Source: Massalongia carnosa (Eukaryota). From it: a stretch of 64,000 nt of DNA. Below the pieces are notes generated by a model that was not told the origin of the DNA, ran no database searches, and saw only the letters and a list, made by a program, of their open reading frames with translations. Position numbers and translations under genes: made by a program. Positions 1 through 64,000 of the stretch are shown piece by piece. The DNA is taken from positions 1,240,001 through 1,304,000 of the forward strand of contig OZ287078.1 of the NCBI GenBank assembly GCA_965645245.1. The letters run 5' to 3'. Every line of letters begins with the position of its first letter. Position 1 is the first letter of the stretch.

Positions 1-1329
1 ATTAGGCATGTAGTCGATACCCTAAGAAATAGCAGATCATTCCTACCGACGCCTACGGAGAGCCCGATCTCCTCAAAAGCATGTACTTGGCATACATTCG
101 CTCATAAATTCCGGCACAAAACTGGAAGTTTTAACTTTGATTCATCCAGTTCCCTTACTTCGCCGGAAGTCATACCTACAGGGGTATTGTATTGAGGCTC
201 AGCGGTTGTTGAAGACATTGGATAGGGAGGGACATCGCTGTACGAGCCTGCACTTATATAAGCACGAAGGCTAGAAGATAGCCCTGAATCATAATAGACA
301 AGGACGGGTTGTGTTGGACGTATGACCTGCAAAGTATAAACGATAGCATCCGCTCTGAACTCTGTTCAGCCCTCCTAATTACGGTGATTCCTGGAGTGAC
401 GAGCCTTCCGGTCCTACCGCTACACAACCAAGTACAGCAGCAATCACGGCTGTCCTAGTCTCAGGATACAACGCCTCTAGGGCGCACCAGGAAGGTTTGA
501 CGGCCAGCCTTCTTACTTCTCTTAGCCAGCAGCAGAGGCCGTACATCAATCTTTCAAGCCTCATCGCAATAGCCACCGTAAACCCCGGTTTCGGAACTAT
601 CACTCTCTAACGATACGTTCCCACCCATCCAGCAGCAAATAGCAACAATCGACCATCCCGCCTGTCTTATCTTTGAAGCCTGCTCTGGATAGCATCCATT
701 GGAGAATCCAACCCTCACCCCGACCCAACCGAAGCTTATGGTAGCGCGAATACATCAAGAAGTACTCCAAGCACGATCTGTACCGCAGTTGCAGCGTAAG
801 GGAAGCAAATGCGCACTATTCCCATTGCTCATTCAGGCCTGCGCCACATCGCAAGTATCCAATTGTCTAGTCTTACTCCTGAGGCTACTGGGTACGCTGC
901 TACTAACACCACGAGTCTGTCACCCTCGCCGACAGAGGAAAGCGAGGATTGTGAATGAGCTAAGCGCTAGATAAATATGCAGGTCTTGCAAAGAGATGAT
1001 TATTGCGGTGATCAGTGTATAGTTTAGGTTGATAGTGCTGTAATGGATATGTATTGTAAGGGTCCTTGTTGACTTTGTAGATTGGAGAACTCGCAATAGG
1101 AAAGGAGGATTTATTTCCTTAGGGAACTCCATGAATGAAATTCTATACTTACTTCGTACATCACCCATGCCTATATTAAGAATGTGGTGTTGCTATAACA
1201 AAAGTTCGCAGCCCTAGCCATCAAACGCATAAGTATCCACTGCCTATTTAGTCCTAGCGCCCGCCCCGCCTTCCGAACATCCACCTCTGACGCCCTGGGC
1301 CCAATCTCCTAACGTCAAAATACCTAACC

Positions 1330-2125
1330 ATGTCCACGATTCTACGGACCTTCCGTAACCTACGCAAGATAGGCATCAAGGAGTACGCGCATCAGCTGCA
1401 GAACATTGGCGACACCAAAGCTGGAACCTACATCGCCACTGACCGCTTCGGCAACAAGTACTACGAGAACCTCGAACAGGAGCTTCCTTGTCAGTTTTTT
1501 GCCCTTCCCTCCCCGTCCTGTCAGGCGTCATTTTCAGATACTACCGCTTTATACGTGCGAGCAGTTGACGTTGTTTTTGCTGACCCTCCCCTAGTACGGA
1601 CTCGATGGGTGGATTATAAAGAGCAGGAGTACAGCCCGTTCGCCTCTCCTCCTTCGACCACTAGCTTCTCAAAAAAATTAAAATGCTGACCCTACGTTCC
1701 CCTTCCTCGCAGTGACCACATCGAACCCGGTTGGCACGCTTGGATGTCCTACATGGTTGACAAGCCCCCCACCGAAGACGCGCTGCTGCGGACTGGCCAG
1801 CGCCCGTGGGAGCTTCAGGAGCATAGACCTAACCTGACGGCTACTCGGGCGGCGTATAAGACCTATTCCACGTAAGTCGATTAATTGGTTCTTCGAAGGG
1901 TGTGGTTCTGTAAAGGGAGAATGTGAAAAATACATTGTAAATGGTTTGGGAGAATGTCCTCTACAGAAAGAGGAGGAACTTCCTCTTCGCCAACTCCTTT
2001 TCTCAACGGCTCTTAGATCCCCCCTAGAATACGAAAGTACTCCGTGGACTTGAATCCCGCTAATCAGTACGAATAGGACAAAGCCAAAACACGACGCCTG
2101 GGTGCCTGTAGCCAAACCCCAATGA
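1330..2125 (+). CDS. NDUFA12: NADH:ubiquinone oxidoreductase subunit NDUFA12 (B17.2/N7BM), 4 exons (approx. 1330-1490, 1595-1637, 1713-1871, 2077-2125)
   Basis: MSTILRTFRNLRKIGIKEY..IGDTKAGTYIATDRFGNKYYEN; splicing gives RTRWVDYK..HIEPGWHAWMSY..PNLT....AYKTYSTTKPKHDAWVPVAKPQ*. GT..AG introns with ctgac/ctaat branch sites. Confidence 0.93.
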
Positions 2126-3299
2126 CATCCCGTGCTAGAAAGTTTCGAAAAGAGTGTTCATTGAGCTGTTCCTAAGAGGATAGTACGACAAAGGTAAAAC
2201 ATAAAAGCGGTCTCGACTAAAAGCAAGACTTCTTTATGCATAGGTATATAATTATGGACCTACTCTAGATAGGTACCCTACCAAGGACCGCAGGCGTTTC
2301 TTCTTTTCAAGGGAGGGTGAGGTGAGGATAGGCCGAGTGCTTCGTCGTCGTCAAGGAATCGAAATTATCGTATCGACTTTACCTAGGTATGGGGACCGCG
2401 GCGGGGAGTCATGGGGGTGTTTCTCGCAGCAGCGGGCTTACATAATTTAATACCTGTGTAAGTAGATAAGATACGATGTGCGAAGAGATGTTAAGAGGGA
2501 GTATGGATCTAACCTCCATAGGGTTGATGAAGCATCGATTCTTTCTAAAAAAATCATATATCTACTCTATCAATCTATCTATCAATCCATCTGCCCACGA
2601 CCGACCGAGCGCACGCGAGCATTCTCCCATCATCCCATTAATCAGTCAAGTCTATTACAGGAAATTGTTTGTTTGATGTAGGTAGTGGTTGTGCCAAGAA
2701 GTTAACTTGGTTGCTCGAGGATACCTCAGCAGGCGGGGCGGGTTAATCCCGTTACAAAGGCCTCTGCCCAAGGCTGGCGAAGTCTAGGCAGCAGACGGGG
2801 CTTAAGGTGTTGAAAAAAGACGAGGGCAAGATGAAATCGCTTCTTTTGGTCTAGCACTAAATATTTCTATTCGAATTCAGATGTAGCTACAGCTACGACG
2901 CCGACTAGCTAAGGCCGAATAGCTTATTATTAGATACTGGCAGTGTCGGCCTTGTTCTCGTGCTTCATCTCTTTTTTCCATCGCGTTCTCTTTATGTCAT
3001 AGCGATCCTGAACAGCGAAAAAAAATTGGACCATGAGCTTGATTTGCTTGCAAGAGGCCCAAAATTGTCCCAACCTCCTGTCACTCATCAGCTCATTTCG
3101 GATGACAGGTGAAAGTTGCAATCGTCTACCACCTGTCTTTCTTGGCGTAATGCTGACTAGAATGTCGCTGTCTCGACGACGGGAGCGTCGCTCCACCGGT
3201 TTCCAAAAAGCACGCTTCTGATAGCGTCCATACCACTTGCTTTCGAGCAATCGGTCTTAGCGTCCTCAACTGGACACCTTGGGCACAAAAACTTCAATG

Positions 3300-4858
3300 A
3301 GCCCCCAAAATTAATCCTCCGACATAGTTGGAAAGTTGTCCTGGCTCGAAACGTGGTGCATGTGATTCCAGTGAGTGGAGCTGTAGCAATTGCGTACCTC
3401 AGCATCGCCGGATTATACCTTGGAGCTTCATTTGAGAATGTGGCAGCATTGCGGTTTGCAGCGAAGCTGCATGAAATCTTCATGGTCGCGTCCTTGACTC
3501 AGATCGTCCTCTACCTGGTCCGCAACGAGCTGGTCTCTGAAGGTGGCCTGCCATTTGGAGCGCTTGTGTCCGGTCTCCAAGTCTCCTAGCTAAACCATAT
3601 TAGTGGCGGTGCAAGCCGCTTGACAAGCTTTACAAACGTTTTGCACACGGTGGAGTCAGTGCAACCGTTCGTTGTGGTGGATTGCGGAGCCAGCGGCTTC
3701 ATAGAGGGTCTGCAGGATGAGAGACTAATAACCATCTGTTCGCGCCTTCCAAATGCAGTAATGGGTGACGATTGGTATCAGGCTATCAATCTCACGACCA
3801 TAAGTCCATCGGAGATCTTCAACATAGCGGAAGACCCTAGTAATCCACGCGTCGTCTTTATTGATCTGCCACCTACATCATTCAACGAAACAACCCTTGG
3901 TATCATTCTTCTAAAGGCTCAAGATCCGGAAAACATGACGCAACCTTATCAAACATGTTTGGTTGCAGCTGGGTGGGATCGATCACAAAATAACGCTACC
4001 GATCCCAGAGGAATACTTGGGATAGATGCCTTGGGGAAATCAGTCACGAGTACAGGCTTTCGTCTCCTTATCTTGAAGACATTAATTCGAATTATTTCTT
4101 TGCAGAATTCCTCCTTCAGCAAATCTCTCTGTCAAAGGCGTGGGCGGACTTGACAAATCCATTTATAACAGCTCAATGCAACGGTCTTCAGCGCTATGAG
4201 CGCACTCAACGGCAATGCGACCCGAGGCGACGCCGGAGACTACCTTAACCTGGATGTAGTTGCTCAATCATCCGGTATTCAGTCCTTATGCGAAGACCTC
4301 TTTAGCATCTATCATTGCTAATGTTCTCTCAAATTTAGGACTTAACTTTACCTTGCAAGGAACGTCACAAATTTTGCGGATTCTCCGTTCGCCAATGGTC
4401 AGCCATGAATCTTGCATGATCAAGAATTTTTCACGGTTGAGCCGCAAGAGAGCGCAGATTGGGTGCTACTTAAAATAAATTCTTATGTTAATGGGTTTTC
4501 ATATAACTCTGACGGTTTCCTCGTCAAAGTCGCTCTCGGGATCCTCCTCTCATATTGTCTGATGGCTACCATCTTTGTCATCTATACAACTGTAAGGGGC
4601 ATCAGCTCCTCTTCTTGGAACTCCGTGTTGGAGCTAACGGCGCTGGCTATGAACTCTCCACCAGCCAGAGAACTGAACAATACCTGTAGGGGAGTTGCAA
4701 GCTTGAATACCTATAAGATTCTTGCCAGAGTGGTAGCGACAAACGACGAAGGACAGTCAGAAAACAACTTTGCCGGACATGCACAATTTATTTTCCTTCA
4801 TCGCGGAGATGAGCCTTCGATAACCGAGATAATTTTAACGAAGTATATTGAGCACTAA
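3300..4858 (+). pseudogene. Disrupted gene of an uncharacterised fungal multi-pass membrane protein family
   Basis: Collinear fragments in different frames (3353-3589 ALRFAAKLHEIFMVASL..GLPFGAL; 3620-4153; 4260-4478; 4412-4858 GFSY..VKVALGILLSY..GISSSSWNSVLELTALAMNSPP..LNNT) separated by stops and frameshifts. 5' boundary approximate. Confidence 0.6.
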
Positions 4859-6332
4859 CTGCGAAACGATAATACAATACTTTCCCTCATCTCTGCCGAT
4901 ATTACGATGGACTAAGAGTTACGAACTGACTCTTACAAATAGACATTTTAGAGCTACTAAGTCTTATCGCTGCAAACGAGTTTTCGCAAAATGGCTTTGA
5001 CAGACTTCAAATGGACCGATATTTTTCACGCAGTTGCGGCTAAGAATGTCGATGCCCGACTTAAGTCAATTATGCCTGCGTAGGGCATGAAGGCAACGAT
5101 ACGTTCGACTAGAGCTGGAGAAAGGGAGCACAATCAACAAAGCAAGGAGAGTAATGAGTGAAAGGCAAAAATGGTTTCGCAGTTCACAGGTATAGAAAGA
5201 CAGTATCCGAGGAAGAGAGATTGAGTGAAGGGAACTCATTTACAAACAGCATAGTAGCTTTCTGATTAGAAAGAGTAGAGTTCCTTAAGCGAATGGGGAC
5301 CAGAAATAAATTCTCTAGCGACCGAAAAAAGCTCAAATAAGTCGATGCATCCAAGCAGCAAGGCCAAGTCAGACTCGGATAGCACCTTGAATCATGCTTA
5401 TCTTTTGAATGAAGACAGCAGAGCCCATGGGCCAAGACCCTGGCCGATGTACGAGGTGCGTAAAGCAACAGCTAGACCGTCCCAAGGCAGTGCTTCAAAC
5501 GCCATAAAAAATCTACCCCCTAAACGAGATGTTAGACATAGTATTGCACATATCAGGACGACTTAGATCTGCACCGTCCATGTCTTAGACCCCCCGAGAT
5601 TGTCCTACGGGCAATGCGCGAGGCAGCCTAAACTGTAAATACAATGTGAACCAAAATGAGTATAAGTAGCGGGCAGCAGGCGGTCTCTCGTTTGTTGATA
5701 AATAACGTAGGCACTTGAAGCCGGGGGTAAACGGAGCCAGTTCAGGCTTCTAGTGTAGGACCCTGCTTCCCTTTCCGAACCAAAACAGTAATTGGCAATC
5801 CTAAGTTCGGGGTATATATAATATATATATATATTTTTTTTTGGCTTTTTCCCCCCTTCCCCCCCCCTTTCTCGTTCCCCAACCCACCCGTCTAAATAAT
5901 CATTCAAGGGGTAAAATCTATCTAGGTATTTCTTTGTTCTTTCTTCTTTCTTTCTTTACATTTCCCCTTTCTCCAACCAGCTTCCTACATAATTGTAAAT
6001 ATATAGATACCTGTATATCTCTTCTCTCTTCTCTCTGCCTCTTTAGTAGAAAGGCGAAAGTGAAACAGCACTGAACTGCAGCCTGGGAATGGATTAAGGG
6101 GAGGGGAAGGGACGTACTCGAGCTGGTAGGTAACTAATTCTTTGACCCTCCCCCAAAAAAGTGGCCAGGGTGGGTTATTATTCTTAATACCCTATACACA
6201 AGTGGTCACATGGTCTAGCGAGATGACGATCCAATCAATCGATAAATAAAGCGTTTGTTGTTATTATTATTATAATATCGAAAGCTTTTAGACTAATTAG
6301 GGGGCTTTGGAACCCCAAATTCCAAGAGGTAG

Positions 6333-6485
6333 GTAGGGACAGTAGTATCCAAGACGGTCGTCAATCTTGAGTAATGGGAAAAAGAAAGAGGTAGGGACAG
6401 AAATATCCGAGACGTCGTCAATCTTCAGTAATGAAAAAAAGGAGTGACAGGAGTATCCAGGGCATCATCAATCTTCAGTGATGGA
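6333..6485. repeat. Three degenerate tandem copies of a 50-58 bp unit (GTAGGGACAG..TATCC..GTCAATCTTCAGTAATG)
   Basis: Unit starts at 6333, 6391 and 6441, read directly from the sequence. Confidence 0.8.
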
Positions 6486-6504
6486 CGAGGGGAATCATCC
6501 TCCC

Positions 6505-7533
6505 TCAAGCCCCATAATCAACCCTCGACACCCTTCCGCCAACCTTGAAATTGCCACTTGCATATCCCTGCGCGCCGCCGTTGGAAGTCACATACAAACT
6601 CTGCCTATCGCTCCTCCCGCGCCCAAACCTCGCCGCCGTGGTCCCTACAAGCCCGGCGACATCGTTAGAATTCACTAGCACGGTCACGCTCCCCGCGCCT
6701 CCGCGCGGCAAGAAGTTCAGCTGGTTGGGCCCCTCCTGTGTGATTAAGAAGTCTCCGTTCTGACTGATGGCGAAGTCGTTAGGCGTGTTGATGTTGGCTA
6801 CGATCTGTGCTTTCCCACGAGGGGTGCCGTCGGCATTGATGGAGATTTGGCCGAGGATGTTTTGGGCCGTGTTGGTGAAATAGAGAACGTCGGAGTAGAC
6901 GTTAAGTCCGTTAACCCCGATGGCGGCATTTGTTGCGCCGGGAACATTTTTCAGTAGCACGTCGTCCACAACGGTTTCAAGCTCTTTGGTGTGCGTGTTA
7001 AGCCTGTAGATGAGGCCCAAGCCTGAATCGGCGATGAGGAAGGTCCCGGCTTCGCGGTCCAACGATGTCAATCCGTTAAGGACTGCCGCCTCGGGAAGAT
7101 CGATAAATTTAGAAATCTGTGCTCCGGTATTGCTTTCATACTGAAAGTTGTTCAAGTCGACTCTCCAAACGGCGTAGCTGCCGGGAGTAGCTTTATTCGT
7201 TTGGACGGAGTAATCGCCGCCGAGGACGTAGAAGATGTCTTGTTCTGCTTCTGCGATGCCAAGTAGCCCAGATACGGATGGGAACGAAGCTATTTGGAGA
7301 GGCTGGTCTATGCGTAAAGGATCGACCAGTACAAGATCGGGGGTGCTGAGGACTGTGGCAAGGATTTGTCCGTTGGCGCGGACGGCAAGATTCTAAAGCC
7401 AAGTTCCAAAGGGAAATTCATGGACGACTTGAACTGATGTATGACGATAGTTCCCTGCACGAGGAGCTGTGGGGTTTGCAATGGTGGTAGCAAGAAACGG
7501 CAGAAAGCCAGCGACCAACGAGATGAGACGCAT
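6505..7533 (-). pseudogene. Secreted six-bladed beta-propeller (SMP-30/gluconolactonase/TolB-like; resembles the asR5/EupF hetero-Diels-Alderase-like family) with a single in-frame TAG at 7393-7395
   Basis: One intronless frame from ATG 7533: signal peptide MRLISLVAGFLPFLATTIA, then HEFPFGTWL*NLAVRANGQILAT, GLLGIAE, GSYAVWRVD, LNG, LIADS, GVNG, LYFTNT, TAARFGR, LYVTSNGG. The TAG replaces the E of the expected WxENLAVR motif. Confidence 0.8.
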
Positions 7534-8459
7534 GATGTGATAAGCTCTGCCTGGTAGTTGTCAAAAAGATCTTTTTATGTTGATCGCATTTGTTGCAAGC
7601 TTTCTTCTTTGAAGCCACACCAGACCGATATTCTGGATGGCCTTCTTGTGTTTTATACTCCGATCCTTTCTTAGCATTTCCCCCGCTACTCCATATTTCT
7701 GACGTGAGCTCACTTCTGATCTAAAGGATGCAAAGCAAAAACGTAATGGTGCAAATGAAACATCCTAGCGCGCAGCAACGAATGCAAAAAAAGGACCACC
7801 TATATGAGATTACCAATCCCTTGGTAATCTCGGAATTCGGTTGATGATGGTATAGCACGGGCTCCTGAAGACGTGGTTCTTCTTCGTTCGTCATAAACTT
7901 AATCAATCTATGCTTCATGCAAGTACGTTGAAGCGAAAAGCAACGATTCTCTTCTAACCGATCGCAAGAGACGAGAGAAGGTGAAATGAAAGAACTGGAG
8001 CCTAAAAATTCATAGAATGACCATACATACTTGCAAATCAACAGTTTGCCTTGCGTCGGCTATTGAAAAAGACATGATATCCGCTAAAATCTCGATTATG
8101 ATGACCACCATGGCTTGGGAATAAACCTTCAGACCATGATTAGCCACATGCAGTTTAACAGCCACGCCTAAAGATTGTTCCTGTTGTATGAACTAAGGCC
8201 GAACAGAAGGCGGTTGTAACGCGAGTGCATACACGAATAACGCTGGGGCTGATGGGGTTAATGGGGTTGAGGGTTGACTCTGAAGTTGATTGGATGATGT
8301 CATAACCGCAGCTGCCAAGACTCTCAAACGCGCGGGTATTTTCAACGGAAAATAATTATTCCGATTCTTCAACGAAATTATTCAAACCACCTCACCAGGC
8401 CACAATCAAATTCACAAACCCCAAACCCTTGAGCTTCCCCCATTGGCCTCTCGAAGCAA

Positions 8460-10103
8460 ATGCTTGCCCGGCGTCTCGGGCAAACCTCACAGCGATTCCT
8501 CCTTCATACCAGATGCCAACAGTCATGGCGCCTACACCGCAGCAGGTCATATTCTTCCTCGACACCACATCCCCCCGCACAGAACTCCTCAAACCCCTCA
8601 GTTCTAGCCGGAATAGAAGCAGAGCTCGACCGTATTGCGCCCAGAATCGATGTTCATGCCTATCAAATCGAAGTGCTCGACAGCCCCGCGCAGTTCTACG
8701 AGACGCTGAAACGTAAGATCCTTGCCGCAAAGCGCAGGATCTATCTCTCAACTCTCTACATCGGCAAATCCGAGCACGAGCTGGTCGCCACCCTGCGGCA
8801 AGCCCTGATCAACAGAGGCCCTGATCTAAAAGTCTCAATCCTCACTGATGCGCTACGTGGCACTCGCGAATCCCCGGAACCCTCTTCCGCGTCCTTGCTT
8901 GCAACCCTCGCAGCCGAGTTCCCTACCCAGGTGGAGATCCGCATGTATCATACCCCCAACTTGACGGGGCTTCGGAAACGCCTGGTGCCCCGACGCATCA
9001 ATGAAGGGTGGGGTCTGCAGCACATGAAGCTGTACGGCTTCGATAATGATGTCATCCTGAGCGGCGCCAACCTTTCAAATGATTACTTCACCAACCGCCA
9101 AGACCGCTACCACGTCTTCAGCTCCAAGCGCGTCACAGAATACTTTGCTCGCATCCATCACGCAGTCTGCAGCGTCAGCTTCCTGCTTCTCCCAACCCCA
9201 ACATCTTATACCCTTACCTGGCCAGACTCAAACCCAGCTCCTTCCCCGCTCCTGGATCCCCAAGCCTACCGAAAAGCCATAACCGCTCTCCTTCTTCCTC
9301 TTGCATCGCCATCATCCTCTCTTTCTCCCAAAACGGCACCAGAAAAAAATACAACAAACACTTCAATCTACCCGCTCTTTTCCATCCCCCCAACCCTCAA
9401 CACAGAACTTCCCGCCCTCCGCACACTCCTTTTCCCCTCCCAAAACAATGCCTCCAAAACCCCTCAAATCCACAGTTACACCTTTACAGCTGGCTATTTC
9501 AACCCCCACCCCCTCATCACCTCCGCCCTCATCGCCCGCTGCCTTCCCCCCAACCCCAACTCTAACCTCACCACCCCAGCCACCATCACGAGCGGCACCA
9601 TCCTCACCGCCTCCCCATTCGCCAATGGATTTTACAACTCGACAGGAATCTCCGGCCTTCTCCCAGCAGCCTACACGCACCTAGCACTCACCTTCCTCCG
9701 CGCCGCTCGCGGCGCCAACATCCAGTTGCGGGAATGGCAGCACGGCACGGTCGGCGAGCTGGGCGGCTGGACCTATCACGCCAAGGGGCTATGGCTGACT
9801 TTTGCCCTTCCTCTTCCTCCCTCTCCCTCATCCCCCATCTCCAATTCCCATCCCAACCCCACCATCACATCCCTCGGCTCTTCCAACTACACGACCCGGA
9901 GCTACAGCCTGGACCTCGAAGCCGGCGCTCTCGTCCTCACGCACGACGCCCGCCTAGCTGCAGCGTGGGAGCACGAGCGGATGGGGCTCCTGGCGCGCTC
10001 GGGGCCGGTGGATGAGGCCGAGTTGGGCCGAGAGGGGAGGAGGGCCGGGTGGAGGGTTCGGGCGGCGATGTGGGTTGTGGGCATTTTGGGGGGGGCATTG
10101 TAA
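8460..10103 (+). CDS. PGS1: Mitochondrial CDP-diacylglycerol--glycerol-3-phosphate 3-phosphatidyltransferase (phospholipase D superfamily)
   Basis: 547 aa intronless ORF; Arg/Ser-rich presequence; RRIYLSTLYIG, DALRGTR, GWGLQHMKLYGFD, GANLSNDYFTNRQDRY, GWTYHAKGLW, GSSNYTTRSYSLDLE. Confidence 0.95.
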   Translation: MLARRLGQTSQRFLLHTRCQQSWRLHRSRSYSSSTPHPPAQNSSNPSVLAGIEAELDRIAPRIDVHAYQIEVLDSPAQFYETLKRKILAAKRRIYLSTLYIGKSEHELVATLRQALINRGPDLKVSILTDALRGTRESPEPSSASLLATLAAEFPTQVEIRMYHTPNLTGLRKRLVPRRINEGWGLQHMKLYGFDNDVILSGANLSNDYFTNRQDRYHVFSSKRVTEYFARIHHAVCSVSFLLLPTPTSYTLTWPDSNPAPSPLLDPQAYRKAITALLLPLASPSSSLSPKTAPEKNTTNTSIYPLFSIPPTLNTELPALRTLLFPSQNNASKTPQIHSYTFTAGYFNPHPLITSALIARCLPPNPNSNLTTPATITSGTILTASPFANGFYNSTGISGLLPAAYTHLALTFLRAARGANIQLREWQHGTVGELGGWTYHAKGLWLTFALPLPPSPSSPISNSHPNPTITSLGSSNYTTRSYSLDLEAGALVLTHDARLAAAWEHERMGLLARSGPVDEAELGREGRRAGWRVRAAMWVVGILGGAL

Positions 10104-10225
10104 GTCAAAAAGAGGTGGTTTTTCTCTGGAGGGTGTTAAGGGGGAGAGGGCTTTGTGTGTATCATAACAACCACAGTGTAAGAACTTGAATAGGTAGACA
10201 TAAGATACATGGTACATACATCCAT

Positions 10226-10358
<133 letters not shown>

Positions 10359-11021
10359 AACCCACATTCAACCCGTAACGCAACGACCGCTCGTCACCGA
10401 GACGATCGCAAGCGAGAGAGACTACGTAAAAAACGATACAAGACAGAGTACTCTATACAGTAAAAATACAAAAAACCATTAACTATCTATATACACGAAG
10501 CGAACCAACCCCCTTGACCTCCTTAGCAACCAACGCCAACAATCCCACCCCATCAAAACCCCCAAGGGAAAATCCCAACAAACAAGCCCCCACCCAAAAA
10601 CAAGGTACATACCTATCCAGATGCACGCAATCGAAACGCCTCCAAACAGTCAACAACCAGCCCTCGCCCCCCTCCCCAAAATCTCCCCTTCCAAAGCAAA
10701 TTAACAACAAGCTAACCCCTCCATCCCCCTTACAATAACTTTTCAGTCCCATCACCACCCATCTTCAGACACACACACATGCACGCACACATGCACGCAT
10801 GCATATACGCAAAAAATACCATGCAACGGAAAAGTCCCCACCCCTAGCCGGCTAGCACAAAGCGAAAGAAAGAGAAGAAAAAATCTCCCTCATCAATTCT
10901 TCATTCCCCTCAATCGGAAAAGATAAACCTCCATGTCCGGAAAGACTACCCGCTGCGGCCCATGGAATGCTCCCGCTCTGGTCCGGTCTAGTCCAGTCCA
11001 GTCCAACCCAAACAACTCCCA

Positions 11022-13745
11022 CTACCCAATCCGTTCTTCTGGTGCTTCAATCGTCTGCGACGAAGTCGGCGTGGGTGGGGAGTATTCGATGCTCGGACCC
11101 TTGTGGACGTCACCACCGTTCCATACGTTCGTCATCCGATCCATAGCGCCTCTGTCGCTCGAGCCCAGTAGCACCATCCCAGGCACCGCCGGGAGCGAAT
11201 CAGACTCCTCCGAGGCACTGCGCGCGGACGAGGATCCCCGGCCGAAAATGCCGTAGCGGGACGACGGCCGCGTGGATGAGGGGCTCGAGCGCGGGGTCTC
11301 GAGGTGGGCATAGCGCGCGAGGTTGGCGGTGGATTTGTCGACGACGGGCTGGAAGAACGCTGTCGAGTGCTGGGAGTAGGAGGGGGAGGGGGAGGAAGAG
11401 ACGCGGGAGAAAATGACAAGGCCGAGGCAAAGCAGGATTAGACCGAACTGGACGATAGCCATACGTTTCTGAAAAACAATCTCGTCGGCAAGGACGCTAA
11501 GACGGGTGCTGAGGGTAACAAGCTCGTGACGGGACTGGTTGCGTTGGGAGGCAAGCTCGAGCACGGTAGACTGCCAGATGTTGTCGTACTGAGCACGAAA
11601 GGCATGCACTTCGTCAAGTACGGTGCTGTTGAGGCTGGTAAGGAAGGCGGCCGTTTTGGCCAGTTGGCGTTTTTCGACGGCGGCGAAGGCATCGCGGAGG
11701 ATGCGGGATTGTTCTTCGATGTATTGAAGGGAGAGGGTAGAGTTGGACTCGAGGAGTTGGAGGCGTTTGTGCACGGATTTAAAGAAGGATTCTTGGGTGG
11801 TGGGGTTTGCGGCCGGGGGTTGGGTTGATGTGGTCGAGACTTTGATATTAGATTGTGGTATTGGACTCTCTTTGGCGTGGATGGAGGGCCCGGTACTACC
11901 TGCAACATGACTTGAACCTGATCTTACGGGAGCGTTTGGAACGGAATAATGGGCAGGCTGGGTGCTCTGTGGATTTGAAGTCGGCTTTCCACTAAGATTC
12001 TGGACCGAGTCAGACAGGTCTTCGATCTCCTTGGTAGACATCGGCGAGTGGCTAGTAGAGGCCAGGGTAGACGGAGTAGAGGTAAGAATCAAGTCCGGAT
12101 CATCAGTCAATGGGCACAACAGACCGTATTCGTTCAGATCTGCCACTACCGCCTCCAGACCCGAATTAGCACGAGCGTCAAAGTAAGTAGAGCTAGGTGT
12201 TGAAATATCTGCTCTTGGTGAATTCTTTGGGTGATCAAGCGCTGTTAAGACTTGCGAGAGGAAAAGAAGTCTTGTTACAGATGGCGCTGCCTCTGTCTCA
12301 GCGTGCTTCGCAGGCATCAAAAGATCCTCCTTGAGAGCGTCCGCAGTGATGACCCCAGAATCCGATTCTAAGCTCTCTCCCTCCTCCTCACCATTTTCAA
12401 CTTCGGTTTCTTCATCGCCTCTTACTCCCTTCATGTCGTGGTTAAACTCCTCCATCATCGTTGTACCGTGAACTCTGAGCAAACTAACGGGGCAGTAGTA
12501 TTCATTACCATAGTGGGCCAAAAACTCGACTCGCAAGTATCGCGCCCAAATTAGAGGAGACTCGATTAGGAAAGCTTGCACCTCACGACTGTTGCGTGCT
12601 TCGAAAGTCCCGAGCACTCTCCATTTATCAAGCTTCACAGGATATCGATCGGAAACACTGACTCTGAATGTGCGAAACATGGAGCTGAAGAATTCAAAGT
12701 TAGCCAAGACAACGGTGTCGACAAGAATGTCTTCACATAATTCCACGATGAAAAACTTGTTGTCCGCCGAGCACTTGTTAAGCATGTAGCTATCTTTGTT
12801 TTCAACAAGAACAGATGTTGATCCTTTAGACTCTTTATTGGTCTTCAGAACAGTGGCGGCACAGTCAAAAGATGCGTAGTTGAAACGCTCTTTGCAAGTT
12901 TTCCCTGCATCCTTCCCCCTGACATGGGAGCCCGAGGCGCCAGCTCCACGCTGGTTTTCAACCACTACAGCTTCTGCAGTTGCCCTTTCATTCTTTGCGA
13001 CGGCATTTGATGAGTTTACATCGTAGTTTGCCTTATCGGGTCCAACAAAGCCGCCGAAGTCGATCTCGATCTCGGTGTCTTCGCCAAGGGAGTCTAGAGC
13101 ATTGGTGATGCTCCCAGGTCGTTTTCTGGGCTCAGCCTTTGATGCCCCAGCTCTTTGACCAATGTTCGCAACAGACTGTCCAGCCTTGGCTAAATTCTGC
13201 TTCTTCCATTCCTCGAACGAGAGGAATTTAGCGTTATCGAGGGGTGAATCGGCTTCATTGTCCTGATCTACGTTTGGTGTGACCTCAGGTGTGACCTCTA
13301 GTCCTTGTAAGCCCTTGATGGTCTGTGGTGTCGAAACTGTGTTGTTCGTGTTATCTTTCGTGATCAAATTTTCGTCTGATGAGCTTTCGATACCATCGGA
13401 AGATGCAATGAGACTGGTTTCTGGGGAATGTATTGCCGTGATGATTCCTTCCACCGCAATTATAGTATTAGATGAAAGATCATCCCCGGTGGCATGCAGT
13501 TGATTCCCTTCTTGAGAGACGGGTATTAGCGGTGGAGTCCATGCAGTCTCCATGCATTGCGGTGGTAAAATTGCTGTAATATAGTTGACCGTACGAGTGG
13601 GACATTCTGACAGCGGAGACACTGGCCAGTTCAAATTTCCATGAGAGCTTATCGCCGGTGCTTGGGTAGCACGAGTGAAAGTGAACACAAAACATAGGAG
13701 CAGCGCCATTGCGGCGCGGAGACCGTTCTGGTTGATCTCCAACAT
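11022..13745 (-). CDS. SLP1: Mid-SUN (Sad1/UNC-like) domain ER membrane protein, Slp1 type
   Basis: 907 aa ORF; signal peptide; FLSFEEWKK, KERFNYASFDCAATVLK, ELCEDILVDTVVLANFEFFSS, HYGNEYYCPVSLLRVHG, QESFFKSVHKRL coiled coil, C-terminal TM helix. Confidence 0.92.
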   Translation of the reverse strand: MLEINQNGLRAAMALLLCFVFTFTRATQAPAISSHGNLNWPVSPLSECPTRTVNYITAILPPQCMETAWTPPLIPVSQEGNQLHATGDDLSSNTIIAVEGIITAIHSPETSLIASSDGIESSSDENLITKDNTNNTVSTPQTIKGLQGLEVTPEVTPNVDQDNEADSPLDNAKFLSFEEWKKQNLAKAGQSVANIGQRAGASKAEPRKRPGSITNALDSLGEDTEIEIDFGGFVGPDKANYDVNSSNAVAKNERATAEAVVVENQRGAGASGSHVRGKDAGKTCKERFNYASFDCAATVLKTNKESKGSTSVLVENKDSYMLNKCSADNKFFIVELCEDILVDTVVLANFEFFSSMFRTFRVSVSDRYPVKLDKWRVLGTFEARNSREVQAFLIESPLIWARYLRVEFLAHYGNEYYCPVSLLRVHGTTMMEEFNHDMKGVRGDEETEVENGEEEGESLESDSGVITADALKEDLLMPAKHAETEAAPSVTRLLFLSQVLTALDHPKNSPRADISTPSSTYFDARANSGLEAVVADLNEYGLLCPLTDDPDLILTSTPSTLASTSHSPMSTKEIEDLSDSVQNLSGKPTSNPQSTQPAHYSVPNAPVRSGSSHVAGSTGPSIHAKESPIPQSNIKVSTTSTQPPAANPTTQESFFKSVHKRLQLLESNSTLSLQYIEEQSRILRDAFAAVEKRQLAKTAAFLTSLNSTVLDEVHAFRAQYDNIWQSTVLELASQRNQSRHELVTLSTRLSVLADEIVFQKRMAIVQFGLILLCLGLVIFSRVSSSPSPSYSQHSTAFFQPVVDKSTANLARYAHLETPRSSPSSTRPSSRYGIFGRGSSSARSASEESDSLPAVPGMVLLGSSDRGAMDRMTNVWNGGDVHKGPSIEYSPPTPTSSQTIEAPEERIG

Positions 13746-14332
13746 TTCTTCCTCATTTTTATGAATAGAACAGCGTTCTCGGTCTTTGATTAATTGAATC
13801 GAGGCTCGGAAGGCTCCGAACCCTCACTAGCACCTTTGTGCAACTCGGAACTGGTGATCCGTCGAGGAAGTTAAGAGACCACGAATCCTCAAGGCGCAAA
13901 GGCAAGAGCGGCCGATGAACGGCACTTGCGTTTCTGTTTGCTTGCGCCAGCCGAATCCGGTTGATAAACGACCTCGTATTCGTACCTCAGCGGTCAATCA
14001 ATTTTCCGACACTTTCGACACCAGCTCGATCAGGGCTAGGCGTGTGCTGGGAGCACTGGCTGGGAGATACTCCGTACATATCAAGAAGTCGTAAAGTGTT
14101 CATTCATTATGTATTTCATTATGTATATTCGAGTTCTAGCCATTTATCTACCTAATGTAGTACATCGTATTGGAGCACCGAACGTAGCAATTTTTACCGA
14201 TGAAGCCGCATGCCACTAACAATTTAAGTAAAAACCTTCCCTCCTCCATTATGGAGGGGGCAATACTCACAGAATGCCAAACCCGAACTATGCACTTAAT
14301 GAAATACCTACACTTACAGAGAAATTCGATCT

Positions 14333-17300
14333 TCAGACATCGATTAACTTCTTCTGGCTTTGGGCCTTCTTCGCTCCCTCAATTAGCGTTTCCATATGGC
14401 CGCTCATCTCGCACATACCCCTGAAAGCCCCGCCTTCACGAGAGATTAACGTCGACGGAGAGTCATATTCTACCACCTCACCCTTATCTAAAACTAGCAC
14501 TTTGTCGTAATCGATGATCGTCTGCAGGCGATGCGCGATGGTAATGATAGTGCTTTCTTTCACTTCCCTTAGGGTCTCCTGGATCTTCCCGTCGGTCGCG
14601 TAGTCGATGGATGCAGTAGCTTCGTCCATAAGCAGAACTCGTGGCGACTTTAGCAGTGCGCGGGCTAAACATAGGAGTTGACGCTGTCCTTGCGATAGGT
14701 TGGAGCCAGATTCAGCAACAGGGGAGAGTAGATTGGTGAATATATTGACATTTTCCTGAGTGTCGGTGGTTTTCTTAGCCAGATTCAAGCCCGCGTCAGA
14801 CTCGTCGAATTCCGAGGGCGTAGATTTTGGGAAGGTTACTAAAGCCTCGATTTCATGTACTCCAGAGTCCGAAGACGTGACGGACAACGCACTGCCAATC
14901 AATTGAACGCGGCGCAGTGTATTAAAGATTTCTTCGTCAGTGAAGAGACCAAATGGATCTAGATTACTCCGGATCGTGCCTGTGAAGAGGGTGGGATCTT
15001 GTGGAACCATGGTGATTGCTTCTCTTAGATCCTGAAGCCCAATCAAACCAATATCAATATCGTCAATGAGGATTTTCCCTTCCTCCGCTTCTAAGCCCCG
15101 GAATAATGCCAAGGCAAGCGAGCTCTTGCCGGCACCTGTTCGGCCAACTATGCCCACCTTTTCGCCCGGACGGACAACGAATGTGACATTCTTAAGAACT
15201 GGTTCAAGATCAAGCCGATATCGTGTTGAGTAGTTGATGAAATGAATGGCCCCTTGGCTTGGCCAGTTGCCAGGAGGTCGAGTTTCCGGTATCACGGCTC
15301 TTGCCTCCTGGTCGATTTCTAAATATTCTTTGACTCTTTCAACAGAATTCATGTTCTGTTCATTTACAGAGTAAAGCCGTACAAGCCAGAGCACATTTTC
15401 CGTAAAAGTAATCGCATAAGACAGTGATAGACCAGCAGCACCAGCATCAATTTTCCCGACACTCAGGATCACGAAAGCACCAGCGAAAAATGCAACAAGA
15501 GCTCCAACAAGATCAACTCGCACCGCGAGCCATCTGTTGGCAGCCCATAGATAAAAAAAAGGTCTGTTGTGTGTATCAACACGAAGTTGGTTATCGCGAA
15601 TGAACCGCCTTTCGTCTCTATAAGCACGAATAGTAACTATGCCACTCAAAGTTTCCCCAAAGTGTTGATACAGGGGACTTCGTTGCACTGACTCTAACCG
15701 TTTGAGATCTCGAGACGACCTAATATAAAATGCACCTATTGCAAAGTAGAGCAACGTGATGAAGACACCAGGGACCAGAAAGCTCGGGGTGATAACACAG
15801 ATGAGGATGACGATACTAATGATCGACGAAGCACAACCAAGAAACCCGACGGAAACGGGTGCAACTTCTTGATCGATAGCCTCGATATCCTTGGAAAATC
15901 TATTCATCATTTGGCCCAGCGGTGTGGAATCAAAAAACTTAAATTTCGCTCGGGTAACGGATTCGAGGAGTCTTGAATGGATTTTCCATGAAGCTTTCAA
16001 GGATCCCCAGAAGACAAGGCCTTCGCGTGCGAAAGAGATGGCAAGATAAATCAGCGACAGCAATGCATATCCTCCAAGATAATACAAAACATCTACTTGG
16101 TCTGAAGGCGCGGTAGCGTTTGCAACTAAGGATGAGTTAAAGGTAGGAAGAATCCACGGATAGCTACCAGTTGACAAGTAGCTAGATGTAAATGTTTTGC
16201 TCATGCCACGAACATGAGTTGTTGTTAGCGGATTATATTGCAAGCTCACCGAGTCAACTCGATCAGTTTGATAGGAGTTGGCCCATTCACGAATCCAGAC
16301 GTTTGTTGCTATTGATCCAAGTTGCTGCGCTGCAAATATGAGAAATGTTAAGATCCAGTAGTACCATGGACCCATGGCAGCTAGATACATCTTGATAACG
16401 TCCATTTTCACTCCACCTTCAGCCTTGCTTTCAGCCATGGTATCTACAGTTTCAACAAAGCCGTTGGATTTGATTGGTTGCAGCTCCTCCAGCAGACTAA
16501 CATGGCCGTTGACTCCTTGCGTTGCGCCACTTATATCCAGAGTGGTTTCCTCAAATGGGCTGGCTTTCGGTTGTGTAGGAGAGTGTGTCCCTGTGCCGTA
16601 TTTGGATGTGGGGCTTGACTGCAGGATATCTTCTCCCAAAGCGCCAGAAGACATTACCTCATCGGGAGGTCCCTGAGCTATTATCTTGCCATTTATCAAG
16701 GTAACAACGTGATTCGCTCGTGGTACACAAAGCGAGATGTTGTGTGTTACAAGTATACATGTTCTATCTTTCATCAGGGGGCCTAAAATGCAGCGCTCGA
16801 AAAGATGTTTTGCAGTTTCGGAATCGACAGCACTAAGACAATCGTCTAAAAGTACGTGTCTGGAATTGCAGTAAATTGCTCTAGCCAGGGAAATACGTTG
16901 CTTTTGACCTCCAGACAATGTTATGCCTTTCTCCCCAACAAGGGTAGAATCCCCGTCAGCAAGTATTTCAAGGTCTCTCTCTAACGCACACGCAGCAATG
17001 ACTTTTTGGTAACGAGATTTGTCCCAGGGTGAAGCAAATAAGATGTTCTGTTTGATAGTGTCGTTTACAAGCCAAGCTTGTTGCGCACAGTAAGCAACAC
17101 TCTCAGTAAGGCCTGTGTTTGGGTTCCTCCTTAATTCCTCTCTGCTGCGCCCGCTCGGTAGGCTCACGGAGCCACGAAGCAGTCTCATTTCCCCCAACAG
17201 TGCCATTAGCAGAGATGTTTTCCCGCTCCCCGTTGGGCCCGCAATGATATTCAGCTTGCCTACATGAAATTGGATATCCAAATCGATCATTCGGAACGCT

Positions 17301-19482
17301 TTTGATCCGTCGTCGGTATGAGAGGCTCTACCGCCCCATGTAAACGTTGCTTTGCGAAACCCAATCGATGTTTCTTGGGCACTCTCTATATTATCTTGGA
17401 GTAGTTGGCTGTACTTTTCGGTCTCATCTTCGTTCAAAAACTCCTCGACTCGATCGACTGATACCTTAGACTCTTGAACATGAGCAAGCATATCAGCAAA
17501 CTGATCCAGCGGTACGCGAAGGATACCAAACAGAGAAAGTGCAGTAAATGCCACCGATGGCTTTAGAGGTTTCTTTTCGACCTTTGTATATAAAAGGAAT
17601 GAGAAGAATGTGATTAGAAGCGGCACCCCAAACCAGACGGTGGCAGCAAATGCCCAAAGGATATATCTATTACGGAGAGCACGTAACTCGATACTCCGCT
17701 TCTCGTTTACAATCTCTCCAAAGCGCCGCTCCCACGCAAAATATTTGATTATGCGAATATTTTGAAGAACTTCGTTTGTTGAATGTATGCGGGCATCTGT
17801 AGCAGCCATAATAATCTTCTGCTTGCGAGTAAAGCCTCTTGCGATGAAGAAGTTGAGCGGCATTACCAATATCAGAAGACCAATACTTGCAAGCGAACTG
17901 TATCCAAGTATTCGATAAAGAAGGACGACACATACTATGAGAAGGACAGGAGCGCTTACCCATAGGAAGTGGAGGTAGGCGCTAATTTCGCCTACTTTGA
18001 AAGAATCTACTGCCATCAAGTTGATGATAGTTCCAGCATTAACTTGAGAGTCTGCGGCAACTTTTGCTCGAGCGTTCTCCGTTTGCTGTTTTAAACCAGC
18101 CTGCTTCTTACGACCCATCGACATCAGTCTCTCTTTCATACTCTTCTTCAATTTCGGTTTGCCATCACCGCTTCTTTGGTCCTGGCCTAATATCGTGTCT
18201 GTACCTGCAGACGCTTTCCGCCTTAAAGCCTTAGCATATATCTCGCCGATGATGACCGCACGTAAGCGAATGCAAATCTTACGCCCCTTCCATAGTGCCT
18301 GACCATCGGTGACGGCTTGGACGCAGGTAGAAAATGTTAAGAGAAAAATGTAAAGCCATGCAGTGTTGACAGGTGTAACTTCAGGATCCTCAACGTACTC
18401 CAAGATTGCTTTGAGGAGAAGGGTAGGTACGAAAGTGAACAATGCTGATAAAAAGGCCCATGCAGCCTGAATCAAGAGGTCACGGCGGAAATATCTTAGA
18501 AGATGCCATGCTAATCGTGAGGTTTTCTTGAGCTGTCGAAAGTTTGCCAGAATCACGGCTGCTTTGTCTTTTGGGGCTAGATTCCATACATCAGCAAGTT
18601 CAAAGGTCTTCTTGTAGCCCTGCCAAACAATTGCATCCACCCAGCCAAACGTTGCAAGCGACAACAGGCTCGCCAAAGGCTCTTTTGACGGTTCGAGATT
18701 ATCTTCATGCTCCAGTATCACTCTCTTGTTTCCTTTCCTTGAAGTAACCGTAACCAGGACGAGAACACTCACTAGCACGAAATCTATGATGGTCAATAGC
18801 TGGGCTTTTCTCGAGCGCGGATATAAAATGGCGGATCGAAATAGAAGAACCGTAAACAGCCATTGTAAACTGTATAGTACAGCAGTATGGTTCCAGAGCC
18901 GGGGAACTCCGTCGAATCTAATGCTGGTAATTATAAACCTGCACACAGCGAGTGCACAAATATAACTCCAAACCGCAACCCCAGCAATGGCCGCAGATAT
19001 CCCGTATGGTCCCCAAGCTTGTGTCAATAGCGCTATCATATGTATAGCTACCTCCCCAAACACCGAGACTATTTCTAGCAACACGACATATGCTTCGCCC
19101 CTGGGCCGACTGATCTCCTTCGCACAATTGGGAGTGTGGACCGATGCCGAAACGGGGGTACCATATTCATTTCTCCCATTCGTGGATGGAACTTGATCAA
19201 CGATGCCATCATAATCAATCAAACGGCCAAGATTCGCACGAGGTCCCTTCAGGAGAGAATAACCCTTTCTCTGCTTTGCTGTGACAGCTCGTCGAACAAA
19301 TTGAATTAGAAGTATCAGGCAGGACGCCCCGGAGGCCACGAGAGGTAGTAAGAATTGAAGATACCTGTAGACGAACCGTCAATTAGCACCGAAATACAGC
19401 TAGGAGAGAATCCGACTGACTCGCGTTGAAAGCAACCAGCAAAGTCATCTCGCTTCCATATTCCACCACCACAGCCAAACAT
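14333..19482 (-). CDS. YBT1: ABCC/MRP-family ABC transporter, Ybt1-like vacuolar bile acid transporter; exon 1 19482-19421, exon 2 19364-14333
   Basis: TMD-NBD-TMD-NBD; GPTGSGKT / LSGGQKQR / LLDD and GRTGAGKS / LSQGQRQ / DEATAS. Short first exon MFGCGGGIWKRDDFAGCFQRE splices in frame. Orthology to YBT1 is inferred. Confidence 0.9.
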
Positions 19483-20431
19483 TTTAGAGCCACTTGGAGG
19501 GCTCTAAGGACCGCTCAGGAGAGGACAGCAACTTGAGGGGGCCTTTAGCTGAATTTATGTCACGTAATCTAGCAAAGCAGACGAACGATGATTGCTGCTC
19601 CAGGAGTGAACATCAATTCATACACCGAAGCTTGCGGGCTTTACAGTTTCTCTAGGGAAATTGTGAGAAAAAAGAGAGCTCCGGGGTGAAGTGGGGTGGC
19701 GCTATCAGTGTGGAGTTTAAAGAGTTTGGGTTTGCTAGAGTGGCAAGTCTAACGCCGTCATTTGGTTATAGCGGGGTTTTTTGGTACCTGGAAGTGCCTG
19801 TTTATTGGAAAGAAATATAGAATACCTAGCTAGTCTCCATCGCCTGTCTGTAGTCTGTAATGTAACTCGCTCTTTAGAGTATTCTGCACAGAGTAGAATA
19901 CCGGGAGATCATCACCAAGATCCTTTCTAACTTAGGCGGGGTTCGGTTCTTACGAACTCTAGACTAGGTACTCTTTTACCCTGTACGGTAACAAACTTTG
20001 ACTAGTCAGAGCAACGGTGATTGTACTTCACCGCCATAGGTAGTTCGTTGTTGCCACGAACGCCATCTGAGCAAGCTGAAGCTCAACCAACCAGCCTTCG
20101 CGTTCGACTTCTTGCACGGAGAGTCAGCTATCAGATACCCATTCTGACCATCCTGAGCAGCCTGACCATCCTGAGCGAAGCCTACTGGGGAAGAGATTAT
20201 GGGATGGCGTGTTATTGAAAGTAGTACAGAGCATGCAGTGTGCTTTTGGCGTTGGCACGAGAGGGCAACAAGCTTTGAAGTGTGATAGGCTAGCCTCAAT
20301 GCGTTTGGAGGATGGAATACCGGGTAGTTATGTCAGATGTACTTCTGTAGATAGATGTTATTGGTGATTGCGATTACCCAATTAGGCTAGCTTGCATTTT
20401 AGGAGTTCAGGTAAAATCTCTACAGATAGTA

Positions 20432-22124
20432 CGAAGGATGACGCTGAAAGTCCTTGCTAGCGTACATGAGACGTGCATTAGTGTTTATTAGCTTACAAGG
20501 GGAATACAGTACTAAAATAGTCTAGAAAATCTCGAATTGCTTCTGTTCTCTTCGTCAAAAAGACAGTACTACTACATCTAATATTCAGTAGAAGGTATTA
20601 ATCATCATCATTATCATGCCCAATGCACAGAGCAATAGTCTCACGATTGCACAAAGAATACAGGCTTTAGCGCTTGTAGAACACGGAATTGCGGCGAAAA
20701 TCGTGCAAGAAGTGACTGGAGTCTCCACAAGATCGATTTCAGCTCTCAAAATCAAAGCACGACAGCGTGGATATGATCCAGTTGTATCTCGTGTTTAAAA
20801 AGTAGAATACATAGAAGATGCACCTCGTTCAGGACGACCTAAAAGGTTACACCGGAGGTAGAGCAAGCTATATTCAATAATGTAGTGCAAGATCGAAATA
20901 GCAGAGAAAAATCATCAGCTATGATTGGCTTTGATCATAAACTCTCCTCCACTACTATACTTCGTACGCTTAAACAGAATGGGTTTCGCCCCTGTAAAAG
21001 CACGAAAAAGCCAGGTCTAGATTCGATCATGAAAGAGGCTCGTCTGCAATTTTGTTTGCGATATCAGCACTGGACTATTGATGATTGGAAGAACGTTATA
21101 TGGACTGACGAAACAAGCATTATATTGGGTTCTAGACGTGGAAGAAGACTTCAGTGGCGTACCTCGAAAGAAATGTATGCTAAAACTTGTATTCGACGTA
21201 GATGGAAAGGATGCTCCGAGTTTTTGTTTTGGGGATGTTTTTCGTACGATAAGAAAGGACCTTTTCATATCTGGAAAACAGAGACTGCAAAAGAGAAAAG
21301 AGAGGCTCAAATTGAGTTAGATAAACTCAATGAGACTTTAGAATCAGAAGCTAAAGAGAATTGGGAGTTAGAAACCAGCATGAGACGAATGAAGCTACGT
21401 AATCCAGGAGGTCGAAAACCTATATGGAAATGGGATAAAACACACGGTAAAGTCGTTCGAGATGGCAAGGGAGGTGTGGACTGGTATCGTTATCAAAAAC
21501 TCGTCTTAATTCCTAAGCTTCTTCCGTTTGCAAAAGAATGTATAATAGATCGACCAAACACTATCGTACAGGAAGACAAGGCCCCCAGTCACGCATCCAA
21601 ACATCAAAATCTGATCTTTATGGATTTCAACGTCATGCGTCTGTTATGGCCTGGAAATTCTCCTGATCTGAACATGATCGAGCCTTGTTGGTTCTGGATG
21701 AAGCGAAGAACCACTCGATTAGGTGCTCCGCGGACTCGTATTGAGGCTGAAAAGGCCTGGACAAAGTGCTGGACGGAGGAGTTGACGCAGAAAAGAATTC
21801 AGTCCTGGATTGAACGTATAAAGCGACATGTTGACGAGGTGATATTGTTGGACGGAGGTAACGAGTATAGAGAAGGTAGAGAGATCGGAGTCGTACGACC
21901 GTATAATAAAGAAGATCGCCGTTTTCGATATCATCGCGCTCATCTCAAAGAAAGTACTGACAGCGATGAATGTGAGTGATAAAGATGATAGAGGTGGTAA
22001 CTCTAAATAGCTTCATGCGATTATTCGATTGATTGATATGTATATCCATGCAAATATACCCATGTAAAGTGGCTTTTTTAGCTGCATATTTAGCGTTAGC
22101 AAGGACTTTCAGCGTCATCCTTCG
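20432..22124 (+). mobile_element. Full-length Tc1-like (DD34E) DNA transposon, 28 bp perfect TIRs, TA target-site duplication
   Basis: CGAAGGATGACGCTGAAAGTCCTTGCTA at 20432-20459 and its reverse complement at 22097-22124; TA at 20430-20431 and 22125-22126. Confidence 0.95.
20616..21979 (+). pseudogene. Tc1-family transposase with one stop (TAA 20796-20798) and one frameshift near 20845
   Basis: HTH N-terminus, DAPRSGRPK, IWTDETS, QEDKAPSH, WPGNSPDLNMIE; 34 residues counted between the second D and E. Confidence 0.9.
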
Positions 22125-22197
22125 TACGATCCCTTCTAAATATTGTGAGAACCCGGATGCGCGTAATGAATGCATGACAACATAATCAGGACTGTTT

Positions 22198-22315
22198 GTT
22201 GACCAGCCAATCAGCTTTTCCTGCGACCACAGTGGTAGTTGACCAGCCAGTTAGCTTACTACCCCGACCGACCAGACCCGACCGAACCAGACCCGATTGA
22301 CCAGACCCGATCGAT
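22198..22315. repeat. Short direct repeats: GTTGACCAGCCA.T.AGCTT twice and ACCAGACCCGA three times
   Basis: Directly visible at 22198, 22238 and 22271-22311. Confidence 0.7.
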
Positions 22316-25300
22316 CTGCGATTATTCAATTAGACTAGCTTGCATTTTAGGAATTCAGGTAAAATTTCTGCAGAGAGTAATACTGTGTAAACAAATGAAC
22401 TATCCCTTCTAAATATTCGTATCATGCACCAAGATGACCAATTCTCCCTCTAATATATTGCAGCTGCAACTCTCTCCTCCCCTGAAGCATGACTATGCAC
22501 GGGTTAGAGCCCAGTTGAATGGAGCCCCACATTTCGGTGTCTTCCTGCACTCATGACCCGATGATCGAAATGATAGCACTAGCATTTGAGGCTAGAAAGT
22601 GGAAGGGCATGCATGAACCGGAGAGTTAATAAGGAGCAAGATACCTAGTATCAAAGATTAAAACGGGCTTAGAGGGAGCTCCAAACCCTTTCGATAAAGA
22701 TGGTAAATACGCTAATCTAGAGTAATTACGGAGAACGGTCTAGAACTTTTAGTTGTTATCACTAGTGCTACAGGCTACATAAGCTACAATATCAGCCCAC
22801 GCCATCCGTACTCCGTAGACATAAACCAAAAGGATCATCTGGTCATCAAGCTTGAGTCGACGGGATACATCAATACATTCGTAGGCAAAACCTCTGCTTT
22901 CGTTCTCAAGCCCATTGGAATCTGAACGGTCTGTTCACCATGTGAACTTGGGTTCCTTGGACGCGTGAACTCGGACGTTTGTTTCGGAAAATGCTGATCG
23001 AAGAAGACCTCAAATACAAACGAGAGCACTCGATCTTGTTCATCATGTCCCTGCCTGACTCTTTGTATCTCTTTGAAAGATGGGTTGGTATTTGTATTGC
23101 TGTCCAAGAATCGTCCCGACATCGACGAAATTTTTGGAACGGCATTGGCTCATGGCCAGCAACAGCCAGAAAATAAACCATGTTCTTCCCCACCTTTGCC
23201 CTAGGCCTCAGTCCCCAAGGATCCTCAAACAGGCCCCATCGACACCAATGACAACTTAGGCAAGACTAGATGCAAGCATGATAAACATATGTTCGGCACC
23301 TTTGCCTTTCCCGTTCGCTTACTCTGCAAGCTACAAGCAAGCTTAACGAATATGGACATTGTAAAGAAAACCCTCGTATCTCTTTTCGCTCGACGACATC
23401 GAAGATACCGCAAAACACGCAAAAACAATGAGCAACTAATCTACGGGGCCGGAATATATTTTGAAAGGGGAGTTTCGGTGTGCTCTCCACCTTGTCTAGA
23501 ATGAAATCTATAACCATCCTTCATCGTCTCGCTTTCCGAGATCCTTTCTGACCGGGGTGAAGTCAATAAAAATCAGTCGAAGCATATATACAGCAAAGGG
23601 GATATGTAAGTCGCCAAGAAAAAGTACAACTACAATCTTCAGGCATTTCATCTCCAGCAATCTCTATCAGCCGGCGCTTGCAGTTGATAATCCCTCTCTG
23701 AATCTGGCGTTCCGCCCCTTCATCCTTTAGGATACGAATAGAGAACGACAATTGACAGCCATCAGATGTATCCAGGATTCGACTAGAAAAGAACCAAATC
23801 AGTTGAAGCAAACATCTTCTGTTTCGAAACCTCCAAAGCTTGAATTATAACAACCAACGAGAAGAAGCGCGCGTCAAAACTCCCACTGTGCAGGATCGGA
23901 ACTTCACAGGTTGTCTTCCATATCTTTGTTTTGGTGGATTCTCCTCTCAATCATGCTTTCTGCGACAATGACGAGAGTTTGACTTGTATTGATATGTGGA
24001 AAGTTGATGTTGCTTCTTTTGATTCCGGACTCCATCTAAATGCCATCAGAGCTGTACTGGAAGGGAAGTAACCACCGATTGCCCCAAGGAGTTCGGTCCG
24101 TGGTCTGCACTTTCATCTTCCGTGTACCACATCCTTGTGATGTAGCTAAGGATATTCTTTTCCTTATCAGATTCCTCTTTTTTTGTGATTGTGTCATAAA
24201 GTTATCCCAGAATCTCTAAACCCAGATCGAAAATGAACTACTTAGAGAAGTTATATCCCATGAGACGGTAGCCTGATGGGAAACCCCCTCACGAAAATGG
24301 GTTGATCGGAAGATCACTGGAGACATGTAGAAACACATTCCATGTTTTTATCGAAAAACATTGAGATCTTGGCCAAACGCAAAGGGAATTTAAGAAATAG
24401 CTAGGGAAGGAACCGTCCAAGACTGGCTCCTGACGACTTTTGTGCTGCCAAAAAGACACTAAATGAAAACACGCAAAATCTGATATTGTCATTCTTCAGT
24501 TGTCTGCTTTGTACTTCAACGTGCAGTACTTCGGAAGATTAAGTAGTGAGCGCTTCTTATTTGTGGTCAAACTTTGCTACTTGAGGCCATCCGCAGTACT
24601 CTGTACTCTGTAGATGTTAATCAAGTGTCGCTTTATCGATCGCATGAATACTAGCTTATTTGCTCCACCAACGCCGTTCACTCGCCCCGCTGCCTGCAAT
24701 CGACAACAAGTTCCTTGCCTGATCGGGGGCGCAGTTTTGTTCGACTACGTAGGTGGCAATAGCGCCTACCAGCAGAAGCGGAGAACAATCACTGGCTCTC
24801 GTGTACATTCCTCGCGCTTCTGAAGGAAAAACGATGCAAAACAAGCGGGAGAAAATGCATTGCGCATCGCAAAAGAGAGCACCACGTAACCTCTACTCTA
24901 TACCCTGTACTTCATCGCATTGTTCGCAAGGTTGAGAAATATGGAGACAGCTGGGCAAGAAAAATCTGCAAAGCAGCATTCGATGCCCGATACAATGGCA
25001 ACAAGATGATGAGGAACGTGGTCGAGTTGTCACAGCTTCAGAGCTGGATAAGAAGGCCGATGCTCCGCAGGTAATCTGCTGCTCCGTGCCCATGATATAG
25101 CGCAACTTCTAATTAGCAACGAAGACAGCGCTCTACGTAGACCCGAAAGTCTTCGACAGCGACACTCCCTATCCTGAAGCTATCGGCAGCTCTGCAAAAG
25201 GTCGCATCAAGTTCAACGCCTCGCCTCCCGCTGCTGAGCATTGGGTCTTGCGACCTACGGTTACTCGAGTTATTACGCTATTGGGCGTTGTCGCTACCGT

Positions 25301-25399
25301 TATCAAAGTCGAATGAGACTAACTTTCAGCAAGAACTTGAGTTCACCTACAAGCACAGTGCTTTCCAAGCAGTTATCCATGAAGACAAATGCGCTTTCA

Positions 25400-26560
25400 C
25401 CCTCAACCGCTAGGTTTGTTGGCGTGAAATTCTGTAACAGACAATGGATTTTGTAGCTGATGTTGCACTGGTCCTACGCCGCACCTGTCAGAACTTTTGT
25501 GGAGCTTGCGCATTCTCAAACACATCAGCTGCAGTCGTCAAACTTTCGAATGGCAATCGCCATTTGTTTTTTCAGAAACATGGTGGGATCATCACGCAGG
25601 CCATTTATAAATCCTCCATCGGACAATGGGACGCAGCCACTGGCGAAATCGTGGCTTCAGATGCAAGAAAACATACACCCCTCGCTATGGTCAACGTTCT
25701 CGAGAATCATGGTGCACCATCCGATGTGGTAACACTTTGTCTACATTTCCGGGTTACTGAAGAAGCTAAGTAGTGTCTGCAAATCTGTGTGTTTTATTGT
25801 GCTGTGAATGGTAGTCTTGCTATTCAAGGGTTTTCATCTCTAACCGGCGAATGGATTCCCGAACACAACTTCGTGGAGTTTGGGGCACTTGTCCCTGCTG
25901 CGTTATCAAGCTATCAGTAGCGGAAATTCCAGACACGCCGTCATTGGAACTGTGCCTGATTTATGAAAATTCAAATGACAGCTTAACCATTCTATATGGC
26001 TCAAGTCTCAAGACGAGATTAGTTTTATACCCCTAGATCCAAGTAATAACGTCATGCCTTACAGCTAATACACCTTTCATCAGCCTATGAAAATGGCAAG
26101 ATATCAACAATAAACTTCTTTCGGCGGCCCCACACGCAGCAACCAAAATGATTTTCGCCAATGCTCATTCCCCCAATGGAGTTTCGATTTTTACTAGTGG
26201 GGATCCCATACAGGAGCCCAAGGATGAAGAAGGGTTTTTATATAATTATACAAACGGAACATTAGGACTGAGTAATCTTTGTTCTTTCGCTCCTCTTATG
26301 AAGAATGGGGGAAATCTGATCAATGCTTCTCATGGTGATGGCTGGGATCAAAGGTATTCTGAGTGCGTCAGAAATATCCAAAAGACCCTAGGTTTCGTTG
26401 GTAGACCTTTATTCGCCCATGACCCAGTATATGTCTTTTGGAATCTCAGTATCGGTCGCTCAGAAGTCCCTAGTTTGCTTTGGGCTGTACCCCTATCCAG
26501 ACGTTGGTCCACCGGGTTGGCCCGCATTCACCGTTTCCGTTTTCCCGATTGGCTGTAATC
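25400..26560 (+). pseudogene. Decayed gene, possibly a fucose-lectin-like beta-propeller membrane protein
   Basis: Fragment AFSNTSAAVVKLSNGNRHLFFQKHGGIITQAIYKSSIGQW..VASDARKHTPLA resembles fungal lectin-like propeller repeats; GT at about 25729 with an AG acceptor downstream; later fragments are broken by stops. Family and boundaries uncertain. Confidence 0.4.
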
Positions 26561-28137
26561 AACAGCACCATGTTTCACGTTTACCATCAGTTTAGCGCTG
26601 ACGCCTTCCTTGAGGATTCATGGGATTAGTCCAGTGGCCAGTGGACCTTAAATAAAAATTCCATCTTACCTTCCTAAGCGGGCTGCAATAGCGAGGAATT
26701 AACCAATGAGAGCAGGGCAAAGGAAACGAACGAGACAACCCGTTCTCGTAGGTAAAAATCATTGCGCTTCCACCCTCCTTGTGCCATGGCTTCAATCTCT
26801 TATTGGATTTTAATACAACTAGGTTGCCAAAGAGGAAGCGAGCAGAGACTGATGAAGAATCAGAGACGCCAACACCCGCATGACGGGATTTTTCTGCGAG
26901 GAATTTTTTTTTTTTTGGAAAGGAGGATGAGAGCACGTAGGATGGCTGAGGATAGGCAGTGAAGCAGTTGAAAAGCATAAGCAGTAAATCAGGGGTTTTG
27001 TAAGAGATCGGAAGATGAAGGTATAAGAGATTAGAAATACCTTTTGTGCAGAATCCAAGTCCTCGCGGGGCTCTGAACCTGATATACAAATACTAATCCC
27101 GCTTTTTGTGAAGGGCAACCGACTGCCATGGGCGACCGAAAGTCATCTCATTAAATTAGATACGGCTGAGACCATTGCGCCGTGGAGCTTGGTTTCGTGT
27201 TTGACTTCCAAGAGCCAGGGGTTAGGGATTGACCGAAGAGAAGGGTAACGGTACGCCCGATCTTAAGCGCTATGCAAAGGAGTTGTTCGTTGCTAGCTGC
27301 GAATAGTCCACTATTTCTTTTCAGTTAAAGGAAGTCAAATGTATACTGATAACTTCTAATATTATGTTTGCCCTGCAAGGTAAACTATTAGCAGGCTTCA
27401 TCGTTACGAGTTCCGTTTGCGCAAGCAATTCGAGGGTTTGGCCGAGCAGCCGACGAGTTCTCCGTGGTAGGAACTGTCGCTAGAGAACCGATCTGCTAGG
27501 GAGAGAAGGAATTTCAGCCAACGCATCAGGTCCTCGTACCATGGCGCCAAAAGGACCAAATATCACCCGGAGTAGTTTAGGGCTGGCCAAGCCAGGACTC
27601 GGGACTGCGAAAGGATCGGAGTGGGATCTGGAAATTGGAGGGTGGCGATGCTTCTGATGGACCAGGAAAGCACACCAGGTCGATTTCTACAATCGGGTTC
27701 TATGTACCGCTGCCGAAATCAGCCAGCTTGACCGAAGATTTGGCAAGGTTTGGGGCGTCAGGGGGCGAAACCGAAGAGGAGGATGTTCTGTGTTTTTATA
27801 TCCCGAGCCAATGCCTTGGCTTTTGTAACATTAATGAATCTATTCTACCTTAGATACCCGTATGATCAATGTTCCTTGGCTTTGCAAACGAGAGCGCTTC
27901 CAATACGCTTTGAGGATCATCCACTAAATGCTCTAGAGCTATTAGTGAAGGTAATGATTCGACAGCATCGCTACTCTGGCGGATGGTGTTATACGAGGTG
28001 ATATTTTAAAGTATTCGGAATGGCCACCGTAGTGGCCTCCGTAACTAGTCTTGAAGAACATCATACAAAGATGCAAATTGACGCTATTCATGACGACGAG
28101 ATGTATAATTGCTACCTTGATTAAATGATAAAACATG

Positions 28138-28341
28138 TTATCCATGAAAAGTATTATCACCTTTTGCGTCAATTACTTGATGCACTCTTTTCATTTGGTT
28201 GAGAATAAATGGATTAATATCCTTCTCAATGTCCAATTTCTTCCATTCATCCAACCACGTCAACTTCAATTCATGTCTGCCTTTGATAAAAGGTCTTCGA
28301 TCACTGATCCGTCGTTTCATAAGGTCCCAGAACGACTCAGT
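28138..28341 (-). pseudogene. C-terminal fragment of a Tc1-type transposase
   Basis: TESFWDLMKRRISDRRPFI..ELKLTWLDEWKKLDIEKDINPFI..MKRVHQVIDAKGDNTFHG* matches the pattern after the catalytic E (IExxWxxMK..EW..I..MxxR..VIxAxG). Confidence 0.7.
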
Positions 28342-29963
28342 CCTTTCCAGAGCTTCTTTCGGCGTTGTCGATGACCTGTTGCTTTTTCAATGCGGCCGCT
28401 TTAGCTCGGTCCAAGACCTTCTGTGCCTTTTCCACCTCATCTTCATGTCGTTTGGTGACTTTAGCACGTACATCTCGAACGGTGATGACCCCACCTGACT
28501 GAGCAACAGTTCCAACAAGCTTTTTACGCGCTACCTTAGCAATTGAGGCTCTGGCTGAGGTCAATAAGTCTCTTTCAGCCAATTGCTGAGCATGAGCGCT
28601 AGCCATAGCACCTTTGAAAAAGCGATCGACATGCAACCTATAATTTCCGTCGATAGCATCATTTGTCTGCATGCTTCTTTGAAGTTTAGTGCCAAAGATG
28701 ATGACCTCAGTGGAAGTGCGAGGTGTTCTGGCCAATAATGGGGCCGACGGTGGGGGTGGAGGGGTAGTCGGCTTTGACGACTTTGCGCCTCGATTTTCGA
28801 GATGACCACTTTCGGATTATAAGGCACTAGTCCTGTGTTTCTGAATGCAGCTAAAATCGTCGAGTGAATGTTTTAAGGCGCATATCCTGAAAAATCGACA
28901 AAAAGTCGATCTTGTTGAACTCCCCTCCACGAATAGCCTCATCAATGGCCTCAGCTTGATAGTGTTTAAAAGGCTGAAACCATCCAACGTCCAGTGGTTG
29001 GGTCAAATGAGTGGAATGAGCAGGTAATCTGAACAATTCGATGTGCTTGCTCTGTGCATACTCGAAAAATTCATACGTCATATGAGATTCATATCCGTCC
29101 AAAATCAACAACCTCCATGCACCAATTTGCCCTTTTGCACTATGTTTATCAAAATGTTTCAACCAATCAGTAGCGAGATCATCATTCGAATAACCAGTTG
29201 AACTGACGGCGAAAAGAATGTCATCATCCAAATCATTGTCCAGGGCCCATTTCTCTTTGATTTGTACGCCAGGAAGTATGATCATGGGGGGAATATCCCT
29301 TCCTCCACCACTACTACTCTCCACCGAGGTAATGTAGTCTCTGTTGTCTGGATCCTTCATCAAAAGAGGCTTATGAGAATGAGTCGAAATTACCCAATGA
29401 GCTTTTCCACAGCCAATTCGAAAGCCCGTTTCATCCATGTTCCAGGTGTCCTCGTCAGCGATTCCCCTCAATTCTCGAAGGACCTTGTACTGCTCAAAAT
29501 GCTTTATCATACTCTCCGAATCGTGTGAATGTTTATGCTCAACAGCGAGGGGTTTTTGTTTACGTTTGAAGTACTCCGGATGACGTTTTAAAAATCGTCT
29601 GGTCCACATGGCGCTTACGGTAGGAAGTGGAGTGTCGGTTTGATCACGATCAATTTGTCCAACTAATGCTCGACCGAGCAGGTAATTAGCAGCTCCACGA
29701 ACCATCGAGAGCTTAGCTGATTGTTCCATATGATCCAATCGCTCAATATAAGCACAAATAGCTCATTCTCGTGCATCTGTAAGTGCTTTGTTGCTTGGTG
29801 AACGAGTTGATTTCGAAGCCCCTCCATTGAGCCTTCGACGAAGTGTCCTCGAACCGACGTGAAAGTTTCGAGCGATAGCGCTGGCACTAGAATAATCACC
29901 ACTGTTATACGCGCTGATAGCCTCATCTAGACGATTTTCAGAGTCCCAGAACGAATCAGACAT
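28341..29963 (-). mobile_element. pogo/Fot1-family (DD35D) transposase, disrupted and 3'-truncated
   Basis: N-terminal HTHs, WTRRFLKRHP, TWNMDETGFRIG, LLILDGYESH, HLTQPLDVG (35 residues between second and third D), AFRNTGLVPYNP. TGA at 29763-29765 and frameshifts near 28870 and 28750. Confidence 0.92.
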
Positions 29964-30090
29964 GGTGGTGTGGAGTAGGCACGCGTTTGGTGAAGGATGA
30001 AATAAATGGTTAATTTGGTCTTTGAACCGTTTTGGACTTTGAACCGTTGGGCACTAGTAAGCGAAAACGATTACTGGTGGTATGGCACGA

Positions 30091-30873
30091 TTAATAACAG
30101 GCTCCAAAATAGAGTCAATATAGACTCGTTGACTCATTTTCCCATTGTTATTTCCTGGAACCTCGTAAAAGTACAAATCGGACTTGTAATTCCACCCGAC
30201 CTTAGCCCAACAATGATAACGTTTTTGCACTGATTCTGGGGTTTCTTTCCCTTCCTGCATACAATCAAAGCAGTATCTTTCACCCGGACGACTTATGATT
30301 CGTAATTGACGTTGAGGTCCCTGTCCAAAATGCACTTCATCACTGAAGCGTACCAGCTTCCAGTCCTCGAGAGTGTACGTGCATTTCATTTCTCTGGCAA
30401 ATGTACGTCGTTTAGCACGTATATTCGGAGACAGCCATGTTCTCGTGCATGCTAAACACTTGTGATAATCCAAGTCCTGCATAGCTCTTCGAACGGTATG
30501 CCAATGTACGTGATTTGCCCCTATGAGACCCACTTCCGCAGCTAATTCATGCCACGTTTTAGCTCGTGCTTGTATGCCTCCATTTTCTGATCTCCTGCAT
30601 CTTTTGAATGTACTCAGCTGCTATGAGTTTCTTTCTTCCTCGCGTTTCCGGCCTGTTTGAATTGTTATGAAGACGTCGAGAAAAATCATCTTTGAGCATT
30701 GCCCATCCCCTGCTCCGTTCCACTCCAAAATGACGAAAAACGTCGCTTTTGAAATAGGATATGCCGTGCGCCTTGTTAAATTCGCACACAGCTTGTACTT
30801 TGGCTTTAGTAGGTGTAGAGTACTCATGTTGAAAATCATGAGACTCTAACTGAGGTGTTTGTTGACGTTGCAT
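30091..30873 (-). pseudogene. N-terminal half of a Tc1-type transposase (HTH, first catalytic D), frameshift near 30580
   Basis: YSTPTKAKVQ, ETRGRKKLI, TVRRAM, DWKLVRFSDEVHFG, RPGERYCFDC, HCWAKVGWNYKS, GKMSQRVYIDSILEPV, then homology stops. Confidence 0.85.
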
Positions 30874-32877
30874 GATGATTGAATTGTTTGCCCGCGTGCG
30901 AGCGTCTCCGTGAATACGAAGGACGCGTTAGCGGTTGCACTCTAGTGCATTCCGAATACTTTAAAATATCACCTTCGAAGGACTGAGATGCTTCGCTTCG
31001 TTTTGTTTGTAATCCTACCTCCGATGACGTAGTTAGCCGGTAGTTGCCCACCATGGCACGAGATTACGGAATGGAAATGATTCCTTTTCCATCCTTCCTG
31101 TGAACTCTCCAGAAGAACTACCAAAGACTTCTTATCATGTCAAACGTCCTCCTTGTTGATCTGATGCCTGCACCAACTGCTACTGGCCATTTTACAGCAG
31201 CTAAGTATCTATCGACACTCAATTGAAGCTTAGCTTCTATCGCACTTTTTACACGGACACAGGCGTTCACGCATTCAAACGTAGTCATGTACTGTGCATG
31301 GCGAGTCTATATTATCAGCATAAGCATCCTCCTGGGCAATGTTAAGTCGAACCTGAACAGAAGAAGGGGAATAGCAATGCAGTTGCTGACATGAGGTCTC
31401 CTCCGTTTCCACCTAGTGGCTTTAACATCTGCCATCACCTCATGGACTGCCTAGATGTGTGTACGTCGACCTCCCAGCGGGGCTGTTCCTTCTTCTTGAC
31501 CTTTTCGATTAGCTGCCCGGCTTCTTGATCGCACGCCATATGCCGCTGTCGTTGACTGCGAACCCATATGCTCCATAGCATGGAGTATCTACAAAATATT
31601 ACGCCTAATGGGAAGAGGTATGACAAACCCAACTATGCTGCAATGTAACATCATTCTTGTGTAACTTTCACTCTTCTCCTACGCCGTATCGATAAATTTA
31701 TTAATTTGAACTCTGGGGTTTTTCATTTCTGTTCGATTGACTGCTGACTCGAGTCATCCAATTAATTTGTCCTAACTGTGCATCTTACTCGCTTCGTTTT
31801 AAAAAAATTTTTACTCTCACACACGCAAGCCGAAGTCAAGTAGCCTCGTTCTCTTCCCAAAACTCTATTTCACCGCTGAGATCGCGACGCTAGAAATATC
31901 CTCATTCGGACTGTGGCGCATTCCTATTTCTCGATTATGGCGCGTTTCCTCGATTTGTAGAGGAGACTTGTCTGGGAAGCTCTTCCTTTCTAAGCTTTGT
32001 TTATCTTATTGAACCATTGACGTGGGAGATCCTTATCTATCTCCTTTACATTGGTAGCTGCGTGTCTTGTGCACTCACGCGTCGTCCTTCCCAAGAGGAA
32101 ATGCATGTAATAGCTTTTGCAGCATATGACGATCTTGCTGGAACCGACCAGGCTTGGCTTGAGATATAGAAAAGCTGATGCACTCGGCAAAATCGCCACG
32201 CTAAAATATATCCCTTTTAACACACCCTTTAAGCGTTAGAACTCATAGGTAGACGACGGCAGTTATATATCTGTTTTTCGACGCAGTAGGTTCTATAAGG
32301 CTGTACAAGATTTTGATACAACACCGTCATCGTGTCTGGCTGAAATATATATTCTTCATCATTTGGCTTACTCCTGAGGGTATACCAACTCGTATACCAA
32401 CTCTTGCTCAACAAAGAAAATGCTGTTGCTTGCCTTCTCCAGATCATGATTTAATGGCTTGTCTCATAGATCCTCGTTGATTCCGCCTGATTATCGCGAT
32501 TGAATCGAGGCGAGTCCGCATAATATGCCTCCCTGAAAGCGCTTTGATATTCTTATGATTGGTCTAGTCTATAGGAAAGGTTGATTTCTTCCAGCCAAGC
32601 TCCATTATTGTGCTGTCATTTGTCCATAGCCAGGACTAGCTCTGTGTGCACCTGCTGCTGCTTCGTCCTATTTCCATTCAAACATGTGCGGATCCTGCGT
32701 CATTTCTATTAAGTCTTTTGCTCCTTTCAAGTTTCCTTGCAACTAGTGTTGTTGAAACAGTTTGGCACGTTGTTGGGGGCTAGAGGCGGCATTGAGTTTG
32801 CCATAGTCTAGAGGGGAATGAAAGGTTGCTGTTGCTATTACCAAGCTGATCTTAGTGTGGACATCGACTTCGATCTA

Positions 32878-32972
32878 ATAAAAAAATATATAAAAAAAAA
32901 AGTCCGTGATCGTCATTGACTGAAATTTTCTTGAAAATGCCTACTTAAGTAGTCCATTCTGCTGTATATAGA
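32878..32972 (+). promoter_or_regulatory. Putative promoter elements of the ice-binding protein gene: A-rich tract and TATA-like TATATA
   Basis: A-rich tract at 32878-32901 and TATATA at about 32965, about 220 bp upstream of ATG 33185. Function inferred from position only. Confidence 0.35.
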
Positions 32973-33184
32973 TCTTGTTACTAGCTAGCATCCAGCAATC
33001 TTACCACCAACTTATCCAAATACATCTACGATCCTATCCACAGAACCTTCAGAGAGTCAACAGTTCCATCTTCAAAATAGTCCAATTCCTTCACCGATCC
33101 CACCCAGCTAGAACCTGCTCCAATCCATCCCATCCTACATAACACCCACCCTCCCCAGGCTCTACAACTCAACCCCAAAAGAAC

Positions 33185-33928
33185 ATGCCTCAGACACTCT
33201 CAATCCTAGGACTTCTACTCGTAGCGACAACCGCCCAAGCATTATCCCTCGGCCTCACAGCGTCAGGCTTCGGAGCCTGCGCCGCCACCACAATCACCAA
33301 CTCCGGCCTGACCGTCGTGAACGGCCCCATCGGTCTATCCCCCGGAAGCTCCGTCACCGGCTTCCCCCCCGGCCAAGCCAGCGCGATTGAAATCAACAGC
33401 CCGGCCGCCAGCAACTGCAAAAGCGACGCGCACACCGCCTACGGCAACGGCGTTGGCCTCTCCTCCACGCAGGTCCTTTCAGGGGTACCCCTCGGAGGCC
33501 TCATCTTGGGGCCGGGGGTGTACAGCTTCGCGACGAGTGCAGCCCTAGACGGCATCCTTACGCTCGACGGCAACGGCAGCAGCACCAGCCAATTCGTCTT
33601 CCAGACCGGCACCACCTTCGAGACCGCCGTGGCGGCCGCGATCCTCCTCCAGAACGGCGCGCGCGCCTGCAACGCCTTCTTCCTCGTCGGCAGCTCCGCC
33701 ACCATCGGCTCCGCCACCCACTTCAATGGCACCGTCATCGCCTACCAGTCCATTGCCGTCGGCACCGCCGTCGTCGCCGTGGGCGGCTTCTTCGCCGACA
33801 ACGGCGCCGTCACCCTTCTCACCAACGACTTGACTCCCCCGGGCACTTGTCTCCCGTTGGAAACGCCCGGAGGGGGGTCGGTGTTGTCTATTGGGGTGGG
33901 GTTGGGCATCGGAGCGGGTTTAGCATAA
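33185..33928 (+). CDS. Secreted DUF3494 (IBP-1 fold) ice-binding/antifreeze protein
   Basis: 247 aa, intronless; signal peptide; TTITNSGLTVVNGPIGLSPGSSVTGFPPG, AHTAY, LGGLILGPGVYSF, LTLDGNG..FVFQ, LQNGARACN..VGSSATIG..FNGTVIA..SI, GAVTL. Confidence 0.93.
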   Translation: MPQTLSILGLLLVATTAQALSLGLTASGFGACAATTITNSGLTVVNGPIGLSPGSSVTGFPPGQASAIEINSPAASNCKSDAHTAYGNGVGLSSTQVLSGVPLGGLILGPGVYSFATSAALDGILTLDGNGSSTSQFVFQTGTTFETAVAAAILLQNGARACNAFFLVGSSATIGSATHFNGTVIAYQSIAVGTAVVAVGGFFADNGAVTLLTNDLTPPGTCLPLETPGGGSVLSIGVGLGIGAGLA

Positions 33929-35455
33929 AGCCCGGTAGGGATCGCGTGGTGGCGGCGTTTCGCTCGGGGGGGAGGGTCGGAAGAAGGAAAGTTTTAGGGG
34001 GAAGGGGGAAAGGGGGATGCGTGAACGAATTGGTGGTGGGAAGGCGGGAGGCGGGGGGCGTGGGGATAGGGGGGATGGTGGTGGGAGCTTGGAGGTTTAG
34101 GGGGGGTCTCCTGGCAAAGCGCCTTTGGCAATAAATCATTGGGTTCTTAATACATTGGGGGAGTTTCCGAGCGTGCGAAGCATACATACATGCAGATTTC
34201 CCCCATCGTCACTCGCTCTTTTCCCCCTCACATCTACTCTAGCTATGTATTCGTACATACAGCAAAGCCTTTCGAAATCTTCTATTTTTTTTCTCGTGCA
34301 TCGATTGGTTTTGATTTTGATTTTTCGCTTCGTGCCGTACGTCGCATCTGTCTGCCCATGTGTATGTCCGATTCGTAAATTTCGATTGCAGTGGGTTGGT
34401 AGATAGGTAGGTTGGTAGCTGCTTGGAATAAGTAAGAGGATAGAGAATAGAGAAACTGGCTTGGTTGAGTGGGTGGATGGGTGAACTTGGACATGAACAG
34501 CCAGCCAGCTAGCTAGCTGTCGATATTAATATCATATACACCCTGAACTCAGGATTAGCAGTTACCATCTTCGTGCAAGACCGCTTTACGGGGGGTAGGT
34601 ACCAAGGGAGCAGAGGGGAGCATGCAGAGAAGAAGACCTCAATACTAGGGGGTTCTTGCTTGATTGTCTTGAACCCGGCTATAGCTGCTGGAGTAAGCAT
34701 ATTACAAAACAAGTTATCCAATGTATTGGAATTTGCCGAGATACCTGAATAGTTGCGACGGAGGTTCTTTTGCCTCCTGCTTACTAATTTCCAGATTAGG
34801 CAATCATAGTTATGCTATGCGAAAAGCTTCAGATATCGGCACGACTTCGGCAACTACGAGGAGGCAAAGGTATGCAGCAAAAATGCTATATTTCGGAGGC
34901 AATTCAGCTGTTCATGATCACTGAGTGTCTCGGTGTCTCCGGTCAGCGATAAGGTGTATTTTGCCCAGCTGAAAAGGTTCAAGGGAAGCAGGTTCATGCA
35001 TTTGATATAGGCCGAGATGGAGGCCCTCAAGCAGTATAAAGAGACGGTGATTCCTCATGTAATTTAGCTATTCAGTCGTTCAGAATTCATTTCAGCAGAT
35101 AGCTAAATTTGGAGTATCTTCACTGGAAATACGGAGTACCTGCATCACGTTTGCCAAGCACTTCTCTTTGCCTATCCTTGATAGCCCTAGACCCTCTTCT
35201 CCTGCATCCCGCTGCCGTATGCCTGGTTGATTTTTTGTTCAACAATAGCTACTTTAATCAGCCAGAACTAGGTCTTAAAGATCAGCCAGATATATTTTGT
35301 ATATCTTTGTATGTATTTAGAGTAATTGGAGAAAGCTCCTTCAATCTCCCCTTAAATTCCTCCTTCTCCTCCCCATTCCCCTTATTTACAGACATTCATC
35401 GATCCATCCCTCCCTCCATCCTCTCTTTTCTCCCACTCTTCGTCATGTGTATAGA

Positions 35456-35512
35456 CAACAATAACAACGACGACGACGACGATGACGACAACAACACCAA
35501 CAACAATAACGA
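35456..35512. repeat. Compound (AAC)/(GAC) trinucleotide microsatellite
   Basis: caacaataacaacgacgacgacgacgatgacgacaacaacaccaacaacaataac, downstream of the carboxypeptidase gene. Confidence 0.85.
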
Positions 35513-35870
35513 ACGAACGAAAGAACGGAAATGGTAATGAGGATGCGAATGAAAATGAAAATGCGAGCGTTGTTTGTTGGTCGAGGGAAGAGGAAAGGAG
35601 GAAGAGAAGGGGAAAGGAAAGGGGGAGGGAGAAGAAGAAAAAAGACGACTGTCCGACTCAATATCTGTGTACGTACGGTATACGAAACGAAACGAAAGGG
35701 AGATTTATCGGGTGTTTTCTACTATGTACAGAAACCAGCAAATCCCTGTGATATTTCCCATCGAAGTGACCGTTGAATGCAATACATATAAGAGAGACAA
35801 ACCCCCACCGACTCGTCTATCTAATTCCCCTCTTACCCCTTCCTACCCCCCCTCCTCACTTCTCAAACCC

Positions 35871-37543
35871 CTAAGTAGAGCTCAGCGGCTCCCCCTTCAT
35901 CGTCTGCACAAAAACCTGCAACGCCAATTTAGGCGTATAAAACGGCACCTCATGGCCCGCGCCGAACACGCGCAAAAAGCTGAAGTTATCTTGAGTCTTA
36001 AAGGTGCCGCCCGCGGCGCCATTGACCGTGTAGCTGGTCAGGGGCTTGGCTTTGAAGGCGGCTTGGCCGGGGTAGGTGACGGCTTCGGCGGCGACTTGGT
36101 TGCCGATCCAGTTGCAGATGTAGTCGGCGTCGCCAGCCCACTGGGTGGAGATTAGGGTTTTGGGGGGCTACAGGGGGGAATGGAGACGTACTACTACTGT
36201 TCGCACGCCGGCGTTGACAACAGCGGAAAGGGCCGGAAGGAAAGTGCGAGAACCTAGTGCTAGAGATTAGAGAGTAGGTTCCAAGATGGAAGGGATGATG
36301 AATGCGCAGAGAGAAGACTTACTGTCTCCGGTTGCGGCAAACTTGTCCCCAGGCGCATTGGCGCACTGCTGGTAAGTGCTCTTCGCCCCAATCGCTCGGA
36401 CCACGGACGGGTCTGCAAGATATTGACTATATGTTTTCGGGGGATTAGGATCATCGCTGCCAGCCCGAACATCGTAAACGTCGAAATCCGCCTCCTGTGT
36501 CAAGGCGCCCTCGATGCCCTGGTAACAGATATCATCGGCGCGGACGCAGGCGGCGTCGCTCCCAGAACTCCGGCATGCCTGCAGCGCGGGAATGCATTCA
36601 TTTTTTAAGACGTCGAGGTATTGCTGACGCTGGGAGGCGGTGATGATTTGCTTGTAGGGGTTGTTGAAGCTGTAGTCGATGTAGGATTTCTCTTGAAGGA
36701 GAGAGTCAAACAAGCCGTCATTGACGCCGAGCGCAACGAGTTTGACGTTTTGGCCGGTGACGGAACCAGCGGTTATCGCAGCGTTTTGCTTGTCAAAAAA
36801 GTCGGCAAACGCGGGTCCGTAGTCTTTCCAGCCATGTCAGCTGGATGATACTGATGCCATGATCATCCGCCACGACGGTGTATTACTTACGTCCGCCATA
36901 TGATTCGGTCCAGATGCCAAACTCTCGGCTTTCGTACTGGGGGAATTGGTCATAGAACGCTTGCAAAAAGGTCCAGACAAACGGCGCGGCAGTAGCAGTC
37001 GACGTGACTGGATCATCACCATAGGAGAAGCCCACCCCAATAGGCTGGTCAATGTATAGCATGTTGGCATAATTATTCCAGCTGTATGGATTGAGTGACG
37101 GCGTCGAGGCGCCATTGAAGAATTGGCATGGGCCGTTTTCTTGGAAGAGCCCAATCATGCTGGAGCAGCCCGGACCTCCATTGAACCAGGTGGCCAGCGG
37201 CGCCGTGGTGGGATTCTGACGTGCCTCGAAACTGTTCCAAGGGTGAGAGGAGCCAATGAGTGGGTCAGCGGACGACTCACAACCAAAACCACATGTTCTC
37301 GTTAGGTCCGACGGATAGATACCCTGAGTATTGATTCACGCCCGGGGTGGTCTCGCAGATGCCGGAGTTGGTGACAAACTCCATCTTCGCACCCGTGGCA
37401 GCATGTTCGAAGACGGTGAAATTGGTGCCATCCCGCTCAACAAAGGAGCGCTTGTTCTTGGAGCTAGGTTCACTGGGGAAAGGCGATGCAAATGTGAGGC
37501 CGCCCAAGGTCAGACCGGACAGCAGTTGAGTAGAGAAGCGCAT
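35871..37543 (-). CDS. Secreted serine carboxypeptidase (S10, carboxypeptidase S1-like), 5 exons (37543-37281, 37231-36891, 36823-36323, 36253-36192, 36140-35871)
   Basis: Signal peptide; ICETTPGVNQYSGY, WFFEAR, WFNGGPGCSSM, YIDQPIGVGFSY, ESYGGHYGP (Ser), WAGDADYICN (Asp), GAGHEVP (His). All four introns are GT-AG and splice in frame. Confidence 0.95.
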
Positions 37544-39520
37544 ATTGGATGCAGGGATGGGCTGGAGACGAATGAGTGGATTGCGAACATCACTCCCACA
37601 GATATGACCGCCATCTTATATAGACATGGAATTCAATACAGTCGCTGGCTCTTCTTGGCGACTGCCCTCGCTGCATTGGTAGAATAGAGCAGGTGCATGT
37701 CAACGAGGAAGGACGTTTTCCAGCATGCTTAACGCTCCGAGGTTCGATATCGATTATCGTCGCCACACGAAGACATTTTTTCTGGTAAGACAGCAACTGG
37801 ATAATTTGTGGTAGGTAGACACGGGGTGCATTTTGGCTAGATAACTGAGATATCTAAGCCAACATCCTCTTTGGGATGATCAGCCGATTATCTGGGATGA
37901 GAACTCAACACAATCCAAGCGACATATGGATTGGTAGGATCGAGTAGCCAGAATGTAGGTCGGAAGGTGGCAGAGAGACGAACTCATCGTGCTGCTGATT
38001 TCGAAAATGCAAGAACATTCTTGCTAGTCACTGGTGGTGATGCTTAAGTAAGCATACGATTCGTCGGTTTTCATACTCGAGATGCGGGCTACCAACTTCA
38101 ACAACATCGTTACTTTACACCGTTAACGTGACGATTGGTGAACGTTGCTGGCCTTCTCATCTTGCTCGAAGTTCTTTTACTTCCTTCCTCTTTCTCTAGT
38201 ATGATCTCGAGTGCGATCTGCCGTCGAGCCGTGGTGATCCAAGACATTCTCTTTCCTAATTCAGGAATGGTCCGCAGCATACATGCTCAAATCGAGGAAA
38301 AATAACAAATGCGGTCGATGCCGGAGGCTGAAGGCGATGTCGGCAAGTCAATCACGGAACTTCTAGAATGCTGCAGTTGCTTCTATCGAGATGGCGCAGA
38401 ATGGCGTTTGAAGAACGCCGAATATTGTACTTCGTATCCTACTTCCACATTGAGCATAGCCTCCACACTTTCTACAGGATCGGTTTATCTGGACGATCTC
38501 CGTCGGCCTCCATCAGGAGAAGAAGCTCTAAATTTCTACTCGGTACCAAGAGCGATATGCCAAGCATATGAGACCGAAGCCCTCAAAATATGCCAGTTTC
38601 GTGCGTATGAATCGCCCACTCGAAGGTGATTTATGGGCTCGAATCCAACAGTTGCTTGCAGCTTCTCGAATCTACCAGATCCCTTGAGTGTACCCCTAGT
38701 CCTTGGACTTACCAGTTACCGTTTCCAAAGATGCGTCCTTAAGTGCTTCATCATAAATAACCAGAACCTACAGTGTAGCTTGTGTCGGTTCTATTATTTG
38801 CGGTCATCTTTCTTCAGGGCAAACCTGTGCTTGTCCTTGATGCTAGATTCTTCCTTGTTTTCTAATAATGGTTGATCTCGTGACTCTGGCTTGTTTTACA
38901 GCTGTTCATTAGCTTAAGATATAAATCGGTTTCAAATCGTGTATGCAACGAAAGACAGCAGTCAAATACCTTGTTTTCATGACCCGTCCCTTACAAAAGC
39001 TGAAACGTGTTATTCAAGGCCAATCTACTTGACAACTTTTGAGAATTGGAGCGTGTTTTGACCCACGTTGCCAGTATCGTACAGTAGAGCTAAAATTTGT
39101 CGATATGTAAGCTATTTCTATCTATTAACGCCGATCACCTGGCTGCAGCTCCTCACTGAATTCCTCACAAGCATTGGAAAATATCAAAATAAGATAAGCC
39201 GCGTCGTGCGTGTTTCCTGCCAAGGTCAAAAAGGGAGTTATGAGTAAATACGATTAGAACCGAGTGCCATTCCGAGAACTAATACATGGTAAGTGGCCAA
39301 TCGTCGCAAGTCCAAATGAAAGGAGTAAGCTAACCTTGAGAGTAACATAGAGTAATTATTGCCTGAACCGATAAACGGCAAGAGGAAATCCATGTTTGTT
39401 TCGGCTAAGTGGCTAGTATTCTGTCCGTCAGCACAAACGATTATACTTGCTAGAAGTATTTCTACCTTGAACCTAGGTATATTTGAAACTGATGCATGAC
39501 ACTTCTGCGTTTTTAATCCC

Positions 39521-40207
39521 CTAGACTCTTGGCCAGTAATACCCGTCAATAGCATGGGTAAACTCTCTCAACGCAAGGCAGAGTTCGTGCACTTCCGGCC
39601 CTTCCCTCTGGGCGGTGTACCGAAGGGCAAATTCCTTGAAGCGGTCATCCAGACCTGCAAGCAGACAGGAAACAACAACCCAATCGTCAAGTGGGAAGCA
39701 CTCGTCAAGTATGGTTTGCCGGCAGTACTTTATGTCGCGGATGTACAATTCTATCGAGCCTCCACGCGACGCAAGAGTGATATGAGACATCGCCTGGAGA
39801 AGGCGATGCGCAGTGGTGAAACCTACGCCGAGAAAGGAAAGTCTCAGAAACTTCCATACTTTCATTGCAGACTTCTGGGAAGGGTCGATCGAGCCAGCAA
39901 TCTCGTCGCTGCACTTGCTCCGTATGAGCCCGATTGCTGTCTTATGCTGTTGCTTCCGTTTCTTCAAAGCGTCCTCGAAGATTTCCCATAGGATCTCGTT
40001 GGTATTTTTTACCATAACCGTTGTTCCATCAGGCTGAAGCGCCGGCACCTTCGCTGGTTCATTCGGGATGTCATTCGACTCAACAACATGCCACAGCCGA
40101 TCAAACTCCAACGCAATTCTGATGGCGCGCGCCCAGTTACGATAATTTTCCGTGCCTGTCAATCTCGGGAACTGCCACCGGGGGCCGATTGGTTCTTCGC
40201 GGTCCAT
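39521..40207 (-). mobile_element. Ty1/copia retrotransposon gag ORF (relic element, no intact pol seen)
   Basis: FPRLTGTENYRNWARAIRIAL..LWHVVE..AIGLIRSKCS..SAMKVWKFL..LLAGLDDRFKEF is the copia gag (Retrotran_gag_2-like) pattern. ATG at 40207. Confidence 0.85.
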
Positions 40208-42398
40208 GACTTTAGGTGAGCTCTTAGCCAATGATCTGAAAGGAGATTATGGCAAGGTGACAAAAGAGGACCGATGAAGCAGCGGACCAGAGTGTATGGA
40301 GATTTGTGATGCTTTTGTGATGATGGGTTATGAATTTGTATTAGTCCTACGGATTTATATAAATCCACCTAATCTCCGCTGCGTAGGGTGACGATATGAG
40401 ATGTTGACGCTATGACAGTTAAGGTTGGCAAGTTGATGTGTCTCTACTTTTGATATGTCTTTCGTCCTCTCAGTAGCTTTTGTCCACCTCTCACTCATCA
40501 AAATATCTCATACGACATCTTATGACAGATCCTCATCACCAAGCCCACAGGCGATCAAGGACCCTTGATCAAGGGCTCTCAAGCCTTAAGAACTCCTGAT
40601 ATTCATCCCTAAAACATAGAAGAATCTTCAATTTTAAGGTATAGTGAAGTATCTCTGTTTATCTTTCGCCCCTTCATTTCTCTTTATATGCTTCCCCTCC
40701 AATTTTTTACATGAGTATAAAATCATCTTACATACCACTAGAATTCCAATCAACTCTTGAGAAAATATCGTGAAGCCACAGCATTTTTCGAAGAGATACA
40801 CCTCAGGCAACCTTTTTCCATCTCGGGGGTCGTCGGGCCTGTGTGAATGTGTCTTGAGACGGTGCAATTGTCGTAGAATGATGGAGCGTCAAGCAAAATG
40901 CGCTGGAAAAATGCAACAGTCTCACGTCCTTTGTAGATACAACCAGTCGAGTTCACGCGAAACACAGAACCACTGACATCTCCGATCCACTGACACTTCT
41001 ACGTATACCCAGACAAAGGCTAGAACCATCCTCGGAAGTACTCCTTATGACAAGACAAGGACTTCAAAAGCCTTCTCACATACCAATCACCCCTTTCGTG
41101 CCCCTCTGGTTGCTTTCCAGCTCTTTCTTCAACCTAATATTCTGCCTAACCCGCAACAACGCACGCACTATCGTCATTGTAGACACCATCTCATTGTCAC
41201 CAACCTTCAGACATGTATCGCTCTTGCAACCCAAAAAACGAACCCCTCAAACACATTGCAGCTTCGCCGCATCCATATATATCCATATCCAGATTACGAG
41301 CAGAGCGGCAGAGAGAGGACGTGGGTGAACAGCTCCGAAACCAATCAATTAATCGGATAATCCTCACTACCACTTCCTGACTAAAACCATCTCTTGGTTT
41401 CCTGGGAGGTTTGGTGCAGGATCAATAAATACGCGGGAAGGAGTCGGGAGGGTTTATGAACAACATGATTGGAGGAAAGGGGGGTATACATAAATACTCA
41501 TCCTCTTTCAGCAAAGAGTCCATACAATGAGCATTTAATGTCAAATACAAAATGTACACAAATGGACACTTGAACGTTTCCCCTACCTACCTACTTAATC
41601 TTACCATACTTATCCACCCAACCTTCCCCCCTCCCCTATCCTACCCCATCCCTATTCCACATACATACCCACCTCTAATATATCCCTATCCGCTACCCAC
41701 CACCCACCACCCGCCACCTATCAATCGTCCCATCCATCCCCACCATCCGGCTCAACTCATCCTCTGTAATGATTTTGCGAGGCCGCTCTGGATCCAAGGT
41801 ATGTACTTGGCTTGGGTTGGAAGGGGGAAAGAAAGAAAGAAAGGAGATGTTATATGTATGTATATCCATATATGTACCTACATGTCTAAATACCTAACCA
41901 CCTAACTGATCAACCACGCAAGGCCATCATCATCACCACATCGAATCAAATCGGGTAAGCAAAAATGGAAGGAGGGGGAGGGGAGGAGGGGGGAGAGAAT
42001 CCCAAGACTCTGAGCAAGTAAGCGAAAGTCGGTCGCCTGGATTGTATTATCCTAAAGAGCTTCGTATGGCTAAGGACCTAGGGTAGGTAGGTAGTAAGTA
42101 GGACCTTCTATAGAGAGATAGGACGGACGCGTAAATACGCGTGAACTTTTCTCTTTGCAAAGCTGAGAGAGTAACCCCCCGGGACCAACAATGTACGCAA
42201 AGAAAACGCATGGGAAATGCTCCCCTCGTTCTCCCATCAACGAATCTCTAAAACGCCACCCATAATTCCTCCTGCCCCCCAAAAACACCCCCTGGTGCGA
42301 AATCTCGGCCCTCTAGAAAAAATCTCAAGGGTCGACACATGTCGGGAAATAAAACGCATTGTTACACATTGCTGTTGCTGAAGCCCCAAATTCTCTCG

Positions 42399-45300
42399 TT
42401 AATCATCATCGCTTGCCATGCCGCTGTCCCCACCGTTCGTGTAGCTGTCTCGGTTTCCATTGAAGGTGATTTTTAGTTTCGTTTGTCCAGCCAATGTCAT
42501 TGGCGTGCCTACGCTCGAGACGGCGGCCGTGGAGCGACCATCGGCAGGAGTGGAGCTAGGGTCTTCAAAGTCCTGGAGTTCGGGGTAGTTTCGAGTTTCT
42601 TCTTTGAGTTTGGCGATACAGGCAGCCTATTCCTTGGTCAGCGAACTGCATTGCAAAATGATATAGCAAACCCGGCTACATACCTCAATATCATTTGCAT
42701 CTTGGAAGAGTAAACTACCGTCCTCGTTGTATGTCCTGGCGTTGTTGCAAAGAAGTCGAATGTCATCCCTGAATTCCTTTAGGCTTTGATATTCCTCCTT
42801 ATTGATCTTCTTTTTAATGGTGTCCATGGCAACGGGAGACGTGATTATGATGTAGTAATCTGGGTATTGCGCTCTGGGCACTAGCTTGATAAAGGGATCA
42901 ATGATGCCTCTAGTAGGGGGTCCATCATCGTCATCATCGTCGGAAGGTTCACCTGGTATCTCTGCCTCAAGATCCATTAGATGCTGGTAAACGCTATTCA
43001 AAACCTTCTGCAGCAGAGTGCGTTCACTGGTACTCAACGTGTCGGATGCTTTCGATTGCCGAGCCCCCCGTTTTCGCTTCGGTGCTGGGACATCGTCCAT
43101 ATCATCCTCCGCTTTCCGCTTCCCGCCGTTAACCTTCCGCGAGCGCTTCTTCGGTGCCGGCACTTCAGAACTCTCTCTCGAAGGATCTGGTGAGCTGTCG
43201 TGCTTCCCTCGTTTTTCCTTGTTCGCGTTCCGCTTATCGATTTTCGCGTTTCTCCGTTCCACAGCAGCCTCGATGGTGTCCTCATCGTCGTCCACCGCCA
43301 TCAGCCACTGCTCTTCCGTAAGACCGTCATCGTATTTGACCCTTGTTCTTTCCCTTGCTCCCCGACCGGCTATCTCCTCAATTTCCTCAGCGACGGGGTT
43401 GTCTTCTTGTAGGTAAATGTCAGGAAGCTCGTTCTCAGCCATGAGACGAGGCAATTTCCGGTCTGGGCCGTAATCAGGATCTTTGGCTCGTTCCGCGTCA
43501 ATCTTCCGGAAGGCGATCAGCTCCTCGTCGGACCTGGCCATAATGCCGTTTAAGTAATCATCATCCATCTCCTCCTGCTCCTCGAGCTGCTCGGCAGCGT
43601 CCGCACTATCTAACAATGTCCGTAACAGCGCGTCTCGTTCTTCGCTGGTGGATTTGTTGTCAAATTTACCAGCCTGAATGACCTTGCCATCCATGTCCAA
43701 CTTATACTGCGCTCGCTCAAGGATCTTCTCCTCCACCGAGTTCGAACTGATCAGCCGCAGGATTCTGACTTCGTTCTTTTGGCCGATTCGATGGGCGCGA
43801 TCCTGAGCTTGCAAGTCCTGATGAGGATTCCAATCCGAATCGTAAATAATGACTGTATCTGCGGTCTGCAAGTTTAGCCCTAAGCCACCAGCACGGGTTG
43901 ACAGCAGGAAGCAGAAATAGGGCGAGTTTGGTGCATTGAAGAGAGTCAGCAACTCAGAGCGATCATCAGACTTCGTAGAGCCATCCAGGCGTAGATACTT
44001 TAGGCCGCGTAGTCGCAGAAAGTCCTCCATAATGTTCATTATCTGAGTCATCTGAAAAAACATCAAAACCCGATGTCCCGATTCCTTGAACTTGGGTAAG
44101 ATTCTATCAAGCAGCTCAAACTTGCCCGCGGTACGCCATAGCAAGTCGTTGGTGCCTTTGTCGGGGTTCATCTGCTCTTCGACTTGCTCAAACACGAACG
44201 GATGGTTGCATAGTTTCCGTAGCTGCATAAGCATGTTACTCAAGCCACGCATGCCGGTTTTCCCCCCTTTGCCATCACTGACAGACATCTTGTTATATGT
44301 GACTAGCTGCTTATAGAGTTTGGCTTGCAATGCTGAGAACTTGCATTTTATCACCGTCTCCTGCTTTTCTGGTAAATCCTTTTCCACGTCCTTCTTGAGG
44401 CGTCGCAGCAAAAACGGTCGTAGAACCTTGTGCAATCGCCGGATAACCAGCAGTTGCTCTTCTTCTGTAAGTTCCATCTTATCTTGCCCTCCAGTATTGG
44501 AAAAAGGTGTATTGAACCATTCATCAAAGGATTTGACCGATTTAAAAATAGTAGGAAGGACGAAGTTCAAGAGAGCCCAAAGTTCAGGAAGGTTATTTTG
44601 CAAAGGAGTACCCGTTAAAATAAGGCGGAAACGGGTGTTGTAGTACTGAGTGAGCGTGTTGCTCAATTTCGACTGGGCGTTTTTCATACGATGCCCTTCA
44701 TCAACGATCATATGGACCCATTTGATCTTGCTAAGGACCGGTCGATCTTTGATGATGTACTCATAAGTGGTCAACAGCACCTGGAAGTTTCCCCACCGAA
44801 TTTGCTGTTGCTGTTGCTTTCTCGCGTTTGGGGGTCCTTTGTATACCACCCGTGTTACCGAAGGCGCCCATTTCTCAAACTCAATGTTCCAATTCGTAAG
44901 TGTAGTTAGCGGCACTATTACCAGGAACGGACCATTCTGTTTCTTCTTTTCGATAAGGTAAGTTATCAAACTTATGGTTTGAATCGTCTTCCCTAGACCC
45001 ATTTCATCTGCAAGGATGCCGTTGAGGTTGTTGTTATACAGCGATATCATCCATTGCAGGCCCTTGACTTGATACTCCTTTAGCGTCCCACCAACCAAGA
45101 GATTTGGCTGCACCTTGATCTCTTCCTTGATGCGATGCGCTACTTGATAGTAATCTACCTTAGGGCCGTCCTCCACATCATCTTCGCTATCGCTGATGTC
45201 TTCATCGGGAGGGTTGTCATCGCCATAATGTTCAGCGGCATTGCGCTGCTGTTGCTTTACGGATGCGGCTAGCTGACCTAAAAATCCATCGGTTTGCTTG

Positions 45301-46884
45301 AGCAAGTGTGATATACGTGAATCCTTTGCTTGACCAAGAAGCTTTAGATAAGTTACTTCATCGTTTGCCTTCAAAGCTTGCAGACGCTGCTTTGCCGTCC
45401 TCTCTACCCGTTTTTGCTCCTCCTTTTCCATAAGCTGGTGATGCGTCAGCATCATGCGACCAAGCTTCTGCGCTCTGGCCCGCTGGGTTCCAGCATTTTT
45501 GCGTATTTCAGAGCCGTGCTGTAGGATGGACTGAAGATGGTCGATCTGTTTCTGCTTTTCCTTTGTCTCCCGAGCGTCTCGTTGTTGTTTCTCCAATTTC
45601 TCGGTGATTCGAGCTTCACGTAAGGATTGTTTCTTCGTTCTCCTGTACATGGAGCGGTTTGCGGTTTGAGCTAGGTTATCATAATGAATCACGTCCCTAT
45701 TGACTTGTTGGCGTAGGCTACGCTGCTTCGGCAGCAAGCTCAACATCTTGAATTCGATCATAGCTTTCAACTTGAGCCTGTCGTTGACTTGGGCCATCTC
45801 CCCAGCACTCGTATCCCACTCCGCTAAATCGGCCCTCATATCTTTAAGCTCCGTATGGCGGGCCTGTATCCGATTGAATATAACACGATCCCGCTCCTCA
45901 CGAACCCGATCTACATCAACGCCACTAGGCATGATGCTAGGAATCATAGGCCGCTTAGCTCTTGTTGCATGATCCGTGTAGCTTATAGCGGTATCCAGAT
46001 AAGTGTAAGGATTCTTGAACGTTTTATACATCGACAGCATCTTGGGTGTCTTATCTGCTTTGGACCTGACAGGCTGGGAGAGGTGAGCTGCTTGAGAGGC
46101 ATTCTCAAGCACCTGACCAGCGGCAGAAAGCGCTTGTGCAGTCGTTTCTGGACGTTCGGCCTGCTGAGACGCAAAGAGCTGTTTCTGTATGTCGGGTGGA
46201 ATAGGCTTGTTCTTCGTTAGTATTTGGAAGGCGACGATCTGGCTGCGAAGGGTGTTCATTTGGTCTTGAGTGAAACTCGCTGGGGTGATCGGTGGTTTTT
46301 GTGGTGTCCCAGCCGGTTTCCCTACGGCTCCCAGCGACTGGGTTTCCGAATTTACAGGCGAGGTAACTGGAGCAACTTGTAATGAAGCTGAAGCTGGCTT
46401 GGCGGGATTGGCGGCCACTGAAGACATAGCAGCTGCTTGTCCTGCTTCAACCGAGTCAGACAGCTCCAGCAATATCGAAGAATCCACGTACCATTGACTC
46501 CATTACCAGCGTTCTGCACACCGATCGCCTGAGGCTGAAGGGGTTGATGCTGTGGAGCCTGCTGTAGGGCTTGCTGACGTTGGCGGGCATAATTCTTTGA
46601 TTGGCTAATTGCGGCCAATATGTTGTATAGCTTAACATACTCGGGATCGCTTTGAGGTACACCTTGGTCTTTCAACTGCTTGAACCTCTACAGTACCATT
46701 AGAACGCGCGAAAAAATCGAATAGATGTGGAAGCGGAAGTGTAGAGAGAGTGTAGGATGGGGACCGCAAGACCCAGATGTGCTTGGCTTACACTGTACAT
46801 CTCATGCGCTTGGCTCTGTGTGAGGTTTGGGGGGATCATGGGCCCACCCTGCGGCAAGGTGGAAGCGGTCTGCACCGAGGTCAT
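42399..46884 (-). CDS. STH1: SWI2/SNF2-family chromatin remodelling ATPase (RSC Sth1/Snf21 type) with QLQ, HSA, helicase, SnAC and bromodomain; exons 46884-46792, 46687-46492, 46441-42684, 42626-42399
   Basis: GILADEMGLGKT, VDEGHRMK, LTGTPLQN, STRAGGLGLN, QAQDRAHRIGQ, YDDGLTEEQW, YPDYY..NARTYNEDGS. Confidence 0.93.
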
Positions 46885-47806
46885 AGTGTTGCCTGAATAA
46901 CGTTTCGATGAATAGTGGTAGCCCTAATCAACAATAATAGGTCGGCCGGCGATTACTGTGACGGGAGGCGCAAGCGAGTTGATGGGAATCCAGCGGTCAC
47001 AAAGGCAAAGAAGCTACTCGTACCCCTTGGCAGGAGCCTCAAGTAAGGCAGGGTAGGTACTTGTACTCTGTACGAATAGGTTAGGTGGATGTGTAAGGCA
47101 GCGATGTGGCCGAAGATGGCGATCACATGCAGATGCCAACGCGTCGCAAGGGACGTGTAGACGTTGCTCACGACTTCAAAAGGGAGATAAATGACTAATG
47201 GCGGGGTTCTGCCAGAGTCACTTAATGATGGATGAAGCGTCTGATGCATCTGATCCGGTCGTTGAGGAAGAGAAATGTCGAACTCTTCCGCCATCCGATG
47301 CGGCTGGTTTGCCAAGAACGACTTTACGCTACAACGCATCGAGTTAGATTCTTTTCTACGGTGGCCATTTCCATAGTCACGTGCCATCTCTCTCTATTGG
47401 AATGGTGGTAAAACGCTTAGCGTTTTCTTCTCGTTTCGAACTCTTACTGAGCTTCAAGAACCCCTGTTCACGGGTTTCATTGGTATCTACAGGAGATAAC
47501 CCTGTGATGAAAGAGTCCCTCTACTTTCTTGGTGTAATCGAGCGCCATGCTACTGAAGTGGTGCCCTGCACAAAGCTCCCTAACTAACTCCTTGGTCCCA
47601 ATATCAAAACTCGGGGGACGAGCAGCTGGGGTCGCCCAGTTCGAATCATATCGTAATGTACACACAGCCAGTGAGAGTCAGCAGATACTGCGATTTGAAC
47701 CTCGCCGAAAAAATCCCAATAGACTAAGAAAATGATCAGTGGAGTGCTCCATCGCTGACTGCTACTTCCACCCTGAACGAGCACGGATGTATCAACGCCT
47801 TTAATA

Positions 47807-49401
47807 TCAAGCATAAGACACATGAGCCGTGCTGAGAGCACTTCTTTTCATCGGTGGTGGCGGGGGCGGCGGGGCTTTCTTTGCTCTTGATGGAGGGGGT
47901 AGTGGGGCCTGTCTTTTACCGTTCGTAACTCCCCCATCCAACGTGGAGTAACTTGCAGTCCTTGATGGCGCACTGCCGTGCGAAGTAGCCGGCGAAGCCG
48001 ATCTCTGTGATCGCTCTTCGTAGGATCTGTCAGGACTGCTGCTGCCATTGAATGCGGATTCGTCATAAGGGTCGTTGAAAAGGTCAATGCCGGTAGTGCT
48101 TCGAGCAACGGGCCGTAGTTGAGATCGCTGAGCACGCATATCGAGATTTTCGCTCGGAACCCGAGACATCAGCCTGGTGGCAGGAGATGAGTCGCGGTAA
48201 AGCTGAGTGGGTCCCTCAAAAGTAGCTACCCTAGAGACACCCGGTCGTGTAGAGTTATAGTCATGATTTCGGGACTCCCGGGGAATAGGCTCAGGCGGGT
48301 CTTGAGACGACGCTACACGATTTGAGCGTATTGAAGGCCTGGGCTCTGGAGGATACGCCTGGGGCTCATTATCCACAGTATCAAATCGATCTGCAAAAGA
48401 ATGAGCTGTGTCTGAGCGTGATCGAGGATTTCGTCGATTGTCTCGCCCATCGCCTGCGCTTTGTCTATTATTATATTAGAAGCGGCTCATAATAAGTGGA
48501 GTTATGGCTACTGACCCGGCAGGCCAATCTCTTTTTAGCTGTAACAGTACCTCTCGGCAATGATCATAATATTTTAGTTCAGCGTCAACGAAAGCCCCCA
48601 GATCAGAAACGCTATCGGCTTCAGCTTCCTTAATCTATCAAATCATTAGAAGCTAGACACAACTTGCAACGGAAATAGTACTTACATCTTGCATGCGTCG
48701 CAAGACATCTTCGTTAGTCTCTTCATACTTGGCCTTTTGTGCACGTAGTTCTTCTTCCATTCTAAAATCATCGGTCTTTGATTTTTGCATTTTAGCAAGA
48801 GACGCATCATATGCGAGGCGACGTGTTTCTAATTTCTTGCGGGCTGACTTTCCGGTTGTTAGCTTATCCCAGATTTTGCGTATAAGTAACGTACTTGGTA
48901 TTCTTTCATCTGGGCGAGAGATCTTTCTAGGGACTCAAGCCAGCTTGAGGTAGCATTGGCAACGTAGCTCTCCTGTATCCTCCCAATCCTCTCATTGGTC
49001 CTGCCCATACCTATAATATGGTGAGCACGTTATCATCATGAAAGACCCTGTTGACGCACTTATGAGGCATTGCCCAAATTCCGAGTCATTCTCAAAGTCT
49101 TCTCCATGGCTGAGCATGGTTGAACCCAGGTAGGCGACAGGTAGGGTTTTTTCCTTATCATTGCCCTCGCTACGTTTCGAGAGGGTTTTAACATATACAG
49201 TCATAGACTTTTGTAAACGCTCCATTCCTAAAAATTTTAGAGCTAGAAGACACGTCATGAACAGCTGGCGGTACCTTCTTGCCTTAACGCCATCTCCACC
49301 TCTAAGGATTTGAAGTCGTCGGAGACATTCGTTTTGGCCTCACCACCCATTCTCTCACCGGCCCATTGCTTAAATCTATCAAGCTTCTTGTTGACATTCA
49401 T
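47807..49401 (-). CDS. N-BAR domain protein with a Ser/Pro-rich C-terminal tail, multi-exon
   Basis: MNVNKKLDRFKQWAGERMGGEAKTNVSDDFKSLEVEM, LGSTMLSHGEDFE, RKKLETRRLAYDA, KYEE; ends in KKAPPPPPPPMKRS. Confidence 0.85.
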
Positions 49402-50104
49402 GATGGTGTAGTAGGTATTAATGCTCTTGTTCCGATTGTGGTGATTCAGGGGGAATGTGAGAGGTAATAAAGTACAGAAGTAAGGATCCTCTCGTCGAAG
49501 AAGACTGGAAAGGAATGTCAGAATTGAGCAGACAGTAATAGAAAATTATAGGTGTTGATGAAATGAGTGGTGGATTGAAGAAAGAGTCAAGAGTCAAACT
49601 TCAATGAGCGTAAGAAAGATTACTCTAGAAGAATGAAGGTGGTCCATTCAAATGCTTAGGAAAGAACTACTTTGCAATCCCCGCGATCCCGATGCGGTTA
49701 GACTTACCACAGATGCCAACCTCCCAACCACTCAATTTCTCGTATTATGATAATCGTTTTTCCGCCGGAATGCGAAGGCCAATGAAGCCTGTATTACCAA
49801 GCCCTTAAGGGACTCGACTTGAAAGACCCTGCATGCATGAAACGCCACCATTTGCAGGAAACAAAGCGCTCGTGAAAGAGTTTCATATTGGCACACGCTG
49901 GCTCGTGTTGTGGATTGTTTTACGACAGACAAAGACATTGGCATATATTCAACTCCTCATGTAGGCTTGATGCTGATGGAAGGGTGATTAGTTACGGATT
50001 GTTAAGGAGTAAAGTTAAGATTCATCGAATGTTTCAAAGCATGACTTTGTAATGTAAGAGAGATACAGAGCCAAACAAATCCTGTAGACACCTTTCGATG
50101 ACAG

Positions 50105-51035
50105 CTAATCTTTGGTTTTCTGCGTACCGCGCAACAATCCAGTTCTCCGAGCTGCGATTAAACCCGCCTTTTGACCTTGTGCTGCGTAACGAGAGATAGT
50201 TGAAGCTTTTCCAATATGTTGGTGATTTCCACCACCATGTGGCTAAAGAGCGAGTTAGCTTCCATGATGAGGTTGGACCTATAGAAAACCATCTTACATG
50301 GTCGACGGGGTTCATCGCTACACCACGGGTCTTAGGCCAGGAGTTGCGCTTGACAGCGAACTTATGCTTCGCGCGCGATGCCTCTGCAAATAATGTTAAC
50401 ATCCATTCTACCTCAGACCTTTCAAACTGAGTAGACATACTCAGTAGCGGTTTGTCTGTACGGCCTCCTCCAGCTACGATACCAACCATGCCCCGCGCGC
50501 TGCTCTTGATCACCTTTTTCGCACCACTCGGCAGCTTTACTCTTGTCTTCCCTTCATCTGGGTTATGGCCGATAACCGTCACGTAATTCCCTGATGTTCT
50601 GCCCAACGCTCCTCGATCTCCAGCCTTCTCCTCCACGTTTGTTACCACTGTCCCTTCTGGTACAGACCCCAAAGGCAAAACGTTTCCCACAGTGAGAGTA
50701 GCATTCTTGCCGGCATATATAAATTGCCCAGTGTACATGCCCTCGTTAGCTATGAATGTTTCGGTGTGCAGCTTGAACCGATAAGGATCCCGGAAAACAA
50801 CTTTGGCCAGTGGTGCGCCACGCCCAGGATCGTGGATGATATCTTTCACGACACCTCTGATGTATCCATGCCTCTCTGCAAAGTCAAGTGTCCTAAACTG
50901 TGCGGGTGCTTTGTTGAGGCGAGTATGGGCCGCTGAGATTGTATATTAATTGTTGACTCTTCCAATAATTCACTGCTTGTACTTACTGAAGATTGATCCA
51001 CGACCCTTTCTCTGATTGCGAATCACCCTACCCAT
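50105..51035 (-). CDS. RPL2: 60S ribosomal protein uL2 (yeast L2 / metazoan L8), 4 coding exons
   Basis: [76 protein letters not shown]. Confidence 0.98.
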
Positions 51036-52658
51036 ATTTATCTATTGAGAGAATATATTAGTAAGTTTCATTCAAGTGTTGCTCCTGGCTGCAAATGGGA
51101 ACTGGCTGGAGCGATCAGTATTTTGACTTTATTTGGAGTCCCTACATTTCGTGGGTCGAGGGCTCCAAACCTCGCTTAGTTACGTACTTAACTAGTTAGC
51201 TCGCCGTGCTCGCTGTAACGCTAAAGTACGAGCCGCAAAACCATCACTGCCTTCATCTTCGTAGGCACAGACAACAAGACTCCTCATCTATCCTTGAGTT
51301 ATTCGAACGTATACTGTCATATAGAAGTCCTATTTATCAGAAGCATCCTGGATTTATCTCTTCTCTAGATGCTACAGAAGTACATATCCAGATATAAAGT
51401 CACGTCTCCACTTCTGCATGATGTGCTACATTATTTCTTGACCACGAATGGTCAGACACATGGCTCCCGATACTCTAACGATCAGCATACAAGGTCATAC
51501 TTTGATCTCGAATTTCTTACGATCGTTAGGAGAACCATAGTATGCCAAAACATGTACCTGTATGTGTTTCTGCCAGAACCTCGCCACGAATCTACAGGTA
51601 ATTCATTATATCTATTGTATAAAACCAGGCTGTCTTGAGCAGATCTTTTCACTCAAGGTAAATTGAGTTTGATGATATGACAAATTATGTATCGTGGAAC
51701 TATGCCATGACCATTCATAAAGTAGATTTGTCAAGCGCATTTATTATGGCTGTTTTTTTTTGCCATTCTAATTGTCGTATTTATAGGTTTCATTTGGTAC
51801 GAAGTTGTTATCTGCTCTCTGTGGTGCTTCTTTCTTTAGTTATTTGGTTCAAGTCTTTACGATGCCCACCAGCATAATTCTGGCTCCAACCTTTCATACT
51901 TTCTCTGCATTTCCTACAAAATAAGGCCTCGCAGCGTTCCGCATTGTTGCGATATTCTCATCGCAAGAAAAAGCGCATGGGGTGTTGTGTGGTCGTGTTG
52001 TTCGAGGAGGGCCGAAATCGCAAGTTATCTCAGCAGAATCTTTGAAGTGGCAACCCTTTCTGGGTGACCTAGCTTCCCTTCAATGTGTCTCTATTGAAAT
52101 CGTGGGAAAAAGAGCTGCCGCGAATCTTTGCCTGGCTGCACGGTCGCAATACCTAGATATCCTCAGCCCAGGACGAACGGACGACCCAACACTAGATTCT
52201 TGGCGTTACGTTGCCCGGAAACACCAGGCCTAGTATCGACATGCGACCTCAACTTTGGTATTGAGTTGTTGCTGTAACTATGAGGTTGTCTTTTCCGACC
52301 TTGCGAAGCCGGAGGAACCCAGGAGATTACCTACTTCAAAGGCAATTTCCCCCCACCTTACGCGTGAATGGCTTACATGGGGAACCTGAGATTCTATAGC
52401 TACAACAAATCTGCAAAGCTCTGTCTGCCAAAAGGAGCGATCTTAGCAGGCGGTGTTTAGCGCTTCGCGATTCTCACGGGATGCCCCCAGAAATTTCGCA
52501 GCAGGAAGTGATGGAATGATACCGGTATTATTAGATATTCCCCCAAGGACATCTTGCGCTTGTGTGTATTGTAGCTTTCGTACCTAGTTCGTGCTTCAAA
52601 ATCAAAACTCATACCTATCAACCCGATACCTACATTAACCATCCTGCTTGTGCATATC

Positions 52659-54672
52659 ATGTCCTCCTCTGAACTCTCTGAGCTCTCTTCCGCTCTTTCG
52701 TCAGAAGATGAAAACGTAGTAGATCCTCTACAAGGGGGCAAACTTGATCACTTCTTCAAACAGGCATCAGTTTTGCCAAACCGGACACCCCCACCGGCAA
52801 CCAAAAAGCGCTCGGCTTCGCCACCACACGAATATGTTCTCGCTGACAATCCAGATATTGCTGTAAGTCGTGGTTTAACTCAGTTCGCTACTCCCCGAAT
52901 ACGCGTTCGCTATTTGATTCGCGTTGCTTATGCCTCATTTCTAGGTCATTTGCATGTTCCGCTCCCGTTTTAGCGACGCCTTCCCTAAATCTTTGCCTCA
53001 CTACGGTCCACAGGATATTGAACGAGGCGTAGAGGAAATAGTACCCAGTGAACAAGTTGAGAGGTTACTTTGTGCGCTGATTGGCTTAGTGCTAAATCGA
53101 AAAAAAGATGTGGAGTAAGGTCCTTTGATGGTTCCTTATATACCCCGATATATCTTCATGAATAACATTAATACTAATATTGACTTGTTATTGCTGATCA
53201 CACTTATATGAGCAGGAGAGGACACTTCCAGCGTGCCCTTGAAGAGGCTGTTCAAACACATATGAGCCAATGGCCTTCCCTATGGAATGGGAAAAACCCT
53301 CTCCACGGAGGGGGAAATTTTGCCAAGATGAGCGCAGCAGAACGAGTATGTTTTCTAATGTCCCATCGTCTGCTTAGGGTATCTACTCATTCATAATAAA
53401 TAGCTCACCCTTTTAAAAGCCCTCCTCCTCTGGTCACTTGGTTCTTCCGAAGCAATACAGACCATCATCAAAGAATCCTTCAAGCAACAACGCCATGACG
53501 ATGACCTGAATCAGCCTTTGTCTGTTCAGCCCTGGGGCCGGGACGGCGACAAGCGGAGATATTGGCTCGTTGAGGGGCAAGAAGATACACATTTTCGGTT
53601 ATACAGAGAGAGTAATCCAGTACTGAAGAACAACACTTGGCGAAGTATTGCAGGAAGCATTGACGGACTCAAGGTTGTGGCTCTTCGCTTGGGAGAGGAA
53701 GGAAGCCAAGCTTCGCGTCGGCTCCGTGACCGTATTACGCAGGGAATCCCTCGCTTTGAGGCTTCGGAAGAGGTAAGGTTACGCAACTCAATCCAGATCG
53801 ATCCTCCAACACATGATATTGACTTCAGACAGAAGAGAAAGCGTCGGGACTATCGTAATGCTCGCAAAGCTCAATTCACTCGCCCGGAGCTAGGATTCTC
53901 TCTTTATGAGGGCAGGACCCGGGGTAAGCGAGTTAGATATACATTCTCCGATGAGGAGGAAGAAGAAGCATCAGATGTCCCTTCGGCGAGACGATCAAAT
54001 AGACAATCGGGTGGGTCTACCCCAGTGGAGCCTGTTGGGCCTACGTTTACGGCTAGCGGACGTCAAGTCAGGTCTAGGGTAGGGGGTGCTTATGGGGAAA
54101 GCATGTTAAGCGGTCAACATGAAAGTCCGGAAACAGCTATCGTTCATGGCATTGAAATTTCTGAAGAGCCGGTAACTACGGGCCGCACACGAGGAACTGC
54201 GCCTCAAAACAAAGCGATTCACAAGGCACGGTCTCGAAAGCACATCGAAGGTTATAACTCTTTAGACGAGATGGAAGATGAAAGCGATGCGTCATCAAGT
54301 GGTGTAGATTGGGATGCAGCAGATGATGAGGAGGTCGATGAACGTATTGCTGATGATGAAGACGAAGAGGATGTGGACATGAGTGACGACGATGCTAGTG
54401 TCGAGAATGAGGAAGTCGACGTCAAGGGGGATGTTTATATTCAGCCAAGCAGTCTTGTGGTTGCTTTAAGATACCAGAAGAAAAATGCTCCTCAGCTTGT
54501 TGATTCAAGTTCTCCCGCAACTTCTAAACAACTTGCAGACCATTCGGAATCATCAATTTTATCTTCTACCATCAACGCTAGCAGGAGCATTGCTACTTCC
54601 GAAACCAAGAATCCGCGCCAATCTCATTATTACCCTCGGCCGGTAGAGGATCACCTTCTGGAGATATCATAG
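52659..54672 (+). CDS. Conserved fungal nuclear protein, WHIM1-domain-like, multi-exon with acidic tail
   Basis: SPPHEYVLADNPDIA|VICMFRSRF, YGPQDIERG, LVLNRKKDVE, GKNPLHGG, QPWGRDGDKRRYWLVEG, FSLYEGRTRGKR; GT-AG introns. Domain name is recalled, not searched. Confidence 0.8.
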
Positions 54673-55146
54673 TTCCTATTACAAGCAACTATTTCAAATT
54701 TGGGGGATGCAGTCCAGTTCAGCAACAGCTAGCAACAATCATAGAAAGTCTTTTCTGGAGACGCCCTTTCATCACTTATATCATACCATTGTCGGCAAGC
54801 CAGAGTAAGCAAATGCAGGTAGTTAGAATTAAGCTAGCAATGTGGACGAGGACCCTTTAGACTCATACGTCTTGGTGATCATAGGAAAACGTTCTACATC
54901 CAACTGAAAAATAGCACCCATATATATGCAATATATTACAGCCATTCGCGCAAATGCAAATTAGCATTGAGGCCAGTAGCCTCAAGAATTCCATCACTGA
55001 TGCTTGGTCTGTTTGGCAGACATGTGCATCTCCCAAGATCGGATAATTTTACATGGCTTCAATAACCTCTGGCTTCCACTGCTCAACTTATCCTTCGAAA
55101 TCGCTTCCTCTGAATAAACTCCAAAGTCAATCAAGAGGCCCAAGCC

Positions 55147-55671
55147 TCAATCATTTTTTGGAACCTCCCAATTGTTAACTTTCCACCACCACCTTCTAAC
55201 GCGACTGCCAACACTAGCCCCGCTAAACTCAGCACTCTGATTCCAATATCGCCATCCCACCAAAGCCAAGTTCCAAAGCATACCCTGCACAAGGGGAGAC
55301 AGCACCTAAAGCCAAGAAGAAATTAAGGGGTCAGCACCCACGTAGTTCTCATATTTTCCCTCCCCATAACGCACCTGGTCTCTCCAAGTAACCCATATTA
55401 TCCCCCTCCATCCCTCCACTTCACGCAAACTTGCCAGATAGCTTTGCTCAAACCTCAAATCGGGTAGCGGAGGTAGATTCGACCGTCTGGGGACGGGCTT
55501 GAGTGCAGTGTATGCTATGCTATCGTCGCCTGAGGAGATGGAACTAATGGGGGAGACGGGCTGTTTGGCGGAAGCAGCGGTGGACGGATTGAGGTCGTGG
55601 GCGGGGGACGGATGACGATTCAGAGATGTGGATTGGATTGTGGAAGCTATATTCGTCGCGACAGAGGTCAT
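55147..55671 (-). CDS. DUF1770-family fungal protein, 2 exons
   Basis: LPPLPDLRFEQSYLASL..RDQ|VLSPLVQGMLWNL..GWRYWN..GSRVRRWWWKVNNW. Confidence 0.85.
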
Positions 55672-56035
55672 GATTCAGGGGCTCGCTACGAAGTATCAGT
55701 TGAAGGGTGGTTTCAGTTCATTGATGCGGTGATAGGGTGTGGAGGGTGGAAAAGACCCCTCCGCAAGTAGACCACGACGTCCCTCTACGCAATCACTCAG
55801 CCTTGCCACAGGTCACCAGCTAATTCAATTCGTAACACGTCTGCTTCTTTCTCTGCCCTTTTCTAAGACCATGTCCTATCCTTTAATCATTCAGCTCACT
55901 TCACTCCTTTGGTGTCGTCCCCAGTACGCGCCGATCCACCCGGCGGGGCAATCTCGGAGATCAAAGACTGCAACTGCTGCCCAGCCCTCACTCCCTTCAA
56001 ACGATCAACGTCGTGTTTGCGTCCCACTGTGCTGA

Positions 56036-58815
56036 ATGACTAGAATGAGTGGCCTTAATAGGCTTCTCAATCGTCGAGATAAATACGCTCAAGGAGACCA
56101 AAACAGCAAGAAAGTAATGTCTTCACCAGCACCTCAATCCTTGTTAAGCTCCGACTCCTCGTCCGCTTCCTCTTCATCCATCTACACTGGTACTTTTCCG
56201 CCTTCTTCTTTATTTGATGATCGAAAATCATCGTCTTCCTTGTCGTCCTTGTCCCTAGCATTCACCACTCAGACTTCGAAGCGATCCCCACGTCTACAAG
56301 TAACAGAGGGGACTATTCACTCGTCAACTGCTAACGCATTCGAGCATTTACTGTTGCAGCCGAAACAAACCGCCGGCCTGCTTCATGGCATGTTTCCCGA
56401 CGAGGAGACGAAGGCGCCGGTTAAAGATGACGAAAAGAAAGTATGACCTGCTAAGCGCTGCCTACAGTTTATACATGCTAACAAATTAAAAGATCAAAGC
56501 CTTGTCTCAGCGTCTTGCTCGAGTGGGCATCACAAACTTCAAGGAACCAGATATTAGCTACGTGCTGAATGCCGCATACGCAAAGGGTGATAGCGAGAAG
56601 GCTTTCGACCTTCTGGTGCTTCTGGAAGAGTCGGAGGAAGGAATTATCAAGGACTTTGATCCTAGCGTAAAGCTACTGGGAGCGGTCAATAGGGAAGGGG
56701 TTTCATGCTATCTAGACTCTGTGCTCTTTGCGATGTTTGCTCGGCTTGGTTCATTTGAGGCGATCCTATTCAATAACTTTGAGGATGAGCCAAGAAAACG
56801 ACTGGCCACCCTGCTAAGGCTCTGGGTAAACACGCTGAGAGTAGGTAAGCTGATAACCACGGACATAGTAAGTTGACCGTATCCTACCAGAAACATGATG
56901 CACGTGCTAATTAGCTTTGTAGACTAAGCAACTGCAGTTACGTTTGGCTGACTGTGGATGGAAGGAGGCTGCGACGCTATGTCAGCAGGATGCATCAGAA
57001 GCTTTCTCCTTCATCACGGAGACTCTTGCGTTGCCCTTACTTACGTTGAAGATGGATATTTTCCATACAGGAAAAGAGGAGGAAAGCGATGACCATAAAT
57101 TCGTCAATGAGCGCCTATTAGAGGTAGCTGTACCCGAAGAACCAGGAGATGGGCGCCTCATTACTCTCGAGGAGTGCCTAGAGACCTACTTCAATAATAA
57201 GATTGAGGTCAAACGCTACCTTGAGAGAAGAAACACGACAAAATCTATTCGATCAGGACGATCGTTCGATTCAAGCAAAGGTAGTTCGTCTCATGTGGAG
57301 ACAGTTGAAGTCGATGCATCAAAAATATCAACCCCACTTTCGCCAGCCGCTCCATATAAATCCATGCTAAATCCGTTTACTCGAGCATCAAGCGTACCTA
57401 TATTAGCGCCTAGCATCATTCAAGAGTATTTCGTCTCGGAAAAGCGTGAGCCACCAGGAATTTCTTTTTCGACCGAGAAAGAGAGCGGCTTTTCAGGCCG
57501 TCAGCGGTCCGGAAGTGTAAGACAAGTGATGATGCCTGCTTTTCAGTTCTTCAGCTTGTTGCGTGAGGTTCCCTCCACTGTTTATCTTTGAAGGGTTTAC
57601 TGGATCCTTACTGATGTAACGATAGCATGGTACACTGATACCAAGCCCAGCAACGATGCTCAAGTTGCTGCCCATTTCTCGTCGACGAGACCCATCCTGG
57701 GTAAGCTATAGACCTTTCATAGTAGGTTTTGATAACTAATCCTCTAGCTAGGTATTTGCCTTAAAAGATACTCGGTACTGCCGAATGGCAGAGCAATACG
57801 ACGAAACACCCATATTGACATACCATTAGAGATAGGCTTGCCTCATTTCATACAGGATGATGCTATGTCCGAGGATGGTCCAGCTTTTGGAAATTTCAAG
57901 TTGTCCCTTCAATCTGCCGTTTGTCATCGAGGGAACTCGGTAAGCTCGGGGCACTACATCAGCCTGGTTCGCAGCCAAGAGCAAGACACAAACCCCCTTA
58001 ACGGTTCAGGTGAAGCGAAGTGGATGCGGCTTGATGATCTAGCCAAGGAAAGAGTTGCACTCGTCAATGTGCAAGATTTCTTACGAAAGGAGTCGCCGTA
58101 TCTACTTTTCTATCAGGTGCAACCAATTGAAGGCGATCCAGGAAACCTCGCCGATAATTTGCGATCTCCTGATAGCGATGGGCCTCCGTCGTACGCTGTC
58201 TCCGAAAGCAGGGACTCTGGCACTGCAGATCCCGCATTGAGTGCTCATGGCAGTCTTGACATCAGTGCAGACTCACTGAACCTAAACAAGCCCATCGAAA
58301 CCATAAGCTCACGGGAGCAAGGGGAACGCTTGAGTACGCAAAATGTGAGATCCCAAAGTTCACTCCTCCCTCACAATACTTTGGGAAACTTCACGCAACC
58401 ATCTGTCCTCCCAGCGAATGGTTCCATTTATCTTGCAGCTTATCACGAAGATCTGAAACCGAACCACCCGAACTCTCGAGGAAGGCCAATCTCTGACCAA
58501 AACCAGGATAAAAGGCGGCTAAGTAGGTCATTATCTCGCTTAGCGGGAAGGTTGACCAAAGACAAAATACCGGACGGTCCCTCCAGAATGGCTGTTGTCG
58601 GGTCAGCTGCCGATAACGCTTTAAACTCACAAGCCGCCCTCGAGATCCCTGCTAGATTACCTCCATCCACATCCGAACCAGACATTTCACAGCATGCGCG
58701 GCTAAAGAAGGAGAACAGCATAGAGAAGCAAAAACATAAAAACGGGCACCAGCAGCAAGCCACGAAAGAGAAGCAGAAGACGCAAAAACTCGAAAGAGAG
58801 TGTAACATCATGTAG
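56036..58815 (+). CDS. Ubiquitin-specific protease (C19/USP, CYLD-like) with a C-terminal CaaX box, multi-exon
   Basis: Cys box NREGVSCYLDSVLFAMF, QQDASEAF, His box CHRGNSVSSGHYIS, WMRLDD, YLLFYQ; ends RECNIM*. Confidence 0.9.
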
Positions 58816-59921
58816 AGCTGTAGCGTCTTGACATGCCCGGGCGTATGGGTGGAAGGGCGTTCTTCGAGGAGGGCCAAGTGCTAAAGTCATACCTATTGCA
58901 TTGGGCTAGCGCTTTTGATTTATTGATGGACATATCTTGGCGTTTCCTTCCCTCCTCTCAGTTAGGCAGGCAGGGATGGGGGCGTTTAGGAGTTCCAAAA
59001 CAGGACCGCTTGGGGATTCTTTGGCGGGCAGGAAGGACGATATGTGTACCGGGCATATATCTACCTATCTATAGCTTTGCTGTTGCAAAAAGGGGTGTGC
59101 TAAATATATAGAGGCTGACTTTACGGAGCTTTGACTCATGGCAGTGGTGATTGATTAATTGGTGCTTGCTTGATGCTTGTTTCCTTCACTACCGTTTTTG
59201 GCACAACGTAGACGGATGTTGAGTGAGTGACTTGAATTGGGAAGAATTGAAATTCCATCGATTTCAGGCTCTCTCACCCTTCACTCCTCCACTCGTGTCG
59301 TTTATTTAAATCCCCGAGGAAAACCCCCGGATTTTGGGGGTATGTACGTATGTAATTTAGTTAGGCCACTTCTCCGGGGAAAAAAAAGAAGAAAAAAACA
59401 TAGTATAAATATGCTTTCCCCCCCCCCCCTTCTCCCCCCCCGGGTTGGGGGGGGGGGGCAATTTCACATCTCCCATTTCCGTCAAAGGATATGCTAGCTA
59501 GCTACCTTCACTAAACGAATAGTTCTTTCGCACGATATGTGCCCCGAACGCGGATGATTTCTTAATCGAGAAAGAGAGAGTGTTCGTTAAAAGGAACATG
59601 TATATTAATTTGCTTTCGTTTATTCAATGACAAAAATAAAATGATAATGATAAGTAAAGGGAGACTGGGTTCGTAAACGGACTCCTCTTTCCCAGACCGC
59701 CCCCCGCCCCGCAGCTGAACCGCTTCTTTCTCTCCTTTTCAACGGGCCTCACTAAAAGAGACAAAGATCCTGTTAAACCCAGGACTTGCACAAAGTCCCA
59801 CTTTTCCTTCCTTTGGCTCCCAACAGAAAAGCTGGGAAACGACCCATTAAGAACTCCCTTTCCCGCTCCTGTGGCAACACAAAAAAAAAGCAATCAAGAC
59901 GAACGAACGGGTATCAAAGAA

Positions 59922-62900
59922 TCAAACATGCCGGTTCGCATCCGCCTGCATCCGCCGCATAGCCTCGCGATGCTTCTCCTTCAACCCGCCCATCCGCATC
60001 CCCCGATCGATGTCACTTTCCCGCTTCCCCACCTCCATGGCAGCCCACTGCTGACTCGTCGACGCGCGCCTCTTTTCGCTCAGCATTTCGGAGCGGCGGG
60101 CCTCGATGTCTTGCACTGCTTGCTGCGCTGGAAGGCCGGAGCGGAGAGTGGAGCGCCAGACCGAAAGGGTGGATTCCCGTGGGTTAGGGCCCGAGGAGGA
60201 GCGTTGAGGTTGCAAGTTGAGGGACGAGCGCGATGGATGTTGGGAGAGTTGCTGTTGTTGAAGGAGCGATTTTCGATGGGATAGAGGGATGTTATCCTCG
60301 TCCAGATCAGCCAAGCGGTCCTCTTGGAATGGAAGCGATTCGTTCGAGGCTTCGGGTGGAGCAAACGGATGCGATGAAACGACGCGGTTGAACGAAGTCG
60401 ATGACGCTTTGTTGAGAATAATATTATCACGTTGCGACATCAAGTTCATGGGAGAAGGGGTAAAACGAGCTGGAAAAGATGATTCAACTCCTTCTTCGAT
60501 CGGAGTTCCAATAAGCGGCGAGTTGGTAAGTGGCGTTGAGCTACTTCGAATCCCGGCTCTGTTGGTGATTAGAGAGGTCTGAGACAGCGATCTTTCAAAA
60601 GAATTTCCTGCCGATTGTCGACGAGGGGCTATCGACCGCTGCGCACCGCGAGGGTCTGCTAAAGAGTCCCTGGACAGCGAGGAGAGGGATCGCACCATTG
60701 ACGGCAGCTGAGATCGGTCATTCAGTATAGGATCTGGCTCGGCGGTCAGAGGGGTTTGCTGCAATTCGTTGATATACAGCGGCGCAGCGGTTTCGTTTGC
60801 TCTTGTCACACACATTCCGCCTGGGATATCTCCGGCATCTACATCTCCAAGCCCTGATGGCTCTGGAGCTTCTGCAGCCTCGAGATGTTTTGCCCACTCA
60901 TTGGTTCTAAATGCCATGGCAACTTTAGACGCACTGTCTGGAAGATGTCCACTAAGATTTGAAGATTTGCCACGCGGCTCAAGCACCTCCGGGGAGATAG
61001 GAACGTTCTCCACGCCGCGCTCCTGTCCCGGCAGCACAAGAGTCTGAGACAGCCGCTTCTCCCCAGTCAAAGAATCTTGCGCAGAAAGGTTGAACGTGTT
61101 TTCTCCCATGAAAGATGAAGTAGCCACAGACCGGACGTTGTCTACAGCGGCTGAATTTGATTGCCCAGCTTTAGCCAGCGGTCCGAGGTCGGTTATAGTG
61201 TTGCCAGTGCCAAGGACTCCAGGTCCGGACTTGGCTTCTCCGTCATCCGAACTATAATGAGAAGACACGTCGTCGACCGTAGCAGCCACAGAAGAAGCTC
61301 GATCGTCGTCGTTATGAGGTATCAATACTTCATCCATGAACGACCGACCTGTTGAGTGGCGTTGCGACCTCTTGGAGAGACTTCTCAAGATGGAGCCACC
61401 AGAAAGTCTTTTGGACAATCTGTTAGGTAGATGATCTGAAGGCGCAAACGTTGCGACCGAGGACATATCGTCGTCATCAGGTAGGCTAGATTCTGGTACA
61501 TTAAAAGGTAATGGGATAACCTCTGGTCCTGAGAAACCTTTAGATTTCTTAGAGGCGCCTTGATCTTGAGCTGGATTCTTTGCGGATAGGCGCTTGTCCC
61601 CTGTTTCATCGAGGTGCCGTGAAGAAGTTTCCATGGCGTTGTGATCATTTATTTTTGACTGCTCGAAGCCAACCGAGAGAGCTGGCTCCGCATTGTGATC
61701 TGAAGCCACGTGCACCACAACTGCTTTAGCATCGTTGCGGCCCAGAATTCCATCAGAGGAGGCTCTCCGGCTCGAATCCTGAGTGCTTGCCAAGTTGCTC
61801 ATCTCAACACTCTCGGTACCCGAATTCCGAATTTCTCTGATTCTGACAGCCCCTATCGATCCTTTGCGAACGCTGCCAGGTTCATCAGTACCCACGCCGG
61901 AGTCTACCTGGCGCCCTTTTACATAATCCTTGTCGCCATAAACAGCTTCCCACATAGCACGTTCATGTTCGTTATTTTCTTCCACCTTTCTTCCTAGATC
62001 TTCTTCCGCCTGGTTTCGGCGCTGCTCCTCTTCGAGATGCGCCGCAGCCCGTTGCTCCCTTCTTTCCTTGACAATTTTCCAAATCTTCATTTGCGACATG
62101 ACGCCCAGAAGGAACAGAATGATTATGCAAGCAATCTCGACTCGAATTCCACGCGTGATAGGATAAGGTTTATTGTAGTGAGGGGGGAGTAAATCAGCGT
62201 TCAAATCCCAAAGATACAGCCAAAACTCTTTCAGCCCAGCCCGGCTAAAGCAGTCAACGCCAAGGATTATCACCGTTGCACCTGCAAACGATATGGATCC
62301 AATAAGTCCATACGGGCGTGTGAAGTGGAGAAGATATAGGGCAAATGATCCCAAGGTAAAACTCGCAATCATAATCACTTTTCCAGCTGTGGAGGTGACG
62401 AGACCGCCTGGCCTTAGAACTAGAAACCACATGCTCAAGGAAAACCCCCCGAGGAGGCATCCCAACCCCTCCGTGACATCAGCAAACATCACAGAGCCAC
62501 CACCAAAAACAATGCCTGTTAGGATTGCTGCCACAACGTAGGCGCCTTGAATAGCCTTGCTAACCGGTGGATTCATTACATATATAATAAGGACCTATAC
62601 GCTATCAGAAAATGACCAAAAGGTAGCCCGTCAACGATGACTACGACGTACCGTAACTGCGAGACCTGTCAAATATGCTGCGGAGAGAAAAATATGAAGC
62701 CTTCAGCACCGTCAGCACCACAGGTATAGGCAGAGAGCGTCAGTCTTACCATTTCGTCTTAATTCCAATAAGAGTGTAAAATACACCGGTCAGGATGAGA
62801 AACGCACCAGCCACCGAGAGTGCAGGAGTGATTCTTGGACGAATGGGAAGCCCATCAGGATTTGTATTTGTTGTACCTAGGCGAATTAGCATGTGCACGA

Positions 62901-63248
62901 GTCATTAGACATGAGAAGAATATGCATACTATTGCCCGTGGAAACTACAGAGGGACTGGCAGTTGAACTGGTCACCAAAAAGGTTCCAGTGATGGAAGAT
63001 GGTGTTTTCGACGTCGCTTTGGCTAAGGCTGACGACAAGGAATTCGAAATCGTCTCTGAAGAGCCCGTCACGCTGGCCGACGTCGAAAGCGTGCCAAGGC
63101 TATCGTGTGTCGCGTCCCTACTCGACAACGTGGAAGCAGACACAGAGTCTCGACGAGGCAGAACTGGATATCGCTTTGCTGAGACCTCGGAACAGCTGAT
63201 TGCTGCTAGAGCAATCACCAAGGGAAAGTATTGCCATTGAGAACGCAT
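59922..63248 (-). CDS. DUF4203 (TM7S3/TMEM198-like) multi-pass membrane protein with a long disordered C-tail, multi-exon
   Basis: Signal peptide and Ser/Thr-rich exon 1; LPIRPRITPALSVAG; several TM helices; GVDCFSRAGLKEFW; FRTNEWAKHL; HREAMRRMQ. Confidence 0.85.
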
Positions 63249-64000
63249 GTTGTCAACTCTTCAGTCCTCTTTTGCTTCATCGAAAGGTGCACGCCGATGC
63301 TCAGCCTCGCCAGACTCTCCAACACGTCCAGATGCTAATGCTCCCCAGAACCATATGGCGCTGACCAGGTCTGTAAGGAGGGCGTGAGCGACCGTTGAGA
63401 AAGGAAATGTGCGGGCTTACCAACGTCACGACCGCACCAACGTGACGACAGTACTCTTATGCGTGGAAAGTTGGAAAAGTCAAACGACAACGAAAATGCA
63501 GACTCAACGAGGATTTTCGTCAGGATCGGCGGACATATCGACGGACACATCAGAGAAATGGCGCTGGGAAACCCGGGGTGTCCTGCCATGCCCAGCAAAG
63601 AATTGGATGAGAGGATTCGGGGTCAAGGTTCGTTGCCAGCGTGCATGGGGCCTAGGAACCTGAACGCTGGAAAACTGGGTTCTATCAAATCAAAACACGC
63701 CCAGGACCCGAAGGCCGAAGGGGCTGACGGGTGGTTCGAACAAAACGAAATTGGCATTCGCGTTTGATGAGGGGGATTCGCCAGGAGCTAAGCTCAGCGT
63801 TCGTTCGTGATTCGAATCGACTTACTCCGTAGGTGCAAGATTGTTATTAGCTGTCATTTGGGGGATGTTGTTATTCTGGGCATGAAGTGTCGTTTAGTGG
63901 GAGCAATCGAACGATACGCTCGTAGAGTCCCAAAGCGGATGGTCCATATTGGTAATGAAATTAGTTTCGTATTGAATGCAACCCCGGTCGGTACTCTCGG

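Follow-up and report, generated by a model that had tools for sequence, protein, structure and literature searches.

The best described counterpart of the locus presented here is the ice-binding protein AnpIBP (isoform 1a) of the Antarctic ascomycete Antarctomyces psychrotrophicus, for which the structures 7BWX and 7BWY are available in the PDB. PMC7277481 describes microbial ice-binding proteins including AnpIBP as secreted and places a glycan of AnpIBP on N55. In Tyr mutants of S153 and T156 thermal hysteresis was reduced to 17% of wild-type, and mutagenesis covered these two positions only (PMC7277481). Horizontal transfer from bacteria has been proposed as the origin of AnpIBP (Arai et al. 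2019, as cited in PMC7277481).

In this study we analysed a DUF3494 gene in a 64 kb stretch of DNA, referred to in its full length as the window (Table 1). We consider it likely that a lecanoromycete carries the locus as a resident gene with one copy and one exon, which encodes a secreted DUF3494 protein of an ascomycete subclade and for which any transfer from bacteria was old. When sequences are clustered at 90% identity, this fungal subclade comprises at least 24 clusters, and its cysteine pattern is private to it. The wider DUF3494 family appears patchy across many ascomycete classes, and its nearest bacterial kin seem to be of Chloroflexota type. A preliminary description had interpreted the gene as a bacterial import; its observation is confirmed and its interpretation is partly supported.

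Table 1. Features in and around the DUF3494 gene, numbered from the first letter of the window
Feature	Position	Strand	Basis or remark
PLD-like, native gene	8433-10103		
ABCC-type transporter, native gene	14333-19378		
Tc1/mariner relic	20843-21979		Pfam
Upstream transposon relics	28851..30620	-	Pfam; depth in runs high and variable
pogo/Tc5 DDE_1 plus HTH relic	28851-29762	-	Pfam
Tc3-type HTH fragment	30054-30620	-	Pfam
C/A-rich, G-poor (G 8%) stretch, putative fungal promoter or 5' UTR	33000..33184	+	composition; putative function
DUF3494 CDS, complete, single exon	33185..33928	+	ATG to TAA, 247 codons plus TAA
Predicted secretion leader, residues 1-19 (MPQT, hydrophobic core, AQA)	33185..33241	+	predicted cleavage site
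PF11999 ice-binding-like beta-helix domain, residues 33-216	33281..33832	+	Pfam, AF2 model, Foldseek
VGSSAT motif, residues 168-173	33686..33703	+	alignment with AnpIBP
25-codon C-terminal tail LPLETPGGGSVLSIGVGLGIGAGLA beyond conserved Cys222	33851..33925	+	alignment, codon composition
G-rich 3' flank (G 53%), same composition carries on into coding tail	33929..34130	+	
Dispersed repeat, high-copy	34724..35244	.	short-read depth
S10 serine carboxypeptidase, nearest native gene downstream, two ORF pieces	36270..37335	-	PF00450, E 1.3e-43 and 2.1e-05
copia gag relic	39521-40246		Pfam
SNF2/STH1-type chromatin remodeller, native, used to place host	42627..46502	-	Pfam

The encoded protein and its putative ice-binding face

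In the ORF list of the window the gene is an uninterrupted, intronless frame of 247 aa, and the Pfam profile PF11999 (Ice_binding, DUF3494) matches its translation in one stretch, so that the intact frame without introns described before was borne out. An independent allele (P0001) is identical at 246 of the 247 residues, and a tblastn search within the 64 kb window found no second copy of the gene. All motifs quoted in the preliminary description are present in the translation, namely SPGSSVTGFPPG at residues 52-63, NGARACN..VGSSAT at residues 157-173 and PPGTC at residues 218-222. The start context AAGAACATGC with A at -3 is eukaryotic in type. Residues 5-19 of the predicted leader have a mean Kyte-Doolittle hydropathy of 1.8 with the small residues AQA at 17-19. 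Moreover, residues 1-16 are unstructured in the AF2 model (pLDDT <50), and the alignment with the crystallised AnpIBP chain begins at residue 20.

The earlier assignment to DUF3494 holds in the profile check, as PF11999 scores 151.7 bits (E 2.8e-44) against a gathering threshold of 28.7 bits and matches the whole domain (profile positions 3-207 of 208). The protein reaches 56.8 of the 400 bits required by NF045625 (IBP_CFB) of NCBIfam and thus lies outside this bacterial equivalog family. The AF2 model (mean pLDDT 82.5) contains about 20 short strands and a long alpha-helix at residues 73-90, and would thus show the irregular beta-helix with a long alpha-helix alongside that characterises the family fold. 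In the Foldseek search, ranks 1-30 were DUF3494 ice-binding proteins throughout, the best being 7bwx_A with a TM score of 0.94 (normalised by target), an rmsd of 1.2 A over 203 columns and 42% identity. The best scores in the ESM Atlas (0.86-0.88) were under the 0.9 level and are leads only; they belonged to PF11999 clusters in every case.

In the alignment S170 and T173 correspond to S153 and T156 on the B-face of AnpIBP, and the difference between 7bwx and its S153Y mutant 7bwy falls on the first Ser of the VGSSAT motif. Both residues needed for ice binding in AnpIBP are conserved in the alignment. We propose that the protein is exported from the hypha by means of its leader, and that its triangular beta-helix would offer a flat Ser/Thr/Ala-rich face to which S170 and T173 in the VGSSAT rung belong. 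This face may adsorb to ice and would then limit both the growth of crystals and their recrystallisation in the water-filled thallus matrix during freeze-thaw.

The same fold might have another main role such as membrane or wall protection in drying, adhesion or matrix structure, which we regard as rather unlikely. Clade-profile matches include family members in Trichoderma, Tolypocladium, Monosporascus and Didymella, which we take not to be cold-associated, and therefore ice binding may not be the general role of the family. Lichens routinely dry out, which would suit protection in drying. The same is true of the raised dehydration resistance that ice-binding proteins are reported to confer on C. 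elegans (PMC13398936), and a tail that possibly anchors the protein to a surface would also fit. However, the solved structures among the top 30 Foldseek matches are all described as ice-binding or antifreeze, both residues required for AnpIBP activity are conserved, and the two roles are not exclusive.

Relationship to fungal and bacterial homologs

The closest proteins are 52-75% identical to that of the window, and named bacterial proteins are all at most 51% identical. In the careful tree (85 rows) the window's protein falls into a clade of five rows (support 99/92). This group forms a 21-row clade (100/100) together with the lichen fungus Vezdaea and the locus L002, and the addition of Acarospora leads to a 24-row clade (95/94) in which organism names are available for two rows only. 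L002 is the only one among the metagenome loci with a fungal context, being accompanied by eukaryote-type genes (PRELI-like, ankyrin/NLR-like and Sulfotransfer_4). It is also the single relative with flanks, and the window is not syntenic with it. In a clade-profile search 23 of the 26 organism-named rows among the best 120 listed were ascomycetes, presumably of six classes. Similar results were obtained with the quick tree of 144 rows, where the 79-row clan with the window's protein has 17 named rows, all of them ascomycetes. The label fungus or bacterium requires only two changes on the careful tree, which holds 19 named fungal and 23 named bacterial rows.

Proteins >345 aa (two-domain P0144 and P0411-P0418, also P0485 from Diplocarpon and P0032) were left out of the trees, as were L102 and L104 with their long branches, and metagenome loci in trees 2 and 3 were limited to L001, L002, L003 and L009. 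The metagenome relatives comprise 80 loci out of 577 with a top identity of 55%; relatives of 60-75% identity are absent from that collection. AnpIBP is not among the tree rows. Taken as a proxy, Pseudogymnoascus P0461 reaches only 109 bits against 7bwx, so that AnpIBP is no close member of the clade of Pseudogymnoascus either.

Perfect covariation was seen for two cysteine pairs, 32-78 (20/0/0/123) and 89-167 (20/0/0/124), which are confined to the window's clade. The 89-167 pair is kept in 20 of the 27 rows listed for this clade and its nearest neighbours, and both of its sides are lost in the window's protein. The lack of a pair that most clade rows possess counts against our preferred reading of a resident ascomycete gene. 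From the sequence comparisons, the lack of synteny with L002 and the presence of only two named rows in the 24-row clade also seem to count against it. The same appears to hold for the moderate support of ascomycete monophyly, with an SH-aLRT of 89 in the quick tree and four lineages at one node in the careful tree, and for five named fungal rows that the quick tree puts on the side of the bacteria.

Fungus-to-fungus transfer among lichen symbionts instead of vertical descent with losses is, in our view, an unlikely explanation for the membership in the subclade. It would agree with the position of Vezdaea, which we assume to belong to another class than the host and which adjoins the 5-row group of the window, while Xylographa, Icmadophila and Trapelia, presumably Lecanoromycetes, fall in other clades. 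The patchy distribution and the missing synteny with L002 point in the same direction. However, the same picture arises from several paralog lineages that were lost differentially, and with only two named taxa the 24-row clade allows no comparison with the species tree.

Recent horizontal transfer from an actinobacterial-type bacterium into this fungus or its immediate ancestors, as put forward in the preliminary description, is very improbable. The gene is intronless, is accompanied by mobile-element relics and has motifs in common with bacterial proteins. Moreover, the described bias towards C/G-ending codons was recovered, as the GC3 of 0.81 is above every one of nine native ORFs measured in the window (0.43-0.67), and the GC content of 33001-34000 is 0.618 compared to about 0.42-0.48 in the flanks. 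Homologs of Actinomycetota have a similar GC3 of 0.80-0.97. In Chloroflexota, the nearest bacteria, GC3 is only 0.43-0.65 and thus lower than that of the gene, and the fungal homolog L002 also favours C-ending codons (C3 of 0.50 vs 0.25-0.38 in its neighbours). In the comparison of native ORFs, L002 and bacterial homologs codon composition was non-discriminating and was rejected as a transfer signal, in agreement with the earlier caution that the bias alone is no evidence. The start context and the upstream stretch are eukaryotic in style, which also argues against a recent import.

The phylogeny contradicts recent transfer. The nearest proteins lie in a clade with the lichen fungi Vezdaea and Acarospora and with the fungal-context locus, and named bacteria are separated from it by well-supported branches. 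An affinity to actinobacterial-type proteins could not be retained either, as the nearest named bacteria are Chloroflexota with 45-51% identity and forcing the fungal clade together with five named Actinomycetota rows cost 91.2 lnL units (p-AU 0.011) and was rejected. The preliminary description had named grouping in a broad ascomycete clade as evidence against its own reading; such a grouping was largely found, and the accompanying synteny was absent for L002. In terms of sequence relationships, the gene belongs to a DUF3494 family common to many ascomycetes and is no fresh bacterial import. A native family member resembled one because of its high GC3, its missing introns and the transposons next to it, and the phylogeny with named fungal homologs removes this reading. 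As the window's protein is nested in an ascomycete subclade, any bacterium-to-fungus transfer would long predate this genome. It is plausible that the ascomycete DUF3494 family came from bacteria long ago, an idea already published; the trees are unrooted, and the only guide to the direction of such a transfer is how large the diversity is (10,183 representatives, mostly unlabelled).

Residence in the fungal chromosome

The transposon-rich setting noted before was found again, with relics on both sides of the gene in a stretch of native lecanoromycete DNA. A lichen host, as previously suggested, is supported by a run carrying the gene that is labelled 'lichen metagenome' and by the STH1 protein, whose best named match is 'RSC complex subunit (Sth1) [Lasallia pustulata]' with 66% identity and whose other near named relatives come from further lichen-forming fungi. 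The nine runs listed for the locus include no RNA run.

Contigs of 3.0-3.8 kb carry the gene in runs X1, X2 and X4 and include >2 kb of non-coding flank with low GC. In depth the gene contig was comparable to the adjacent fungal contig in three of four runs (769 vs 884 in X1, 428 vs 405 in X2 and 24.7 vs 26.4 in X4); X5 with 1.8-9 was too shallow for comparison. The adjacent fungal contigs, which span 51 kb in X2 and 46 kb in X4, carry the S10 carboxypeptidase. Every short-read contig with the gene terminates at the downstream dispersed repeat, which is present as a single copy in the window. Its summed depth in bins 34511-35512 reaches about 216,000-242,000 compared to 769 for the gene contig of X1; loose ends occur at positions 34724 and 35244. 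No inverted repeats were detected in 34400-35600, one short tandem array (35585-35634) was found in 32000-36500, and Rfam gave 0 matches in 28500-38500. No contig among those listed for X1, X2, X4 and X5 bridges about 34750-35217 or 30890-30945. This is uninformative because both stretches are repeats.

Native fungal genes on either side are linked to the gene within the 64 kb window itself. Linkage together with a copy depth equal to that of native genes identifies it as a resident gene of the fungal chromosome. The missing short-read bridge and a GC3 above all native ORFs count against our preferred reading. An assembly chimera, in which a bacterial fragment of the lichen microbiome was mis-joined into the fungal contig, is hardly credible: lichen samples are metagenomes and the gene-bearing short-read contigs end at repeats on both sides before any native gene is reached, but the same 3.0-3.8 kb contig was recovered both in X1/X2 (study P1) and in X4 (study P2), its depth follows neighbouring fungal contigs across a 30-fold range, the 2.2 kb of non-coding DNA upstream of a 247-aa gene are unlike bacterial gene density, and the nearest homologs are fungal.

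The C-terminal tail and comparison with known systems

In the 144-row alignment, the tail past Cys222 measures 0-6 residues in the rest of the window's clade. At third codon positions the tail has 52% G and 16% C, whereas the body of the gene has 14% G and 68% C (Fisher p = 7e-7). Because relatives end within 6 residues of Cys222 and the tail codons match the 3' flank, the 25-residue tail is probably a stop-loss extension into the G-rich flank. The ancestral stop after Cys222 would have been lost, and translation would then have continued into this flank. In Acarospora and P0011, Ser/Thr-rich extensions of 68-77 residues are found where members of the 21-row clade end near Cys222.

The tail has a pLDDT <50 in the AF2 model. 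It is possibly a GPI-type signal, as its last 15 residues have a hydropathy of 1.97, are preceded by GGGS and lack basic stop-transfer residues; there is no clear polar spacer, and the tail extends just 18 residues past its first Gly. It may tether the protein, either by such a signal or as a membrane tail, or it may be neutral. A more far-reaching and doubtful proposal is that the clade represents an expanded lichen-fungus DUF3494 subfamily of at least 24 sequence clusters with a private disulfide pattern (Cys 32-78 and 89-167), which would serve freeze-thaw and drying tolerance of the thallus, and that stop-loss made this member surface-tethered in GPI-type manner with its ice-binding face on the hyphal wall. 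In our literature search we did not find DUF3494 genes of lichen mycobionts, or such a subfamily, described. The Umbilicaria papers covered by a term search mention antifreeze proteins only in passing and name no gene. New in this study are the tail, which looks like a stop-loss extension, and the loss of a clade-specific Cys pair on both sides. How wet lichens survive freezing is poorly linked to particular genes, and the gene with its clade offers a testable candidate from the fungal partner.

Among described proteins AnpIBP has the highest sequence score in the PDB (123 bits, E 1.5e-34), and 6eio scores 111.5 bits. AnpIBP shares the DUF3494 beta-helix with the long flanking helix, and each of the two proteins has a flexible C-terminal segment. 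However, this segment is basic and amphipathic in AnpIBP (K206, R209, K212, K215), whereas the tail of the window's protein is Gly-rich and hydrophobic. Y131 of AnpIBP corresponds to A148, the overall identity is just 42%, and AnpIBP ranks below all of the best 120 listed relatives, each with at least 141 bits against the window's protein.

Vezdaea acicularis (P0005), Acarospora aff. strigata (P0421) and P0002-P0017 belong to the same clade with 52-75% identity. These lichen-fungus DUF3494 proteins have the leader-plus-domain layout and the Cys pairs 32-78 and 162-222 of the window's protein. Most members of the 21-row clade possess the 89-167 pair and end at most 6 residues past Cys222, and the window's protein is the opposite on both counts. 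The proteins of Pseudogymnoascus, Lachnellula, Tolypocladium, Trichoglossum, Xylographa and Icmadophila (40-52% identity) share Cys 162-222. This Leotiomycetes/Sordariomycetes/Geoglossomycetes-type clade has a predicted secreted single-domain layout of about 240 aa like the window's protein, but it is separate (100/100) and has covarying cysteines of its own (82-203, 49-65 and 52-76).

Proteins of Chloroflexota (Chloroflexia, Herpetosiphonaceae, Anaerolineales, Ktedonobacteraceae) have TGFPPG, ACN..VGSSAT and Cys 162-222 in common with the window's protein. In contrast to it, their stop-to-stop frames of 255-807 aa include long extensions, and they are split from the window's clade by branches of 95/94 support. 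Other bacterial rows of the alignment have a C-terminal hydrophobic segment followed by basic residues. The ice-binding proteins of basidiomycetes (TisAFP, 3VN3/5B5H; LeIBP, 3UYU) have the same fold with Foldseek TM scores of 0.71-0.75 normalised by query. They are only 22-26% identical to the window's protein, and with 34.6-34.7 bits for the snow-mould structures 5b5h/3vn3 and 45 bits for 3uyu of the Arctic yeast, compared to 123 bits for AnpIBP, they agree with the earlier view that the protein is unlike those of basidiomycetes.

The DUF3494 gene and its place in the fungal genome

The open reading frame runs from ATG to TAA over 247 codons, and the encoded protein is a match to Pfam PF11999 (Ice_binding, DUF3494; E-value 2.8e-44, 151.7 bits, cut-off 28.7). 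The match extends in one piece over profile positions 3-207 of 208, so that the domain is complete and unbroken. Membership of the NCBIfam equivalog IBP_CFB was ruled out (56.8 bits; cut-off 400). At the N-terminus a few polar residues precede a hydrophobic core (mean hydropathy 1.8 over residues 5-19) that leads to AQA, and the crystallised chain of AnpIBP, the ice-binding protein of the Antarctic ascomycete Antarctomyces psychrotrophicus, aligns from residue 20 on. The protein sequence holds two N-x-S/T sequons (N130, N181). These results bear out the intact ORF, and are compatible with the signal peptide, of the preliminary description, which had proposed a Pfam check and whose quoted motifs were all found in the translation.

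The codon bias and transposon-rich setting claimed there were likewise observed, so that its observation as a whole is confirmed. GC3 of the ORF is 0.81 versus 0.43-0.67 in nine native ORFs of the window, and GC content is 0.618 in 33001-34000 versus about 0.42-0.48 in the flanks. Nearby lie relics of Tc1/mariner, pogo, Tc3-HTH and copia gag, and beyond these ordinary fungal genes follow on both sides (ABCC-type transporter, PLD-like, SUN-domain, S10 carboxypeptidase, SNF2/STH1 remodeller). GC3 is 0.38-0.41 in two transposase relics; the low GC3 of the transposase and gag relics relative to native genes is compatible with repeat-induced point mutation. The carboxypeptidase reads as two ORF pieces, a split that may reflect an intron or a frameshift, and its allele in sequencing run X4 carries a 1-base deletion at 36281.

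Features around the ice-binding-type gene and contigs carrying it (window coordinates)
Feature	Position	Strand	Remark
DUF3494 ORF	33185-33928	+	
Transposase and gag relics	20843-21979, 28851-30620, 39521-40246		
High-copy dispersed repeat	about 34724-35244		unclassified; k-mer depth in runs
S10 serine carboxypeptidase	36270-37335	-	two ORF pieces, 36883-37335 and 36267-36836
Gene-bearing contig, run X1	30945-34010		
Gene-bearing contig, run X2	30945-34750		
Gene-bearing contig, run X4	30945-34528		

Five public runs, drawn from three studies, contain the stretch, and one run bears the label 'lichen metagenome'. Contigs of four runs were mapped onto 29000-44000. None of these short-read contigs spans the repeats on either side, and direct linkage of the gene to native fungal genes therefore rests on the window itself. 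Every short-read contig at the high-copy repeat stops there. This repeat occurs once in the window, at a summed k-mer depth about 300 times that of the flanks in runs X1, X2 and X4; it showed no Rfam match, terminal inverted repeats or tandem structure. Contamination or an assembly chimera is nevertheless unlikely. Depths of the gene contig and the adjacent fungal contig match in X1, X2 and X4 (769 vs 884, 428 vs 405, 24.7 vs 26.4), X5 being too shallow for comparison; the adjacent contigs begin at 35217-36674 and reach 46 kb (X4) and 51 kb (X2). Moreover, each gene-bearing contig carries more than 2 kb of low-GC, ORF-poor DNA upstream, and the X4 allele (P0001, on a 3586-base contig) keeps the whole ORF with a single residue change, A116T. 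The start context (A at -3) and the C/A-rich 185 bases 5' of the ORF (G 8%) argue in the same direction. One X2 contig links 30974 to 33997 and omits 3022 bases including the gene; this join is probably spurious, because its shorter side has 20 letters and it occurs in one run only.

For the first 470 residues of the STH1-type protein the closest named matches were Lasallia pustulata (66%) and Agyrium rufum (64%), followed by Sclerophora and many Teloschistales, with unnamed proteins up to 76-80%. Judged by these matches, the host is a lichen-forming lecanoromycete; the fungal classes named here for the host and tree clades are ones we take as given.

Relatives, phylogeny and the question of transfer

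A word-indexed search returned 752 proteins with E <= 1e-5 among 8000 candidates scored. The best matches were unnamed (P0002-P0004, 69-75% identity), followed by Vezdaea acicularis (61%) and a series falling to about 52%, below which bacterial proteins ranked (43-50%). The family is very large, since 10,183 proteins matched at E <= 1e-3 in an exhaustive search of 50%-identity representatives. Among named bacterial genomes 35 loci matched; the best 13 by identity (45-51%) were all Chloroflexota, after which came nine Actinomycetota loci (40-45%). With a profile of the fungal-type clade (A3), 23 of the 26 named rows among the 120 matches listed were ascomycetes and three bacteria. The ascomycetes were Acarospora (55%), Trapelia, Icmadophila, Xylographa, Vezdaea, Venustampulla, Stipitochalara, Cudoniella, three Lachnellula, three Pseudogymnoascus, Scytalidium, Diplocarpon, two Trichoglossum, Monosporascus, Tolypocladium, Trichoderma, Didymella and Boeremia. 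A metagenome contig of 4616 bases (L001), which may be fungal or bacterial, encodes a DUF3494 protein 55% identical to ours that is extended at the C-terminus by a long Thr-rich segment; this protein pairs with locus L009 near the base of the tree's bacterial side.

All trees are unrooted and were built without AnpIBP and basidiomycete proteins, and the closest relatives carry no organism names. In a quick tree of 110 rows the protein fell into clades of 17 rows (SH-aLRT 99) and 22 rows (98), with the named bacteria all across from the latter. With named fungi added (144 rows), it joined a clan of 79 rows (SH-aLRT 89) in which every one of the 17 named rows is an ascomycete; the 37 named bacterial rows all fall among the remaining 65, together with five fungal ones (Trapelia, Scytalidium, Didymella, Boeremia, Trichoderma). 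A careful tree of 85 rows (ultrafast bootstrap/SH-aLRT) nested it in a 5-row clade (99/92), a 21-row clade with Vezdaea and metagenome locus L002 (100/100) and a 24-row clade adding Acarospora, P0011 and P0058 (95/94). One unresolved node joins four lineages: this 24-row clade; Didymella with Boeremia; a clade of 20 rows from Leotiomycetes, Sordariomycetes, Geoglossomycetes and Lecanoromycetes (100/100); and a group of 39 rows with Trapelia and Scytalidium at its first branches and all bacteria after them. Across the rows with names (19 fungal, 23 bacterial) the tree implies two label changes, of which well-supported branches force only one. The L002 contig (194 kb) shares nothing with the window but the ice-binding gene, which there neighbours PRELI-like, L-PSP, ankyrin/NLR-like and Sulfotransfer_4 genes.

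By its position in these trees, the gene belongs to a fungal subclade within a patchy ascomycete DUF3494 family. An old bacterium-to-ascomycete transfer would be the natural reading, because the named fungi form a small grouping amid a very large diversity of sequences, most of them unlabelled (the library of representatives is without organism names). For AnpIBP a bacterial origin by horizontal transfer has been proposed, according to PMC7277481, which cites Arai et al. (2019). That proposal agrees with an old transfer, and a bacterial origin of ascomycete ice-binding proteins is thus an already published idea. The gene nests with Vezdaea and L002 and is no private acquisition of the host genome, so that a transfer into this particular genome is not supported. 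The actinobacterial-type affinity suggested in the preliminary description fared no better: the nearest bacteria are Chloroflexota-type, and forcing the 24-row clade together with five named Actinomycetota rows cost 91.2 log-likelihood units (AU test, p-AU 0.011). Composition does not help, because the nearest bacterial homologs have a GC3 of 0.43-0.65, 0.80-0.97 is reached only by homologs from the rejected Actinomycetota, and the fungal homolog of L002 also prefers C-ending codons more than its neighbour genes do.

A Trichoderma viride protein (P0463) and P0028 nest among Chloroflexota (pair support 100/99), apart from the other ascomycete rows. A separate recent transfer might explain this placement, as might contamination, and P0463 is a better transfer candidate than our gene.

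Cysteine pairs and the C-terminal tail

In the alignment of 144 rows, 20 have Cys at columns 32 and 78 together and no row has it at one of the two alone; columns 89 and 167 behave alike (20/0/0/124). These two pairs are confined to the clade of our protein, although 89-167 is gone on both sides in this protein, P0015, P0424 and P0427. Pair 162-222 is family-wide (both in 104 rows, one in 16, neither in 18), and a 52-row ascomycete clade has different covarying pairs (82-203, 49-65, 52-76). From the covariation we infer that such pairs form disulfides.

In the 144-row alignment the other clade members stop at Cys222 or at most six residues past it, whereas our protein and its allele P0001 continue for 25 residues. 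In codons 1-222 the third position is C in 68% and G in 14%, but in codons 223-247 the figures are 16% and 52% (Fisher p = 7e-7), and the tail (G 45%) resembles the G-rich 3' flank (G 53%). These three features fit the loss of an ancestral stop and read-through into a former 3' UTR. The hydrophobic end of the tail (hydropathy 1.97 across its last 15 residues) is preceded by small residues (GGGS) and lacks basic residues behind it. Bacterial anchors in other rows are hydrophobic and basic, and our tail is nearer to a GPI-type signal; such a function is proposed tentatively, because the tail is short and has no clear spacer, a feature of GPI signals.

C-terminal additions recur among lichen-fungal members. 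Four lecanoromycete proteins of the other ascomycete clade (P0063, P0433, P0436, P0457; Xylographa, Icmadophila and unnamed kin) have hydrophobic, Cys-containing tails of 19-20 residues, and Acarospora and P0011 have Ser/Thr-rich extensions of 68-77 residues.

Predicted structure and comparison with AnpIBP

An AlphaFold model from a 17-row alignment (pLDDT 82.5, pTM 0.79) combines about twenty short strands with one long helix (73-90), with the leader and residues 226-246 unstructured. Foldseek ranks 1-30 were DUF3494 ice-binding proteins throughout, headed by the AnpIBP structure 7bwx_A (E 3.9e-17, TM 0.94 by target, rmsd 1.2 A, 203 columns, 42% identity). Profile score and predicted fold thus agree in identifying a PF11999 member.

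The literature searched yielded no paper about DUF3494 genes in lichen mycobionts, and in the passages of Umbilicaria papers retrieved by term search antifreeze proteins are mentioned only generically. Of the earlier interpretation, family membership and candidacy for lichen freeze tolerance stand, but not the transfer into the host genome or the actinobacterial type. The gene represents no surprising transfer event; it is a sound freeze-tolerance candidate whose tail is a minor evolutionary curiosity. By analogy with AnpIBP, the protein would be secreted from the fungus, adsorb to ice through the face with S170 and T173, and limit crystal growth and recrystallisation in the thallus. The ice-binding site of AnpIBP is its B-face, where S153Y and T156Y cut thermal hysteresis to 17%, according to PMC7277481. 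In the alignment the first Ser of VGSSAT is where 7bwx differs from its S153Y mutant 7bwy, and AnpIBP S153 and T156 therefore correspond to S170 and T173. The counterpart of AnpIBP Y131 is A148. At 42% identity, AnpIBP is the nearest characterised relative of the protein.
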